Position numbers and translations under genes: made by a program | Notes under the pieces: generated by a model | Told to the model about the DNA's origin: nothing | What the model saw: only the letters and a program-made list of their open reading frames with translations | Databases searched by the model: none | Part shown: in pieces, positions 1-57,233 of the stretch | Numbering within the stretch: the stretch's first letter is position 1 | How the letters are laid out: the number at the start of each line of letters is the position of its first letter | Assembly: GCA_032718475.1 (NCBI GenBank) | Contig: JAUCBJ010007024.1 | Location: forward strand, 1-57,233 | Length of the DNA: 57,233 nt | Reading direction: 5' to 3' | Source of the DNA: Nemertoderma westbladi | Lineage: Eukaryota; Animalia; Xenacoelomorpha

Positions 1-321
1 ATCCGTCGTGTCTTGTCACTTAGATAAGCTCACTGCTTCACCAGCAGCTATAAAACTACCTCAGCCTAGCATAGCCAGAACCACAGCCTGGGCAGGTTGG
101 CTAAGGCTGGTTGGATAAAGGCAGGCTGAGATACCAAATCCAAGACCAAGGCTGAGTACCAATCACAGCAAACTTCTCTAAGGAAGGACATTGACATAAC
201 TTTTCAATTTGATTACTCATGGCAATGATATTAATAATATAAAACTTTTACTGACTGTGTGTCAACCTCCTAACCATTTGGATTCGAATTATTGTTATTG
301 GTAATTAATTGGTAATTAAAG

Positions 322-480
322 ATGGTTGGAGTCTATTTAGAAGAAGATGTATTTAGCCACGGCCAGTTATATGTAGCCCTGAACCGTTTACAACATTCAG
401 TGGTCTCAAAATTTTTACCCCCAATGGCAACACAACAGTCACCAATGTTGTGTTTCCTGAACTTCTTATATAAACAATAT
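322..480 (+). pseudogene. Helitron/PIF1 helicase C-terminal fragment
   Basis: The FSHGQLYVALNR motif is present and the sequence degenerates downstream. Confidence 0.7.
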
Positions 481-670
481 TACAGTATAATAGTGTTCAA
501 ATTTGTATGTATTTGAAGAGTATTAACTCCAATTATTTATTACATACAAAGTAGCAACAACTGTATAAACATGGTTGACTACTAATTAATGTTTTTCTTT
601 TCATTTTCTTTTCTATTGACAATTCAGAAAAATTTGCGATTTCCGTCACTTATTATATATAATAAGTATA

Positions 671-985
671 CACTATGTCCCGTAATATAGTGTAATTTTC
701 TGATGACACGGACCCGCCCCCCCCCCCCCCCCCCACATTTTTCTACAAATCTTTATCATATTGCTTGAAATTTGAAACACAACTACAGTAGTTCAACTCA
801 CCGTCGATGACCCCATGAAGCCGGAATTTTCGATTTTGCCTTTAAATTTTTTTTATAAGCGTTTTAAAAAAGTGTCTCGTGAGCGTTTTAAAAAAGTGTC
901 TTGTGCGATGGGGAGGTAGGGGTAGGGGGGGGGGGGGGGGGGGTCCGTGTCATCAGAAAATGAAACTATATTATGGGACATGGTG
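671..985. mobile_element. Tc1/mariner-type MITE
   Basis: Imperfect TIRs CACTATGTCCCGTAATATAG..TTTTCTGATGACACGGACCC(C)n and (G)nGGTCCGTGTCATCAGAAAA..CTATATTATGGGACATGGTG, flanked by TA on both sides. Confidence 0.8.
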
Positions 986-1113
986 TATAATGTCACTTAT
1001 TGTTTTTAGTGTGATCAAATGTTACTAGCTGTAGGCGGCCCGAAGGGCCGCCTACAGCTAGTATAATATAATATAATAAATATAATATAATAGTAGATTC
1101 GCTAAACTCTGAT

Positions 1114-1620
1114 CTACATTTCTATTTCATCCATCGGTGCAAAGCTCTCAGAGATAATGAATGTGTACCAATAAGGTCCCTCCCCATAGACGCCGTTTAG
1201 ATTGGACTGGCTACTGTTGCACCTCCAATACCACCAAGCCCCTTTGAGAACAGCGGTGCAGTTTCCGAAATAATAATCGTTATCGCGATCATAGGTTGAC
1301 AAAGGTTGTCCATTCTCATAAAGTATTGAATTACCAGCTGTACCGCTGTACCCGGATATACTGTATGTAGCATGTAATTACTATTCGAATCACCGATAAT
1401 GAAGTAATTATACTCGGTATACTTGTGTTCTTCTTTGTACCACAGATCAATCAATCCTCAGTTTGACTCTGGCTTTGGTAAGTTCATAGATGTTGGTGAG
1501 TCCTAACCAAAAGTTATTTTCTACGTCACCGAAACCATGGATGTATTCCGACCATCCCATAAAGAAATCCTAGGACCCATCTATTCGCCTCTGTATCACC
1601 AGGGACCCACGGGGGCTCTG
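1114..1620 (-). pseudogene. Fibrinogen C-terminal domain (FReD/ficolin/tenascin-like) pseudogene, intronless
   Basis: The minus strand reads [33 protein letters not shown]...STYDRDND..NC....GAWWY..C..SNLNG, with an in-frame stop and frameshifts. Confidence 0.85.
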
Positions 1621-3963
1621 TCATCGTGGTGAAGTGAACCATCCAATCCACTGGAGTGGCTGATTAAGGAAATGGTGTCTACTGGGGTATTCGAGCAAAT
1701 GGATGCAGGAAGGGATGTTGGCGTGGATCTGCTTGTATCGATATTGCTATTCCGATTGTGATTGGTGATAGTTCAGGTGGGTATTCATAGTCTTCCTATG
1801 CATAATATGGCCTGTGAGATGCTATTTGGTGCTGCTGATGAGAGGAGCAAGAAGGGAGGTGGTGGTTCTGGACCAACCATGACCTATGTCTCAGATTGAA
1901 TGGTTTTTGCGCATCACCTGATCTTACATTCCACTCCTGTGGTTGGAATTTGAAGGAATTTAAGAAGAAAAAAGAAGAACTGAGGGATCTAGACATTGTA
2001 TGGAGAAACTGTCAAGAATTCCTAAGTCAAGAATACTGTCAAGAAAAAGTCCAAAAATTTCTCAGATTTCAATACCGAACTTATTGAAATGAGCCAAAAA
2101 ATATACAACTTAAACAAAAAATTCGAGAACTGGGTGGGTGGGTCTATCCCAACATCTGCATTAGATATTGAGATATGATATGTTAGATAGAGTTAGATTT
2201 GATGGATAGAGATAGAGATAGATTATGAATAATGCTGAGGACAAAAAACAAGACCATCTTGCCAGTTTAATGATTCGAAATGCAAAAATCAATTTTAAAA
2301 ACTTGAAGACCGATCACCTGTTATTTCAACTACCTGGCATATCAATTGATGATGACAAAACAAACTTAAAGTTACTCTATGGTGACCACCATGAAGGCCA
2401 TCTGTCAGTTTGATTTGCGCACTGCTATTCAAAGTTATGATACCAATATCACCATACTAATGGCTTCCTCGTACAGTAATGCCAATGATACAGGTGTGTG
2501 TGTGAAGTTAATAAGGGAGAGTGTGATGGGACCAAGGTCGGCCAGTTTGTGTTTGCTCTATGGCATGATGAAAGGTCAGTTGGTGAGGTTGTCTCTGTTG
2601 ACCAAGCGAAAGGACTCTTTATTCGCTATATGAAATGAACAAATACGTTAGATAATGACAATTGGAAGTGGCCAATGATAGATGATTGTCATTTGGACCC
2701 TTGCTTCCTAACTTCTCCTAGTATATCCTGTTCTTGTACTTTCACCGCATTCATCATACACCCGACTTACATTTCAATTGGTGAATGCTGCCATTTATAT
2801 TATATCATTGGATAAGTAAACAGACAAAATATTGTAATTATTCACCTTATACTGTATAAATATATATATGTTTTATTATATGTTCGCGCTTTTAGACCTT
2901 CAGCAGTTTAACCTGCCAATTTTAGTTGTCCTCTAGTTTATAAATCGACTTTAGCCTATATCGATTATTTAATGTACTGAAGTTACATCAGCCGAAGCCA
3001 GTCTGTGCGCGATCATTCACCCACAGTTAAGGGAGACTGGATTCGGGTGCCTTGAAAGTTATTGCAATGTAAACCTACTGTATTATTCGATTGATCGTTA
3101 CTATATAATCTCTGACAATATATTTACTTTCGGGGAAATATTAACAGTTCCTTTAGGACGTGGCGCTTTAAGTATAAAAACAGAGTTATGACTTATACTA
3201 ATCACAACTAGATGGCCACAGAGTTTCGTAAATAGCGCATTCTTTAGGAGATGCTTTATTATCTTTCACACTACTACACACGACTTCACACTACTTCACA
3301 CTACTGCGCACTAATCTGCCGACCGTCACTGAATTTGATCATATATAAGGAGGATTGCAACTGACACAAGTAGGGATTATGAAATAGCATTTAATTCACA
3401 CAAAAACCACTATTATTTAAGTCGCAATTGCTACCGGTAACCTGTTCCTCTTACCTTCAGTAATCAAGAAGATTGGGGGTTTTATGATTATTTATCGGTA
3501 TTCTCCAAATATATCAGCAATATACATCAATATAACAACAATTAATAACAGAAGTAAAATAATGCGGTGAACAGTCAGCATGTGTTACTTATGCAGTTAT
3601 GAAGTCAGGCAGTCAGGTGAGTTCGTAAGTGGTTGGTATGGTATGATATGTGTTCAGGATAATAGATTTACGTTCCTATAATCCAAGCCATCTGATGTTT
3701 AGGCCAAAGTCTGAAACTTCCAAAACAGAAGTACAGAAGATTCCAAGCCGGTTCTGAGGCTCAGAAAGGTAAACAAAGACCGTAATGCATTGCGCGGGTT
3801 TCCATAGGCCTCTGTAAAACATAAAGTGAAAATCGCTCTGATTGGCTGAGCAGAACAACGAAATTCCACGTCCATAAAGAATCAGCTGATAGATTTCGTC
3901 ATCTGGGCTCTGATTCCTCCCTTTCCCGTAGTTGGATAAATTTAGGGCTATCTTAGAGTATTC

Positions 3964-4062
3964 TGCGCATTGCGGCAAAAATGACTTGTTATGTCCTCAA
4001 AAGCATCTACACTGCGCATTGCGGGAAAAAATGACTTGTTATGTCCGCAAAAGCTTTTACAC
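3964..4062. repeat. Two-copy tandem repeat of about 48 bp
   Basis: TGCGCATTGCGG(C/G)AAAAATGACTTGTTATGTCC(T/G)CAAAAGC..TACAC occurs twice. Confidence 0.8.
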
Positions 4063-4139
4063 CGCTCCCAGAAAATGGGATTTAAGTCTATAAAATATAA
4101 AAAATCACAGTTTCTAAAATATAAAAATACTCTAAATGG

Positions 4140-4760
4140 TTAGTCCTTCTTACGTGAACGGCGTTTACGAAGTTTTTTGAGGCTAGCAAGAGTCCTTTTC
4201 TCTTTGGGGCAAGCCACTTTACTAGGAGGGCTATAACTCCTGGGTGAGGGGTGCAATATGATTGCATCGGAAGGTTTAGGGTTACTGTCGGTGTATCCGC
4301 TGGTCGAGGTACCCGGTTGATCGATATCAACCTCAGTGGAACGAGGTCGAACAACCTTTAGAGCGCGTTTCAAGACAGCAGCTCTTACTGGTCCCTGACG
4401 GGTCGTTGGCACGAGAGTGGTAGGCGGACTGTGAGTAGTGAGAAATTTCCTCGGTTTGATGGTTCTTTCTAACTCGCGTTCTCGGGCTCTATATTCATAG
4501 GGTCGTCTATGAACTTCCTGTAGTTCTGGATGCGAGTTGATGAACAAGTCACCATATTCCGGATCTTGATGGATGAAGTTGATCAAGTTATAGGAATTAA
4601 GGTCGTTAGGATTAATGTTCCTGAGGTACTTGCGAACAAATTTGGTCGAAATATTCTCGCCAACACGCTTCATTAGCTCGTAGCTCGGTGTGCGAGATTT
4701 TTGCTCAACGGAAGCAAAGAGATACCGGTTAAATGCATAGACTCCTTCATAGGTTGCCAT
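4140..4760 (-). CDS. Hypothetical intronless protein of about 206 aa with a basic C-terminus (possibly TE- or virus-derived)
   Basis: Open frame from ATG (MATYEGV...) ending in an NLS-like KKLRKRRSRKKD. No family recognised. Confidence 0.4.
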   Translation of the reverse strand: MATYEGVYAFNRYLFASVEQKSRTPSYELMKRVGENISTKFVRKYLRNINPNDLNSYNLINFIHQDPEYGDLFINSHPELQEVHRRPYEYRARERELERTIKPRKFLTTHSPPTTLVPTTRQGPVRAAVLKRALKVVRPRSTEVDIDQPGTSTSGYTDSNPKPSDAIILHPSPRSYSPPSKVACPKEKRTLASLKKLRKRRSRKKD

Positions 4761-4770
4761 TTCCTGGTGC

Positions 4771-4862
4771 TTCAAACGGTGCCGTTTAAAATGGCCCAAC
4801 TCTACATGATTTTGTCAATTTACAGATAGGCCATTTTAAATGGTGCCGTTTAAAATGGTCTA
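4771..4862. repeat. Tandem repeat of about 64 bp with a 32-36-bp imperfect palindrome; continues at 13452-13512 beyond the E1 insertion
   Basis: Unit ACTCTA(C/A)ATGATTTTGTCAATT(T/C)ACAG(A/T)TAGGCCATTTTAAA(C/T)GG..CGTTTAAAAT is found on both sides of E1. Confidence 0.8.
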
Positions 4863-5562
4863 TGTTGCGGGATAAATCCATTAATAATGTAATTATTGAT
4901 AAGGGCATGCATGACGGGCTTTAGCTTGTTTGGATTGAAGCGAAGGGACCATCAGAGAGGGATATTGGTGTAAATTGTTGGGAGAGCGTCTGGTTATTGA
5001 GTGTGAGAGAGAGAGAGAGAGAGAGGGAATCTGTATTGAGCTGTGATGGTTAGATTGCAATGGCGCGAGGTGAGTGGTAATTAAAAGGTCGGGTGAAGGG
5101 CAATGTAATAGTAAGCTGAGGGGGGAACCTGTTACCGTGTAGAAACAAGCCAATAAAAATAGCTTCCTGGTTGACACGGTAGGGAGTGCCTTATTGCTAG
5201 AAAAGTTTGGTTAACCAATCAGGATGCAATATAGATAGATAGAAAAATCCAATCTTGTTTTATATACGAACAATATATTATTTATGATGTAAATTAATTA
5301 GGACAGAATCCCCGAGAGGATACAATGATTTGTAATGGGGCCCTTTGGCAAAAAAACCGATTAGCATCCTGTTTGGTTTCCCATAATTAAATATATTATT
5401 TACCGGTGAATTATTAGTACATATTATTAACTGAAATAACTAAAAAGGAAGAAGAAGATAAACTATCATTTTTCATAGTACGTAAATTATGGGACGAGCC
5501 TTACGGGCGGGTTTTCGGTCAAACCCATATACCGTGTAACCACTGAGGGGATTCCAGGAACA
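4863..5562 (+). repeat. E1 5' LTR (700 bp)
   Basis: TGTTGCGGG...CCAGGAACA, repeated at a constant offset of 7884. Confidence 0.97.
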
Positions 5563-5672
5563 AAATTACAAATCAATTATCCAAAAAAGAAGATGACCAA
5601 TAATTAACTAAGCTTAAGCCCTCCTTAATGAAAATAATGAAGAACAAATCGAGAGTAAATTAAAGTCGAAAT

Positions 5673-8600
5673 ATGTCTTCTATTGGTGGAGGGAGTAACA
5701 TAGCAGAAAAAATCCAGGCGGATAACTTATCTACAACTGATGGATGGATTAGGACGGGTAAGGTTCTCGCGCGGACACCCCCTGGTGGTCCTAGTGGTAT
5801 ACCGTTGTCCGAGGGTGATGAGAACATTCAACCATACGAACCTGAATCTACCAACGAGTACAATGGACGAGTGGGATGGGCAGAGCCTTCCGGAATTACC
5901 CAAACGGCCCAGGAAACGCAAAAGGACGCCGGCCAGGGGATACCCCCAATTGAGGAAGGACCCCCTCCATTCCAATATGGCGGGCCCCCAAGGGATTTGT
6001 TTCCGGACCTACAAAGAATGAGAACCAGACAGGCGAAACCAAACCCGCAGATAATTCACGCCACAGACCCGGAATCCATATTGAGGAGTGGCAGGAGGGC
6101 TGAACGAGAACTATTTGGAACTGAGACAAATCCCAGGTTGGAGCTTCCTGATCCTATAAAACTCGGTAAGATACTTGACTCATTACATACATACTTAAAT
6201 CATTTACGTGCGTATGGAGAGAATTCAAAGGCTGATGAACTCCAGCAAAGGGTTGATTCCCAGCTGAAGGGGAGCCAACTAGAAATCTCTCCAAACGCTA
6301 ATACAGTTAACCAGGAAGTAGTAGTGGCAACTGAGGAGGGGTCAGAGGTCCATCGGTCTAATGTCTCACATCCCGAAATAAATCCCGAGGATTCAGTTTC
6401 CCAAGCAGGTGTGAGTCACCTTGTTGAGAGGAAAAGTCAAGTTGGATCGATGGGGGGTTCTCTCCGTTCCTCAGTTGTGGCTCGATTCCGTGAGAGAGTA
6501 GCAAGAGAAGACAGAGCGATGGCACTTAAAAATTTGTGGAAATGTGCAGAACGTGAGGCCAATTTAAAACGTGTGGAACGAGCGGAACAACTTAAGGAAC
6601 TTGAATTAAAATCTAAAATTGAGCGAGAACTAAAATTGATTGAGGCAGAGGATCAGTTAGCTAAATTGGAAGAACAATCATCTGATGTGGCCTGGAATGA
6701 GCGTGATGTCAGTAGAACGAATAAAAATATTGAAAAATATGTGAAAGGTGTAATCCAGACATCAAAACCCCTTTCTGAAGGTGTAGTTCGCCCAAAGCAA
6801 AAACAAATAATACAGCCACGTCCCGCTATTGATTTGGCTTCAGAGAATATAGGATTTATACCACGCCCATTGAAATTGCCAAATAAGCAGGTTCAAAAAA
6901 CCCCTAAAATTCTAGTAGAACCTAATAAAATAATATTACAAAGTAATCAACCAATGGGTATTAGTGGCCAAAGAACTGTAACTCAGCCATTGGTTAATGC
7001 GGTGGGTGAATCCAATACTATTAATCCTCCTAGGGTACCAGTTTACGATTTCTCTGAAATATACAGTAGACAAGATGACTGTAATGTAAATGAAAGGAAT
7101 GGTATATCGGTATCTCGTATGCCCATAACAATGAATACAGAATTAGAAAATAATGTAGAATATAGTAGACCTGCTGATGGGTATGTTGTAACCCAATCTA
7201 CTCCTGTTATGGCAAGAGTTAATACAGGTGATAATAATACTGTCAATAGGGTTACTACAGAGAAGAAATTAGATCCCCGGTTAAATCCTAATGTTAATCA
7301 TTTTAACCCAGGAACAAAATATATAATGTCAACAAACAATATCAGTGAAATTAAAAGAACTGAGTTTTTAGGGATGCCAGAGACCAATCAAAATTCAGAG
7401 ATTGGTCTCGGCCAATTGAGATACCCAATAATTGGTGGGTATAACAGGAAAACCTATGGACAAACTACCGGAATTAATACCGGTGAATATTCAGGTGTTC
7501 CAGGGGATCCCAGGGGGAATGGAGGACCAGGGGATCCGCCCGATCCTTGGAAAGGAAAACAATCAGCTTCATCGTGGCAAGGAGAACAAGGCAGGTCTAT
7601 TGATATAAGTGGGGGGATGGAACATATGGCAGCTGTGGTGGATGCAATAAAAATGAAATTAGAGCTTCCTGAAGCTAAGCCATTCATATTCGATGGAATA
7701 AACCCTGAAGAGTATATTCAATTTCGGAAGTTATACACTTCTGAAATACTGGGCAAATCCCTATCAGACGCCCGAAAAATGAATTATCTGATGGCCTACA
7801 CAAAGGGTAAAGCACATCAGGTGGTCCGCCAATATGCGGGAATGTCGGAAGGATATTCTATGGCATGGGCAGCCCTTGAGAGACGATACGGTAATCCAGG
7901 CCGTATTCTACAAGCTACCATAGACAGGCTTGTGGAAAACCCTGAGATCAAGACAAAGGGGGATTTCCGAGACTTTTCGGATAAGGTGAACAAGGCTTTG
8001 GTGGCTCTAGACCAACTGGGGATGCCTCAGGAGTTAAACTCCGTGTCGAATATGCGAGACCTTGTGGAGGTACTCCCGTTCCATGCAAGGGCTCAGTGGA
8101 GAAAAAATTCAGCACGGGTCCGAAGCACCCATAATCGGGAGCCTAAATTCTATGAGCTCGCAGAATTTCTATCAGATTACGTGGAATATATTGATGACCC
8201 TATATATGGGGAAGACCGATTTCGGTCCAACAGAACAAGAATATCGGACAAAAGCACCGAGATGTCCAGAAAGACTCGAAATGAATTACCGAGAAGAACT
8301 TTTGAGTCCAGAGGTTACAGAGATGGAGGGACATTTTCTGCCACGTCGACCTCGACAAGTCCCTGTAGCGATAGCAGTGTGTCAGAAAAGCGTGTACACT
8401 TCCGAGACCTGTCAAGATCTTCACTGGGATCTGAAGGATCATATTCCGGATCTGGATTGATTGCCTGTGATAAGGGTGCGCGGTGTTACCTTCACCCCCG
8501 CAGCAATAACCACGACATCCAGGACTGTAATTCTTGGATTAAGGCTTCAATCGATGATCAATGGGAGTATGTTAAGCGGAATGGGCTTTGTAGGGATTGC

Positions 8601-10394
8601 ATGAAACCTGGACATTTGGGTCGAAATTGCCCCACTAGAGGAACACAACCAAAGGAAGGGTGGTATTCAAAATCTTACAGTACTGTACGATCGTGCAGCA
8701 ATAAAGGGTGGAATAGTGATTCACAAAACCAGAAGTATGTGAGAACGCCTGTTAAAAGTCAGGAAAAGGCTACACATATCACCCGGCCGGATTCGCGTTT
8801 TGAAAATGTTACCTCCAATAAAGATAACACCAAAGAAGAGGGATATAATTCACCTATCCCTATTTTGAAATCTACAACAGAGCAGAAAGATGAAACGCGT
8901 GTTGGCTCATGTATGAGTGTGTCATGGGGAAAGGTTCTACTAAAAGTAGTCCCAATTCGAGTTTCTAATGAGGGTAGGAGTGTGTCCACTTACGCATTGT
9001 TGGATAATGGGTCAACCCTAACACTAATTAACACTGAAATCAGTGATGACTTGGGTATAAAGGGAAAACCCTTTAACCTTGACATTGCAGTGGTAGGTAA
9101 AAAACAAGAGAGAACACAAGCAAAAGAGATAACATGTACTTTTGGATCAGTACATAAGGGAAATGCATTTTCAATAAATATTTCCCATGCAAGTGCGATC
9201 CCAGAAGTCGGGGTGTTTTACTCCCCGCCATTGGAGGCAGAGGTGGAAAAATATAACCACCTCCAAGGTATTCCCTTCGCCCACACAGAAGTCGATGTCC
9301 CCAAGATTACCGTCCTTATTGGGATGGACAACCCAATTGCGCATCAGGTTCTGGAGGAACGTTGGGGTTCCGACCCAAATAATATGCCAAAGGCAGAACG
9401 GACACCATTTGGTTGGGTAGTAGTAGGACCAATAAATGGGGTACACACGGAGAGGCAGGCCACTCACACAACCTCTCTAAAAATACAAACGGCCCAAACT
9501 CTACAACAAAAAACTGATAAAGTGGTTGAAGGGCCACATGAGGAAAAAGAAATCCAGGAGGGAACCCGAAAGAGCCGCAAAAAAGATGTTCCTCATAGGG
9601 TAGGTTCAGTTAACTTCATTGGGACGGAACGGGACTTGGAAAAACTGTATAACTTAGACTGCGAAGGATTATATGATCAGTCGATGGGAAAATCACAGGA
9701 AGACAAAAGGGCCGAGAAAATTATGGAAGAGACTATGAGAATGGTAGATGGCCACTACCAAGTTCAAATGCTCTGGAAGGATAAGGATAAGCCTCTCATC
9801 AATAACAAGACGATGGCTTTAAACCGAATGATTAAGTTACAAGAAAAGTTAAAAACTTGTCCAGAACGAGAAGTAATGGTCAGGGAAGTAATTGAAAATT
9901 ATATAAAAATGGGATGGGCTGAAAAATTGCCTGATACCATTCCTGACACTCCTAGGACATACTACCTGCCCTTACACATAGTTTGGGAGGAACATAAAAA
10001 CAGAATCCGCCTTGTTAAAGATGCTGCCGCTAAATACCGCGGATTTAGCCTTAATGACTATTTGATGCAAGGCCCAAATCTGTTTAACACATGTTTAGAT
10101 GTTCTACTAACTTTTAGAAGTGGAATTTTCGCCTTCACGTGTGACGTGGAGGCGATGTTCCACCAAGTAAAAGTATACCCGGAAGACGCTGATAGCCTCC
10201 GTTTTTTATGGTGGGATAACCATGAAGGATGTACAAAAACTAACATTTACCGTATGTTGGTGCATATTTTCGGAGCAAAACATTCTCCATGCGTCACAAC
10301 CAAGGCACTCAGACAGGCCCCTTTAGATCAGGCCCCTTTATGTCCTCCGTCCGTGAAGGAAATGATAACGGAGAAATTTTATGTTGATGATTAA
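5673..10394 (+). CDS. E1 Gag-protease-partial RT polyprotein
   Basis: Pao gag (FDG..EEY..F; AW..LE.RYG), Cys/His knuckles (CRDCMKPGHLGRNC), protease YALLDNGS, TPFGW, RT motifs SLND.LMQGPNL, DVEAMFHQV and HIFGAKHSP. It ends at FYVDD-stop. Confidence 0.95.
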   Translation: MSSIGGGSNIAEKIQADNLSTTDGWIRTGKVLARTPPGGPSGIPLSEGDENIQPYEPESTNEYNGRVGWAEPSGITQTAQETQKDAGQGIPPIEEGPPPFQYGGPPRDLFPDLQRMRTRQAKPNPQIIHATDPESILRSGRRAERELFGTETNPRLELPDPIKLGKILDSLHTYLNHLRAYGENSKADELQQRVDSQLKGSQLEISPNANTVNQEVVVATEEGSEVHRSNVSHPEINPEDSVSQAGVSHLVERKSQVGSMGGSLRSSVVARFRERVAREDRAMALKNLWKCAEREANLKRVERAEQLKELELKSKIERELKLIEAEDQLAKLEEQSSDVAWNERDVSRTNKNIEKYVKGVIQTSKPLSEGVVRPKQKQIIQPRPAIDLASENIGFIPRPLKLPNKQVQKTPKILVEPNKIILQSNQPMGISGQRTVTQPLVNAVGESNTINPPRVPVYDFSEIYSRQDDCNVNERNGISVSRMPITMNTELENNVEYSRPADGYVVTQSTPVMARVNTGDNNTVNRVTTEKKLDPRLNPNVNHFNPGTKYIMSTNNISEIKRTEFLGMPETNQNSEIGLGQLRYPIIGGYNRKTYGQTTGINTGEYSGVPGDPRGNGGPGDPPDPWKGKQSASSWQGEQGRSIDISGGMEHMAAVVDAIKMKLELPEAKPFIFDGINPEEYIQFRKLYTSEILGKSLSDARKMNYLMAYTKGKAHQVVRQYAGMSEGYSMAWAALERRYGNPGRILQATIDRLVENPEIKTKGDFRDFSDKVNKALVALDQLGMPQELNSVSNMRDLVEVLPFHARAQWRKNSARVRSTHNREPKFYELAEFLSDYVEYIDDPIYGEDRFRSNRTRISDKSTEMSRKTRNELPRRTFESRGYRDGGTFSATSTSTSPCSDSSVSEKRVHFRDLSRSSLGSEGSYSGSGLIACDKGARCYLHPRSNNHDIQDCNSWIKASIDDQWEYVKRNGLCRDCMKPGHLGRNCPTRGTQPKEGWYSKSYSTVRSCSNKGWNSDSQNQKYVRTPVKSQEKATHITRPDSRFENVTSNKDNTKEEGYNSPIPILKSTTEQKDETRVGSCMSVSWGKVLLKVVPIRVSNEGRSVSTYALLDNGSTLTLINTEISDDLGIKGKPFNLDIAVVGKKQERTQAKEITCTFGSVHKGNAFSINISHASAIPEVGVFYSPPLEAEVEKYNHLQGIPFAHTEVDVPKITVLIGMDNPIAHQVLEERWGSDPNNMPKAERTPFGWVVVGPINGVHTERQATHTTSLKIQTAQTLQQKTDKVVEGPHEEKEIQEGTRKSRKKDVPHRVGSVNFIGTERDLEKLYNLDCEGLYDQSMGKSQEDKRAEKIMEETMRMVDGHYQVQMLWKDKDKPLINNKTMALNRMIKLQEKLKTCPEREVMVREVIENYIKMGWAEKLPDTIPDTPRTYYLPLHIVWEEHKNRIRLVKDAAAKYRGFSLNDYLMQGPNLFNTCLDVLLTFRSGIFAFTCDVEAMFHQVKVYPEDADSLRFLWWDNHEGCTKTNIYRMLVHIFGAKHSPCVTTKALRQAPLDQAPLCPPSVKEMITEKFYVDD

Positions 10395-10412
10395 CAAGGA
10401 AAACCTGTTAAA

Positions 10413-11672
10413 ATGGACAGTCATCTACGGGCATTAAATCCTATATTAAAAGATGGGTTAATATGCCTTAATTCACGTCTAGGTAACGCACCATCAGGCA
10501 TAATACCAGCGTATCCAATAATTTTACCAAAAAATTCATTCGTAGTTGATCGGATTATTGGGGATGCCCACCAAAAGACTTTACACGGTGGTGTAGATGC
10601 CACATTGCAAAAAATCAGAAGGAACTTTTGGATCCCTGCAGTGAGAAAGAAAGTTAAAAGTCATGTAGAAAAATGTATGACTTGTCGCATGGTAAGGCGA
10701 CAACGAGTCCAACAAGTAATGTCACCACTACCACCAGAGAAAATAACGCCCTTCGAACCAGCATTTACTAATTCGGGGGTAGACTTATTTGGACCACTGA
10801 ACTGCAAAATAGGACGAAGGTTTGAGAAACGATGGGGTGCTATTTTTGTTTGTTATGCAACTCGAGCCATAGCACTAGAGATTGTGAAAAATGCCAGTGC
10901 GAGTGCCTTTATTAACGCACTTCGTAGATTTATATCCAGAGCTGGAAATGTGGTAAAATTGAGCTCAGATAATGGTACAAATTTTGTGGGAGCGAATGCA
11001 GAACTAAAGAAACTCTACCAGTGTGCCAGATCTAAGGAAGTTAGAGCAGTGGCCGAGAGGGAGGCAATCGAATGGAGGTTTCATACTCCTTATGCCCCGC
11101 ATTCGTCGGGTGTCTGGGAGAGGCTTATTCGTAGTTGCAAGCAGAGATTGGAGGCAGTCACCAAGAATAAGTGCTTAGAGGAGGACGACTTACGAACAAT
11201 ATTCTGCGAGGTAGAGGCAACTATGAATAATAGACCTTTATATCCAATGACAGACGACCCTACTTCTTATGACGTATTGACCCCTAGTCACCTCACATTT
11301 AAACAACCAGTAAGTGTGCTTAATAAGAACCTTTTTGAGGACAGTGACCAATATTCACGAAAAAGGTGGAAAGTTATACAAGAAATATCAAAATCATTTT
11401 GGAGAAAATGGGTGGAAGACTACCTCCCAACCTTACACCTTAGACATAAGTGGAGGGAAGAGCACCGCGATTTAAAACCTGGCGACCTAGTCATTGTTAG
11501 TGATGATACTTTGGCAAAGTATGACTGGGTTCTTGGCAGAGTACAAGAAAATTTGCCTGGATGCGATGGACACGTGCGTAGCGTTATTTTAAAGATACCT
11601 TTGGGCGGATTCAAAACAAAACTGGTGAAACGATCAGTTAGAAATTGCTGTCTCTTAGAAGAGTCAGCTTAA
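10413..11672 (+). CDS. E1 integrase (HHCC zinc finger and DDE core)
   Basis: H..TLHGG...CMTC, GVDLFGP, SDNGTNF, GVWERLIRS and a GPY/F-like tail. It is in the same frame as the upstream ORF, six codons after the TAA. Confidence 0.93.
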   Translation: MDSHLRALNPILKDGLICLNSRLGNAPSGIIPAYPIILPKNSFVVDRIIGDAHQKTLHGGVDATLQKIRRNFWIPAVRKKVKSHVEKCMTCRMVRRQRVQQVMSPLPPEKITPFEPAFTNSGVDLFGPLNCKIGRRFEKRWGAIFVCYATRAIALEIVKNASASAFINALRRFISRAGNVVKLSSDNGTNFVGANAELKKLYQCARSKEVRAVAEREAIEWRFHTPYAPHSSGVWERLIRSCKQRLEAVTKNKCLEEDDLRTIFCEVEATMNNRPLYPMTDDPTSYDVLTPSHLTFKQPVSVLNKNLFEDSDQYSRKRWKVIQEISKSFWRKWVEDYLPTLHLRHKWREEHRDLKPGDLVIVSDDTLAKYDWVLGRVQENLPGCDGHVRSVILKIPLGGFKTKLVKRSVRNCCLLEESA

Positions 11673-12746
11673 AAAACGAGACTGCATTGACTCGAAATAT
11701 AAGGGGGAGGATTACCGTTATAAAATTATATTTCTCACAATCGAAAATAGGTGTAAAATAAATAAATAAAAAAAAAAAAATAAAATAAAATAAAAAATAA
11801 ATAAATAAATCGTTTCGGAAAATATTATAATAATATGAAATATAGTAGTTAAATATAATAAAATTAAAATCGATTTATGTTTATTATCCAAAAATATTAA
11901 AAATATCAGTGTGTGTGATGATTATATGAGTGTATGATTGTGGTAAATGACGACGTGTTAAAGACCATTGACAACTGAAGAGGTGCACCTGACAAACACT
12001 GACGAACTTATGAATTTCTTGTCCAAATTGACAGGTAAGGATACGCGGGATATAGAGAGTTACGTAAGACCCATATTTTGTGGCTTCGTTGAGATACGAA
12101 GGGAACCTACACAATGTCTAGAAAAAGGGAGACGTCTCATTAGACATTGCGTGGGGGGGCAATACTTTACAGTAACCCACTGAAGGTATACGGGGGGAGC
12201 GGCGGTGACTCCTTCTAGTAGCCATTGAAACATATAACACTTGACATGGCAGGACTTAAATGACGAATAATGACGAAAAAATAGTTTAATTGATCGGATA
12301 AAAAATATAAATTGATTATAGCAAAAAGAATAAACCATGAAAATAAATAATTCTGGAATAATCACATAGAAATGTAACAATAATATGATTATGATAACAT
12401 AAAATTGAAATATATCGTTTAAGATGTATGTACTTAGGGATTTAATTTATGAAGATTTATAAGGAAAATTACTTTATACTGTAATAAGAAGTGAAAAATG
12501 TTATTTTTACTTTTTTTTTAAAGTAAATTAAAGTTTTTTTTTTTTTTTTCTTGGAAAATCAGACACATGTTAAAAGAGAATGAAGAGGTTTATTGAACCC
12601 GCTAAGACCCAGATACCACAAATCTGGTAGAGATCTGTTTTTTTTTTGGTTTATACATACATTCTAAGGATACATTACCTACAAAGGGATTTATGCCGCA
12701 AATTTATTCAGAAAGATTAGCAAGCTTATCTTTCTGGGGGGGAGTT

Positions 12747-13446
12747 TGTTGCGGGATAAATCCATTAATAATGTAATTATTGATAAGGGCATGCATGACG
12801 GGCTTTAGCTTGTTTGGATTGAAGCGAAGGGACCATCAGAGAGGGATATTGGTGTAAATTGTTGGGAGAGCGTCTGGTTATTGAGTGTGAGAGAGAGAGA
12901 GAGAGAGAGGGAATCTGTATTGAGCTGTGATGGTTAGATTGCAATGGCGCGAGGTGAGTGGTAATTAAAAGGTCGGGTGAAGGGCAATGTAATAGTAAGC
13001 TGAGGGGGGAACCTGTTACCGTGTAGAAACAAGCCAATAAAAATAGCTTCCTGGTTGACACGGTAGGGAGTGCCTTATTGCTAGAAAAGTTTGGTTAACC
13101 AATCAGGATGCAATATAGATAGATAGAAAAATCCAATCTTGTTTTATATACGAACAATATATTATTTATGATGTAAATTAATTAGGACAGAATCCCCGAG
13201 AGGATACAATGATTTGTAATGGGGCCCTTTGGCAAAAAAACCGATTAGCATCCTGTTTGGTTTCCCATAATTAAATATATTATTTACCGGTGAATTATTA
13301 GTACATATTATTAACTGAAATAACTAAAAAGGAAGAAGAAGATAAACTATCATTTTTCATAGTACGTAAATTATGGGACGAGCCTTACGGGCGGGTTTTC
13401 GGTCAAACCCATATACCGTGTAACCACTGAGGGGATTCCAGGAACA
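12747..13446 (+). repeat. E1 3' LTR (700 bp)
   Basis: No differences from the 5' LTR seen by eye. Followed by the TSD GTCTA. Confidence 0.97.
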
Positions 13447-14009
13447 GTCTAACTCTAAATGATTTTGTCAATTCACAGTTAGGCCATTTTAAACGGCAAC
13501 GTTTAAAATTGTAATTTAATTTATACTAATTTATACAGTTTATACATTTTGTTTTTTTAAACAAAAGGGGGGAAACAAGAATAATACTTCCTCTTTGAAG
13601 TAACAGTCTCGTCAAACTGCGCATTCAGGAATGAATGTTTGGTCCAAAATATTCAAATTTGAATGCTAGGTTTATTTATACAGATAGATGGAGTAGTAGT
13701 TGATGATGATGGTGGGTGAGGTGCATCAAATATCACAGATTCAGCAGCTATTTTAAGCAAAGTTGTATTACTGGTATTTGGTAATTTTGCAGGAGTATTA
13801 TTAATATCAGGCTGAGATGTGACAACAATTGTTTGAATTGAAAGGGTAGAATTAGAGTCATATCCAATGTAATAGGCTGACCTTCATCTTCAACAGATTG
13901 AGATGAGACATCTTCCCAATAATGTTTAGTGGGAGGACAACCACTGTACTTAAACACCTGCATTATACCAATATTATCAGGAAATGTACTCAGAGCATTA
14001 ATTTTGAAC

Positions 14010-14600
14010 TTCGAGAATTTTGACGGACAAACTGATAGATGGATAGACAGCGATAACTCGAGAACTAAAAACGATCTTGCCAAACCATTTTAAGCCCCCC
14101 CCCCCCCCCCCCCCCCCCCCTTTAAGGGTTTTGCGGATTTTATAAATTAATATTTTGGTGGTTCGATCAGCCATTGTATGGCTGGGTCAACAAATGGTTA
14201 AAAATTTCAAAGATAAATTTTAAAGTATGCCTGGAAATGTCCCCATAGACTTTACGTATAATGTATGAATTAATATATAATATCAAAATACTCATATTCC
14301 ATGCTATAGGCCAAAGATCTTAAAAATGACCCTTTTGTGATCTTTATCGACCAAAAGTTCGAATTTTAGAGTAATATCACTGATTTTCGGTATATTTTTG
14401 CCTACTTCTCAAATGTGGCGATTCGCCTCTGATATTCGACTAGGCGGTCAGGACCCCGAATTTACGAAAATCCATTTATCTCGGCTTCCACTGGGTCTTT
14501 TCGAAAATTTTAAAATTGGCGAGCTACTCTCGTTGTTTCCCATCGATTGGCATCGATACTCCACATTCTCTACCATTATTTTCCATATGGTGAGGAGTAA
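14010..14600. mobile_element. Probable non-autonomous TE (Helentron/DINE-like or MITE remnant)
   Basis: A GACGGACAAACTGATAGATGGATAGACAG microsatellite-like tract, a poly-C run and a CCCATAGACTT motif. Termini are not resolved. Confidence 0.3.
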
Positions 14601-15168
14601 GTTAGTAACAGATTACTTAGAACATATTACTTATCGCACTGCTGTTGTTACCATAGATAAATAAGATAGAAAAATCCGTTTTCATTGTTGCTCTTCCTCC
14701 AAATACATCAAGTGCTCTTCAGCCGCTCGACGTAGGTGTCTATGGACCCACAAAGAAGGTCTCGTATTCTATTTTGACATGCTTTTATCGAGAATCTTAT
14801 CAAAAGACTGTTAAGAAGGGGGCCTTTCCAACCCTTTTGAAGGAGTTATTTGAATTAGCATTTGTCGCAATACCAGAGCATTTGTTTGCTGGATTTATTG
14901 ATTATTATTTTTATTAATGCTGTAATTTTATTTTTATTTATTATCAAGAATTAGGTTTATTAAATCATATCATTTATGATAATATGAAAGAAAGGTTATA
15001 TTGCTTTAATAATTGAATTACTTAATTAAATCATGGAAATTATAAAGAAGTTAAATAATAAAGCACAAGATCATGGCTGAAAACTAACTCTAACTCTGCC
15101 GCTGTCCTCTTCCAAACGGTCCAAAAGGGCCGCGGGGATCAAGAAGCCAGTTAGGGTCACACCGGTTA

Positions 15169-15275
15169 CAGCATGTCCTGGAATATAGTGTCGTTATTCA
15201 GGTACCTGCCCCCCCCCCCCCCCCAACCCTTTTTCTACAAAATCTTAATGAGATTGCATGGAATTTGAAACAGAG
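15169..15275 (+). mobile_element. Single arm of a MITE related to the 671-985 family
   Basis: TA|CAGCATGTCCTGGAATATAGTGT...poly-C...TTTTTCTACAAA..GAATTTGAAACA parallels the left arm of the 671-985 element. Confidence 0.55.
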
Positions 15276-15278
15276 ACA

Positions 15279-15470
15279 GTTTCACCTCCCTCCTCCTTCC
15301 TGGGTGAACCAGAATTTTTATTTTTGCTTTCATTCTTTAGCTACAAGTTTCACCTCCAATCCTTCCTGGGTGAGCCAGAATTTTTATTTTTTCTTTCATT
15401 CTTTAGCTACAAGTTTCACCTCCCCCCTCCTTCCTGGGTGAGCCAGAATTTTTATTTTTGCTTTCATTCT
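15279..15470. repeat. Tandem repeat of about 67 bp, about 2.8 copies
   Basis: Unit GTTTCACCTCC..CCTTCCTGGGTGA(A/G)CCAGAATTTTTATTTTT..TTTCATTCTTTAGCTACAA. Confidence 0.9.
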
Positions 15471-15654
15471 TCTTATATTATATTACAACAGACCCATGAA
15501 AATTTATGCTAGATTGCTTGCAGTATTTCTTCCTGTTATAAGGGATCGGCTTATTACATTATCCAAAAGTTCTCACAGCCCGTAGACTCTCATTTAACAG
15601 TGTTGTTTGATCTCTATATTAGAAGACATTTCACTGATTGACTCCCAATTACTT

Positions 15655-16920
15655 TTATTGGAATCTGCTTATCGCCACTGTCTGACACTTATCTTTGAAA
15701 GATCTACTGCAATATTTTCCTCCTACACGAATAGTTGCAGAGCATGACCGACAATATCCTGATTTCTGTAGCTGCAGATTAGCCACATAACAACCTTTAC
15801 AAAGGTCCTTCCCCCTTCGTGTATTATTAAATTTACAGTTCATACATGTAACATCATATGGAACATCCTGATGACTAATCCAGTCTATTAATTCTCTGTT
15901 CATCCCAGTATTCTGCAGCAGATGACTCTGAACCACTTCCTGGTTACATAACCATACCACAACACACACCACCTACTTACATAATTCTTGTTGTTGTGCT
16001 TATCTCCACATTTCTGACAATACGAATAATATCCTCTTTCCATAATATGTCTCCTGCATATCGTGCAATAATTTCGTTGGTGACCACTGCTACGACTATG
16101 AGTTGATGTAAGCTCTGGACTAACCCTAGTTCTTCCAACAACCTTTTTCCACTCGTCTGTATTTATATCTTCACTTGCTAGGACATTTGTCCTTGACTCT
16201 GGCAGTGAACTTTCCAGTGAAAATTCCAAACTGTACTGATGGCTGTCAGACTTTCGAGAATTATGTTGAGAACTCTTTCGGCGTTTGAAATCACACTTCT
16301 TATAACACATAAATTTCATACCAATAATTATATTGCAATCTTTACACCGATTAGTTTTCTTTCTCATTGATGCACCTATAATGCTGCTGGTGGACTCCAT
16401 CTCACTGTTATCTGAGACAATAGGACTTGGTTTCCCTTCCCTTCTAGCTTCTATGTCCTCTGTAATATTCAACATTTCTAGTCACAGTTTCTAGCTACAG
16501 TTTTCTTCACTGTATTTCTTACATTTCCAACTGTCTGCCATCAACCTTTGTCTGTGACTGTCCTTTGCTCTTTCCTCTTTCCACCATATTCTGGTATTGA
16601 ACTTAAGTCACTTCCAGATCGAGAGTGGGAATAGGTCACCTGATTTGTCTTCCCTCCAGATTCAGTTTTATGACTCATGTCAGATACAGAATCCGCAATA
16701 AAGTCCTTGACCTATAAAGCATTTGTTATACTGATGACATCTTCCATCTCGGTGTACCCCCATTGCCACATTAATATCACCAGCTTCTGACTTCTGTTCT
16801 ACAGTTGTGTCGGGAGTTTCTCTCCCATATGAGGAGGAAATTTCATCCACCCCTCCCATTCTGACACCGACCCCACCACCATGATACGCCTCACCTTTTA
16901 GAGGTTCTGTGGCAGTGGCC
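15655..16920 (-). pseudogene. Degraded coding region with repeated CxxC (zinc-ribbon-like) pairs, family unknown
   Basis: CKDC..CYKKC, CTIC..CQKC, CMNC..CKGC and CRSC..C lie in overlapping ORFs 15900-16475 and 15655-15972. The upstream frame is coding-like but contains stops. Confidence 0.4.
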
Positions 16921-16925
16921 TCTAC

Positions 16926-18600
16926 TCAACAACCTGGATTGATGGAAAATAATTTAAGTGGAGGGCCGCGAATACCATAGCATGAGAGTTTCTGGAGAAG
17001 AATGTCGTGGTTAATAGTATCAAAGGCTTTTTTAGATCGATGTAAATGACAAGAATAATTTTGATCGTCAAGATATTGATGCATTTTTTCAATGACAGAT
17101 AACAGAGCATGGGTGGTGGATGTTTTTGGGCGGAAACCGTACTGGCATGATGATAGGATGGAGAATTTGTGTAAGTATGATAGTAGCTGAGAGTTAATTA
17201 TTTGTTCGAATACTTTACTTAATATGGGCAAAAGAGAAATTGGGCGGTAGTTATTGCGATCGGAGTTGTCACCTGATTTAAAAACGGGGATAACTTTAGC
17301 TTTTTTTAATGCGTCTGGGAAAAAACCATGGGTAATAGAAATATTGAAGAGGTCACTTAGTATGAGAGATAATGGTTTAGCAGCCAGAATGAGCAATCTA
17401 GTTGGAAATGGGCCGTTTGAAGAAGTGTGGGGGTCTAGCTGGAGTAGTTTGAATTCAACTTCAATGGGGCAGGTTTCGATTAGGGAGAAAGAGTTACGAG
17501 GTGGGTTAATATGTCGGGTTGGTCTGCGCGGCGATGTAGGAATAGTACTGGATAGTGATTGTCCAATAGTGGAGAATTATATATTAAAAAGCTCAGCTAT
17601 GGAAGATGGGTCAGTAATCGTTTTAATAGTAAGATCAGTTTTAACGGTAAGTTTTGTAGGGAGTTTGGATTTATTGTTTCTATTTAAAGCTGAATTAATT
17701 ATAAACCAGGTTTTCTTAATATTTCCGGCATTAGTTTTAAACTGTCTAGCGTAATAATTTTTTCAGCAGTACGGAGGGTAGAGGTTAATTGGTTGCGGTA
17801 AGTTGTAAAAACTAAGTGATTATTTTGAGAGGGGTTTTTAATATAGGCACGGTACAGTTTATTTTTTGTAAGGGTACAGTTAATTAAGTTATCGGTCATC
17901 CATCCATGGTTTAAGAGGAATGGAACGAGGGGGGACTGCGGTACGGGGGACGTGCTAGAACAAATGTTATTAAGGAAGGTCATTGTAAAAGTTGTCGAAT
18001 TTATCGGAAGTGTTCAAGTTATTAGTAAAGGTACTAGTGCTCAGACACTCAATTTCAGAGACGAATACAGATTGATTGAAGTTTGAGAAATCAAACTTAA
18101 ATGTTTGTTTAGGGGCAATGGAAGAAGAGGAGTATTTTTCGAGAATAACAAAGGTGGGTTGGTGGTCGCTGGAGCCGATTTTACAAGAAATTGTACTGGA
18201 ATAGGAAGGTGGAGGAAGTTGTGATGTTAGTAAAGATATGGTCGATTAGTGTTTCAGAGTGAATGGTATGTCCTGGAAGTTCAGAGTGAAAAATTCGAGT
18301 AGGTTGATTAATTAATTGGACGAAACCATAAGAAGTCAGTAGATCGATATATGAAGATGATTCAGTGTTCAGTTTAAGTAGGTTAATGTTCATATCACCA
18401 GTTATAACAATGTCAAGGTTATTTTTAGAAAGGTTAGAAAGGGTTGGGTCCAGTACTGTTAGGAATTCAGCGTTAGCTACAGAGTCGGGGCGATAGATTG
18501 TACCAATTATAAGAGGTTTGGAATTACGGGGACGTTTAATTTGAACCGAAGTACTCTCGAGCCCAGCCATCTGGATATCGGGTGTAACAGTTTGAAGTCA
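16926..18600 (-). mobile_element. CR1/L2-group LINE fragment (AP endonuclease and N-half of RT), frameshifted
   Basis: Endonuclease motifs IGTIYRP, ITGDMNIN, QPTR and TLIDHIF. RT motifs FPDALKKAKVIPVFK, NYRPISLL, QYGFR and KKAFDTINH. Confidence 0.92.
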
Positions 18601-20755
18601 TTAATGACAATGCTGAACGCGGAGTTGCCTTGTGTAAGGAACTATCATCACTTTTAACCCACAATGAAGAGCAGTTTCAGTATCTGGCAAAGACTATAGC
18701 TGACCATCAACAACGCTTCCCTGATAGCTGCAAGAGTACTTACTCTTCTGAAACTAGATGAACTAGAAGACCCACCCCCAAACTCAAATATGACAAACTA
18801 AACAAGATCTACCGGGTACACTACAACTATTTGACTCACTGTTGTTTAATAAACACAATGATACTCTACTGATTGATAGGACTATATTATATATATAATA
18901 TAATGAGTACTATCATACTCATTAGACATTGTTGGTAGCTATCTCTAAGTATATTACACATTCATTGCTAGGTTGCTTAACGTCAGAGTTTGCTTGATGA
19001 TTTGATTGTTGATTATTTTATCACCAAAAATCTCACTCATGCATTGTATGCTTGTTTAGGAGGCCATTAACTGGATATGTTGGGCTTTCGAGGACTGCGA
19101 TAGAAAGTGCAGTAATGGATAAGGAATGTACAATTTCTAAACATCAACATATTTCAATCAAAATTTTTGTGTAACGTTTTTTAGTCAAAGTAACCATTTT
19201 TGAGGGTAAGACCTTAGAAATTCGAAACTTGAAAATTTGGGCTATGTTGGAGGAGGACCAGTCTAATATATATACCGGTATTAAATACATTATTACAAGT
19301 TAAATAGAAAATGATACTGGTATATAAATAATAATAGGCTTAACATATTTATTTTTAGATGGAAAGCAATCAGCAGGAGGCCGATAAAGATATCGAGTGT
19401 ACCAGTAGCCTTAGCGATACCGGTGGAGAGGAGGTTAGGGTGGAAGAGGAGGTTATGGCAGAGGAGGAGATAATGGGAGGCCTAATAGCAGGAGGTAGTG
19501 GCGGGAGTTCTCTGCCAGAGCAAACAGGCACAGGACTGACAGGAGATGGAGACACCATGATCGATACTGGGAGGTCACTTCCAGCAAACGGTTAATATTA
19601 ATATATTGTGTTTATTTTGTTACATATCAAGCAAGTGTTTTAAGAACATAAATTCTCCTCAGAATTATCTTATTTTGTTCCATATTTTTAGCTTTATAAC
19701 ATTGCAATAACAAATGCGCTATTGCACTGGTACATTTAAAATCATATTTAATGTTGTTAAATATATTCCATTATTCCGTCATATAAAAAAAACACTCCAG
19801 ATTAATGATAATAGCGTAAAGTTACTAAATCATTAATATTTCTACTTACTATTAGGATATTTGAGAGACCTCATTCATTACATTGTATGATTATTTTTAA
19901 ACTGTACATTAACAGGTTTTATTAAATTATTGCTTACTTTAGGATTCTGGTTGATCAGCGGACTTTGGGGAATTTACGGGACCCAGGACCAGTATGGGAC
20001 CCAGCACCAGTACAGAACCCAGGACCAGGACCCAGGACCTCACTGCAGCCGGAAATGCGATAAGGATTTTGTTTACCTTTATAGTGTGTGGTTAATAGTG
20101 TCTAGTAGACAGTATAGTTAGTGATGTTAAGGCATCTTCTGGTGTTTCTCTGTGCCCTCTCGGTGTCAGACTAATGGCGCGACATCTCCCTGCACTAAAT
20201 TAATTATTCAATGGTCTAGGCTCGTCCATCCATATACCCATCCACTCCCATACACTCCATGAACCTCCATGTGGTCTTGTATGTAGTTCTCTCTCTACCA
20301 ATACAGCCCATGTCCACAATGTTACGTCCTGTGGGCTCTCTCATCTACCTGATATCAGACATACAGGCGAACCGCACACTAAGCCTTTGTCGGTCCCAGC
20401 AAGTTAGCTAGATAACTCGCCATAACCTGCCAATCAGATGACTTGAACAAATGTGTTCACATGTGATCACATTGGATGAAATCTGCTTTTTCTGGTGGCC
20501 TGTACTGTAATTGCGTTGACTTCCTTTCAAATCCGTTAAAAATTCCGTTTCAAATCCCGTTACTTAAGTGCAGAGAATAGATACCCTATATCTAAACAGT
20601 ACTTATTGTATGTATGGTAAAGGAAGGGCCTAATGTTTACTAGCCATTGTTTAGAATTTAAAACATATTTAATCATATTTAATGACAAAATAAAATTTTG
20701 AATCATTTAAAAATTTAAATTATTATTCTGAATGAGTGATTAAATTATTATCTAG

Positions 20756-22335
20756 GGTTGTCGACAAATCCTATACCAACTAGACGAAACCGTGAGAAAA
20801 ATGTTCAACCATATCCAAGCATCTGGGTCGTTAGAGAAAAGTGAAATTTGGCCAGCCACTGTTTCGATACCTATTAGATCGAGCGACCAAATTCGATTAT
20901 TAAATGAGGAGTTGGAGAATACGCGCAAGCGGATTACAGTTGCAAGTTTTCCAGCATTTTTGTTAATGTGATATGTTAATCATTAATCTGTCGGTATATA
21001 TCCTTACAAACATTCGAAATCACACTGTATGGCTAAAGAATTTCATACATAATAATAATTATTATATACATTATATGGCGCCTTTCGTAAAGTAAGTAGG
21101 CCTACAAAGAGCTTTGGCATTAATCGCTAAAAAGGTGCAGAACAGCTAAATAGATAAAAACAGTTTTTTTAACTGACAGTAAGAACTTCTTACTCTCAAG
21201 ATGACTCATTCACCCTAGTAGCCATCACGTGTTTTGTAGTTCGGGTTTTTGATGTCAGTTTTCCCAATTTACAAAGTCATGTTTGTATCAATGCTTGTTA
21301 GTCTTTCCGTCAAAACATAATCGACATCCGGTTAGACAGTTGGAAACCATTAAATGTGAAAACTGACATCGTAATGTACAGTATATGAAATCGGCGATAA
21401 GAAAGATAAACCTTTATTACTATTACATCGTAATAATTAAATAATAAGCTTAGTTCTGTAATATGTACTGTAATTACTTAACGGTTTTTGAAATTTCAGA
21501 TTAAATATCTTAAACCTCGCTGCTATGGGCATGGTGTGTTTGATGTAGTAAGAACAACAATCCGTCACATATTTGTTCCGGAAGTTCTTGTAAAAGTTTA
21601 TTGGTCTGGGGCAAACCAGTGCTTAAAGTTTGTAGAGATGACCAACATCGTTAATGTGATCAATAGTTAGTATACCAGAGTTTTATTCTAAATGGATTAA
21701 ATATAATACAATATTTTGATTATGACTGTTACCAGTATGTCATTGTACATATTTATTAATTGGCCATGGAAAATAAGGGTTGTCGGTACATACTGTAGGC
21801 CTATATTTAAAAACCTACAAATAAAATATTTTATCAGCTGGAGACCATAAGTTGAATGTAACCATAGAGATCTACTGGTCGGACGGTTTCCCCGCAGATG
21901 GGTGCTTTATCAAGAAAGTAGCAGTGCTAATGGGCATCGTTGCATATCAGTCGAGATTTAAGGGAAAAGTCGTACAGTTGATGCTATACCATTATTTTCC
22001 TTCTCTGATGACTTCCCTTAGCAGGTGTTCTGACGAAATATAAGGAGACGTTAACAAACTACTGTAATATTCATCGCGATAAGTAATATGATTTTATGAT
22101 TAACTGCTGGTCAGAATCAATGTTTAATAACATCGACATGTTTTCCAATTTAAAATATATATTTTTAAATGTATCTTCAAAAGGTATCGTTGTTGCAAAT
22201 ATCCAAACCGCCTCCAAGATACAAATAAAGAAGGCTATTACTGCGGCATTAAAGCGGGAAAGCGATAGAGTTCGCCAAGAGACGAAACGGAAAGGGACCT
22301 CTGGAAGAGCAGTTACTGTTACCCTGCTGAAATAG
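20756..22335 (+). CDS. Spliced DUF4806 (BEN-like) protein; exons 20756-20941, 21500-21665 and 22184-22335; possible upstream exon 19359-19590
   Basis: Phase-compatible junctions (GC-AG then GT-AG) give ...IPIRSSDQIRLLNEELENTRKRITV|IKYLKPRCYGHGVFDVVRTTIRHIFVPEVLVKVYWSGANQCLKFVEMTNIVNVINS|IVVANIQTASKIQIKKAITAALKRESDR, which fits the DUF4806 pattern as I recall it. Confidence 0.65.
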
Positions 22336-22499
22336 ACTAACAATATCATATAGTATAATATCTACTGTAGTATTGTATAGTAAACTGTGGTTAATTAGAT
22401 AACTAAATAATAACAAAATAATACTAATTAATACTAATAATTAAGAGGTTCAAAAGGCCGATAGGTTGACATCATGAACAAAATTACGTATACAACATT

Positions 22500-22830
22500 G
22501 TGTGTGAAAAGGTGCTCAATATAAGAGTAGAATGTATTACCTTGGACTAGAACCACTAGAACTTCGCCGTATTTATCGTGATCTTATTTTTACATACAAA
22601 ATAATTAACGAACGCGTTAATTTAGACGCCAGTAATTTCTTTAGACGTTCGAACTATAGCTCTACTAGAGGGCACAATGTTAACTAAGACTGCTCTAAGT
22701 ATAAGACTAATTGTGTTGGTAACATGTTTTTCAACCGTGTGATAAATATTTGGAGTAACTTACCTGAATTCAAAAAACGAATTCGTGATTGTGATTTTAC
22801 ACAATATTGTAAGTTTGATAGGAATCTATA
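22500..22830 (+). mobile_element. CR1-like LINE 3' remnant
   Basis: LGLEPLELRRIYRDLIFTYKIIN...TRGH...FFNRVINIWSNLP. Confidence 0.75.
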
Positions 22831-23499
22831 ACTATTTTACTTACTTTTATGTAACGTTACCGTACGTAATTTTTTCAAACAAATTTCGTGTTTATTTATT
22901 TTTGGTTTCATTGCATTTTAATTACTATTTTTTCATTGCTAACACATTAGTCGCCTCGCTCTATGTTTTAAGTCTATCGATATTGCGCGCATGGGTAGGG
23001 TATTTATAGATATAGTCATAGATAAGTACAGATAGATTATAGATGTCATAGTTGAGATGTCTCTCTCTTCTTAAATAAAATATCTTACCTTATCTTATCT
23101 TAGGATCCTGTAAACTAATGTAGGCCTACTCATTCAAATAGGACTACTGTAAAATAGTGATATTGTTTATTGTTTCGTTATATGGTTAATAGTATACAGT
23201 ATACATACAGTATGCATACAGTATTCACTTTGCAAATTACTTGTTTTTTAATGTAGGCCTTATTGAAATATTTTCAATGACAATACATGAGTATAAAATG
23301 GTATTTGGAACTATTATAACTCAATTACTACTTCAGTACACACGCACGCAACTCATAAACAGTTGGCCTATACTGCATATTACATCTGTGCAGATTTGGT
23401 CTTATAAGCTACTGTATTTAAACAGTTTTAATAATTGAAGTTTCTAATAACCAATTTGCTGTGGATTAATAAAGTCAGTTATAAATTTTCTTATAAATT

Positions 23500-23637
23500 A
23501 TGGCGACAAAGGCGCTACAAATTTCCGTCTGGAACAGAAAATTACAAAGGCGACAAAGCCGCTACAAAGCAGCTACAAATTTCCGTCTAGTACAGAAATT
23601 CCCAAGGCGACAAAGCAGCTACATATTTGCAGCGGGG
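23500..23637. mobile_element. Probable right end of a CACTA/EnSpm-like DNA transposon
   Basis: Subterminal repeats GGCGACAAAG(G/C)(C/A)GCTACAAATTTCCGTCT end in ...TTTGCAGCGGG, a CCC-type TIR, downstream of the DUF4806 gene. Confidence 0.45.
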
Positions 23638-23664
23638 TTTTACCATTGCAACTGGCTATAACTT

Positions 23665-23887
23665 CCCGGCAACATTCCAGCTCTTTGTCGCACCCCTAAC
23701 CATGTCCCCATAGGATGACATGTTAATTTATCCATTGTGGGCTATGGGAGGTGGCGACATTTCCAGCAAAATGGGTACCAAAAAAGCTGCAAAGTAGCCG
23801 AGACATTTTGCCAGTCTACAGCCACCAGACATGGCCTGCAAGCCGGATAAATATTTCTGAAAAATTGCCAGAAATGGTTTTCCTGGG
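23665..23887. mobile_element. Short CCC...GGG MITE-like element
   Basis: Imperfect terminal inverted ends CCCGGCAACATT ... GGTTTTCCTGGG. Confidence 0.35.
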
Positions 23888-24669
23888 GTGGTATTAGGTA
23901 GGCCTATCTGCCTATACCAACATACCTGACAACAATAATACAGTAATAGGCCTAGCTAGACGGTCATGGAGGGGTTTGGGTTTCGGGGAGAAGGACTGGT
24001 GGACGAATTCTAAACTCGGACCAATGAACTGCTGCCTGCATTTCAATTATTTTGCTGTCGTGTTCATGCCATTTCATCCTAAACCAATATTGAATAAGTA
24101 TTAACCCTTTCCGGCCTGAATTAATTTAATTTAGGAAAAAAAATTGGTTGGTCTTGTTAATGGGTTAATTATACACCAAGTAATAATTTTCGATGAAAAA
24201 ATTTTCAAAAAATTATTTCCAATGTTGTTTTTTTTATTGTATACAAAAGTATACGTTAGGTATATGAAACATGTTCCCAATGTATACTTTTGTATACGAA
24301 CTCTAGATTATAAGTACTTCCATACATAAATCGTATAGTAAGTATATTCTCTCTCTCTCTCTATATATATATATGTAGAATAAACAAAGCATGCAACGAG
24401 CAGGCAATTTTAATTATAAAAATTTAAATTATGTTTTTTGGTAATAAAAAGCTGTCAATACTGTGAAATTTGCCAAAATGCCAAAATTTTATAATTTTGT
24501 GTGTTTTCACAACACACGTTGTTTAAAAGTAACACAGTGCGACAAAAAACTTAAAATGAAGAATTATACAGTGAAGGTTTTTTCTGTCAGTTTTGTTCAA
24601 GTTTGAAAAAAACAGTATTGACTGACTTTTTTCAATTGTTTGTATGTCTATCTGCCCTGCCTGTATACT

Positions 24670-25092
24670 GTGGGTGTACAACATCTACTCCCCAACGGTG
24701 GCTGCACCACATCTACTCCCCAATGGTGGCTGAATCACATCTACTTCCAAGGCCCAATGGTAAACATCTACTCCATATGGTGGCTACACCACATCTACTC
24801 CCCAATGGTCAACATTTACTCCATTGGTCGCTACACCACATCTAATCATCAATGGTCATCATCTACTCCACTATGGTGGCTGCACCACATCTACTCATCA
24901 ATGGTCAGCATCTACTCCCCAATGGTGGCTGGACCACATCTACTTATCAATGGTGGGTGCGCCAGATTTACTCCCCAATGGTGACTGCGACACATTAGTG
25001 GCTGCATCAGATCTACTCCCAAGGCCCAATGGTGACTGCGCCACATCTACTCCCAAATAGTGGCTGCATCACATCTACTCCCTAATGGTGGG
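24670..25092. repeat. Minisatellite with a unit of about 27 bp
   Basis: Variants of CTGCACCACATCTACTCCCCAATGGTGG run up to the E2 LTR. Confidence 0.92.
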
Positions 25093-25623
25093 TGTACTAT
25101 TCTTGGAGAATAGTTAGTTAGTCATCAAACTAGTACCCATTTAGAGTGTTTAACATTAGCTAGTTATTTTCTACAGTACCTATTTAGAGTGTTTTACAAC
25201 ATTACCTAGTTATTTCTACAGTACCTATTTAGAGTGTTTTACATTATTAGCTAGAGATTTCTACAGTACCTATTGGGAGTGTTTATGTTTGTTAGAGGTT
25301 TACATACCGGTACCCTATGACTGGGGAGACGGCTTTGGTGTAAGATACAAACTCGGTTGAAGGTAATGTTTTTTAAAACAGGTGTTAACCATAGTACATA
25401 GATTACAGTTATCTGTTGATGGTACCGGTAAAGCGCAGCAGTATGGTGTGTTATATTATAAAGAACAATGACTCCCGCTCCCGGTCTGCCGGTACCTCAT
25501 GTTTATTATACAGCCTTATGCGATAGATTTCATTTTCCATCTCCACTCTCGGTTGACCGCCCAGGTTCGGGGACCGACGCCATTCATTCATATTAGGTGC
25601 GCCGTCGCCGCGACCCCAGGATA
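25093..25623 (+). repeat. E2 5' LTR (531 bp, TG...TA)
   Basis: TGTACTATTC...CCCCAGGATA, shared with 32610-33116 and 47514-48037. Contains internal repeats of about 42 bp (AGTACCTATTTAGAGTGTTT). Confidence 0.92.
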
Positions 25624-26275
25624 TTAAAAAACATTACCTACCACGCCGGAACACTCGACTGCATGACTGTTCACAGGGGCGTGGACAACGAAATACATAG
25701 AGAGAGAGAGAGAGAGAGAGAGAACAGTCAGAGGAACACGCACAGGGGCGTCCGTCGGTAAATCTAAACTACCGCCGTCCCTGTGGATTCGCCTTCACCA
25801 AACACTGAAACAGCCAATAAGAAGTTAAGAAAGAGACGAGTTGGTTTGGTATACACGCTGTATACCTGGTATACCGGTATCCAGATATCAAATAGGCCCT
25901 AATATTACTGGTATTCCTGTGTTAAAGAGTTCCCAAGTACTGCATTACAGCATTACGCCTATATTCTATAGGCGTAATAACTGCAGTACAAAAGTATAAT
26001 ACAGTAATATAAATATACAGTAGGCCACCCTATATATATCAGCTAGTAATATTCTATTATTAGTAGTCGATGGTGGTACATGGTTTTTGGGTATATAATC
26101 CTGTAATCATATTATTTACTATTATTAGTATATAGTATATTATATGTATATGTTGATGGTTTATTTTACCAGTACGTACATACATGGTTAGTCTGCCGTT
26201 TTTTCTGTATTCCGATATTTTACAATCTACAGATTTGGATTTAGGCAGTAAAGAATTTTAAACCTTTATATAATA

Positions 26276-29200
26276 ATGGCAGCCACGTCAGTCAGTTCCA
26301 GTTCTCGCAAACGACTGAAACCGACAGAGACCCTGGAATCAGACTATGAGAAAAGCAAAGTAGTATTGGACGAATTGTACCATACAACTACGGATGATCT
26401 CAATACTTTAGAGGAAGTGGAGGAACATGTTGCCTCCCTTAAAGAGAGCAAAAAGTGCCTAAATCGTATATGGGTGGAACTAGATGCACGGTATAAGAAG
26501 GTAGGTGCAATCCAAAAAAAAGTAAACTTTATGAGGATTTTTTAGAGATGAGACAGTTCTTCAATGTAACCATTAACCATTTATCCATCCATCAGAAGAG
26601 TTTAGGTGGTGATAAAAGTATATCACCCGAAGAGTCCAATCTTGATAGCCTCTCTCAACTTAGTGTATCCGATAAAGTTCAAAACTATATTGACCATAAT
26701 GTGCCGTCAGTACCTATAGTAGAGGGCAGATATGGAAATATTCAACCTACAGATATGGTAGCACCATCATATGAAACCCCTGTCAATAGTGTTAGTACAT
26801 CCTGGCCTTGGCAACATACAGTGCCACCCAGCAGCAACTTCACGGAACCACAAAGTATGTCGAATTTGAGTCTTTTTAACGCCCAAATATTTAGTCCAAT
26901 AAACACTACAAGTTGTGGACCTACTGTAAGTTTCCATGGTGTTGGCTCTCCTTTAAGTTCAGTTATAGTGAGCCACCCTCCTGCAGTGCGAATCGGAGGG
27001 ATCAGTAATTCTCATATGACATTGGTAAGTTCTTCGGAGTCTTTGCCACTGACCTCACAACCTTATTTTCCTATCCAGTATCAGAATTCTGCATATACAA
27101 CAAGTAACCCCAATATTACGACAGTGACAGGTAATACTTTTAGTTTTTCGAATCCAACTCCCCATATTTTAAATCCAACAGCCCAGCATTACCAACCCAT
27201 CAACAAAACTGCTGCACTAAGACCACCTCATCCTACTTGTCCCATAAGAGATCTAGATGTATCAGCCCAGTACCTAATTCGAAAAGATCTGTTAGAGAAA
27301 TCTGAGGATCCCTATAGTGGGGAGCCTCATATGTTTTGGTCCTGGGCAACTCTCTTAGAAAACAAGCTTGCAGGGATTCAATTGTCACCATTAGACCATA
27401 TCCAATTTATCAAAGCAAATACAACGGGGGAGCCAAAAAAGTTAATTGATCGATTTATGAGCTCCAGTAGATCCGATGCACTAAGTACACTAACTAAAAT
27501 GTGGAATGAACTGGTCCACCGCTTTGGTTCTGGTCCCCAGGTAGCCAAAGCACTCAGAGAAAGAATAGAACAATTTAAGGCTATTAATAGTAATGATAAA
27601 CCTGAACGACTTCGTACCCTTAGTGATCTCTGTGAGGTTCTACTACTTAATGTAGAAAAAATCCCTGAACTTGGTGACTTACATTTCTCCACAGGGTTAG
27701 AGTTAATCAGACGGAAACTTCCTAACTGGTTAGATAATAAGTGGATCGAGAAAGGTGGTCATTATGAGGCCACCCATGGTCAGCACCCCCCATTTCAATT
27801 CTTTTGTGAGTTTCTAGCGTCTCATGCACGAAATCGATGTAACCCACATTTTCTTCCGAGTTCCAAGTCAACTGTGGTACCAATCGGAGCTAATGCAAAT
27901 AGTAAGTCTCCAAATGGTTATATGGCACGGAACCGGTTCTCATATCCACATGAGCGTCCATCAACTACCTTTAAACCCCAATTCAGAAACAGTCAGATCA
28001 GAGACCAATAGCCCCAACTCAGAAAGTTTACTGTGAATTTCATCAGCGAAATGGCCATTCTATTAGAGAATGTCACAATTTTGGAAAATTACCACACAGT
28101 GGTAGAATTGATTTTCTAGAGCATAATAGGTTATGTTTCAGGTGTCAAGGTCACCATTACAAAGACCAGTGCCGACAGAGGGTATCTTGTACTACATGTA
28201 AATCAACCAAACACAATTCCATCATGCATGACTCTGTTGGTCCAAAATCCACAATGTCTTTTGGTAAGCATACATCTACTCCCATTAGTGATGTCAAACA
28301 AAGTATAAATACAAAAGGAGATCCCTCATTAACATCTAAGCCTGATGAACAAAAGCAGACACTGTGTATAGCCCTCTGTAGTGAGGAACCAACCATGTAT
28401 AGCTTGAGTAAGACTTTTTTAGTTGATATAACAATCCCCCACATCTCGGAAAAAACATTACGTGGATATGCTATCTTAGATGACCAATCCAACTCATCTT
28501 ATAGTGTTTCAAAGGTTTTTGATCATTTTGGCATAACTGCTCCTATTCATAATTACTCCACAACCACTCTTAGCCATGCGCAATACCAAGTGTCATGTCG
28601 TATTGGTAATGGCTTTATAGTAAAAGGTGTAAAGGAACCAGTAGCATATTCACTACCTGCCCTATATGAAAACGATGGTATACCGGATGCTAAGTCAGAG
28701 GCAGCTACCCCAGAATTTCTAAATTCGATACCATATATACAAAGGTTTGCGCGTAATTTTATCCCCCATGATGAGAAAGCAGATACCTTATTACTACTTG
28801 GCCGGAACTGCGCTGATCTTATGGTAGATAAAACATTTAATAATATAGTCCCTATTATACATTATACGCCTTTAGGTTGGGCTGCTGTAGGGGAAGTATA
28901 CTCTAAGCACCATAGAGCAGTAGACAAGAAGCTTACACATCAAACATTAAAGATATGTGGGCTGGATCATATGTCTAGCCAGGAGAATTTTCAATCTCCA
29001 AAACATTTACTAGTTCCCGACATTCAACAGGCGATTATAAGAGATTGTTTCGCATCTTTCCCTGATGATGAACAGCAAGGTCCCTCAGTTGAGGACATAT
29101 TATTTAATGACATAATTATAAACAACATAATCGTAAATAGTGATGGGCATCTGGAAACCCCTTTACCCTTCCGAAATGAGAATATCTTACTTCCAGATAA

Positions 29201-32200
29201 TTGCCACGCGGTATATAAGAGAACTTTTAACACCTTATCTAAACTGAAACAAGATCCATGGAAATTGGATCAAGCATTGAGATCAATGGGGAAACATATA
29301 AACAATGGTAAGTTTGTTCCATTTTCACATGAAAATCTTCCTGGTGTTAAAGGAAAAGTGTGGTATCTTCCAATATTCCCAGTGACTGAACCACAAAAAG
29401 GAAAGATACGTCTTGTTTTTGATAGTTCAGCAAAATACTTTGGCACTAGCCTCAATAAAGAGTTGCTGCAAGGTCCTGATATAAATAATCAGTTACGTGA
29501 TTGTATTGTCCGTTTCCGAGAGGGCAAGGTAGCCTTTCATGCAGATATTGAGGCAATGTATTACTGTTTTGAAGTCCGCCCTGAACATCGGGACTTCCAG
29601 AGATTTTACTGGTTTCGTAATAATGATCCATCAGGTGACTTGATTTCGTATAATAGTCGTGTCCATTTATTTGGAAATAGCCCCAGTCCTCCTATTTGTA
29701 TCACCGGTCTACGTCACACGATCAAACTTGAGGAAATACTCCCTCCACCTGAGGTAGTCGACTATATAGAAAATGGTTTCTATGTTGATGATGGATTGGG
29801 CAGCTCAGATTCCATTGAAACATGTATATCTATATTACAGCAGAGTATAAAGTTGCTCGGTAAATATAACATCCATTTGCATAAGATTGGTTCTAGTGAC
29901 CCTCAGGTACTTGAGGCACTGCCTCCTAATCTGCTTCTTCAATCTCCTTCTAAATTAGAACTCCAGGAGTCAAACATCCACAAAACCATTGGGATTACTT
30001 GGGATTCTATTCAAGATTCTTTCAATATAACAGTGACACTACCAGAGAAACCTTTTACAAAACGAGGGATCTTAGGCGTTATCAATTCGGTCTATGATCC
30101 AATTGGTGTTGCTCGTCCTGTAGTTCTTGCAGGACGTATTTTTCAACGAAAAGTAATTCCTCGAAAATCCAACCTTACTGATGACCGCAAGCACTGTGGC
30201 TGGGATGATAAACTCCCTGAACGATTTAGAGAGGAATGGGTGAACTGGATACAATCCTTAACAGCACTAAATTCCCTCTCAATCCCCCGAGCTTTCAAGC
30301 CTAAACACTTTGGAGAATTAAAATGCCAGGATATGCATATTTTCTGATGCCTCTGAACTTGGCATTGGGTGGGTTACTTATATACGGTCTGTGAACACTG
30401 AAAATGAAGTTTCTGTCATATTTGTATCAGGAAATTCAAAAGTTACTCCTGTCCTAGCTAACACTATGCCAAGACTAGAGCTATGTGCAGCAGTAGACGC
30501 TACCTTGGCCAGCCAAGATATTGTAGGGACATTACGAAGGAAACCAAATAATATTATCTTCTTTACTGATAGTCAGGTTGTATTGGGCTATCTTCGGAAT
30601 AGAACTGCCCACTATTTAAAATATATCACTCGTCGAATCCAAATCATCAAGAAGATAAGCCTGCCATCACAATGGTTATACGTGCCCACTGACTTGAATC
30701 CAGCTGATATTGCGTCTCGTCCGGCTACCCCAGAATCTTTACTCTCCTCTGAGTGGCTGCAGGGGCCCCACTTTCTTAGAGAGTCCATAATTCCAGAATT
30801 TGCTAATACCAGTGGACAGAGATATCAGGATCTTCCAGAGGAAATTAAAGAATCAGCCACAGAGATAAGAACTTTAAAAGTTATATCAGGCCCTACAACT
30901 TTGTTCTCCCATCTATATAGCAAATATAATTGGTGTACAATCCAGCGAATTGTCAAAATCGTATTAGGAGCCTGCAAAACCCTGCAAATTAAAGTATCAG
31001 GAACGGGAAGTTCAAATATTGATGATACCCTGGAAGGGGTGTGTAGTCATCTGGTTAAGGAATCCCAGAGGTCACATTTTTTAGATATTGTGAGGTCCCT
31101 CCAGGCAGGCAAAGAATTACCAGATAATCACCCCATTTCTAACCTATCACCCATTCTAAATTCAAAAGATATTATCCTTATTGGAGGTCGCCTTAAACAC
31201 TCTACACTTTTGTTCAACCAGCGCCATCCTCAGTTGCTCCCAAGTGACCACCCAATTGCGCAATGTATAATCCAACACTACCACCAGAAAAATGGTCATC
31301 TCGGTCAACAATTAACTCACTCGACCATTCGAGATGCTGGTTACCATATTTTCCGAGGGAAAATGTTAATAAAATCCTTTATCAAGGAATGTATACTATG
31401 TCAGCGACTGCGAGGGCTGATGCAGAACCAAAGAATGGCTGATCTTCCTCCAGATCGTATAGAGACCATTGCACCTTTTACAAGGACTGGAATGGATGTT
31501 TTTGGTCCATGGAATGTGACTGAAGGCATAACAACACGCAGAAACTCATCTTTTAAGAAAGCATGGGCACTCCTGCTTACCTGCATGGTGAGCCGTGCTG
31601 TGCATATTGAGCTTCTATGCTCCCTGGACACAGCAACTTTAAAAAATGCCCTTCGACGATTCTTAGGTCTTTGTGGCACCTGTGCAAAAGTATTCAGTGA
31701 TAAAGGGACCAACTTTGTTGGTGCCCATAACCAAGACATAGCTACTATTGACTATACCAGTTTAGAGAGGATGCTGGAATTGATGGGTGTAGAATGGGTC
31801 TTCAACCCACCCCATTCTTCACACTTTGGAGGAGTGTGGGAGAGGAAAATTAAAGAAATTCGTAGAATCCTGGACTCAACTGTTCTACTTGCAGGTCCGA
31901 GACTGTTAAGTAGAGATGAATTAAACACAGTCTTAGTGGAAGCTTCTTCCATCATCAATTCAACCCCACTATGGGCCACATCAAGTGATATCAATGACCC
32001 CCATCCCCTCAGTCCATTCATGCTTCTAACTCTGAAAGAGTCACCAACCCAAATACCTTTAGAAGACTTCTCTAAAGAAGACCCCAATGCCTATGGACAA
32101 CGTCGGTGGCAACGAGTCCAATATCTTGCTGACCAGTTTTGGGAACGTTATAAGAAGTTCCATCTAAGTTCCCTTCAAACCCGCCAGAAATGGAAGCGTA

Positions 32201-32433
32201 CCAAACCATCAATAGCAGTGGGTGATATGGTACTCCTTAGGGAAAAACAGTCTCGTCGGTGTCACTGGCCATACGGATTAATCAATGCAGTAAAAGTAAG
32301 CAAAGATGGTCTTGTGAGATCTGCATCTGTTAAAGTCATGAAGACTAATGCAAAGGGTGTAATAAAACCGCATCTGTTCGAACGGCCAATATCCAAAATG
32401 GTGCTGCTGAAACGAGCTGCTTTAGCTATATAA
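26276..32433 (+). pseudogene. E2 Gag-Pol polyprotein split by three -1 frameshifts (about 26520, 27975-28008 and 30342)
   Basis: Gag, knuckles CFRCQGHHYKDQC and CTTCKSTKHNSIMH, protease YAILDDQS, RT YVDD, RNase H HIF/SDAS..PRLELCAA..FTDS..NPADIASR, integrase GMDVFGP/SDKGTNF/GVWER. Confidence 0.93.
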
Positions 32434-32609
32434 AATTAAGCTACATAAAATTAACTCTATTGAACTATGTGAAGCGTACTTCTTCTAGAGATATCTTTTA
32501 TATCCGTGTAATATCGTGGTGCCTATTCCACCATATTGGTCTGTAGTTTAGGTCTACAACCCATATGGGCGTTTATTATTTGTTTCGGTATTATATACCG
32601 AGTGGGGAG

Positions 32610-33116
32610 TGTACTATTCTTGGAGAATAGTTAGTTAGTCATCAAACTAGTACCCATTTAGAGTGTTTAACATTAGCTAGTTATTTTCTGCAGTACCTAT
32701 TTAGAGTGTTTTACAACATTACCTAGTTATTTCTACAGTACCTATTTAGAGTGTTTTACATTATTAGCTAGAGATTTCTACAGTACCTATTGGGAGTGTT
32801 TATGTTTGTTAGAGGTTTACATACCGGTACCCTATGACTGGGGAGACGGCTTTGGTGTAAGATACAAACTCGGTTGAAGGTAATGTTTTTTGAAACAGGT
32901 GTTAACCATAGTACATAGATTACAGTTATCTGTTGATGGTACCGGTAAAGCGCAGCAGTATGGTGTGTTATATTATAAAGAACAATGACTCCCGGTCTGC
33001 CGGTACCGCATGTTTATTATACAGCCTTATTCGATAGATTTCATTTTCCATCTCCACTCTCGGTTGACCGCCCAGGTTCGGGGACCGACGCCATTCATTC
33101 ATATTAGGTGCGCCGT
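32610..33116 (+). repeat. E2 middle (3') LTR, interrupted about 18 bp before its end by E3
   Basis: Matches the E2 LTR up to GGTGCGCCGT, after which E3 sequence begins. Confidence 0.92.
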
Positions 33117-33244
33117 GTATAGAATTATATTCCCTAAATGCCGTGGATTTTCAAAATTTTATTTTTATTCGAATTAACTTTGTAAAGATTGCTTTGAGTT
33201 CTCATTCGTATTTGTTCTATCATTTGAAAGCCTATTGGTCAAGT

Positions 33245-33331
33245 GGTTCAGTAGCTCAGTCGGTAGAGCGTTGGAAATTATATGTGTAGTAGGTATTGAG
33301 TTCGAATCCTAGTAAGTGCGAATTATTTTTT
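33245..33331 (+). ncRNA. tRNA-derived Pol III cassette in the E3 LTR (not a functional tRNA)
   Basis: A box/D-arm TAGCTCAGTCGGTAGAGC, B box GAGTTCGAATCC and a T6 terminator. The acceptor and anticodon stems do not pair. Confidence 0.8.
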
Positions 33332-33384
33332 GTGCAGAATTTCAACTCATTTAAATTGACCGCTACAAATTAATTGCATTTGTC

Positions 33385-33663
33385 TGTACCAATGAGACTG
33401 TAGTTATTTGATTGTAACCAATGTCGTGCAAGTTATACATTAGCTGGACCAATAGCTATCTTTAAAACCTTGTTAGAACCTATAGAACAATCGAGAATTT
33501 TCTCGATTGATTGCAGCACAAATTTAGTATATAAAGGTGCGATTTGTTCATTAGTTATCACTCTCTCATTACTCTAACCATATTCGTATCTCTGAGTTAT
33601 CTAATATTTGTTTATTCTGTCATTAGTATTCAGATTACATTTTGTGTTATTATCTGCAATAAA
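33385..33663 (+). promoter_or_regulatory. E3 LTR Pol II promoter and polyadenylation signal
   Basis: Three CCAAT boxes spaced about 30 bp apart (about 33389, 33417 and 33449), TATATAAA at 33528-33535 and AATAAA at 33658-33663. Confidence 0.6.
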
Positions 33664-35902
33664 TTCAGAAATACCGCTATCTGCCTTTCTTTTTACCATG
33701 GATTCACTACGGTGAACAAACCTAAGGGACAGGATGGCCGGCTAGAGATCGGGCCGCAGCAATGAACGGGAACATCACAGGAATGTAGACGAGAGACAAC
33801 CCGCAATACCATCTTGAGTTATTCGCCCATCGCCTGAAAGGTTAGACAGCGTTCGACGCCTTGCTACCTAAGAGTAAGACCAAAGATCAAAAAGGTAGAA
33901 GTAGTGACACGCTGTGAGCCTAAAATTACATCTTAGGGACTGTACTGTCTTGATTCAGGAAAAAACCACAGTAGACCTTCACATTCCTACGGGGGGAGAG
34001 AGAGAGCGCAGGCAGATACTAGTACGCAGATAGGACGTAGGCACACCGGTACGAAGCATACAAATTGGTAGGGTGCAGCAAACTGTACGCCTAACTCTTG
34101 CTAAGTACAGGTGTGTGTGCGACTATTTGTAGTACAACGGTGTCCATTGCATTAGAACTTGTAGGCTAGGGGGGTTGCTGTGTTTTCACCTGAATTGGGA
34201 TTGTACCGTTCAGGCGGTAGGGCAGTTTACAACTAGGCGCAAATAAATTGAGGCTATTAGGGATACTAACATCTACCGTGTCCCCGCCAACGCCCTAATA
34301 GGAAGTTACCCGGACTACCTGGGTGACTAAAATTCTAGATAGGAGCCAGGATAGCTATTAGTAACAGTACGCCTACAGTAGTAAACTAACACATCTCTTC
34401 TTAGTATCAGGGACCTGGTACCTAAAATTGCCGAATTCTGGGCGTAGCATTAACCCTATGCCTGAATTTGAGTCCTGGAAATACGCAAGAGGGGAAGGAA
34501 CCTTATCATTCGTGAGTATTGGACCTACAAGTTACAAAATTAGAATATTCGTAAAATGCACACCGTACCCAGTAATTATATATGTGAAGGAGCAAAACTG
34601 TTTTTGACCGTTCAGAATTAACACACGCGCGTTAGAAATTATTTACACCTCAAAATATATAAAATTAACTTTTGTCCGTACTGTGCTTTGCCCGCTAGTT
34701 AGACATCTCCAAATCTCTGCCTGTGTACCTAGCTAGCGTCTCTTCGCCCAAACCATATAAATCACACCGCGGCAAAGTGTACGAGCCCCTTAGTCCGTCA
34801 GTGAGTCAGCCTGATTTTAGGATTCGCTGCGCGGGATTTTGTTTTATCGAAGTTTGTCTGCTCGTAGACTGTTTTCTGCCTCACCGGTTATAAGAGATCG
34901 ATACTGCAATATATTCGCTTACTTAGAGTTTACTGTTTTGGTGAGAAGGTCGGATTTATGATTTGATTTACAAACTTTACAGTAAGATATTGCAGGTATT
35001 GTTACCGTCTCTTCCAATAGTAGGAATGTGATTATTTTAACATATTTCCTAGAATAGTAGGAATGTGTGATTATTTTAACATATTTCCTAGAATAGTAGG
35101 AATGTGTTTTACTGAACTACGGTTCGGTAGGACTAAAGTTATTTGAAAATTTTGTATTTTGAGGTAAAAATTTATATTTGATTAGCTAAGTGCTAATTTT
35201 TGAAATAAAATTTGATTTGAACCGCGTGTAAAATATTTTTGGAATTGAATACCGGTGTTTAAAAGGGTTTAAATACCATATTGTACCGGTACAAAATTTT
35301 CGTAAAGTAAAACCTAACTCTTTTGTTTTTCAGGATTCAGAACTCATTTCTAGACTGTAACGGGAGCAAGACCGTGTTTAGCAAGTTTGGGAGATAGATA
35401 ACCCAACAACTTTGGTTGGGAAAATCGCGTTTCGTCCGCAACGTTAAAAACGGAAAGGTTCACGTCCGGTTTGTATCTGGGAATCTGTTTTTCTGGAGAA
35501 TTATTGGAGTGGGTGAGTTCGAAAAGTTGCATAAATAAGTTAGGCATTACCGTATTAGTTAAAATTATTGTGGGTTCCACTGTCTCAAGTATTTATGCAT
35601 TCCGTATGATTTCTTTGTTCATTGCTGAATTAGTCCGTATTATTGTATTTAATTTACCTTTTGATAACGCATATCGTTATCCGATTTATTTGTTATAAAA
35701 TTGGCCGCTAGGCTAATTTTATTATATACTTATTCCGTGACATTTATTTGCTGTAAAATTGGCCGTTTAGGCTAATTTTATCCATCTGCTATAAAATCGG
35801 CCGGTAGGCTAATTTTATATGACTGTAATTAGTACCGTTTAGATATAAATACGGTAAACTCGATACTTTGACACTCACTTTACTTGACTTACAACTACCG
35901 AA

Positions 35903-38900
35903 ATGAGTGACAAACAAGACTATACGAAGAATACACAAACCGACTATGACTCATGTGACGCGGATAAGTCAGCAGCGGAAGAACAACAGGGGAAGACTCG
36001 CGAGCCTACCGAACCTACACCGTGTGCGTCACCAGTACATCCAACGGGAGTACCGGATGCCGTAGTACGAGGCGACGGCAGGACCGAGGACTTTCTAACT
36101 GTTCCGCAACCTAGATACAGGGAAACGGAGATGGTAAGTTCAGTAGGAAGCCAGGAGAGCGTAGTTAGAAGCGTCGGCGGTTACATGGCGCATATTACCA
36201 GGAGTATTGGAGAAGGCCAACGCATATTAGACGAGTTAACCGCTCCGATGTCTCGGTTCGAGTTCTACACTCTACAGGTGAGAGTACAGAGTAAAGTATA
36301 TAAGTCCGTAGATAACCTAATTGGTCTACAAGATCTAGCTAGACAGAGACAGGATATGGACACTCAGCTTAGAATCCTCGAGAAACTAATGATCACTAGA
36401 GAGAAACTGATTCAGTTTAAGTCGACGATTAGGCAGATACAACAGGAACAAGCGGACCAGTTATTAGGTGAGTCGGTTTCGGACGAATTATTGCAACCCG
36501 AGGAAGAACAGGAACTGTACAGGCTAGATGGACAATTGAAACACCTGACGGATCACTTACGCATGTGCGGTGAGGACGTCGGAGATTGGGAAACCGTGCC
36601 GGAGGCTACGAGGGAAACTTCACTCGCACAAATCGAACTGGCACCGGGAACACTAAATCAATCACTGGTGAGTATTCGCAGCGAAATTGGCGAGGTGAGT
36701 ATGGCTACGTCAGAAATTGCTCGACAACAGCAGCTCTACAGACAACAACAGGAGATGGAGGAACAAACTGAACTGCTAATGGCACAAGCAGCAGTACAAG
36801 AAGAGAAACTACGTGTTGCGAATGTTGCAAGAATCTCTCATCTGCAAGAACAAGCCGAGTTGGAAGCAGCCGAGATGGAAAGATTAGAGTTGGACATTGC
36901 ACAACAGGCAGCGGCAGCGGCAGCGGCAGCGTCCGAGTTAGAGCGAAAAAGGTTAGCTTCAGAAGCGAGAACCGAAATGAAAAAACGGCAAATAAAGGCT
37001 CAATCAGCTATACGACAAGCGGAGTTCGAGGCGCAACAACAACAGACGGAACAACGCGAGAAGGAAGTTAAACTTCATTTCGAACTCGGGAAGAAGGCGA
37101 GAGAATTAGCCAACGCGAAGGAAGATCTGGATCTACAAGCCCGCGATCGATCGATGAGATCTCGTGACGGACATGATTTGGACCAGTTAGAGGTAAGGCA
37201 CCGTCAAATTCAGGAACGAATGAAGGAAGGAAGTGTAGGGGCACCTGGGCGAGAAAGACAACTAGTAAAGGACTTATGTCAAAGATTCCCTCGAGTAACT
37301 CCTATGTTTGCACCAGTTACGATTAAGGAACCTATTTCGATTGCTGGTAGTAGTAATATTTCTCCTATCCATGGTGCGACGGAACACAGGTTTGTTATTC
37401 CGGACAAGTTTACACCGCCAAGAGCAACGTCGTCGCCTATTCCGAAAGTCAAGGTAAGTAACCCGCCGATTACAGATCGTAGTAGTTTGTTGACCAGACC
37501 TGCACTACTGACGACTAAACAGGTGAGTTCACCTTCGACACCAAAACTCGTTACGCACTACACGTACCCAATGACGTTTAGGCCTACAAAGCCTTTGGAT
37601 TCAAACGCTGTAGTCCGACCACCGGTTCAGTTTACATCGCAATCTACGACTTCGAGGAAGACTTGTGAGCCTACCGAACAACGGAGACCAGTGGATACGC
37701 GACCGTTCAACCAGTTTACATCGCAATCTACGACTTCGAGGAAGACTTGTGAGCCTACCGAACAACGGAAACCAGTAGACGATGTTCCGAGACGGAATGT
37801 TAGGATTCGAACGGCGGAACGGACTCGAGCACGTCGACCACCGTATCCAGGTGACAGTAGTACTTCGAGCGAGTCGGATTACCCGGAACGCGAGGTATTT
37901 AGAACAGGAGCGGCCGACAAATGTAAACGTGAGCGTTCGGATAATTCATTTATCGACAATCCTCCACAGAATACGCCAACACAAAAGGCGTTACAACCAA
38001 CAGACGCGATCAGTACACAACAATTCGCCGACATTCTGCGACCAGTTGTCAATAAGTTGGCCCAGATTGAGGAACGCTTGGAGGAAGTTGAAACCGATAG
38101 TTCGAGGAACACCGAACTTGAACACAATAGCCACCCGAAGGATCCGCAAAGACCAATACCTTCGAGAAACACTTCTTATCAAGAAAAAGCGCCAAGAAGG
38201 GAGAACATCAACCAGGTTGCCAACCAAGGACGCGAAACTTTGAACGTGGCCGAGGAAATAGCGAAATTCGCAGCTAGACAAGGATTGCCGGTACAACAAC
38301 CACTGAAGTTTTCCGGTAGCTCAAAACACTGGCATACTTTCATAGACTATATCGAATCTCAGATCGCCGTGTGCGCCTTTACATCACGGGAGAAGTTTAA
38401 TTACCTGCTTCAAACGTTGTCAGGAGAACCTAAACGTTTGGCGGAGACCTTCGTTGGTGTACCGGACGCTTTCGAACTAGCGTACGATCGTTTGACCTCG
38501 ATCTACGGAGGCACAGTCAGTATGGCCAGGTCAGTAATAGAGGAACTCGGTAAGGGAGGGGCTATCACTAAACCCGTCGACTTATTAAAACTGGCCGACG
38601 AGATAAAGAACGCTATCACTACTTTAAGATCCATTGGACAACTCGACTACGGGAATACCCCTACAGTCCTATTAAAGATCATAGGACGACTCCACCATCG
38701 ACTTCGTCGGGAGTGGAGAAAGATCGAATACCAGCGGGAAGAGCGGGGTGGATTCTTAAAACTAGAGGATGTGTACCTTTTGATATCCAGGGAAGCAGTT
38801 GTAGAAACACGATCCAACTACACTGACCAGCACATCGTAGCAGAAGGGATCACCTTGCCATCCTCCAACCGACAAAAACCCCAGACAACATCCACTAAGA

Positions 38901-41900
38901 CGGCCACTTACGCCACACCGACGGAATCACGACAATTCTCGGACGGTAGTAGGGTATCTGCGCCCATTGGGACAAAACAGACGAGACAACAACTCAGTAC
39001 CGACTTCAGCGGCTGCCAATACTGCGAGCATTTAGGCAAGCGGTATATCGGTCACAAGTTGCGAGGTTGTCGACAATTTCGCGAGTTAAACTCGGAAGAA
39101 CGACGGCTGCAAATACGGCCATTGGACTCTTGTAGGCGGTGTACGCGACACGGACACATCCGTAAAGATTGCCCAAATACCGACACTTGTCCATCCTGTG
39201 GACGCAACCACGACGGTCTGCTCCACACAGACAGCCACACGCCGACAAAACGCTTCGCCAGGGAACACCCGGAAGCAGCAGCGAGATGTGATGCGGCCTA
39301 CAGAAAACGAGAATCGAAAACGACTCCAACCTTCGTGACCCATATTGAGGATTGCTTCTCAGAACAATCCGGATCGTCGGACGAAGAATCAGAAGACGAC
39401 GACGTATATTCGGATGGAGATGAACAGCCATCGATCGCGCTTCTGACTACTGACCAACTGAAGGGATTCAGTGTAATTCCGATTAAGATTACTGGCACAA
39501 AGGGAAGCAAGAGAATCTACGCGATTCTAGATTCAGCCTCATCTCACAGCTACGTGGATGAAAAGATAGCTGACGTAGTGACGGATCTTAAACAAGGTAA
39601 GCGCGTCAGTTATACCGTAAGTAGTATGCACGGACAGCGTGCAATACCAGTGACACGAGTTAAGTTGGACTTAGACTCTCTTCTTCCAAAATCGCAACAC
39701 AGCGAGAGGGAGAGGTCTTTGTTACCCTTTAAAGATCTAACCTTTGCGGCCACGAAGGACTTTAGTAACCTACTAGGTCCAGTGCCGGAACAATCTCTAG
39801 AGGACCGTAAGTATTTCAGACACCTTGGTGTACCCGAATGTCCTGTCAATTATAGATCGGTAGCCATGCTGATCGGGACAGACCAATTCAACCTACATCA
39901 GGTGTGGGAAACCAGACCATCGGCAGTTGTAGCGGGAAACGCATACGCCTGTAGAACGCCGATAGGGTGGTATACTCGAGCGCCTGTGCGCACATTAGAC
40001 ATAAGTGACGAGGAAGATGTACAAAGTACATGTAGTTTATTAACTACAAATTCAATTCATTCCTTCTCACACGACGTGGACCATACTACCTTACAGACAA
40101 AACACAACAGACGTGTAACTAGTATGATAAGTCACAAGGAGCAGCTAATTCACCAGGTGAGTTTAGAACTTGGGAAGAAGGCGAGTCAGCCAGAGATTCC
40201 ATCGACGACAGATGATAACGCCGGAAGACTTGCGAGCCTTTCTACACCAGACATATCGCCAGACGGTCAACCAGACACGTTACTAGACAGCCAACCAGAC
40301 ATTTTGCCAGACATATCACAAAATGTTCTACCAGACACTAGTGACATATTGACAAACAGTAAAGCCGCAGTTTCTCTATTGGAGCGGCCTTCTATTGACA
40401 AACAACCAGATACGTTACCAGACGTATCGCCAGACACATTACTAGACAGTCGACTAGACACTAGTAACGTACTGACAAATAGTGAAGCCGCTGTTTCCCT
40501 ATTGGAGCGGCCTTGTATTGACAAACTACCAATTTTGACACACTTGAGCAACCATAAGCACGGTGAAACCTCATGTATTACAGATGTGGGTAGTACCTAC
40601 GCTAATGTAAATACAGGTGTTACTCTGCGCTCAAGAGACATACCGAACTTGCAACCTACGGTGAGACCTGGGATTAATGTCGGCAGAAAAATAAGTTTAC
40701 CGAAACCTGCTGACCCCATAGAGTTCAAACCACCATTAACGATCGACTTACAAAGTACCGACAATCAAGGTAAGAAGACGAAGAAGGACAAATTACTTGT
40801 AGACCCGGACGGATCAACAGTCAACAAGGGAATACTTACCGGCGGACCCGTGGGCCCTTCTAGTAATTCAAAACCTTCCAAAATCTCCATTGACTTACCT
40901 GATGACGTCACAAATACTCACGTCGACCGGATTGTAAACTTAACAGACTCTTGGTCAAACGCTTGCCGAAAGTTAGCGTGGATTGTACGTTTTGTACAAT
41001 ACGTTAAAGGCAAACGCGACTTTACACGTCGACTTACATTGGCTGAGATTGACAGGTGTGAGATTAAATTAATTCGCCATTACCAACTGCGATATTTCGC
41101 GCGCGAATTCACATCTATAAATCAAGGTCAACCAATCAAGTCGTCACCAATACTGAGTTGGAGTCCGATTATTTATAATGGCTTAATTTGTCATAAATCT
41201 CGGCTTCAAAACATTGACTTTAACACAAACTTTAGGTACCCAATAATAATACCGCAACATCACGAACTACAACGTGCAATGATACTGGACGCACATTTAC
41301 ATCTGAAACACGCTGGAAGACACCACTGTCTTTCCTACTTACGTACAAGATTTGTATTAATTAGACCCAGTAAAGCGTTAAGTTCAGTGACACGTACGTG
41401 TATTATTTGTAAAAAGGTACATTCTAGAATAGGTACCCAAGAAATGAGTGAACTACCACAAGCACGACTTCAAGCATTCAGACCACCTTTTACAGAGACT
41501 GGAATTGATTGCTTTGGTCCCATACATACGAAACGTGGACGTATACTAGTAAAACGCTGGGGACTGATTTTCACATGTATGTCCAGTAGGGCAGTTCACA
41601 TTGAACGTGTGATGGATCTTTCCACCAACGCGTTTATACTAGCACTGCGGCGATTTATCGCTAGACGCGGACTAGTGAAATGCTTGTACTCAGACCAAGG
41701 GACAAACTTTGTTGGTGCTCGAAATGAGATTGCTAGAGCCTTTAAGAAATTAGATCATGATCAAATCTCGAACGAACTACAACCTCACAAGATTGTTTGG
41801 AAGTTTAATCCTCCAGATAGTCCATGGAGAGGCGGAGTCTGGGAGAGATTGATTAGATCTATAAAGACGGCAATGGCAAAGGTCATTCCAGTAAACCACA

Positions 41901-42430
41901 TATTGACAGACGACCAACTGACAACACTGTTTGTTGAAATCGAGGCAATACTAAATACTAGACCAATAGTATTAGTACCCGATGACAAACAATCTCAGTT
42001 TGCTTTGACACCGGCACACCTGCTTATGCAGGCACCGTCTACATTAATACCTATTTCAATTCCAACAGAAAGCGATAGCTATGGTAGAAAAGCGTGGAAA
42101 ATCACGCAACTACTAGCTAACAAATTCTGGGAAATATGGCAAAACCATTATTTGCCCTCTATTTCTGCCAGAACAAACTGGTACAATAACACCCGCGCAT
42201 TAAAGCCGGGAGATCACGTGCTGTTAGCAGAAGTGAATCTAAAAAGACGCTTCTGGATAACAGGTGTAATTCTAGCCACACATCCATCTATGGATGGAGT
42301 GACAAGAACTGTGACAGTACGGACAATTGACGGTCGTACAGTAGACAGACCGACTCAACGTCTCGTACTTCTTGAAGAGACTCGTAACGAGTCTGGAGAC
42401 TACAAATCTCCACCTAATACTAGTAAATAA
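35903..42430 (+). CDS. E3 Gag-protease-integrase polyprotein (2175 aa), with no RT or RNase H
   Basis: Coiled-coil N-terminus, gag FSGSSKHW..F and YLLQTLSGEP, three Cys/His knuckles, protease YAILDSAS..TPIGW, a low-complexity spacer of about 310 aa, then H..LKHAG..CIIC, GIDCFGP, SDQGTNF and GVWERLIRS. No YxDD, QGP, DAS or PRLEL motifs. Confidence 0.93.
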   Translation: MSDKQDYTKNTQTDYDSCDADKSAAEEQQGKTREPTEPTPCASPVHPTGVPDAVVRGDGRTEDFLTVPQPRYRETEMVSSVGSQESVVRSVGGYMAHITRSIGEGQRILDELTAPMSRFEFYTLQVRVQSKVYKSVDNLIGLQDLARQRQDMDTQLRILEKLMITREKLIQFKSTIRQIQQEQADQLLGESVSDELLQPEEEQELYRLDGQLKHLTDHLRMCGEDVGDWETVPEATRETSLAQIELAPGTLNQSLVSIRSEIGEVSMATSEIARQQQLYRQQQEMEEQTELLMAQAAVQEEKLRVANVARISHLQEQAELEAAEMERLELDIAQQAAAAAAAASELERKRLASEARTEMKKRQIKAQSAIRQAEFEAQQQQTEQREKEVKLHFELGKKARELANAKEDLDLQARDRSMRSRDGHDLDQLEVRHRQIQERMKEGSVGAPGRERQLVKDLCQRFPRVTPMFAPVTIKEPISIAGSSNISPIHGATEHRFVIPDKFTPPRATSSPIPKVKVSNPPITDRSSLLTRPALLTTKQVSSPSTPKLVTHYTYPMTFRPTKPLDSNAVVRPPVQFTSQSTTSRKTCEPTEQRRPVDTRPFNQFTSQSTTSRKTCEPTEQRKPVDDVPRRNVRIRTAERTRARRPPYPGDSSTSSESDYPEREVFRTGAADKCKRERSDNSFIDNPPQNTPTQKALQPTDAISTQQFADILRPVVNKLAQIEERLEEVETDSSRNTELEHNSHPKDPQRPIPSRNTSYQEKAPRRENINQVANQGRETLNVAEEIAKFAARQGLPVQQPLKFSGSSKHWHTFIDYIESQIAVCAFTSREKFNYLLQTLSGEPKRLAETFVGVPDAFELAYDRLTSIYGGTVSMARSVIEELGKGGAITKPVDLLKLADEIKNAITTLRSIGQLDYGNTPTVLLKIIGRLHHRLRREWRKIEYQREERGGFLKLEDVYLLISREAVVETRSNYTDQHIVAEGITLPSSNRQKPQTTSTKTATYATPTESRQFSDGSRVSAPIGTKQTRQQLSTDFSGCQYCEHLGKRYIGHKLRGCRQFRELNSEERRLQIRPLDSCRRCTRHGHIRKDCPNTDTCPSCGRNHDGLLHTDSHTPTKRFAREHPEAAARCDAAYRKRESKTTPTFVTHIEDCFSEQSGSSDEESEDDDVYSDGDEQPSIALLTTDQLKGFSVIPIKITGTKGSKRIYAILDSASSHSYVDEKIADVVTDLKQGKRVSYTVSSMHGQRAIPVTRVKLDLDSLLPKSQHSERERSLLPFKDLTFAATKDFSNLLGPVPEQSLEDRKYFRHLGVPECPVNYRSVAMLIGTDQFNLHQVWETRPSAVVAGNAYACRTPIGWYTRAPVRTLDISDEEDVQSTCSLLTTNSIHSFSHDVDHTTLQTKHNRRVTSMISHKEQLIHQVSLELGKKASQPEIPSTTDDNAGRLASLSTPDISPDGQPDTLLDSQPDILPDISQNVLPDTSDILTNSKAAVSLLERPSIDKQPDTLPDVSPDTLLDSRLDTSNVLTNSEAAVSLLERPCIDKLPILTHLSNHKHGETSCITDVGSTYANVNTGVTLRSRDIPNLQPTVRPGINVGRKISLPKPADPIEFKPPLTIDLQSTDNQGKKTKKDKLLVDPDGSTVNKGILTGGPVGPSSNSKPSKISIDLPDDVTNTHVDRIVNLTDSWSNACRKLAWIVRFVQYVKGKRDFTRRLTLAEIDRCEIKLIRHYQLRYFAREFTSINQGQPIKSSPILSWSPIIYNGLICHKSRLQNIDFNTNFRYPIIIPQHHELQRAMILDAHLHLKHAGRHHCLSYLRTRFVLIRPSKALSSVTRTCIICKKVHSRIGTQEMSELPQARLQAFRPPFTETGIDCFGPIHTKRGRILVKRWGLIFTCMSSRAVHIERVMDLSTNAFILALRRFIARRGLVKCLYSDQGTNFVGARNEIARAFKKLDHDQISNELQPHKIVWKFNPPDSPWRGGVWERLIRSIKTAMAKVIPVNHILTDDQLTTLFVEIEAILNTRPIVLVPDDKQSQFALTPAHLLMQAPSTLIPISIPTESDSYGRKAWKITQLLANKFWEIWQNHYLPSISARTNWYNNTRALKPGDHVLLAEVNLKRRFWITGVILATHPSMDGVTRTVTVRTIDGRTVDRPTQRLVLLEETRNESGDYKSPPNTSK

Positions 42431-43092
42431 TTAGGAGTTTACAAATAGATTTCCACGTACCTGTACACTGTAGTAAGGACAGCGGTAGAATTCCATTGTC
42501 TTTATATGTGAACATTGAGGGTAGTACCCTTATGTGTCACATAGGAGCGGGATTTGTAGGTATAAGAAATGGAATTCTACTTGGAACTCACAATATTGAG
42601 ACATTTTCGAAATTTTAGACAATCCATTTGGATTTGAAAAATTTTTAAAATTTTCTCCAGTGAATAGATTTCAGGGTACAGTCGGGTGGAACTTAAAATT
42701 AGAGAAACAAGAGAGGAAGACTTGCGAGCCTTTCTTAAAATTTTAATTAAATTTTACACGGTCTTGTTTCAATAAGTTACGTCAAATAATAGACTCCCCT
42801 ATATTTATTACTAATTCTTGACTGCTTATTTTCTGATAATAGTTTGGGATCAAAAAGTGAGTATTTTAGACTCACAGCCAGTTTAGCCCAAATTCGTTTT
42901 TTATTTCGGCAAAAAATTTTAGATAAGAAGCAGCGTGTCATTAAAGAAACCTTAGATCTTAGGCTATGGGTAGGAGGTTAGAGCGTTGTCGAGCCAAAAG
43001 GGCAGACGAAACTCTCACGTCTCCTCACAACTAACTACAAACTCTGTTGTATTCCCTCTAGTAGCAATGATTATGTAACTACACCTCTAATT

Positions 43093-44830
43093 ATGGAGAA
43101 AGGGATACAAGGAGAGCCGAGATGGGGATATGATATCCAAGAGGAGGCAGCAGCGCCATTCGAAAGATTTGGAGCCAAGGACTACACTATATTCGGTATA
43201 AAGGAATTATCGGAAAGTACAGCGAAACTCGCAAAGACTAAATATGACAACCCTTCTACAACTCCGACGCTCAGTGTAATGCCTTTACTCGAGCAGGATT
43301 TAGTATATTTCGAGACGTGTATCTTCGCTGTGCGGGATCTCTTATCGAAAGACCATCTATGTTTACATTGTTACCCTATGAAGGAGAACGTATCGTGGAG
43401 ATTACGGATGAATCACGGCAGACGCGCGCGCCTATCGGTCACCTTGGTGATGATTTCGAAGTAACTACTACGATCGCCGACGATCCTTTAGAGGAACTTC
43501 TTGAGATAAAAAGGAACCTCCCGAAGAAATCTCAGACGGAGATTCGACAACTTGAAGCAACAGATGATATAGTTTGTATACAACCTTCAGAAACCTACCA
43601 ACCCATAGACCCAGATGATTACGATTATAGTGTGGGAGGAAGCGCTCGACCGATTGGAGATCTTATATACGAACGAGTGTGGTACCCTGCCAATACGATG
43701 TGTAGTAAATGTGGCGTCGCTGGACATCATATGACAAAGTGCAGTGGAAAGCACATTACTACGACTCAGCTAATCTGTGGATGGTGTGGGGATCAAGGGT
43801 CTCATACCTTTTATACTTGCTGGAGATTTATGGCTCAATGTACTTACTGCAATATAAAGGGCATCGAGCATCTGAATGCCAACTAAGATATATACCTTAT
43901 GAACACGAATCTGTAAAACTCGTGAGGAAATTATTTGATGAGTGGGAAGATTTAGCCGACGAACATGTATCGGCACAAAGAAGACGGTTTCCGATGAGGG
44001 CGCATCTTGGATTTTGGGCGGTAAATCCCCAGACGATGATGTCGGAAGGATATATCTCCGCTATGCCCCAATATGACGAACTTATCGAGGTAGTCGATAT
44101 TTTGCCCCACGACAGCGGATTTCGAGTAGTGCGCGAGTATCTACTACAGATTCACCCGGATAACAAAAACACGTGGAATTTTCAGAAAGTCGTTAATCGC
44201 ATTACTTATGGTGAATTCGATCGTTTCCGAACTGAAAAATGGAATAAAGGAGCTTGGTTAACCGTCGCATGGGCGTACCGAGCCGCGTTTTACCATAAAC
44301 GTATACGAGCGAGCGTATTCGAGGAAGAAGAGGTCCTAGAGGCGACAAATATACCAGCCACTCCGGTTGCGCCGTCTGCACGTCACCCTCGGGAGGACGG
44401 ACAGGGTAGGATCATACGGGTCCAGAAAGTGGGCCAACAGTTAAAGAAGTCTATTAATATAGAAGAACGCAGGGGAGTTGAGCCGACCATTCGAGTTACT
44501 CGGGATACGGTATCGCTTCCTAGAGAACCAGTAGGAGGATCGGGACATACACCAGCTGATCAACAGGGGGCGCAAGCTACTCTTGGGTCTGCGTCGTCCG
44601 CTTCTCGCGCGTTCCCAGACGTTCTACCAACTGTAGTGACAACTGATCGGTCACGAGGAATCGGTCGAGGTTTTGGGATGCTAAATAGACGAATTTGCGA
44701 GGAAATGGTCGCACCGTCTCTCAACGTCCAAACGAAACCAGTGACTCGCCCCACGAGTCCCATATCGCGAGCAAAGTCACCTGTGCGCAGTTTTCGAGGA
44801 CGCGGCAGGGCTCGATCAACTAAGCGATAA
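43093..44830 (+). CDS. E3 accessory ORF of about 580 aa if two -1 frameshifts are bridged; three CCHC zinc knuckles and an RG-rich tail
   Basis: Three overlapping ORFs in successive -1 frames. Knuckles CSKCGVAGHHMTKC, CGWCGDQGSHTFYTC and CTYCNIK/GHRASEC, the third spanning a frameshift. An upstream CTAAC..polypyrimidine..TAG acceptor lies at 43031-43061. Confidence 0.7.
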
Positions 44831-45032
44831 AAGGGAGGGCAAGGGTGGACGGAAGACTCGTGAGCCTTTCTTATGATTTTGTGATTTATTTGAATTTATA
44901 TTTATATTTGTGTTTATTCCGAACTTATGCAATTTGTATTGTTCCGAATTTATGAAATTTAGAAAGTTTATATTTAGAAGGAACTTATATTTGAAAGATG
45001 ATATTATTTAGATTTATGTTTCATATTTGAGA

Positions 45033-45099
45033 TGCAAAGGAGTTTATATTATTCTAAACTTGTGCTGCACAAGTTTAGAATAATATAAACTCCTTTGCA
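45033..45099. repeat. Perfect 67-bp palindrome (33-bp arms, 1-nt centre)
   Basis: TGCAAAGGAGTTTATATTATTCTAAACTTGTGC-T-GCACAAGTTTAGAATAATATAAACTCCTTTGCA. Confidence 0.97.
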
Positions 45100-45517
45100 G
45101 TTTATATCTATATTTAGTAAAGATTTATATTTGTAAGAATTTATATTTTATATTTGTGATTATTCCGAACTTATGCAATTTATATTGTTCCGAATACTAT
45201 GCAATTTATATCTTATAAGCAGTATTTGTATTTACAGTGAAATAGAAATAATTGTTTGAATTTATGCAATATTGAAATGCAATAGATTTATATTGGTGAA
45301 TTTAATTTAGATTTATATTGTACTTACTTAGTAAAGCCTTAAATACGTAAAGTTTGAATTTGTAATTATTTTGTATCGAATCATTATGTAGAAAGGAAGT
45401 ATTGTTTGAAATTTAATTTGTAAATATGTAAGTACGCCCTAAGTATTCTATAGTTTGATTGATTATTGGTGAAAACCGTATATTTTATGCACGATAATAT
45501 CCTGTTTTCATGGAGCG

Positions 45518-47420
45518 GTATAGAATTATATTCCCTAAATGCCGTGGATTTTCAAAATTTTATTTTTATTCGAATTAACTTTGTAAAGATTGCTTTGAGT
45601 TCTCATTCGTATTTGTTCTATCATTTGAAAGACTATTGGTCAAGTGGTTCAGTAGCTCAGTCGGTAGAGCGTTGGAAATTATATGTGTAGTAGGTATTGA
45701 GTTCGAATCCTAGTAAGTGCGAATTATTTTTTGTGCAGAATTTCAACTCATTTAAATTGACCGCTACAAATTAATTGCATTTGTCTGTACCAATGAGACT
45801 GTAGTTATTTGATTGTAACCAATGTCGTGCAAGTTATATATTAGCTGGACCAATAGCTATCTTTAAAACCTTGTTAGAACCTATAGAACAATCGAGAATT
45901 TTCTCGATTGATTGCAGCACAAATTTAGTATATAAAGGTGCGATTTGTTCATTAGTTATCACTCTCTCATTACTCTAACCATATTCGTATCTCTGAGTTA
46001 TCTAATATTTGTTTATTCTGTCATTAGTATTCAGATTACATTTTGTGTTATTATCTGCAATAAATTCAGAAATACCGCTATCTGCCTTTCTTTTTACCAT
46101 GGATTCACTACGGTGAACAAACCTAAGGGACAGGATGGCCGGCTAGAGATCGGGCCGCAGCAATGAACGGGAACATCACAGGAATGTAGACGAGAGACAA
46201 CCCGCAATACCATCTTGAGTTATTCGCCCATCGCCTGAAAGGTTAGACAGCGTTCGACGCCTTGCTACCTAAGAGTAAGACCAAAGATCAAAAAGGTAGA
46301 AGTAGTGACACGCTGTGAGCCTAAAATTACATCTTAGGGACTGTACTGTCTTGATTCAGGAAAAAACCACAGTAGACCTTCACATTCCTACGGGGGGAGA
46401 GAGAGAGCGCAGGCAGATACTAGTACGCAGATAGGACGTAGGCACACCGGTACGAAGCATACAAATTGGTAGGGTGCAGCAAACTGTACGCCTAACTCTT
46501 GCTAAGTACAGGTGTGTGTGCGACTATTTGTAGTACAACGGTGTCCATTGCATTAGAACTTGTAGGCTAGGGGGGTTGCTGTGTTTTCACCTGAATTGGG
46601 ATTGTACCGTTCAGGCGGTAGGGCAGTTTACAACTAGGCGCAAATAAATTGAGGCTATTAGGGATACTAACATCTACCGTGTCCCCGCCAACGCCCTAAT
46701 AGGAAGTTACCCGGACTACCTGGGTGACTAAAATTCTAGATAGGAGCCAGGATAGCTATTAGTAACAGTACGCCTACAGTAGTAAACTAACACATCTCTT
46801 CTTAGTATCAGGGACCTGGTACCTAAAATTGCCGAATTCTGGGCGTAGCATTAACCCTATGCCTGAATTTGAGTCCTGGAAATACGCAAGAGGGGAAGGA
46901 ACCTTATCATTCGTGAGTATTGGACCTACAAGTTACAAAATTAGAATATTCGTAAAATGCACACCGTACCCAGTAATTATATATGTGAAGGAGCAAAACT
47001 GTTTTTGACCGTTCAGAATTAACACACGCGCGTTAGAAATTATTTACACCTCAAAATATATAAAATTAACTTTTGTCCGTACTGTGCTTTGCCCGCTAGT
47101 TAGACATCTCCAAATCTCTGCCTGTGTACCTAGCTAGCGTCTCTTCGCCCAAACCATATAAATCACACCGCGGCAAAGTGTACGAGCCCCTTAGTCCGTC
47201 AGTGAGTCAGCCTGATTTTAGGATTCGCTGCGCGGGATTTTGTTTTATCGAAGTTTGTCTGCTCGTAGACTGTTTTCTGCCTCACCGGTTATAAGAGATC
47301 GATACTGCAATATATTCGCTTACTTAGAGTTTACTGTTTTGGTGAGAAGGTCGGATTTATGATTTGATTTACAAACTTTACAGTAAGATATTGCAGGTAT
47401 TGTTACCGTCTCTTCCAATA
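45518..47420 (+). repeat. E3 3' LTR (possibly truncated at its right end)
   Basis: A near-identical copy of 33117-35019 that ends ...TTCCAATA and joins the E2 3' UTR with no TSD. Confidence 0.9.
45646..45732 (+). ncRNA. tRNA-derived Pol III cassette, 3' LTR copy
   Basis: Same A box, B box and T6 as 33245-33331. Confidence 0.8.
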
Positions 47421-48037
47421 TGGTGCCTATTCCACCATATTGGTCTGTAGTTTAGGTCTACAACCCATATGGGCGTTTCTTATTTGTTTCGGTATTATAT
47501 ACCGAGTGGGGAGTGTACTATTCTTGGAGAATAGTTAGTTAGTCATCAAACTAGTACCCATTTAGAGTGTTTAACATTAGCTAGTTATTTCTACAGTACC
47601 TATTTAGAGTGTCTTACAACATTAGCTAGTTATTTCTACAGTACCTATTTAGAGTGTTTTACATTATTAGCTAGAGATTTCTACAGTACCTATTGGGAGT
47701 GTTTATGTTTGTTAGAGGTTTACATACCGGTACCCTATGACTGGGGAGACGGCTTTGGTGTAAGATACAAACTCGGTTGAAGGAAATGTTTTTTAAAACA
47801 GGTGTTAACCATAGTACATAGATTACAGTTATCTGTTGATGGTACCGGTAAAGCGCAGCAGTATGGTGTGTTATATTATAAAGAACAATGACTCCCGGTC
47901 TGCCGGTACCGCATGTTTATTATACAGCCTTATTCGATAGATTTCATTTTCCATCTCCACTCTCGGTTGACCGCCCAGGTTCGGGGACCGACGCCATTCA
48001 TTCATATTAGGTGCGCCGTCGCCGCGACCCCAGGATA
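47421..48037 (+). mobile_element. Second E2-family 3' end (3' UTR, PPT and a complete 524-bp LTR at 47514-48037)
   Basis: Repeats 32517-33116 with several substitutions and continues to CCCCAGGATA. Confidence 0.92.
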
Positions 48038-48804
48038 ATTTATAAAATAACTATCTGTTTACACGGCAATGAATATATTTCTGAATATTATTTGAAGGTG
48101 GCCCTATAATATTCGAAGCGCAATATAAATAATTATAGCAATTTACTGCAGGGTTTCTGATACGTTGTTACGAGGTGTCTACTGTTTATTTTGTGAAAGT
48201 TATGTTTATGTCACCGGCAATCAGATTATACGTATATAGAATTCGCTTCCTCTTCCTTCCTATTTCCGATTCGCTTCCACCTGCACTGAATTCCAGGACT
48301 TGGTTGCAGCTGCATCAACCTCGTGATGTGCAGCAACCTTCTCCGCTCGTAAGCTACTGTATCCCCACCTGATATCACCGAGGAAAGAATGTTGCTGATT
48401 TTCTTTTTTACTTTCTTTTTTCTTTTTTTCTGGACACACAGACCTATCCTCAGTGTAATCCCATGCTTTATTTTTTATATTGGTGCGGTTGGGTTAGGCC
48501 ATTCCGTACAGTACGGCATTACTATGCTATGCGTAGCGTACACACTTTTTGACCAATTATGTGACCATGTTAATGGCTATTATCGTTATGTTTTTATTTT
48601 AGTACAATTGTCAATTTTACATTTCAGAATTGTAAAAACTGTATTTTGGCATCCGCCAATATTTTGTTTAAAAACGAGTAGCTACAGTAGTAAATAAATA
48701 CTTAGCTACTTTGACTTTCACTTAAAATTACTAGCTACCATGACTCATAATTTCATCCAGACAAATATATAATTGAGAATTAAATTATATTTTTTATTTT
48801 TTTT

Positions 48805-49455
48805 TACTAGCTAATAAATAGCCCTAAAGTTAACACAAAATCAAAATTACTAGCTACCATCTTACTGTCAGAAGGTCAAATATTTGTTCTAGAACAAAAA
48901 CCCCATAATAAAAGGAATTTTTACAAGAAAAAAGACTCAATTTTTTTTCAATCAAAATTACTAGCTACCATCTTACTGTCAGAAGGTCAAATATTTGTTC
49001 TAGAACAAAAACCCCATAATAAAAGGAATTTTTACAAGAAAAAAGACAGTCATTTTTTTTTCAATCAAAATTACTAGCTACCATCTTACTGTCAGAAGGT
49101 CAAATATTTGTTCTAGAACAAAAACCTCATAATAAAAGGCATTTTTACAAGAAAAAAGACTGTCAATTTTTTTTAAATTTTTCAATTATAATTCTTTTCA
49201 CTAGCTAATAAAACGTACTAGTTAACACAAAATCAAAATTACTAGCTACCATCTTACTGTCAGAAGGTCAAATATTTGTTCTAGAACAAAAACCTCATAA
49301 TAAAAGGCATTTTTACAAGAAAAAAGACTGTCAATTTTTTTTAAATTTTTCAATTATAATTCTTTTCACTAGCTAATAAAACGTACTAGCTAACACAAAA
49401 TCAAAATTACTAGCTACCATCTTACTGGCAAAATGTCAAATATTAGTTCTAGAAT
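48805..49455. repeat. AT-rich tandem repeat with a core of about 112 bp and a higher-order unit of about 170 bp
   Basis: CAAAATTACTAGCTACCATCTTACTGTCAGAAGGTCAAATATTTGTTCTAGAAC occurs four times plus a partial fifth copy. Confidence 0.9.
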
Positions 49456-49672
49456 AAAAATTAAGACTGAATACGCACAGTACAATCGCAATGCTAACTG
49501 TATTGTGAATACAATACAGTAAACTGTATTGTATTATTATGGAATGTACTTGCTTATCCATCCATAGCAACTGTTTTGAACATGCGAAAAGCGGGTTCCG
49601 GGAATATAACCGAGTTGAAAACCCGCTTCTTACTATTAAAAAGCGGACAAATAACTTCTGGGTGGGTAATAA

Positions 49673-49950
49673 CAATAGAAAGCATGCGTTGCAAGGATTC
49701 CAAATATGTAACAATATCTGAATTTCGTTGTGAAATAACTGAGAAATAGGCGTTCAAAGATTGCAAGAATTATTGTTCGCTGCAGGCCATTAATTATATT
49801 AAATAAATACACAAAATTCTATAACGTGTTATTTATTTTACTTTGTGAGTTGGTGGGCAACAGCGGTATCCGAAACAGCAACAGCTGTTTCTCAACGAAA
49901 TTCAGATATTGTTACATATTTGGAATCCTTGCAACGCAAGCTTTCGATTG
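49673..49950. mobile_element. MITE-like element or foldback with inverted repeats of about 62 bp
   Basis: GCGTTGCAAGGATTCCAAATATGTAACAATATCTGAATTTCGTTG and its reverse complement at about 49893-49937. Confidence 0.65.
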
Positions 49951-51077
49951 ATATGAATATGATATGATATTGTTACGACTATTGTGAAAAATTGTGAAAA
50001 AATATTACATATTACAGGTCATGGTGTAGGCCTTCAGCAGTACAGTACCGGTACCCGCTGACCGGTACATGGCCTGACCGATACAGCAACAGCCCAGCGC
50101 CAGCAGCAGTGCAGTATACATATCCAGGCTGACTGGTATGGACTTACAGACTTAGGCCTATAGAAATAGAAGTACAGTACCGGTACCTGACATTGTGGCT
50201 GCCTGTCAGCCTGTGCCTGGTACCGGTGACCGTCGGCAGACCGGTACCGGCAATCGGTACTCAGTACCGGCAGACCGGGTATATCAGTATATTGACAGTC
50301 AGACAGTGCAGCTATCTGCTAACAGCCCAGACTGGAATCTCTATGTATTCAGTATTGCAGTATTGCACGCCGGAAGTGCGCCGGGCGTAGAATAATTTGC
50401 GCCAGCCGACACTGAATTTACGCCAACCAAAAAACTGTTCCTACAGTCAGACAGTATCAGACTGTCAGAGCACATAAAATAGTAAAACGTGTGCACAATG
50501 AACTGAAGAACGTTTAAAAACTAATATTAATTAGCCTACGAATTATATCATTTAGAATTAATTTATTAAGTTAATAATTTATACACCTGTTGCCTGTACA
50601 CGGGCGAATATAAACTGTAAAATGTATGAAATTACAGTAGGCCTACCACCTACAGTCAGACCAGCAGACAGTAGATATACACACTTGACCAGTTGACAGC
50701 TTGTACAATAGGCCTACAGCAATAACAGAATGAAAAATTACAGTAGATAAGACAGCAAGCAGGCAAGATACACGTCCAGACGTTGGGTCCGATGTGGCTT
50801 TTAGACGGACCCGCCTATAGTATTGTTAGACAGTTAAAGTAAAGTGCTGTATTGCCTCTTTGCCTCTCGGCCTATTATACTGCAGATATCCTGTAGCCAG
50901 GCAGCCATTGGGCTCTTTCCGGTTTCAGGGGCACTGCAGCACTGAATTTTTAACAACTGCAGTATTCAGGTATTACTTTCAACTGTCTGACTGTTATGCC
51001 TATTTATTGCATATTGTACCTACCGGTTCACCAGTATTACAGTAGGCCTATTGTCTATTGATCAGTTGGTGTACATT

Positions 51078-52390
51078 ATGTAATGTAATGTAATGTAATG
51101 TAATTGCACTCCAAATAATTGCACCGACAAATAAAATAATTAATTATTTAAAATTAATCTTAATGACATACATATTCACAAAATGAAATTGAATTAGACC
51201 TTTAATTAAACAATTATATGTATGGAGGGAGAAGATAACCCAGGCAATGTTGCACTTACGAGCGTATCTCTATTGGAATTAAGTAAAAATATTGCAAACT
51301 AAAAAAATAAAATGGTAAAACACGGTCAGTCATTATGAACAGAGAAAATATAAAAAAAATAAAAATCAAAATCAAATCAAAATACGAGGCGGGGTATAAT
51401 GTGTGCATATTTAAACAAAATGACACAAGTGACTAAAATCAATATGACGTATATGGCAATTAAAAATATACAAATTACGTGCATTAACGGCATCTGAGGG
51501 CAAGGAATTCCACACGGATACTATACGGCTGGCAAAACGATTTCTGACAACGACTAGCCTGCTAGGCTGTGCAAACAGTTTCCTGTTATGGCCTCGCAAA
51601 CCTTGCCGTTGCACATGCGAGAAAAAATCGTTAAAATGAAGGTCAATGTTATTGTGACAAATATTATAAACCATACGGATATCAAAAATAATTCGCCTAA
51701 CTTCTAATGGTTGGAGTTTCAAGTGTATTAATCTATTAGAGTAACTGTTATCTATGTGTGTTAACTGACATCTTGAAAACAATCGTCTGGTGAAATATCG
51801 TTGGACGCGCTCAACCAATTTTATATTAAAGATTTGGTGAGGAGACCAAACCACAGTACAATACTCTAACAGTGGGCGAACATACGCCTTATAAGCCGTA
51901 ATAAGTACGTTGACATTAGAAGTGTGGAAGCACCTAAATAATATATTGCACATTTTATACGCCTTGGATACTTGTTGGCTGCAGTATTTGCTGAAACGCA
52001 GATTTTTGGTAACGATAATACCTAGGTCCTTACAACTCTCCTTGAGTTCTAGAATAGAACCGTTGAGAGTGTACTCACTCGGTGTGCGTGTACCAAGGTG
52101 AAGTACATGACATTTGTGAGCAGCGACATTGAGCTGCCAGGTTTTACTCCAACTGGCTAATCTATCCAACGCATTTTGAATGTTTGCCGGATTATTACTG
52201 TTTCCATATAATTTTAAATCGTCAGCAAATAGTTTGCAACCTACATTTGTAAATTCCGAAGGCAAATCGTTTACAAAAACTAGGAACAAAATCGGCCCCA
52301 AGACGCTTCCTTGGGGTGTTCCTGATTTGACGTCAACATAATCTGAGTATTTGTATCCAACTAAAACACGTTGACTACGATTAGCTAAGC
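51078..52390 (-). mobile_element. 5'-truncated CR1-group LINE with an (ATTAC)n tail
   Basis: RT motifs GTPQGSVLGP, FADDLKLY, KDLGI, YVRPLLEY and RGHN. The 3' UTR ends in (TGTAA)5 on the + strand. Confidence 0.92.
51411..52390 (-). CDS. CR1-like ORF2 C-terminal RT fragment (frame intact, 5'-truncated)
   Basis: An uninterrupted frame runs from RSQRVLVG to the stop codon. Confidence 0.85.
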
Positions 52391-52701
52391 GATTACAGGC
52401 TGACAGGTGTATAAACACAACCTGACATGACAACAGCTTCCATTAGACTGTTAGATGTAGTCTCAGACCAGACCACAGGCCAGCAGGCTGACAGACTCGT
52501 TGGCTACAGTCTGACAGTTGACAGTAGGCCTACCGCGCTACCGGTACTGTAATAGGCTACTACAGTAATAACTACCTCAGTACTGCGGCTGCGGGTATTG
52601 TTACTTTGAGGACCGTCAGACCGTCCCTTAAAACACTTACCGGTATATATATTTATCAGTTTATTTATGTGTTTATTATTATGTAATTTATTTATTATGT
52701 G

Positions 52702-54206
52702 AGTGGATTAGATGAAATCCCAGCGGAGGTATAGAAAACCGGAATGTTAAACAGACCATTATTGAATGTTTGCAACCGGATGTTAAAAGGGGAAAAGCCA
52801 CCACCAATTTGGACTAAAGGCTGAAAGGTCAACTAAAGCTGTAAAGCCTCTCCCCAAGAAAGGAGACCTCGGCATACCAACAAACTATCGTGGGATCTGT
52901 CTGCTTGTGGTAGCTGCCAAAATATACAATATGCAATAAAATGATTCTATATAGGATTAGGCCTCACATAGAGAATCTACTGCGTAAGAGCCAAAACGGA
53001 TTTCGACCAAGTAGATCAACAATAGCTCAGATACTTGCACTACGGAGACTGATTGAAGGAATTAAGTCAAAGAATCTCCCCGTCTGCCCGTAGTCATGAC
53101 TTTTGTGGACTTCAAGAAGGCATTCGACTCCATCCATAGAGGTAAAATGCTTGAAATCCTAAGAGCTTATGGAATACCAGAAGTAATTGTTGCTGGTATT
53201 GGATTGTTATATTGTGACACATAAGCGCAGGTACTCTCACCAGATGGTGAAACTGAGTTTTTCTCAATCCTGGCTGGCGTACTGCAAGGTGACACATTAG
53301 CACCATTACTTTTTGTAATTGTGCTGGATTACGCAATGAGGACGGCCACAAAGGGTGAAGATCTGGGATTCACACTTCAAGAACGCAGTAGTAGTAGATA
53401 TCCGGCAACTACAGTCACAGACACAGACTTTGCGGATGGCATCGCCCTACTCTCTAATACGCTAGCAGATGCACAGCTTCTACTAAATAAAGTGGAGGGA
53501 GAGGGCTGCTAAGGAGGTTGGATTGCATATAAATGCTACCAAGACCGAATTCATGACCTTTAATGTTGATGGAAACTTGACAACCATTGATAATAATCAA
53601 CTAAGGAAGATGACTTCCAGTACCTTGGATCATGGATAGAGAGTAGCAAAAAGGACATAGAAGTTAGGAAAGCAAAGGCTTGGGTAGCTCTATCAAAAAT
53701 GGATACCATCTGGAAATCAGATCTCTCCAGGCACCTGAAGAGTAAGTTCTTTCGAGCCACAGTGGAAGGTGTATTTATATACAGTGGTGAGACCTGGACA
53801 CTGGACACTGACTAAATCCTGAAATCACTTGAACAACGAATTGATGGTTGCTACACAAGACTACTAAGGGCAGCCCTATACATCAGCTGGAGACAACACA
53901 TGACAAACGCCGAGCTTTATGGTACAATACCACCTGTATCAACCACCCTCCGTGAATGCAGATTAAGATTCAGTGGGCACTGCTGGCGAAGTAAAGACGA
54001 GGTCATACCAGATCTACTTTTCTGGCAACCAACTCATGGAAAGCGTAGCCATGGACGACCAGCCATAACATATATATAGATCAACTTGAAAGGGATACTG
54101 AACTTGGACTTGGGAGAAACGAAATTGCGACAACTATGGAGAATCGGGAAGCCTGGAAGGATCTCATTTCCACTGTCCGAGTTGGCTCGACCTAGTAGTA
54201 GTAGTA
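52702..54206 (+). mobile_element. RTE-clade LINE, degraded, with a (TAG)n tail
   Basis: GLDEIPAE, PKKGDL..NYRGI, QNGFR..RST, DFKKAFDSIHR, GVLQGDTLAP, FADGIAL and RLRFSGHCWR. Many stops and frameshifts. Ends CGACCTAGTAGTAGTAGTA. Confidence 0.92.
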
Positions 54207-54290
54207 TATATTTATTTATATCTGTATATATACCGCTTATTTTATGAAACGCTTTTTACAATTTTTGGTAAAGTAACAATTGGTAAAGTG

Positions 54291-55081
54291 ATCGTTTATT
54301 GTTTTGGTTAGAAAAGCCCGCCTTTGCAACCTGTTCCTTTCCCACAATTGTAAAGTGGCCGTTTATTGTTTTGGTTAGAAAAGCCTGCTTATGTAACCTG
54401 CTCGTTTCCCTCAAAAAAAAATTGTGAAATTAATTTGCATGCTTTGTATTGTTTAATACTCGTACCGGTATTTCTATTATTTATACTCAGATTATGCTGT
54501 TATGTAGGCCTATAGGCCTAATAAAAATATTGATTGAGAAAACCATGTTTATCTAAACTGCTAAGTCCTGTATTTTTTCCCGGTATTTTCGCGAGGAAAA
54601 TGGGAAATTCGATAAAAATATCAGAGTCTTTTCATATAGACAATGTACAGATGTAGAAATGAATATAAGAAAAACTTTCTAAGTGTTTTCCCACCAGACA
54701 AGTGTTTTAGACACTTGAGTTTTTTAGCGTTTCAGTGCCCCCCAAACCGGAAATTCCCGGGCAGTAGTGGCACAGCTGTATTACCCAAAAAGACAAAAAC
54801 ATACATTTTTCATAAACAATGTATCTTCTAGGCCTATAGCCTAAGGTTTAGGTTAACTGTAAGAAGAGTTTCACTTTTCAGTTTTCAATATTCACTTTTT
54901 TTAAAATATTAATTACATTTTGTTCATTTGAAGATTCATTTTAATGACCTACTGCCACCGGTCCAGTAGGCCTACCCAGACTGCCAGACAGCATACGAAA
55001 CCAGATTTCTTAATTTTTAACTGATTAATGGAAAGGAGCAGGTTACAGTAGCAGGCTTTTCTAACCAAAATAATAAACGAT
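54291..55081. repeat. Inverted and direct repeats of about 50 bp (MITE/foldback-like)
   Basis: CGTTTATTGTTTTGGTTAGAAAAGCC..AACCTG.TC.TTTCC at 54291 and 54360, with the reverse complement at about 55030-55081. Confidence 0.6.
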
Positions 55082-55772
55082 AACCAAAGAACACAGGTTA
55101 TAGTCTTATTTTTGCAACCGGCTGATGGTTGGCCTACATACAGACCTACTGACCTACCAACCAGCCTATGGCTGTATGATACGGTAGCACTCTGCCTGTC
55201 TGCCGCTACTTAATGCAGTATTGACTTAGCTGATTCGGACATCGTATTGCTATGTATGGCCTATTTAATATCTAACCTAACTGCCTAACCAAAATACTAA
55301 ATCGCACTACCGATACCGAAGCACATACGGTAAGAACCCTACTGCCCTATAGGCCTAAGGTATAGCATGTATAGGATATAAAATATTTTTGTCTTTTTCT
55401 GCTTTTTGGGTAGGCCTAAGTTTTTTGGGTAATTCCAAATGTATTGTACAAATCTATTTTGGAGGACTAGAAATTAGCTTAATTTGTTTAGGCCTATTTT
55501 TATATTCTACAAATTAACGTGGCCTGGGCTGCTGCTGTGCTGGGCATGTGTGTTCGGGTGTTCCCTACTGATGACTGACCTTCTCAGCTACTGTTTACCG
55601 ATTACTGGTACCGGTACCCGTATACTGGTATATGATACTGGCCTATTTATAAATTTCCAATTTAATAGACAGATAGAGATTGAACATATGTACAAAATTA
55701 GGCCTACAACTGTAAAATGCTGATGCAGTTAGGACCTCAGCTAACATTCTAGGATAGATTGATAATCAGATA

Positions 55773-56802
55773 ATGGCAGCTGAAAAGGTGGAAATATCGG
55801 AAAGTTTATTTCCTGATTCATCCGTTAGCACGGACGACCGACCGTTGATGGATTCCTCTGAGACGAACAAACTCACGCAGTGTAGCGGATCGCATGATGT
55901 CCGCCAGAATCACGCCCGTTCCCAGACGTACGCGGGGGCCACGGATTCCGCTCCCAGGACTCGTCGGACTCCCCACATATCCACGGGATCCGATCCCGCC
56001 ACGGTTACCCCAGTCGTGGGAGAGCGTCGGCCCAGTCTACAGGAGAGGTTCTCTTTCCTCGATAAATTACTTCATCCTTGGAAGTGGAGGAGGAAGAAAA
56101 AAAGTAAAACTTTCGAAGAGAAACAAATGTCATTGGAGCGGAAGATTAGCGTTCGTGCAACTCGCGACGATTTGGTTAAAAAGGGAGTTCTGAGACCGGA
56201 GGAAGTTATTAGTGAGGATAACTCCCTCCCGAGTGACTGTAACGGGAAGAGTCCCACCGTGGGGGACACCCGTCTTACGGGCGTCCCGGAAACAGCCTGG
56301 ACCGGGGGCCAGCTGAACCACGCGTCTAAGAACGTCTCCTCCGGTGATAAATCCCCTCGGGGCGTTACCGGCCAAGGGAAAGGGGTCGGACGGACCGCTA
56401 AAGGGAACACGGTGCCATCCTCGCGAACAGCCACCTCCCGCGCCCCCCTGGACGCGGCGGCCACCCCCCGCCCCCTGAGCATCGGCCCTCCTCCCCGGAG
56501 TAACACCGGTCCAGCGGCCATCTCGCTGGGAGCCCTGATCCGCAGTCAGAGTCTCCCGGTTGCCAACTACCTGGGCGCTCGGGAGGCGACCCTGCAGCAC
56601 TCCCAGGAGGAGGCGCTCCCCGAGGAGCCGGACTCGCCCCCGCCCCCCTCGGTTCCGCCGCCTCCCATGGAGTACAACCCCCCGGAAGCCCCCTCAACCG
56701 ACCCCAGTAAGCGCTACTCCGGTAGCTACCCGGTCCCCGGAGATGGGCGGGTTCGTGTGCTGCTTCTACCGCAGTCGGACGCCCAGAAGTGGGAAACTCA
56801 AG
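55773..56802 (+). CDS. PHACTR: Phosphatase and actin regulator, first coding exon (the gene continues beyond the window)
   Basis: F..L..LLHPWKWRRKKKS..F....SLERKISVRATRDDLVKKGVL is the Phactr N-terminal NLS plus RPEL1, followed by a Pro-rich linker. Acceptor CTAACATTCTAG ends at 55752 and donor G|GTAAGT starts at 56803. Confidence 0.9.
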
Positions 56803-57233
56803 GTAAGTAGAATCCGACTAAATGTAGGTTAATCCGTAATCAGTACAGTAACCAACATTCCACAATCTTTGTTGCTTTGCATTGTTGGTTCCGTATGCGA
56901 TAAAGGATATTACTCGATATGATGTGCGGTGCAAATAATTTCGGGTACCAGTAATTCGGGATTATTTATCACAATTTTTTGTCATAATGAGGCCACCGCC
57001 TAAACATTCTTCTACATCTGTAAAAAAATAACACCAAATATTCACTTAATTCATAATGTTGCAGACGAATCGACTTGTGGATTGGTATTTGCTCCATAAC
57101 ATTGTTTGGTAGTTAACAAATAAATATAAATATATTTAATACACCACACGTTTCGAATATATTATTCGAAGATATTGGGATAGTAACAGAACCAGAACAA
57201 CCCACACAGCTAAAGAGTAATGTTAATTTTCAT

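What the first reader, a model, noticed from the sequence alone, without database searches (positions are those of the whole stretch)
33116..47420. RT-less but apparently recently active BEL/Pao element: intact Gag-PR-IN polyprotein with RT and RNase H replaced by a spacer
Seen: the 2175-aa ORF is unbroken and keeps the protease (LDSAS) and integrase HHCC/DDE motifs. Between them (about 39990-40915) is a Pro/Asp/Ser-rich spacer of about 310 aa with internal duplications and no trace of RT or RNase H. The 1.9-kb LTRs differ at only about two positions. Established: BEL/Pao elements encode Gag-PR-RT-RH-IN as one polyprotein, and near-identical LTRs imply recent reverse transcription. Inference: this is not a fresh deletion but an evolved semi-autonomous lineage. 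It would make its own capsid, protease and integrase and obtain RT in trans from a helper or from a partner element in a bipartite system. With the tRNA-like LTR cassette, hairpin array and accessory ORF, this is the best candidate for an undescribed system here.
Basis: partly seen in the sequence, partly recalled or inferred. Interest (0 to 1): 0.9.

Follow-up and report, generated by a model that had tools for sequence, protein, structure and literature searches.

The report
RT-less BEL/Pao family keeping its integrase
This jumping gene keeps an unbroken reading frame for its shell, protease and integrase but has no gene for the enzyme that copies its RNA, and the same build appears in other samples, so it likely spreads as a family by borrowing that enzyme from a relative not yet found.

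Summary
Observation confirmed. The 2175-aa ORF is unbroken, with Gag, protease and integrase motifs intact. No RT or RNase H is found in any frame, and the 1903-nt LTRs differ at 2 sites.

The loss looks family-wide. Contigs from 4 studies cover the spacer, at about protease depth in the two deep runs, and two contigs bridge its ends. Single contigs lie about 100-fold deeper than the neighbouring element's.

New here: (1) No tRNA primer site; a 12-nt LTR stretch pairs with the bases right after the 5' LTR, as in Tf1 self-priming. Two other BEL elements in the window share this. (2) Two textbook introns lead to an orphan zinc-knuckle ORF.

Against: this copy has no target-site duplication and sits in a chimeric locus. 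No helper was found. dN/dS is only suggestive (0.47, p=0.07). An RT-less, integrase-keeping, 9-copy BEL/Pao family is already in print (herring, PMC8233318), and similar deletions recur among homologues.

Verdict: a new, apparently long-evolved variant of a known non-autonomous kind; mobilisation by a borrowed RT is likely but not shown.

The parts
33117..35019 (+). 5' LTR of element B, 1903 nt; tips (G)TATAG...TTCCAATA, not TG..CA
   Evidence: the G before TATAG in the 3' copy is also seen in run X4 (loose end at 33117)
33245..33330 (+). tRNA-like Pol III-type cassette in the LTR (A box, D-stem, B-box core, T run); role unknown; repeated in the 3' LTR
   Evidence: read from sequence; not called by ARAGORN or Rfam
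33530..33535 (+). TATAAA, candidate promoter; AATAAA at 33658 and 34242 are candidate poly(A) signals
   Evidence: motif scan only
33841..35333 (+). Intron 1 (GTTAGA...CTAAC...TTTCAG); removes the predicted primer and its binding site
   Evidence: joint 33838->35332, GT..AG, in 1 contig of run X4 only; splice motifs
33979..33990 (+). 12-nt exact complement of the bases right after the 5' LTR; predicted self-primer
   Evidence: Markov null P 0.0012; 2 of 2059 internal windows reach 12
35020..35031 (+). Predicted primer-binding site (no TGG); 11-nt core repeated at 35057 and 35096 in a hairpin array
35513..43061 (+). Intron 2 (GTGAGT...ACTAAC...CTCTAG); removes the whole polyprotein gene and leads to the accessory ORF
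   Evidence: joint 35511->43061, GT..AG, in 1 contig of run X4 only; motifs
35903..42430 (+). Gag-PR-spacer-IN polyprotein, 2175 aa
38309..39238 (+). Gag core (DUF1759) and three BEL-type Cys-His motifs
   Evidence: Pfam E 1.5e-10 and a weak zf-CCHC hit; motifs read
39470..39973 (+). Aspartic protease, catalytic D at 39530
   Evidence: own profile E 2.5e-15; 7 of 12 conserved columns kept, 11 covered
39974..40936 (+). 321-aa low-complexity spacer where RT and RNase H normally lie
   Evidence: covered in 4 runs
40937..42379 (+). Integrase with HHCC, D-62-D-50-E and DUF5641
   Evidence: own profile E 5e-158; 74 of 88 conserved columns, the same as RT-coding neighbour A
43093..44830 (+). Accessory coding region with CCHC-like knuckles near 43700-43880 and a basic tail; broken into three overlapping frames in this copy
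   Evidence: weak Pfam zf-CCHC_4 hit; Atlas leads 0.84 to zf-CCHC clusters; no homologue
45033..45099 (.). Perfect 33-nt inverted repeat in the AT-rich 3' UTR
45518..47420 (+). 3' LTR of element B
32517..33116 (+). Left flank: 3' UTR end, purine tract and truncated 3' LTR of RT-coding BEL element A
47421..48019 (+). Right flank: second copy of the same part of A, 7 differences from the left copy

Best explanation
Element B is a BEL/Pao retrotransposon with an unbroken Gag-protease-integrase frame and no RT or RNase H, belonging to a likely high-copy family that likely copies itself with RT borrowed from a related BEL element. Predicted cycle: an unspliced RNA makes the polyprotein and is packaged in particles that also take up a helper's Gag-Pol (inferred). 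A 12-nt LTR stretch pairs with the bases right after the 5' LTR (pairing shown) and is cut by the helper's RNase H to prime copying, as in Tf1 (inferred). B's own integrase then handles B's unusual LTR tips (inferred). Because priming needs no tRNA and is encoded in cis, RT-RNase H would be the part most easily borrowed, while the tip-specific integrase had to stay (inferred). A doubly spliced RNA lacking the primer site (joints seen in one run) would make a zinc-knuckle accessory protein, probably RNA-binding (inferred).
For: No RT/RH in six frames. Spacer open in frame. In one search, summed depth of the all-spacer bin versus the protease bin is 55k vs 50k (X1), 53k vs 49k (X3), 444 vs 743 (X4), 2.5 vs 5.0 (X5). 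X5 record 27 (39554-40078) bridges protease to spacer and X4 record 20 (40715-41119) bridges spacer to integrase. Single X3 contigs have depth 12362 and 10304 against 119 for the A contig, and over 700 variable places are tallied. None of the 12 best-supported indels lies in the ORF (52 not shown). DDE spacing and 74 of 88 conserved integrase columns are kept despite a long branch. LTRs 2/1903 apart. Primer-like complement in 3 of 3 BEL elements of the window and in L001. Tf1 mechanism from PMC7175516 (passages).
Against: No helper found: best relatives are about 31-43% identical, matched mainly over integrase, and B shares no LTR or leader sequence with A or C (best E 0.11). This copy has no TSD, and its flanks differ at 7 of 600 sites, far more than the LTRs predict (P 4.5e-6), so it does not show integrase action. 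dN/dS 0.47 rests on 21 selected sites, p=0.068. The protease keeps only 7 of 12 conserved columns (references: minimum 0.75). Integrase bins are up to about 1.6-fold deeper than the spacer in X1 and about 3-fold in X5, so RT-bearing close relatives are not excluded. Contig depth is no copy number, and dispersed versus tandem copies was not told. No transcription start is shown at the predicted primer; the TATA box lies about 450 nt upstream. Splice joints rest on one contig each in a run labelled DNA by guess.
Confidence: 0.65

Rival explanations
1. Ordinary deletion derivative: a close autonomous sister exists, B is passively copied by it, and B's own proteins are not needed; the ORF survives because the family is young.
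For: RT/RH-deleted Gag-PR-IN proteins recur: 20 of 202 other proteins with protease then integrase cover under 100 of 563 RT-RH positions, in 7 clusters (cluster members were fetched on purpose, and some may be gene-model artefacts). P0003's deletion has a short matching stretch at both ends, and 99%-identical DNA that keeps RT pieces exists. Herring precedent. Element C is a plain deletion with identical LTRs. dN/dS not significant.
Against: Those derivatives keep stubs of the RT start and/or RNase H end; B has 321 aa of unrelated open frame and none. No close RT-bearing sister is in the protein collections. None of the 24 listed loose ends marks an RT at either junction, though 797 were not shown.
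Confidence: 0.2
2. Reciprocal bipartite system: a partner supplies RT-RH but itself lacks Gag or integrase and depends on B.
For: B keeps exactly the complement of an RT-only partner. Cooperative systems exist in wheat (PMC9744471, PMC11302176; passages).
Against: No such partner seen. A has all domains (frameshifted) and C lacks RNase H. No genome was held to search.
Confidence: 0.08
3. Amplified without reverse transcription, by tandem or segmental duplication or LTR-circle recombination, with LTR identity kept by gene conversion.
For: No TSD, non-canonical tips and a chimeric flank in this copy. Contig depth cannot tell dispersed from tandem copies.
Against: The LTR ends exactly where the predicted primer site begins. 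A's contigs in X1 and X3 appear to run on past 33116 without B, which points to a variable insertion (my reading of table 8).
Confidence: 0.05
4. Assembly artefact, or a deletion unique to this copy.
For: The locus is a join of two different A copies.
Against: Spacer present in runs of 4 studies, with bridging contigs in two; frame open through it.
Confidence: 0.02

Closest known systems
Herring TSHR-locus BEL/Pao family (PMC8233318; passages read)
   Same: BEL/Pao, one long ORF, lacks the entire RT, intact integrase core, multi-copy (8 further copies above 98%).
   Different: 5.2 kb with 470-bp LTRs and an 1180-aa ORF that keeps part of the Pao peptidase domain; noted in passing with no mechanism. 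B is 14.3 kb with 1.9-kb LTRs, has no RT/RH remnant, a new spacer and a spliced accessory ORF.
Semi-autonomous plant Gypsy families RLG_Sabrina_SA, RLG_WHAM, RLG_Quinta; TR-GAG (PMC9744471, PMC11302176, PMC13570524; passages)
   Same: High-copy, long-lived, keep an intact partial ORF and are mobilised by an autonomous partner.
   Different: They lose RT and integrase together and share LTR tips and the tRNA site with the partner. B keeps integrase, has its own tips, no tRNA site and no known partner.
Autonomous BEL/Pao (Belpaoviridae; name recalled) elements related to fish and marine-invertebrate families
   Same: Single Gag-PR-(RT-RH)-IN ORF with DUF1759, Cys-His motifs and DUF5641; B's integrase falls among them.
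   Different: No RT-RH; LTRs longer than the 0.2-1.2 kb given in PMC3118150 (passages); long branch, weakly grouped with C (support 85, quick tree).
Tf1/sushi self-priming Gypsy elements (PMC7175516; passages)
   Same: 11-16-nt pairing between an LTR stretch and the site right after the 5' LTR instead of a tRNA.
   Different: Different superfamily. In Tf1 the primer is the first 11 nt of the RNA and the element has its own RNase H; neither is shown or true for B.
Mouse IAP I-delta-1 (recalled; not retrieved)
   Same: As recalled: a non-autonomous element with an in-frame Gag-integrase fusion, mobilised in trans.
   Different: Endogenous retrovirus, simple deletion, helper known.

Membership tests
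BEL/Pao superfamily | BEL-type Gag (DUF1759, three Cys-His motifs), protease, then integrase with DUF5641 in one ORF | tested here: met
BEL/Pao superfamily | Integrase groups with BEL/Pao integrases | tested here: met
   87 of 91 hits carry the Pao peptidase family PF05380; DDE spacing; the tree had no non-BEL outgroup
BEL/Pao superfamily | Flanking direct LTRs | tested here: met
Autonomous BEL/Pao element | RT and RNase H between protease and integrase | tested here: not met
Autonomous BEL/Pao element | TG..CA tips and a short target-site duplication | tested here: not met
   met by neighbour C
Semi-autonomous LTR family (Sabrina/Quinta type) | Family-wide lack of RT with an intact partial ORF | tested here: met
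   from contigs only; whole copies were not seen
Semi-autonomous LTR family (Sabrina/Quinta type) | Integrase also lost | tested here: not met
Semi-autonomous LTR family (Sabrina/Quinta type) | Partner sharing LTR tips and primer site | not testable with these tools
   no genome held; A and C share none
Semi-autonomous LTR family (Sabrina/Quinta type) | Purifying selection on the kept ORF | tested here: inconclusive
   10 synonymous of 21, expected share 0.30, p=0.068
Tf1-like self-priming elements (works like) | No tRNA site; LTR complement to the site right after the 5' LTR | tested here: met
Tf1-like self-priming elements (works like) | The complement is the 5' end of the RNA and is cut by RNase H | not testable with these tools
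   no raw reads were held

The most novel reading that the evidence does not exclude
An old, abundant BEL/Pao lineage has become an obligate RT borrower. It primes itself without tRNA, keeps a private integrase for its own LTR tips, and uses a spliced zinc-knuckle protein to bring its RNA and a distant helper's RT together. It would be a retroelement that outsources only the copying step, and tRNA-free priming would be general in this BEL lineage.
Probability: 0.3. Interest if true: 0.8.

Novelty: new variant of a known kind. Interest (0 to 1): 0.6.

Why it matters
The non-autonomous LTR families described in the plant papers read here drop RT and integrase together and mimic a partner's ends. 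A successful family that drops only RT and RNase H shows which functions can be shared in trans and which cannot. RT-based surveys and trees would miss such families. The primer-like pairing in 4 of 4 BEL elements examined suggests tRNA-free priming outside Tf1/sushi; I did not find this described for BEL/Pao (searches; term look-ups). The library lacks most subscription papers and Repbase, so that absence is weak evidence.

Tried and rejected
No genome was held, so there is no copy census, TSD survey or helper search. Scans with the B protein in metagenome and viral contigs found no relative. A close-up of contigs on the protease-spacer-integrase junction was not obtained, so RT-bearing near-copies remain open. 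No RNA holder was listed on record; this is no evidence on expression. The accessory region has no homologue; its single-sequence fold was uninformative (pLDDT 35) and the second Atlas query did not complete. The integrase has no solved relative by sequence. The tRNA-like cassette is not a tRNA by ARAGORN or Rfam. The 600-nt flank as a giant TSD was rejected (7 of 600 differences versus 2 of 1903). A or C as a matched helper was rejected (no shared cis sequence; integrase 32-38% identical). P0003 as a spliced form was rejected: its junction is a short matching stretch, not an intron. The tree is the quick one, not the careful one. Earlier-findings look-ups by sequence, place and the first word set were empty. 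No supplementary files were read; the BEL/Pao catalogue in the supplements of PMC3118150 could hold similar elements.
Full report
Observation. The window holds three BEL/Pao elements: C (4863-13446), A (from 25093) and B, the subject (33117-47420). B has one 2175-aa ORF at 35903-42430. Pfam finds Gag DUF1759, a weak knuckle, the integrase zinc finger and DUF5641, but no RT or Pao peptidase. I built protease, RT-RNase H and integrase profiles from homologues and ran them with filters off on all 2411 six-frame pieces of the window. The RT-RH profile hits A and C strongly and nothing in B, even at E<=10. The 321-aa spacer (39974-40936) is low in complexity, has an internal duplication, and is open only in the ORF frame. 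The LTRs are 1903 nt with 2 mismatches.

Are the kept proteins plausible? The integrase has D1869, D1931 and E1981, spaced 62/50 as in 62 of the 71 relatives that matched the pattern. It keeps 74 of 88 conserved columns, the same as RT-coding A; the 90 references keep 88% or more. The protease keeps its catalytic motif but only 7 of 12 conserved columns. B is a long branch among BEL integrases, weakly paired with C in a quick tree. No close relative exists among 91 and 150 listed hits; identities are at most about 43%, mainly over integrase.

Is the loss a family trait? Five runs from 4 studies hold the internal region; one could be the source sample. I laid 4 of the 5. The all-spacer bin is as deep as the protease bin in X1 and X3, and about half as deep in X4 and X5. 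One X5 contig bridges protease to spacer and one X4 contig bridges spacer to integrase. Single X3 contigs reach depth 12362 and 10304 against 119 for A's contig, which suggests roughly a hundredfold excess, though contig depth is no copy number. None of the 12 best-supported indels lies in the ORF (52 not shown). Of the 21 listed variant sites inside the ORF (from 40 shown, 676 not shown), 10 are synonymous against an expected share of 0.30: dN/dS about 0.47, p=0.068. Integrase bins are somewhat deeper than the spacer, so a minority of RT-bearing relatives is not excluded.

Priming. None of A, B or C has a TGG-type tRNA site. Each has, inside its own LTR, an exact complement of the bases right after the 5' LTR: 16 nt in A, 12 nt in B (33979-33990 against 35020-35031) and 11 nt in C. 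Markov-null P values are below 0.0002, 0.0012 and 0.0046. Internal windows reach those lengths in 0 of 1358, 2 of 2059 and 0 of 1398 cases. The metagenome locus L001 shows 10 nt, P 0.002, with LTR ends that I set by eye. This is the geometry of Tf1 self-priming, where RNase H cuts the primer (PMC7175516, passages). A transcription start at the complement is not shown. B has no RNase H, so this route would need a helper.

Splicing and the accessory ORF. Run X4, and not X1, X3 or X5, shows joints 33838->35332 and 35511->43061 with GT..AG ends. Both have textbook donors, branch points and pyrimidine tracts. X4 is labelled DNA by guess, so these are spliced RNA or retro-copies of it; each joint rests on one contig. 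Intron 1 removes the primer and its site. Intron 2 removes the polyprotein gene and ends 31 nt before the ATG at 43093. The accessory region has CCHC-like knuckles and is broken into three overlapping frames in this copy. It has no homologue and only weak zinc-knuckle leads.

The insertion site argues for caution. B's tips are not TG..CA and there is no short TSD. Both flanks are the same 600 nt of A's 3' end, but they differ at 7 sites, too many for a duplication made with B's LTRs (P 4.5e-6). A's outer ends also lack a TSD. The locus is best read as a join of two A copies through B, by recombination or by assembly. A's contigs in X1 and X3 appear to continue past 33116 without B (my reading). 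This copy therefore cannot show that B's integrase works.

Comparison. RT-less Gag-PR-IN proteins recur. Of 203 proteins with protease then integrase, 21 including B cover under 100 of 563 RT-RH positions, in 7 clusters besides B. The count is inflated by cluster members I fetched on purpose, and gene-model artefacts are possible. Seven printed cichlid proteins from 4 species share one junction. P0003 is a young deletion with RT-bearing near-twins. All keep stubs of RT or RNase H; B does not. In print, a herring BEL/Pao with 8 further copies lacks the entire RT and keeps the integrase core (PMC8233318, passages). Wheat semi-autonomous families keep Gag or Gag-protease but lose integrase too (PMC9744471, PMC11302176, passages). 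Ten literature searches found no study of the mechanism, nor self-priming in BEL/Pao. Passages of PMC7599744, 10.1101/2024.09.13.612906, PMC3118150, PMC6238403, PMC3601003 and PMC13570524 were seen; PMC554778 returned no passage; no whole text or supplement was read.

Verdict. B is a real, family-level RT-less BEL/Pao element, a new variant of a known non-autonomous kind. The most likely working is trans-mobilisation by a related element's RT-RNase H, with B supplying Gag, protease and integrase (0.65). Shown: the anatomy, the absence of RT, the presence of the build in other samples, the primer-like pairing and the splice joints. Inferred: copy number, protein function, self-priming and the helper. 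Interest 0.6.

Noticed in passing
window 4863-13446: BEL element C: 700-nt LTRs 100% identical, TGT..ACA tips, TSD GTCTA; the frame stops right after the RT YVDD motif and resumes in integrase, so the RT end and RNase H are deleted. A second RT-defective but apparently fresh insertion.
   Followed up: partly
window 25093-33116 and 47421-48037: BEL element A: all domains present but frameshifted; LTRs end in ..GGATA; no TSD; its two 3' pieces come from different copies.
   Followed up: partly
window 25361-25376, 5326-5336; L001 2186-2195: Self-priming-like complements in A, C and L001, suggesting a trait of this whole BEL lineage.
   Followed up: yes
P0058 cluster: Cichlid BEL proteins from 4 species share one in-frame RT/RNase H deletion junction; possibly another RT-less family, not checked at DNA level.
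   Followed up: partly
window 33245-33330: tRNA-like Pol III cassette in B's LTR; could act as an insulator or small-RNA promoter.
   Followed up: partly
window 4771-4862 and 13451-13512: Element C sits inside a small inverted-repeat element (GGCCATTTTAAA..CGTTTAAA arms).
   Followed up: no
window 16926-17576 and 51411-52442 (minus strand): Two RVT_1 fragments, probably non-LTR retrotransposon pieces.
   Followed up: no
window 55758-56810: Open frame with an RPEL repeat in a GC-rich stretch, probably a host exon.
   Followed up: no
window 24651-25110 and 48792-49460: Minisatellite arrays (about 28-nt and 111-168-nt units) on either side of the A/B nest.
   Followed up: no
run X5: A run labelled as a second organism holds B at about 96-99% identity; label error, mixed sample or a shared family.
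   Followed up: no

Follow-up and report, generated by a model that had tools for sequence, protein, structure and literature searches.

A tRNA-gene-derived Pol III unit in the U3 of a coding BEL/Pao element that lacks reverse transcriptase

Why does a long terminal repeat (LTR) with a full Pol II promoter carry, shortly upstream of it, the boxes and the terminator of a Pol III gene? This question is raised by E3, a 12.4-kb element in the window (the whole stretch of 57,233 bp that was analysed), both LTRs of which hold a unit derived from a tRNA gene, with a unit-to-unit distance of 12401 bp. A first, sequence-only reading had proposed that the unit is an insulator for the LTR promoter or the source of a short Pol III RNA. 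Two questions follow. First, is the unit a fixed part of the LTR or a stray insertion? Second, are its boxes kept for a use? The tRNA-type Pol III unit in the U3 of this coding BEL element without reverse transcriptase (RT) is real and fixed in the family, and a function can be suggested for it by analogy with known systems.

Boxes, terminator and fold of the unit

The unit and its parts are located as follows.
33245..33331, + strand: tRNA-gene-derived unit in U3 of the 5′ LTR, with a tRNA-length body, a 5-nt trailer and a T6 terminator
33252..33263, + strand: A box TAGCTCAGTCGG, overlapping the intact D-stem (33254–33269)
33300..33309, + strand: B box core GTTCGAATCC, with a single mismatch to the 11-letter consensus, at 33299
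33326..33331, + strand: T6 Pol III terminator, without variant or indel at or above 3% in the DNA runs examined
45646..45732, + strand: second copy of the unit, in the 3′ LTR, identical to 33245–33331

The A and B boxes together keep 22 of 23 consensus letters; the consensus patterns are in line with those that Kojima quotes. In the 57-kb window the two units are the only places with a strict A+B pair (spacing of 25–70 nt), and neither the 100 dinucleotide shuffles of the window nor the 2000 shuffles of the repeat produced one. A loose box definition is unspecific, being satisfied in 61/100 window shuffles and 54/2000 repeat shuffles. When scored fuzzily, the unit has 1 mismatch across both boxes, and the rest of the window never reaches 2 or fewer. 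The 1903-bp repeats that contain the two units differ at 33231 and 33438 only, both of which are outside the unit. Near-consensus boxes with an oligo-T in both LTRs, about 130 bp from the LTR start and 5′ of a CCAAT/TATA cluster, had been claimed from the letters alone, and all these points are borne out, the distance to the LTR start being 128 nt.

The remains of the cloverleaf are uneven. All four pairs of the D-stem are Watson-Crick, whereas the T-stem retains two Watson-Crick and two GU pairs of five, and the acceptor stem one Watson-Crick and two GU pairs of seven. No anticodon arm could be formed in any register of the unit, and the stretch from the D arm to the T arm, by our own count, exceeds that of a class I tRNA by 3 nt. 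ARAGORN returned no tRNA on the unit region; with relaxed settings its first call appeared at threshold 89, in the wrong register and in one LTR only. The best Rfam match on 121 bases was indeed tRNA, with 13.1 bits (cut-off 29) and an E-value of 2.7 over model positions 1–42 only, and an Rfam search over 33000–36000 gave four chance matches, without tRNA. A functional tRNA gene is therefore rejected, given the lost acceptor and anticodon arms, the empty ARAGORN result and the Rfam score below cut-off. The stems had been described as decayed, which is correct for the acceptor stem and the anticodon arm but not for the D-stem.

Anatomy of the unit predicts a Pol III RNA of about 87 nt that would be unstructured. 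Its folding is at the level of shuffles (z of −0.03, with 89 of 200 shuffles folding as well; range −0.03 to −0.49), and because it folds no better than shuffles, the RNA is not a pre-miRNA. Could such an RNA nevertheless act in trans, for example as a tRNA decoy or as a ligand of a borrowed RT or of Gag? The cassettes of foamy viruses share the place and layout (U3, A and B box, terminator; PMC3993851, PMC7693620, in their accessible text), and the D hairpin is present in all three folds of the unit RNA. Yet the shuffle-level fold speaks against this idea, the T-stem pairs and, in one contig, the D-stem pairs are broken in other copies, and no more than 5 nt of the unit can pair with the 60 nt that follow the LTR; we regard a trans-acting RNA as improbable. 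The likeness to the foamy-virus cassettes (SFVagm, BFV) includes a coding element with a Pol II genome and the arrangement of A box, B box and terminator in the LTR, in U3 for BFV; as far as the same text goes, the difference is that their transcripts are stem-loops processed to miRNAs, whereas the E3 unit is derived from a tRNA gene. Having no match to the region behind the LTR, the unit is not a self-primer either. A 12-nt antisense match to it at 37801 was rejected, as it lies within coding sequence and was equalled in 10 of 300 shuffles.

Architecture and coding content of E3

The unit is embedded in an element with the following features.
33117..33718, + strand: inferred 5′ LTR of 602 bp, starting with GT, not TG, and ending with GAACA
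33389..33534, + strand: Pol II promoter-like cluster, with CCAAT at 33389, 33418 and 33449 and TATATAA at 33528
33658..33663, + strand: poly(A) signal AATAAA, within the putative R region
33719..35887, + strand: long 5′ leader without a canonical tRNA primer-binding site (PBS), its first 1.3 kb repeated at 46120–47420
35888..42430, + strand: open 2180-codon frame with BEL gag (DUF1759), zinc knuckles, protease motif, low-complexity linker and integrase (H2C2, DUF5641)
42982..44830, + strand: three overlapping accessory frames (160, 212 and 373 aa) after the integrase
45518..46119, + strand: inferred 3′ LTR
46120..47420, + strand: beginning of a second tandem unit, truncated within its leader

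The direct repeat of 1903 bp (33117–35019 and 45518–47420) is probably not a 1.9-kb LTR but a 602-bp LTR followed by 1.3 kb of 5′ leader, with the boundary inferred: the unit, the promoter, the AATAAA and the GAACA end all fall within the first 602 bp, and the GAACA end at 33718 resembles the ACA ends of E1 and E2, which lie in the same window. Other copies were compared in the DNA runs X1, X3 and X4 (with X5, four of seven runs), at the level of contigs and at an identity of at least 80%; X3 and X4 come from other studies under the same organism label, and X1 may be the source sample. One X1 contig passes from about 33700 through 23 letters to 33117, the depth in X4 is 7.9–40 thousand over 33081–33566 and at most 5.2 thousand over 33729–35024, and the depth in X1 and X3 continues beyond 35019. 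From this joint, this drop and this continuation, E3 is likely an LTR-internal-LTR element plus a truncated second leader. In the promoter cluster, three CCAAT about 30 nt apart and within 70 nt were matched by 7 of 20000 shuffles. No TGG-type PBS was found behind 33718, which is uninformative because the canonical PBS is missing in most BEL relatives with a clear LTR end.

Several observations concern the borders and the uneven preservation of this copy. The LTR appears to start with GT at both 33117 and 45518, and the letter before this GT is not the same across three junctions, two from the window and one from a contig. On either side of E3 stands a copy of a 600-bp stretch from the E2 3′ UTR and LTR (32517–33116 and 47421–48019) rather than a short target-site duplication (TSD), and the right end of E3 is a break within the leader. 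The flank copies differ at 7 of 600 positions, compared with 2 of 1903 for the element's own repeat (p=0.001), and the E2 5′ LTR agrees with the left copy at four and with the right copy at two of six sites. This pattern points to recombination, whether of alleles or of copies, or to a join made in the assembly. The break at 47420 coincides with the start of a tandem repeat of about 38–40 bp, which occupies 35015–35105 in the leader and varies in copy number among contigs. Over 33567–33728 (R-U5), depth falls more than tenfold in all DNA runs and loose ends cluster at 33691–33701, so the R-U5 of this copy is unlike that of most of the family, whereas its U3 is common.

The one-frame DUF1759 gag, the protease motif and the H2C2 integrase with DUF5641, together with the ACA end of the LTR, place E3 among the BEL/Pao elements (Belpaoviridae). 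It departs from them in the GT start of its LTR, in the accessory frames downstream and in having neither RT nor RNase H: the 2180-codon frame contains no [YF]xDD motif, and at the corresponding place there is a low-complexity linker of about 350 aa with internal repeats (40294–40531), for which Pfam gave no family at E up to 1 (39701–41098). When the RT-bearing frame of E2 was compared with the window, it matched E1 and E2 only, not E3. BEL frames of this sort are a minority: RT and RNase H domains are absent in 3 of the 120 homologues listed, and RT is present in 59 of 60 metagenome loci with at least 2.5 kb upstream of the integrase. Judged by its coding sequence, this copy of E3 is a non-autonomous BEL derivative.

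The integrases nearest to that of E3 are about 40% identical. Two homologues, P0051 and P0101, have at the RT/RNase H place what by eye are simple deletions, unlike the linker of E3. Of the accessory frames, the middle one has CCHC-like motifs (zf-CCHC_4, E 0.079) and the other two gave no Pfam family; none is env-like by Pfam. An Atlas search with the 373-aa frame found unnamed clusters only (0.81 and 0.75). Elsewhere in the window, E1 (4863–13446) is a BEL element with 700-bp LTRs that are 100% identical; a single stop directly follows its RT YVDD, and between this stop and the integrase frame the rest of RT and the RNase H seem to be missing. A host exon at 55758–56810 encodes an RPEL repeat (Pfam), as in phosphatase-and-actin regulators, and fits an animal host.

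The unit across copies of the family

Is the unit simply a recent SINE insertion in this copy, missing from most LTRs of the family? SINEs typically have a tRNA-derived head, and a few free copies may exist, as contigs that overlap a junction only very briefly may escape matching. However, the expected traces of an insertion are missing. There is no TSD around the unit, the best flanking repeat being 6 nt and equalled in 154 of 300 shuffles; there is no A-tail, nor any A6 run in the LTR; and behind the unit there is no SINE body or LINE-derived tail, as T6 follows 5 nt after the tRNA-length body. A short trailer with T6 is how a tRNA gene ends; SINEs are not built in this way.

The copies tell the same against a SINE. 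Contigs matching 33140–33440 numbered 610 in X1, 220 in X3 and 70 in X4, with 26, 22 and 7 fitting partially, and the share continuing into unlike sequence was 0, 0.01 and 0, respectively. Summed depth over the unit and over the downstream U3 was 159–244 and 156–260 thousand in X1, 117–160 and 61–138 thousand in X3, and 9–39 and 32–52 thousand in X4; contig depth is not copy number, and none of the three runs shows a spike over the unit. Among the joints listed none skips the unit (one contig joint skips 33164–33239, upstream of it), and among the 20 of 52 loose ends listed none lies at its ends. In all three runs the unit is covered jointly with the flanking U3. A contig of an 81%-identical relative spans the unit and the CCAAT region, with 54 differences over 33237–33514 and no gaps. 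At the level of contigs, then, the SINE with a TSD that the sequence-only reading had named as its own refutation is largely refuted itself, with no TSD, no A-tail and no sign of free copies, and we consider it very improbable. An exact-pattern scan of the metagenome contigs gave 0 stretches. One contig of X5, a run of about 6x depth that is only guessed to be RNA, spans the unit, and is not counted as expression.

The second question, whether the boxes are under selection, receives a weaker answer. Of the 21 sites with variation of at least 3%, the unit contains three (33261, 33297 and 33315), none of which touches a constrained box letter: 33261 is a free position of the A box, and the common variant at 33297 breaks a T-stem pair. 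By count, 0 of 17 constrained box letters are variable compared with 21 of 224 positions elsewhere (p=0.37). The unit as a whole is less variable than its two flanks (3/87 vs 18/154, p=0.03), a value that hinges on one divergent upstream block with non-independent sites, in which this copy stands apart from the others; with the downstream flank as the sole reference, the counts are 3/87 vs 6/79 (p=0.31). At a neutral divergence of 10–20%, the probability of at most one change in 18 box letters is 0.45–0.10. In one X4 contig the visible letters of the A box are kept and two of the four D-stem pairs are broken (by eye, n=1), and in some contigs the spacer is 3 nt shorter (by eye). The direction of the variation favours boxes over fold, and the numbers fall short of proof. 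A comparison of boxes with flanks across copies had been suggested as a check, and it does not find the boxes significantly better kept. An A-box-like motif further upstream, at 33236, was rejected, since its first letter differs across most of the depth in the DNA runs.

Because box conservation among copies is not significant, the unit may be a neutral passenger, namely a tRNA gene, a SINE head or a Helenus LTR caught once in an ancestral U3 and copied since without function. Other BEL LTRs manage without such a unit, and "not a few" LTRs in Repbase contain a tRNA part according to the accessible text of Kojima 2024 (PMC10886601). No free sibling turned up at an identity of at least 80%, which makes the capture look old; nevertheless the T6 and 22 of 23 consensus letters persist, and the relative with 81% identity still spans the unit free of gaps. 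We regard a passenger as unlikely, though a serious contender.

Possible role, known systems and other BEL loci

What, then, might the unit do? We tentatively propose, with doubt slightly outweighing belief, that a captured tRNA gene is retained as a TFIIIC/Pol III cis-element in U3. A tRNA gene, or a Helenus-type LTR, would have been captured once, long ago, in an ancestral LTR, and ordinary reverse transcription, by the RT of an autonomous BEL element, would have carried it into both LTRs. In this high-copy, RT-less BEL/Pao element the unit would bind TFIIIC and probably Pol III, with the 87-nt RNA as predicted product, and the bound unit may act in cis as a barrier or an enhancer on the Pol II promoter 60–200 bp downstream. 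The genomic RNA of E3 would be made by Pol II. From the unit of the 5′ LTR to the end of the second unit there are 60 runs of T4 or longer, 11 of T5 or longer and three of T6 in 12488 nt; Pol III is an unlikely source of the genomic RNA because the T6 and the 60 T4+ runs lie in its path and a Pol II promoter stands behind the unit.

Support for such a role comes, by analogy, from chromosomal tDNAs. In the accessible parts of the two sources, tDNA barriers require TFIIIC and Pol III (PMC2040200), and Pol III complexes change neighbouring Pol II transcription (PMC4228148). E3 shares with these systems the A and B boxes near a Pol II promoter; the effects were shown there for yeast chromosomal tDNAs and not for a mobile LTR, so that occupancy of the E3 unit is suggested by analogy, and an insulator is plausible on this ground. 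Further considerations speak against a cis-element. A complex on the unit of the 3′ LTR would be expected to obstruct Pol II before it reaches the poly(A) site. The unit is dispensable for BEL elements in general, the LTRs of E1 and E2 being without it. Finally, good boxes can come from a SINE or Helenus donor, and units are noticed only when their boxes are good. Of the sequence-only reading as a whole, the fixation in the LTR and the lack of SINE signs stand, and the weak points are the non-significant conservation of the boxes and the 3′ unit in the path of Pol II; the missing RT and RNase H of E3 had escaped that reading.

Cassandra had been cited as precedent for a small-RNA-gene promoter in an LTR, but Helenus, with tRNA-derived LTRs (2024), is closer. 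As described in the accessible text of PMC10886601, Helenus (TRIMp3) carries, like E3, a tRNA-derived sequence with A and B boxes in both LTRs, the fold being lost, and is a non-autonomous LTR element without self-priming that occurs in tandem arrays. By the same text it differs in being 311–1263 bp long and non-coding, with LTRs of at most 323 bp and a tRNA PBS, and in having 4-bp TSDs in animals, Gypsy partners and a Pol III that is proposed to make its template RNA. E3, in contrast, is 12.4 kb long, codes for a BEL/Pao gag, protease and integrase, has a full Pol II promoter behind the unit and contains Pol III terminators throughout the path. Failing in length, coding and PBS features, E3 resembles Helenus but is not a member. 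Cassandra and Ajax also have a Pol III promoter with terminator in the LTR and form LTR-internal-LTR tandem arrays; they differ from E3 in using a 5S rather than a tRNA promoter and in being short and non-coding (PMC10886601 and PMC7215508, as far as accessible).

Might the long element be merely the carrier of a Helenus-type device? The Pol III promoter could drive a short non-coding derivative with this LTR, or the first 219 bp could be a fused Helenus LTR. Helenus LTRs of at most 323 bp, with boxes without the fold and some with T4–T5 after the tRNA part (in the accessible part of the source), would fit 33117–33335, which measures 219 bp and ends in T6-GTGCA; by eye, 24 letters of 33252–33275 are common to one oyster Helenus LTR; U3 is much deeper than the leader in X4; and one contig joins 33838 to 35332. 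However, the T runs between the units would bar the long element from such use, the 20 of 52 loose ends listed include none at 33335, the 24 common letters are generic D-arm sequence, and motifs from the B-box flank and the LTR start have 0 matches in the Helenus supplement. This possibility seems to us distinctly improbable.

Small-RNA-gene promoters in LTRs have so far been described for tiny non-coding TRIMs, whose whole template RNA is attributed to Pol III. Length and terminators would rule out this role in E3; therefore the boxes, if selected, must serve otherwise. In that case E3, being mobile and present in many copies, would allow one to ask whether tDNAs bound by TFIIIC shield the Pol II promoter beside them, and E1 and E2 of the same window, which have no such unit, would serve as controls. 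If the boxes are unselected, the unit is an oddity in the evolution of LTRs, and one that gives rise to false calls of tRNA pseudogenes. More broadly, E3 might stand for a group of large BEL elements that are coding but RT-less and whose LTRs recruit two polymerases; in them the TFIIIC/Pol III unit, as a portable barrier or enhancer, would keep the Pol II promoter active in repeat-dense chromatin and may give an RNA that aids competition for borrowed RT; as a whole we think this rather unlikely.

The Repbase screen of Kojima, in its accessible text (PMC10886601), retained only elements below 1000 bp; since "not a few" LTRs there have tRNA-like pieces, larger cases may sit undescribed in Repbase. 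A literature search, reaching few subscription journals and with Repbase outside its scope, found in the text accessible to it no coding BEL element with a tRNA-derived LTR, and the accessible later literature mentioning Helenus added no coding case. How common is the design, then, among BEL loci? The LTRs of E1 and E2 have no B box. In 79 BEL loci from metagenomes, which come from the best 80 of 571 candidates and make up 64 clusters and 529 kb, an A+B pair with at most one mismatch was found in none, and with two mismatches in two, L056 and L066; as just 13 of the 79 gave paired LTRs of at least 150 bp, this control is thin. The pair in L066 sits inside a 430-codon frame and was set aside as chance. 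In L056, a BEL locus unrelated to E3, a tRNA-like A/B unit at 362–432 has T runs behind it and lies about 260–330 nt upstream of the apparent BEL LTR end near 688. This is a possible second case of the design, which may thus recur; the L056 unit may also be a flanking SINE, because the second LTR lies outside the contig. In three further loci (L001, L030 and L042), the 5′ LTR is followed within 3–4 nt of its end by a B-box-like GTTCGAAT instead of a TGG-type PBS, where a tRNA fragment may serve as primer.

What the first reader, a model, noticed from the sequence alone, without database searches (positions are those of the whole stretch)
35991..44870. Six dispersed copies of a 20-nt stem-loop GGAAGACT-YGYG-AGCCT(TTC/ACC) across E3
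Seen: copies lie at 35991-36010, 37656-37675, 37740-37759, 40223-40242, 42715-42734 and 44851-44870, all on the sense strand. They occur in two reading frames of the polyprotein (K-T-R/C-E-P versus G-R-L-A-S-L) and in two non-coding regions, so conservation is at the nucleotide level. Each folds as GGAAGACU[YGYG]AGCCU(U/A)(U/C)C with a fixed A.C mismatch. Variation is confined to the tetraloop pyrimidines and the outer stem, where G.U/G-C pairing is kept. Copies 4-6 bracket the integrase and accessory-ORF modules, and copy 4 sits where RT is missing. Copies 2 and 3 derive from one 84-bp duplication. I did not see the motif in E1 or E2. Inference: these are multivalent RNA signals for packaging, export or helper-RT recruitment, possibly bound by Gag NC or the accessory CCHC protein. 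Alternatively they are template-switch sites that shuffled modules.
Basis: partly seen in the sequence, partly recalled or inferred. Interest (0 to 1): 0.85.

Follow-up and report, generated by a model that had tools for sequence, protein, structure and literature searches.

The report
Repeated RNA hairpin along a retrotransposon
A BEL/Pao retrotransposon carries at least eight copies of one 20-letter hairpin along its sense strand, kept by paired changes in the stem; they likely act as repeated binding sites for the element's own zinc-knuckle proteins, and this copy likely lost its reverse transcriptase by a deletion between two of them.

Summary
All six copies are exact (chance 0.01). A structure-only scan found two more, at 40841 and 43417. 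These keep all 11 invariant letters and show three concerted stem changes. Pairing is therefore under selection, although the lone hairpin is barely stable. All eight lie on the sense strand of one BEL/Pao element; E1, E2 and host DNA have none. Contigs of this high-copy family, from three studies, show that copy 4 is a junction. Some share only the upstream side and carry a variant hairpin; others share only the downstream side, from the hairpin's first base. The RT loss is therefore probably a deletion between two hairpins in this copy, not a family trait, which weakens the helper-RT idea. One run shows GT..AG joints that would make a spliced mRNA for an orphan zinc-knuckle gene. Best reading (0.45): a distributed signal for export or packaging, bound by the element's own knuckle proteins. 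Main rival (0.25): multi-point RNA dimer pairing through the self-complementary YGYG loop. No binding was tested. My paper searches found no such signal in BEL/Pao.

The parts
35991..36010 (+). Hairpin copy 1 (loop CGCG), 88 nt into the gag ORF
37656..37675 (+). Hairpin copy 2 (loop TGTG), in an 84-nt-period duplication
37740..37759 (+). Hairpin copy 3 (loop TGTG), duplicate of copy 2
40223..40242 (+). Hairpin copy 4 (loop TGCG); junction where family contigs leave or join the window sequence; likely end of the RT-RNase H deletion
40841..40860 (+). New hairpin copy with two compensatory pairs (4-17 G-C, 8-13 C-G), A.C kept, loop CGTG
41315..41334 (+). Candidate ninth copy: perfect 8-bp hairpin with related arms but loop CCAC, inside the integrase zinc-binding coding region
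   Evidence: 0 such sites in 300 shuffles; criterion set after seeing the site; score 12 of 16, at chance level on that score
42715..42734 (+). Hairpin copy 5 (loop TGCG), non-coding, between the polyprotein stop and the accessory gene
43417..43436 (+). New hairpin copy with a compensatory closing pair (8-13 G-C), A.C kept, loop CGCG, in the accessory gene
44851..44870 (+). Hairpin copy 6 (loop CGTG), 21 nt after the accessory stop, just behind a purine-rich run
35903..42430 (+). BEL/Pao polyprotein ORF, 2175 aa: long coiled-coil-like N-terminus, DUF1759 Gag, three Cys/His knuckles (from 39014, 39131, 39188), protease motif DSAS, about 300 aa of low-complexity spacer, integrase with DUF5641; no RT or RNase H
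43062..44830 (+). Accessory gene, in three overlapping frames in this copy (breaks near 43250-43460 and near 43860); two complete CCHC-type knuckles (43701, 43776), a helical middle part and a basic tail; no homolog found
35513..43061 (+). Putative intron (GT..AG) that removes gag-pro-int and six of the eight hairpins, giving a spliced accessory mRNA
   Evidence: one X4 contig, 29 letters on the short side; canonical donor and pyrimidine-rich acceptor
33841..35333 (+). Putative leader intron (GT..AG)
   Evidence: (one X4 contig, 23 letters on the short side)
33117..35019 (+). Left terminal repeat block (1903 bp) holding a TATA box (about 33528), AATAAA (33658) and a tRNA-like A/B-box stretch; its ends are not TG..CA
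45518..47420 (+). Right terminal repeat block, 2 differences from the left

Best explanation
The motif is a 20-nt stem-loop repeated at least eight times along the sense strand of one BEL/Pao LTR retrotransposon family, and it likely serves as a distributed binding site for the element's own zinc-knuckle proteins, marking the long unspliced RNA for export and packaging. Shown: the copies; their single orientation; their restriction to E3; selection on pairing (three concerted stem changes, a fixed purine-pyrimidine wobble position, a YGYG loop); and that copy 4 is a junction between two sides that other family members carry apart. Inferred: the fold is weak alone and would be stabilised by a bound protein. 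The two loop guanines (loop positions 2 and 4) would fit two CCHC knuckles, as for HIV NC on SL2 and SL3. The binder would be the orphan CCHC protein from the spliced mRNA (Rev- or CERV-like) or Gag NC. Six or more sites on the unspliced RNA against two on the spliced RNA would favour the genome by multivalency. As a side effect, the repeats would let reverse transcriptase jump between copies. This copy likely lost RT-RNase H that way, staying in frame.
For: Eight sites meet a structure-only descriptor, all on + and all in E3, against a mean of 0.03 per shuffled E3. With the loop left free, all 8 E3 hits still have YGYG, and the two other hits in the window do not. The iid expectation for the 14 fixed features is 9e-5. 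All 36 of 36 cells are paired, with 3 double-change cells; 1 of 500 shuffles was as high and slid controls gave 0. The coding copies give unrelated peptides. E3 is not CpG-depleted (o/e 1.13-1.28, against 0.53-0.83 elsewhere), and the loop varies only C/T, so CpG decay is a poor explanation. Family contigs show G.U in place of A.C at pair 6-15, with the loop kept; that A+.C and G.U are isosteric is recalled. The element encodes two knuckle clusters. X4 shows GT..AG joints to the accessory gene. HIV NC binds G at tetraloop positions 2 and 4 (PMC7599994, passages). Cer1 exports its RNA through a spliced Cys-rich accessory protein (PMC10309623, abstract, passages and section 15).
Against: No binding, export or packaging was tested. 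The hairpin folds no better than shuffles and is predicted in context for only 1 of 8 copies, whereas copy-to-copy duplexes are far more stable, which favours the dimer rival. Only 6 distinct sequences carry the covariation, and the descriptor was written after 43417 and the contig variant had been seen; only 40841 is a blind hit. Pair counts alone do not choose the strand: the minus strand folds slightly better. Two copies stay on the spliced RNA. Each splice joint rests on one contig with under 30 letters on the short side, in a run guessed to be DNA. The accessory knuckles score below Pfam cut-offs (E 0.02). Deletions in the RT region also occur without hairpins: in E1 and in 2 of 120 homologous proteins.
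Confidence: 0.45

Rival explanations
1. Multi-point dimer linkage or RNA compaction. Each copy is a quasi-palindrome whose YGYG loop is self-complementary with G.U wobble. Weak hairpins would convert, with NC as chaperone, into 20-bp duplexes between two genomes or between distant copies of one RNA.
For: Y opposite an invariant G at all 14 loop positions of 7 independent copies. In-register duplexes between different standard copies reach -12.6 to -20.2 kcal/mol, against -0.4 to -2.0 for a hairpin. The two divergent copies pair best in register with themselves (-17.2 and -18.1, against -2.8 to -10.3 with others). Covariation fits a duplex as well as a hairpin. The G.U variant seen in contigs would give Watson-Crick pairs opposite a standard A.C copy (inference). 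MLV starts dimers with palindromic stem-loops (PMC13736810, passages).
Against: Self-dimer energy beats shuffled sequences at the 5% level for only 1 of 6 distinct copies (p 0.045; the others 0.07-0.60). The UGUG copy self-pairs weakly (-8.2). A duplex alone does not explain why the 6-15 mismatch is always A.C while 3-18 is free. The dimer signals in the passages read lie mostly in the 5' leader, not along the genome.
Confidence: 0.25
2. The hairpin is read by a host RNA-binding protein (export adaptor, transport or stability factor), like the RSV direct repeats or the MPMV CTE.
For: The structural evidence is the same as for the best reading. RSV has two hairpin-forming direct repeats flanking src that serve export and packaging (PMC9143442, passages). 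Copies occur on both spliced and unspliced RNA.
Against: There is no Rfam match. Two other BEL/Pao elements in the same host lack the hairpin or any dispersed hairpin family. E3 alone among the three carries an orphan knuckle gene.
Confidence: 0.12
3. The copies are selected recombination (template-switch) sites that let the family swap or drop 2-2.5 kb modules.
For: Downstream-only contigs begin at the hairpin's first base in X1, X3 and X4, and upstream-only contigs leave within or just before it. The window keeps the downstream-type hairpin whole (X4 record 18: 0 other letters over 54), which fits a copy-choice jump. Copies sit near gene boundaries, and extra copies appear in the 3' region of other members. 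Stem-loops and direct repeats raise RT switching (PMC3187697, passages).
Against: Homology-driven switching would select for identity between copies, not for compensatory divergence (40841, 43417). Only one of eight sites is shown to be a junction. None of the 15 joints listed table 5 connects two window copies (44 not shown). Short and imperfect repeats delete rarely.
Confidence: 0.1
4. A double-stranded DNA site for a dimeric host or element protein, for example one that keeps the element unmethylated or transcribed.
For: The motif is an imperfect palindrome. E3 escapes the CpG depletion of its neighbours.
Against: All 8 copies share one orientation. Concerted changes at 8-13 and 4-17 have no reason in a DNA half-site. 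The central CpGs vary to TG. There is no copy in the terminal repeat block where the promoter lies.
Confidence: 0.05
5. Neutral footprints: a short segment spread by repeated RT slips, without function.
For: Copies 1-3 share a 3' flank and copies 5-6 share a few flanking letters, so copies do spread by short duplications. The fold is weak.
Against: The two old copies differ at 4-5 positions, all compensatory or at free positions, while 11 positions stay invariant.
Confidence: 0.04

Closest known systems
Cer1 CERV (C. elegans LTR retrotransposon; PMC10309623: abstract, passages, section 15) and retroviral Rev/Rex/Rem systems
   Same: An accessory Cys-rich protein from a spliced mRNA in an element whose genomic RNA keeps working splice sites.
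   Different: In the parts read no cis element is identified for CERV. Rev-type response elements are one large structured region (further details recalled). Here there are eight or more dispersed 20-nt units in a BEL/Pao element. The accessory protein has CCHC knuckles and no homolog, and its function is untested.
Rous sarcoma virus direct repeats (DR) flanking src (PMC9143442 passages; PMC3187697 passages and a reference title)
   Same: A repeated hairpin-forming cis element for export and packaging that flanks a gene and is tied to its deletion.
   Different: Two copies of about 115 nt, read by host factors. Here there are 8 or more copies of 20 nt, most inside coding sequence in different frames.
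Dispersed packaging signals of MS2, HBV and picornaviruses (PMC6281560, passages)
   Same: Many small stem-loops spread along a genome with a shared loop motif.
   Different: Those signals are degenerate and bind capsid protein of icosahedral viruses. Here 11 of 20 positions are invariant, with a fixed internal wobble, in an LTR retrotransposon.
HIV-1 SL2/SL3 bound by NC (PMC7599994, passages) and MLV SL-A/SL-B palindromes (PMC13736810, passages)
   Same: A tetraloop with G at positions 2 and 4; palindromic hairpins able to pair between molecules.
   Different: Those are single-copy and clustered in the 5' leader, not repeated along the genome.

Membership tests
BEL/Pao LTR retrotransposon (Belpaoviridae) | DUF1759 Gag with three Cys/His knuckles | tested here: met
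   PF03564 E 1.5e-10; three knuckle motifs
BEL/Pao LTR retrotransposon (Belpaoviridae) | Protease motif, then integrase with DUF5641 at the C-terminus | tested here: met
   DSAS motif and integrase motifs; PF18701 E 5.7e-21, PF17921 E 1.5e-4; 32-38% identity to BEL polyproteins
BEL/Pao LTR retrotransposon (Belpaoviridae) | RT and RNase H between protease and integrase | tested here: not met
   Absent in this copy. Family contigs carry other sequence on both sides of this junction; its identity could not be read. This copy is a deletion derivative, not an autonomous member.
BEL/Pao LTR retrotransposon (Belpaoviridae) | TG..CA LTRs with PBS, PPT and a short target-site duplication | tested here: inconclusive
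   1903-bp repeats with TATA and AATAAA, but the ends are not TG..CA and the flanking duplication is 600 bp
RT-less non-autonomous family that borrows a helper RT | Most family copies share the RT-less junction | tested here: inconclusive
   0 of 19 listed pieces bridge the junction with 31 letters on both sides (251 not shown); upstream-only and downstream-only contigs occur in 3 of 3 organism-A runs laid. This leans against it.
Rev/CERV-type export system | Accessory protein made from a spliced mRNA | tested here: inconclusive
   One GT..AG joint in X4 at canonical sites; the run type is a guess
Rev/CERV-type export system | The accessory protein binds the cis element and exports unspliced RNA | not testable with these tools
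   needs binding and export assays
Dispersed packaging signals | Multiple stem-loops with a shared loop motif along the genome | tested here: met
Dispersed packaging signals | Binding to the structural protein promotes assembly | not testable with these tools
   needs a binding or assembly assay
Dimer-initiation palindrome | Self-complementary loop and a favourable intermolecular duplex | tested here: inconclusive
   The loop is self-complementary in 8 of 8 copies and the duplex is favourable, but better than shuffles in only 1 of 6
Known Rfam RNA family | Covariance-model match | tested here: not met
   one chance match (E 1) elsewhere, none at the copies

The most novel reading that the evidence does not exclude
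A complex BEL/Pao element runs a distributed Rev/RRE-like system. An orphan CCHC protein from a spliced mRNA recognises a 20-nt hairpin placed every 0.6-2.5 kb along an RNA of over 12 kb. The same hairpins zip genomes or module ends together, so they also fix where reverse transcriptase recombines and drops whole modules.
Probability: 0.25. Interest if true: 0.88.

Novelty: new variant of a known kind. Interest (0 to 1): 0.72.

Why it matters
My searches turned up no paper on cis-acting RNA signals of BEL/Pao elements (open-access library only). For Cer1, the LTR retrotransposon with a Rev-like protein that I read about, the parts read name no RNA target. Here a 20-nt, covarying, multi-copy target sits beside two candidate binders, so it becomes directly testable with short RNAs how a very long retrotransposon RNA is exported, dimerised or packaged. 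The element also shows a cost of such repeats: a gene module likely lost between two copies.

Tried and rejected
No whole genome is held for this window, so no genome-wide count was possible. Metagenome scan: 26 stretches with one match each, none encoding a BEL protein or matching E3, read as chance. Viral contigs: 2 single matches, not examined further, and no relative of the integrase. No RNA holder was listed among the runs; this is no evidence either way. X5 (organism B) had no contig on copy 4. A search for shorter proteins that span the junction found none. Motif peptides were absent from 120 homologs. The two RT-less homologs P0026 and P0033 are near-identical to the RT-bearing P0032 and P0041 in a quick, unfinished tree of 63 rows (E3, E1, E2 and the best 60 of 120 hits), so they are not an RT-less lineage; the E3-E1 join in that tree is a long-branch join and was not used. 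Accessory protein: no homolog in residues 50-230 or for the 373-aa last frame; the single-sequence fold was unusable (pLDDT 36); PDB matches were only weak knuckle hits (E 0.23 or worse); the atlas did not complete. Rfam and ARAGORN were negative. CpG decay as the cause of YGYG was rejected. No AATAAA lies within 100 nt behind any of 7 copies tested, and ATTAAA behind one. Considered from recall and dropped without a call: ADAR or m6A target, IRE1 loop, p53, BANP or SMAD site; the variant copies break these consensus patterns. Earlier findings: nothing. No supplements were read; repeat-library supplements of genome papers could hold this family.
Full report
1. Observation. The 17-nt core occurs six times, exactly at the stated places, all on the + strand; 0.01 matches are expected and none of 100 shuffles reached six. 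Copies 1-3 read K-T-R/C-E-P and copy 4 reads G-R-L-A-S-L. Copies 5 and 6 are non-coding on +. Copies 2 and 3 come from one duplication.

2. The element. E3 spans 33117-47420 with 1903-bp terminal repeats that differ at 2 positions. Its 2175-aa ORF has DUF1759, three knuckles, a protease motif, an integrase zinc domain and DUF5641, but no RT or RNase H. The best relatives are BEL/Pao polyproteins at 32-38% identity; 118 of the 120 listed have an RT region. About 600 aa separate protease from integrase in P0001; E3 has about 300 aa of low-complexity spacer there. Downstream lies an accessory gene, in three frames in this copy, with two complete CCHC-type knuckles and a basic tail. It has no homolog in two large searches. 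The family is abundant: 18,217 contigs of run X1 and 7,664 of X3 lie on it; these are not copy numbers. One contig each of run X4 shows GT..AG joints that remove 33841-35333 and 35513-43061, both at canonical donor and acceptor sites. X4 is on record only as a guessed DNA run and the short sides are under 30 letters, so the spliced accessory mRNA is likely but not proven.

3. Is it a structure? By energy, hardly. Isolated copies fold at -0.4 to -2.0 kcal/mol, no better than shuffles, and in 140-nt context only copy 5 has appreciable pair probability. By comparison, yes. A descriptor that asks only for paired arms, a YGYG loop and a wobble at 6-15 finds eight + strand sites in the whole window, all in E3: the six, plus 40841 and 43417 (mean 0.03 per shuffled E3). 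It also finds the minus-strand reading of copy 1. The descriptor was written after 43417 and a contig variant had been seen, so 40841 is the blind hit. With the loop left free, all eight still have YGYG, and the two other hits in the window do not. The new copies keep all 11 invariant letters and change pair 8-13 from U-A to G-C or C-G and pair 4-17 from A-U to G-C. All 36 of 36 cells are paired, with 3 double-change cells; 1 of 500 shuffles was as high and every slid control gave 0. The tool warns that this count is not a probability, and there are only six distinct rows. Position 3-18 is free. A perfect hairpin with related arms at 41315 may be a ninth copy, but its loop differs and its score is at chance level. 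E1, E2 and host DNA have no dispersed hairpin family larger than two. The loop varies only between C and T, and E3 is not CpG-depleted, so CpG decay does not explain it.

4. Copy 4 is a junction. Laying four runs on 40172-40290 gave two kinds of contig in each of X1, X3 and X4 (three studies; one may be the source of the window). One kind follows the window upstream, carries a variant hairpin with G.U in place of A.C and the same loop, and goes on into sequence absent from the stretches laid (loose ends at 40217 and 40236; 286 further letters in X4 record 17). The other kind follows the window from 40222 or 40223, the hairpin's first base, and comes from a different upstream sequence (117 letters in X4 record 18, then 0 differences over 54). 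None of the 19 listed pieces bridges the window's junction with 31 letters on both sides; 251 pieces and 17 loose-end rows were not shown, so the window form may still be common. X5 had no contig here. The simplest reading is that family members hold a further module between two hairpins and that this copy lost it. By BEL/Pao domain order that module would be RT-RNase H; this is inferred, not read. A recombinant between two sister families crossing at the hairpin is the alternative. The window keeps the downstream hairpin whole, which fits a copy-choice jump (model: PMC3187697, passages). Against a special role, RT-region deletions without hairpins occur in E1 and in two homologs. Either way, recruitment of a helper RT loses its main argument.

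5. How it most likely works. Shown: a strand-specific, element-specific, covarying unit with two invariant loop guanines and a fixed wobble position. Inferred: something reads its shape. HIV NC holds the guanines at tetraloop positions 2 and 4 in its two knuckles (PMC7599994, passages), the positions of G in YGYG. E3 encodes knuckles in Gag and in an accessory gene that is likely spliced. Cer1 needs a spliced Cys-rich protein to export its unspliced RNA (PMC10309623; abstract, passages, section 15). Six of eight copies lie in the intron. I therefore favour a distributed export or packaging signal bound by the element's own knuckles (0.45). The strongest rival is multi-point dimer pairing (0.25). 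YGYG is self-complementary with wobble, and duplexes between different standard copies reach -12.6 to -20.2 kcal/mol, but self-duplexes beat shuffles in only 1 of 6 copies. The two models can coexist. A host reader (0.12), selected recombination sites (0.10), a DNA site (0.05) and neutral spread (0.04) follow.

6. Comparison and novelty. It works like the RSV direct repeats (PMC9143442, passages), dispersed packaging signals (PMC6281560, passages) or a Rev/CERV system. It is not shown to be a member of any of them, since binding and function are untested. The element is a BEL/Pao derivative by Gag, protease and integrase; this copy fails the RT feature. Eight searches of the open library (listings only, apart from the papers named here and passages of PMC13736810 and PMC5408684) showed no dispersed hairpin signal in BEL/Pao elements. 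Subscription journals and repeat databases were not searched. There is no Rfam match, and the motif shows only single, chance-like matches in metagenome and viral contigs.

7. Verdict. The feature is real and under selection for pairing, with more copies than first reported and with direct signs of recombination at one copy. It is a new variant of a known kind (multi-copy retroelement RNA signal). Interest 0.72; 0.88 if the distributed Rev-like reading holds.

Noticed in passing
window 32517-33116 and 47421-48019: E3 is flanked by a 600-bp direct duplication of the 3' end of E2, and its terminal repeats lack TG..CA ends. This does not look like an integrase product; repair-type insertion or an assembly artefact are both possible.
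   Followed up: partly
window 35903-44830: E3 has CpG o/e 1.13-1.28, while E1, E2 and host flanks are at 0.53-0.83; the family seems to escape CpG decay.
   Followed up: partly
window 33246-33320 and 45647-45721: A tRNA-like stretch with A and B boxes lies inside the terminal repeat; ARAGORN and Rfam do not call it.
   Followed up: partly
window 45240-45290: Other family members seem to carry extra hairpin copies in this AT-rich 3' region (joints to 37739, 42715 and 44841 in X1 and X3; a contig of organism B starts matching exactly at 42715).
   Followed up: partly
window 10390-10395: E1 also lacks most of RT-RNase H: its ORF stops right after the YVDD motif and goes on with the integrase region, with no hairpin of the E3 type at the break.
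   Followed up: partly
window 44831-44848: A purine-rich run followed by TG lies just before copy 6; it could be the true PPT and LTR start, which would put copy 6 at the start of U3.
   Followed up: no
window 45033-45099: A perfect 33-bp inverted repeat in the AT-rich 3' region.
   Followed up: no
window 33913-33921 and 46314-46322: A 3' half of the motif (9 nt) in the terminal repeats, without the 5' arm.
   Followed up: no
window 55758-56810 and 51411-52442: A host exon with an RPEL repeat, and a fragment of a non-LTR reverse transcriptase.
   Followed up: no

Follow-up and report, generated by a model that had tools for sequence, protein, structure and literature searches.

The locus analysed here raises the question of what kind of protein is encoded by an extra gene in the env position of a BEL/Pao retrotransposon, and whether this gene is functional. 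To our knowledge, wherever a BEL/Pao element has been found to carry an additional gene, it codes for an envelope protein. The window (the whole 57,233-nt stretch of DNA that was analysed) comprises three BEL/Pao elements, one of which, E3, carries the gene of interest at 43093–44830 on the + strand, 3′ of the integrase and starting 660 bp past the polyprotein stop. Together, the results presented below support the view that it is a real, non-Env, family-wide accessory gene.

Judged from the order of its predicted domains (DUF1759 Gag with Cys-His boxes, protease motif, H2C2 integrase, DUF5641), E3 is a BEL/Pao element. Its polyprotein gave 1195 BEL-type matches at E≤1e-40, the best of them 36–41% identical; the nearest relatives listed, 36–41% identical in the integrase, come mainly from fish and aquatic invertebrates where they are named. 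Between protease and integrase, neither a YxDD (YVDD) motif nor a match to PF05380 or RVT was found. A profile built from 40 full-length relatives matched E3 at positions 244–880 and 1493–1999 only, and the RT and RNase H positions (880–1493) were absent from E3 in all six frames, a lack that had been overlooked in a preliminary description of this DNA. The linker found in their place (Table 1) has no Pfam match. Because RT and RNase H are absent from the polyprotein, E3 is a non-autonomous BEL/Pao derivative. With LTRs 99.9% alike, this copy is young.

A clean loss of the RT–RNase H block was seen in three of 120 relatives among the matches listed, and these three RT-less BEL proteins were not sisters of E3 in an integrase tree of 52 sequences (about every third of 123 rows). 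RT loss therefore appears, at the level of predicted proteins, to recur in BEL polyproteins. In the three (P0034; P0041, a cluster of 27; and P0099), which lie on separate branches, protease is joined in frame to integrase without RT–RNase H. Another element of the window, E1 (4863–13446), has identical 700-bp LTRs with TG...CA ends and a 5-bp target duplication; its frame stops right past YVDD and resumes at the integrase, the remaining RT and RNase H being deleted.

The LTR ends of E3 are atypical, lacking TG...CA, and no short target duplication was found for this element. E3 is flanked by a 600-bp direct repeat (32517–33116 and 47421–48019) that corresponds to the 3′ end of E2, with LTR and primer-site-like bases. 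The seven differences between the repeats exceed the two between the LTRs of E3, and the arrangement could result from recombination between two insertions or from an assembly join. The U3 part of the E3 LTR (33245–33312 and 45646–45713) contains tRNA-like motifs that follow the A-box and B-box consensus. ARAGORN and Rfam made no call on the LTR, these stretches included; a Pol III promoter or an insulator is possible there. Further downstream lie a LINE-type RT fragment (51411–52442, − strand) and, at 55758–56810 on the + strand, one exon belonging to a host gene with RPEL repeats.

Table 1. Coordinates of E3 and of the features of its extra gene, as positions in the window.
Feature	Position	Strand	Remarks
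E3	33117–47420	+	LTR pair and internal polyprotein frame
E3 5′ LTR, 1903 bp	33117–35019	+	99.9% identity to 45518–47420, 2 differences
Candidate self-primer, 12 nt in LTR	33979–33990	+	reverse complement of the 12 bases after the 5′ LTR
E3 primer-site position	35020–35031	+	pairs with 33979–33990; duplex −19.7 kcal/mol
Candidate leader exon	35313–35521	+	acceptor 35333, donor 35513; predicted by motif scan
E3 polyprotein, intact, 2175 aa	35903–42430	+	Gag, protease, linker, integrase; RT/RNase H absent
Low-complexity linker, ~280 aa (residues 1393–1670)	40079–40912	+	replaces ~610 RT/RNase H profile positions
Candidate acceptor (branch point, pyrimidine tract, AG)	43031–43061	+	arises in 0.086 of intergenic shuffles
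Segment 1	43093–43248	+	first ATG in good context; frame open to 43464
First frame-break zone	43248–43350	+	no stop in either frame; copies differ structurally at 43238–43390
Acidic region, likely disordered	43351–43700	+	internal ATG at 43359
Three CCHC knuckles, spacing 11 and 6 residues	43701–43879	+	third split by second break near 43855–43861
Trp/Tyr-rich orphan region, ~150 aa, folded-looking	43880–44350	+	no homolog; 5/5 polymorphic variants listed silent
Weak chromodomain look-alike	~44066–44254	+	Atlas 0.80–0.83; significance not reached
Basic tail, Pro/Ser/Arg-rich, terminal Arg cluster	44351–44830	+	stop 44828–44830
E3 3′ LTR	45518–47420	+	pairs with 33117–35019

The preliminary description had reported three overlapping ORFs past the integrase with −1 offsets, and + strand frames with these successive offsets were indeed found at 42982–43464, 43248–43886 and 43709–44830. 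Segment 1 has a codon score of +7.9 in its own frame versus −8.0 and −6.1 in the others. The N-terminal part had been called acidic; this applies to 43350–43695 (24 D+E versus 11 K+R) and only weakly to 43093–43350 (14 versus 10). Two of the three knuckles claimed are intact in frame 2 (CX2CX4HX4C at 43701–43742 and CX2CX5HX4C at 43776–43820), while the third, which starts at 43839, is recovered as CX2CX4HX4C only when the second break is read across with an X. Among 3000 shuffles of the locus, a single knuckle occurred in four and an ORF of 322 aa in none. The globular-looking Trp/Tyr-rich region is present as described, as is the basic RG tail, with 29 K+R versus 12 D+E, five RG dipeptides and four SP/TP sites.

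No segment of transmembrane strength was found, the best 19-residue hydropathy values being 1.19, 0.78 and 0.68. The same general hydropathy scan, which is not a dedicated predictor, revealed no signal peptide or membrane anchor of the kind seen in belpaovirus Env, and nothing resembling a fusion protein of class II or III was detected in Pfam, PDB sequences or sequence representatives. In agreement with the earlier claim, the predicted product is not an Env. CCHC knuckles bind single-stranded RNA; Arg-rich tails that contain SP sites are often phosphorylated and often target a protein to the nucleus. Because of its knuckles the product would bind RNA, and knuckles and basic tail together point to nuclear RNA binding as its likely property. 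Two loose NES-like matches were noted in the product, which has no clear export signal.

In order to compare this copy with others, contigs of four public runs (3445, 1205, 253 and 13 records) were aligned to 42400–45500. Their identity ranges from 99% to under 90%, with 184 contigs of run X1 below 90%, which indicates many related copies, and the extra gene was found in many of these in three DNA runs, so that its presence beyond the window copy, previously left as a point to check, is confirmed. The second join had been placed at 43856–43861. Here the contigs bear the description out: 51–73% of the depth, which does not equal copy number, carries an indel at 43861 relative to the window copy (59%, 51% and 73% in the three DNA runs), and an additional small indel was detected at 43855, within the same break (43855–43861). 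Most other copies are unbroken at this point. A programmed shift was considered for the second break and rejected, as the site offers only a non-canonical heptamer and most copies are unbroken there.

The first join, by contrast, was not recovered where it had been claimed (43348–43350): none of the best-supported 12 of 24 indel variants lies there, and one contig crosses 43281–43430 without a gap. A structural break is instead marked at 43248/43249, where the match of contigs from other copies begins or ends, so that the length of about 580 aa put forward earlier is only tentative. Three loose contig ends lie past 43248 and seven before 43249 (medians 18, 221 and 191 nt). Because these contigs run into other sequence, the data suggest that the window copy is without a segment at 43248/43249. 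Two deletion variants at this break (43238–43278 and 43249–43390) alter the length by multiples of three and keep the frame offset of the window copy. By codon usage, frame 1 is preferred up to 43248 and frame 2 from 43351 on, with no clear preference in the zone between (2.6 versus 0.3); the model behind these scores chose correctly in 49 of 63 test windows.

It is conceivable, though rather unlikely, that a translational feature of the whole family (a programmed shift, a small intron or a restart at the ATG at 43359), rather than a lesion, accounts for the first offset, in which case the main product would be a knuckle-to-tail protein of ~490 aa. The ungapped contig and the absence of an indel at 43348–43350 among the best 12 of 24 variants agree with such a feature, as do the in-frame ATG and the 72 codons over which both frames are open. 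However, no slippery heptamer was found in the overlap, even the best candidates for an intron agree at just 5 of 9 donor positions, and the seven contigs before 43249 and three after 43248 that enter other sequence indicate a segment missing here. The extra gene is broken in the window copy; many copies may have the first break in common, so that the N-terminal part may be decaying in the E3 family.

Signs of selection were sought in the best-supported variants (40 of 121 substitutions, 28 of which fall in the gene, and 12 of 24 indels). Among these best 40 of 121 substitutions, 12 of the 20 polymorphic in the gene are silent versus 5.4 expected (P=0.002), and 14 of 28 versus 7.8 (P=0.01) when private ones are added; read in the two off-frames, the same variants give five and four silent changes, with four and three stops. 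Within the same best 40 of 121, silent changes amount to 2/2 in segment 1, 0/5 in segment 2 and 12/21 in segment 3, and all five polymorphic variants in the orphan region (43880–44350) are silent. A silent excess was therefore not found in the knuckle-bearing segment 2 (0/5 of these best 40 of 121 substitutions). The codon score of the knuckle segment, which is Cys/His-rich, favours another frame (−8.5 versus +7.9). Over the whole gene, the coding frame is favoured by codon usage in five of seven segments, tail included. Ten of the best 12 of 24 indels lie in the flanks, and the remaining two are the second break. The window copy has eight private changes in the 1.7-kb extra gene, six of them non-silent; these could come from a different individual or population than the runs rather than from relaxed selection.

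These data bear on the proposal that the region is a captured or decaying fragment (of a LINE ORF1, a foreign gag or a host zinc-knuckle gene) carried as a functionless passenger. The preliminary description had named neutral evolution of a captured fragment, or absence from other copies, as outcomes that would contradict its reading; for the C-terminal two thirds of the gene neither holds, because of the silent excess and the presence of the gene in many copies. The two breaks in the window copy, the variable 5′ part among copies, the lack of silent excess in the knuckle segment and a weak match to zf-CCHC_4 (E 0.06–0.08, below the cut-off) would be expected of a passenger. The silent excess and the avoidance of indels are not, and no donor was found in the homolog searches described below. 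LINE ORF1 proteins of the Tx1/R1/I type carry an RRM or a coiled coil before their knuckles. No capsid, RRM or coiled-coil family match to the extra gene was obtained, with an N-terminal part that may be incomplete in the window copy. We consider a passenger origin very unlikely.

Relatives of the protein were then looked for at several levels. The region 43856–44398 gave no homolog at E≤0.01 among 78 candidates, and frame 2 none at E≤1 among 930 longer candidates in a weak search. A search of 1.84 billion representatives yielded no homolog, its sole match, to a 55-aa repeat protein (E 1.3e-4), being taken as chance; metagenome and viral contigs yielded none either. Matches among PDB sequences were beta-propeller repeats on a 16-residue motif and were rejected. 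Among 80 BEL integrase loci, 15 had at least 1.5 kb downstream and the extra gene was present in 0/15 (best E 0.057); ten downstream ORFs of BEL loci that were checked comprised seven BEL Gag restarts and three unrelated frames. A duplicate of the Pao Gag nucleocapsid was likewise rejected. The third finger of the Pao Gag triple box ends in His in the part of the published account available (PMC554778), and among 120 homologs this held without exception for those in which a triple box was matched (97 of 97), whereas the third knuckle of the extra gene ends in Cys and its best BLAST E is 0.43.

The only named lead concerns the orphan region. In both Atlas searches, the ten best named matches were all chromo or chromo-shadow clusters, with scores of 0.80–0.83; Atlas scores below 0.9 are leads only, since one third of shuffled proteins score likewise. 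On this basis 44066–44254 might be a divergent chromo or chromo-shadow domain without an aromatic cage, and the protein a chromatin-directed or anti-silencing factor that couples nascent element RNA to chromatin or acts as an HP1 decoy. The profile alignment is in register with chromodomain strands, and the available part of the work on VANC proteins provides a precedent for family-specific anti-silencing (PMC6719617). Nevertheless, Pfam gave no chromo match at E≤10, the hhalign alignment to a chromodomain had P=0.13, and 150 of 2000 shuffles (0.075) scored as high as or higher than the gene against a five-sequence chromo profile. Two AlphaFold models made from the single sequence were of low quality (pLDDT 35.6 and 54.5), the one of pLDDT 54.5 being all-helical, and Foldseek and VIA returned nothing meaningful on these low-confidence models (best E 6.2, best Z 5.0). 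We regard the chromatin proposal as distinctly unlikely; the likeness of this region to a chromodomain falls short of significance. No homolog or fold linking the product to export was found in these searches.

Since E3 lacks RT, its mode of priming was also considered. No TGG tRNA primer site was found after the 5′ LTR. The 12 nt at this position, at offset 0 from the LTR, are complementary to a stretch within it, which 2 of 941 control windows equalled. E1, in which no tRNA primer site was found either, has an 11-nt complement (5565–5575 with 5326–5336) at offset 2, equalled by 0 of 646 controls. In both elements the LTR stretch complementary to the primer site is followed by a G run, and a threefold repeat of the primer-site stretch is present in E3 (35016–35107). 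Predicted self-priming is defined, in the part of the source available, by at least 10 nt located 0–5 nt after the 5′ LTR and complementary to the LTR (PMC6317226); E3 and E1 both fall within this definition of Tf1-type self-priming as far as sequence goes. E3 in this respect resembles Tf1/sushi, Tcn1 and TAR, which, as that excerpt presents them (PMC6317226), differ from it in belonging to Gypsy or Copia and in encoding an RT themselves. The self-priming model for E3 is complicated by an AATAAA that precedes the candidate self-primer, at 33658.

This feature lends some weight to the idea that the extra gene encodes a second nucleocapsid-like chaperone, which would be packaged with the RNA and would anneal the self-primer or pass the RNA to a borrowed RT, an enzyme that an element devoid of RT has to recruit. 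Three knuckles and a basic tail are nucleocapsid-like, and in E3, devoid of RT, the 12-nt LTR complement stands in place of a tRNA site. Yet the Gag of E3 already has Cys-His boxes, E1 shares the primer feature but has no additional ORF of at least 100 aa between integrase and 3′ LTR, and the three RT-less BEL proteins found elsewhere are not sisters of E3. We regard the chaperone role as unlikely.

The remaining evidence concerns splicing. A branch point, a polypyrimidine tract and an AG had been noticed just upstream of the gene. The signals are present, and 8.6% of intergenic shuffles give the same; acceptor-type sites in E3 number three on the + strand versus two on the − strand, with 1.4 expected. 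The candidate acceptor is thus suggestive, weakly beyond chance. The reading that we tentatively favour is that the gene encodes a trans-acting accessory protein, made from a spliced RNA and acting in a CERV-like manner on unspliced element RNA. Lying 3′ of the polyprotein stop, the gene would need an RNA of its own, which could arise by splicing to 43061 from a donor in the leader, either the one at 35513 or one within the LTR. Any element that splices its transcripts also has to get unspliced RNA out of the nucleus. Unspliced E3 RNA would face nuclear retention because the leader carries splice-like signals, and a nuclear zinc-knuckle protein might bind this RNA and aid its export or stability. 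Acting in trans, it would allow copies with a broken gene, such as the window copy, to be copied with the help of intact ones, RT being supplied by another, autonomous family. The contrast between an intact 6.5-kb polyprotein frame and an extra gene with two lesions and eight private changes fits action in trans.

A more elaborate version would have E3, as a successful BEL/Pao family, drop both RT and tRNA priming, keep Gag, protease and integrase in one frame and prime from LTR RNA, while a newly evolved trans-acting protein, by means of its knuckles, a divergent chromo-like domain and its basic tail, captures nascent RNA on chromatin and, evading silencing, channels it towards export and an RT borrowed from elsewhere. 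This combination is speculative and, in our view, improbable.

Non-Env extra ORFs are, as a kind, already known from the portions of the literature available (PMC5408684, PMC6317226, PMC10309623). Neither a BEL gene of this sort nor self-priming in a BEL element was found described in the literature searched, supplements and Repbase being outside its scope, and the protein family and its BEL/Pao host superfamily are apparently new within the searches named. If the favoured reading is true, a selected non-envelope zinc-knuckle gene extends Rev/CERV-like accessory control to BEL/Pao. E3 is itself an unusual host, without RT or a tRNA primer site and yet young and with many related copies, and it offers a testable case for RNA export and copying in a non-autonomous element and for the separation of cis and trans functions.

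Among known systems, the belpaoviruses Tas, Cer7, Cer13 and Atlas share superfamily and gene slot with E3, but in the available descriptions their gene encodes a fusion glycoprotein of class II, and this has membrane segments, which the E3 product lacks (PMC554778, PMC9094657). The extra ORFs of rotifer and plant LTR elements likewise lie after pol, are restricted to one family and have heterogeneous origins; the rotifer ORF3 types named in the parts of these sources available are GDSL, DEDDy, coiled-coil and membrane proteins, the triple-knuckle type not being named among them, and the elements concerned are Gypsy or Copia whereas E3 is BEL/Pao (PMC5408684, PMC6317226). The comparison that bears most directly on the favoured reading is with CERV of the C. 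elegans element Cer1, as far as the excerpted account goes (PMC10309623). CERV is encoded by an env-position ORF without homologs, from a spliced mRNA; it is nuclear, has a Cys finger and a phosphosite, and is required for export of Cer1 genomic RNA. Like it, the E3 gene is a lineage-restricted non-Env ORF between pol and 3′ LTR whose product, of about 500 aa, has a Cys/His metal-binding motif and a candidate nuclear signal. The two differ in that the finger of CERV is of the C4 type and some of its exons are shared with gag, while the E3 gene encodes three knuckles of the CCHC type plus a basic tail, and in that Cer1 is Gypsy-type whereas the E3 gene, with splicing and function that are only predicted, resides in an RT-less BEL/Pao element (PMC10309623). 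With no sequence link found between them, CERV is likened to the E3 gene by description (PMC10309623).
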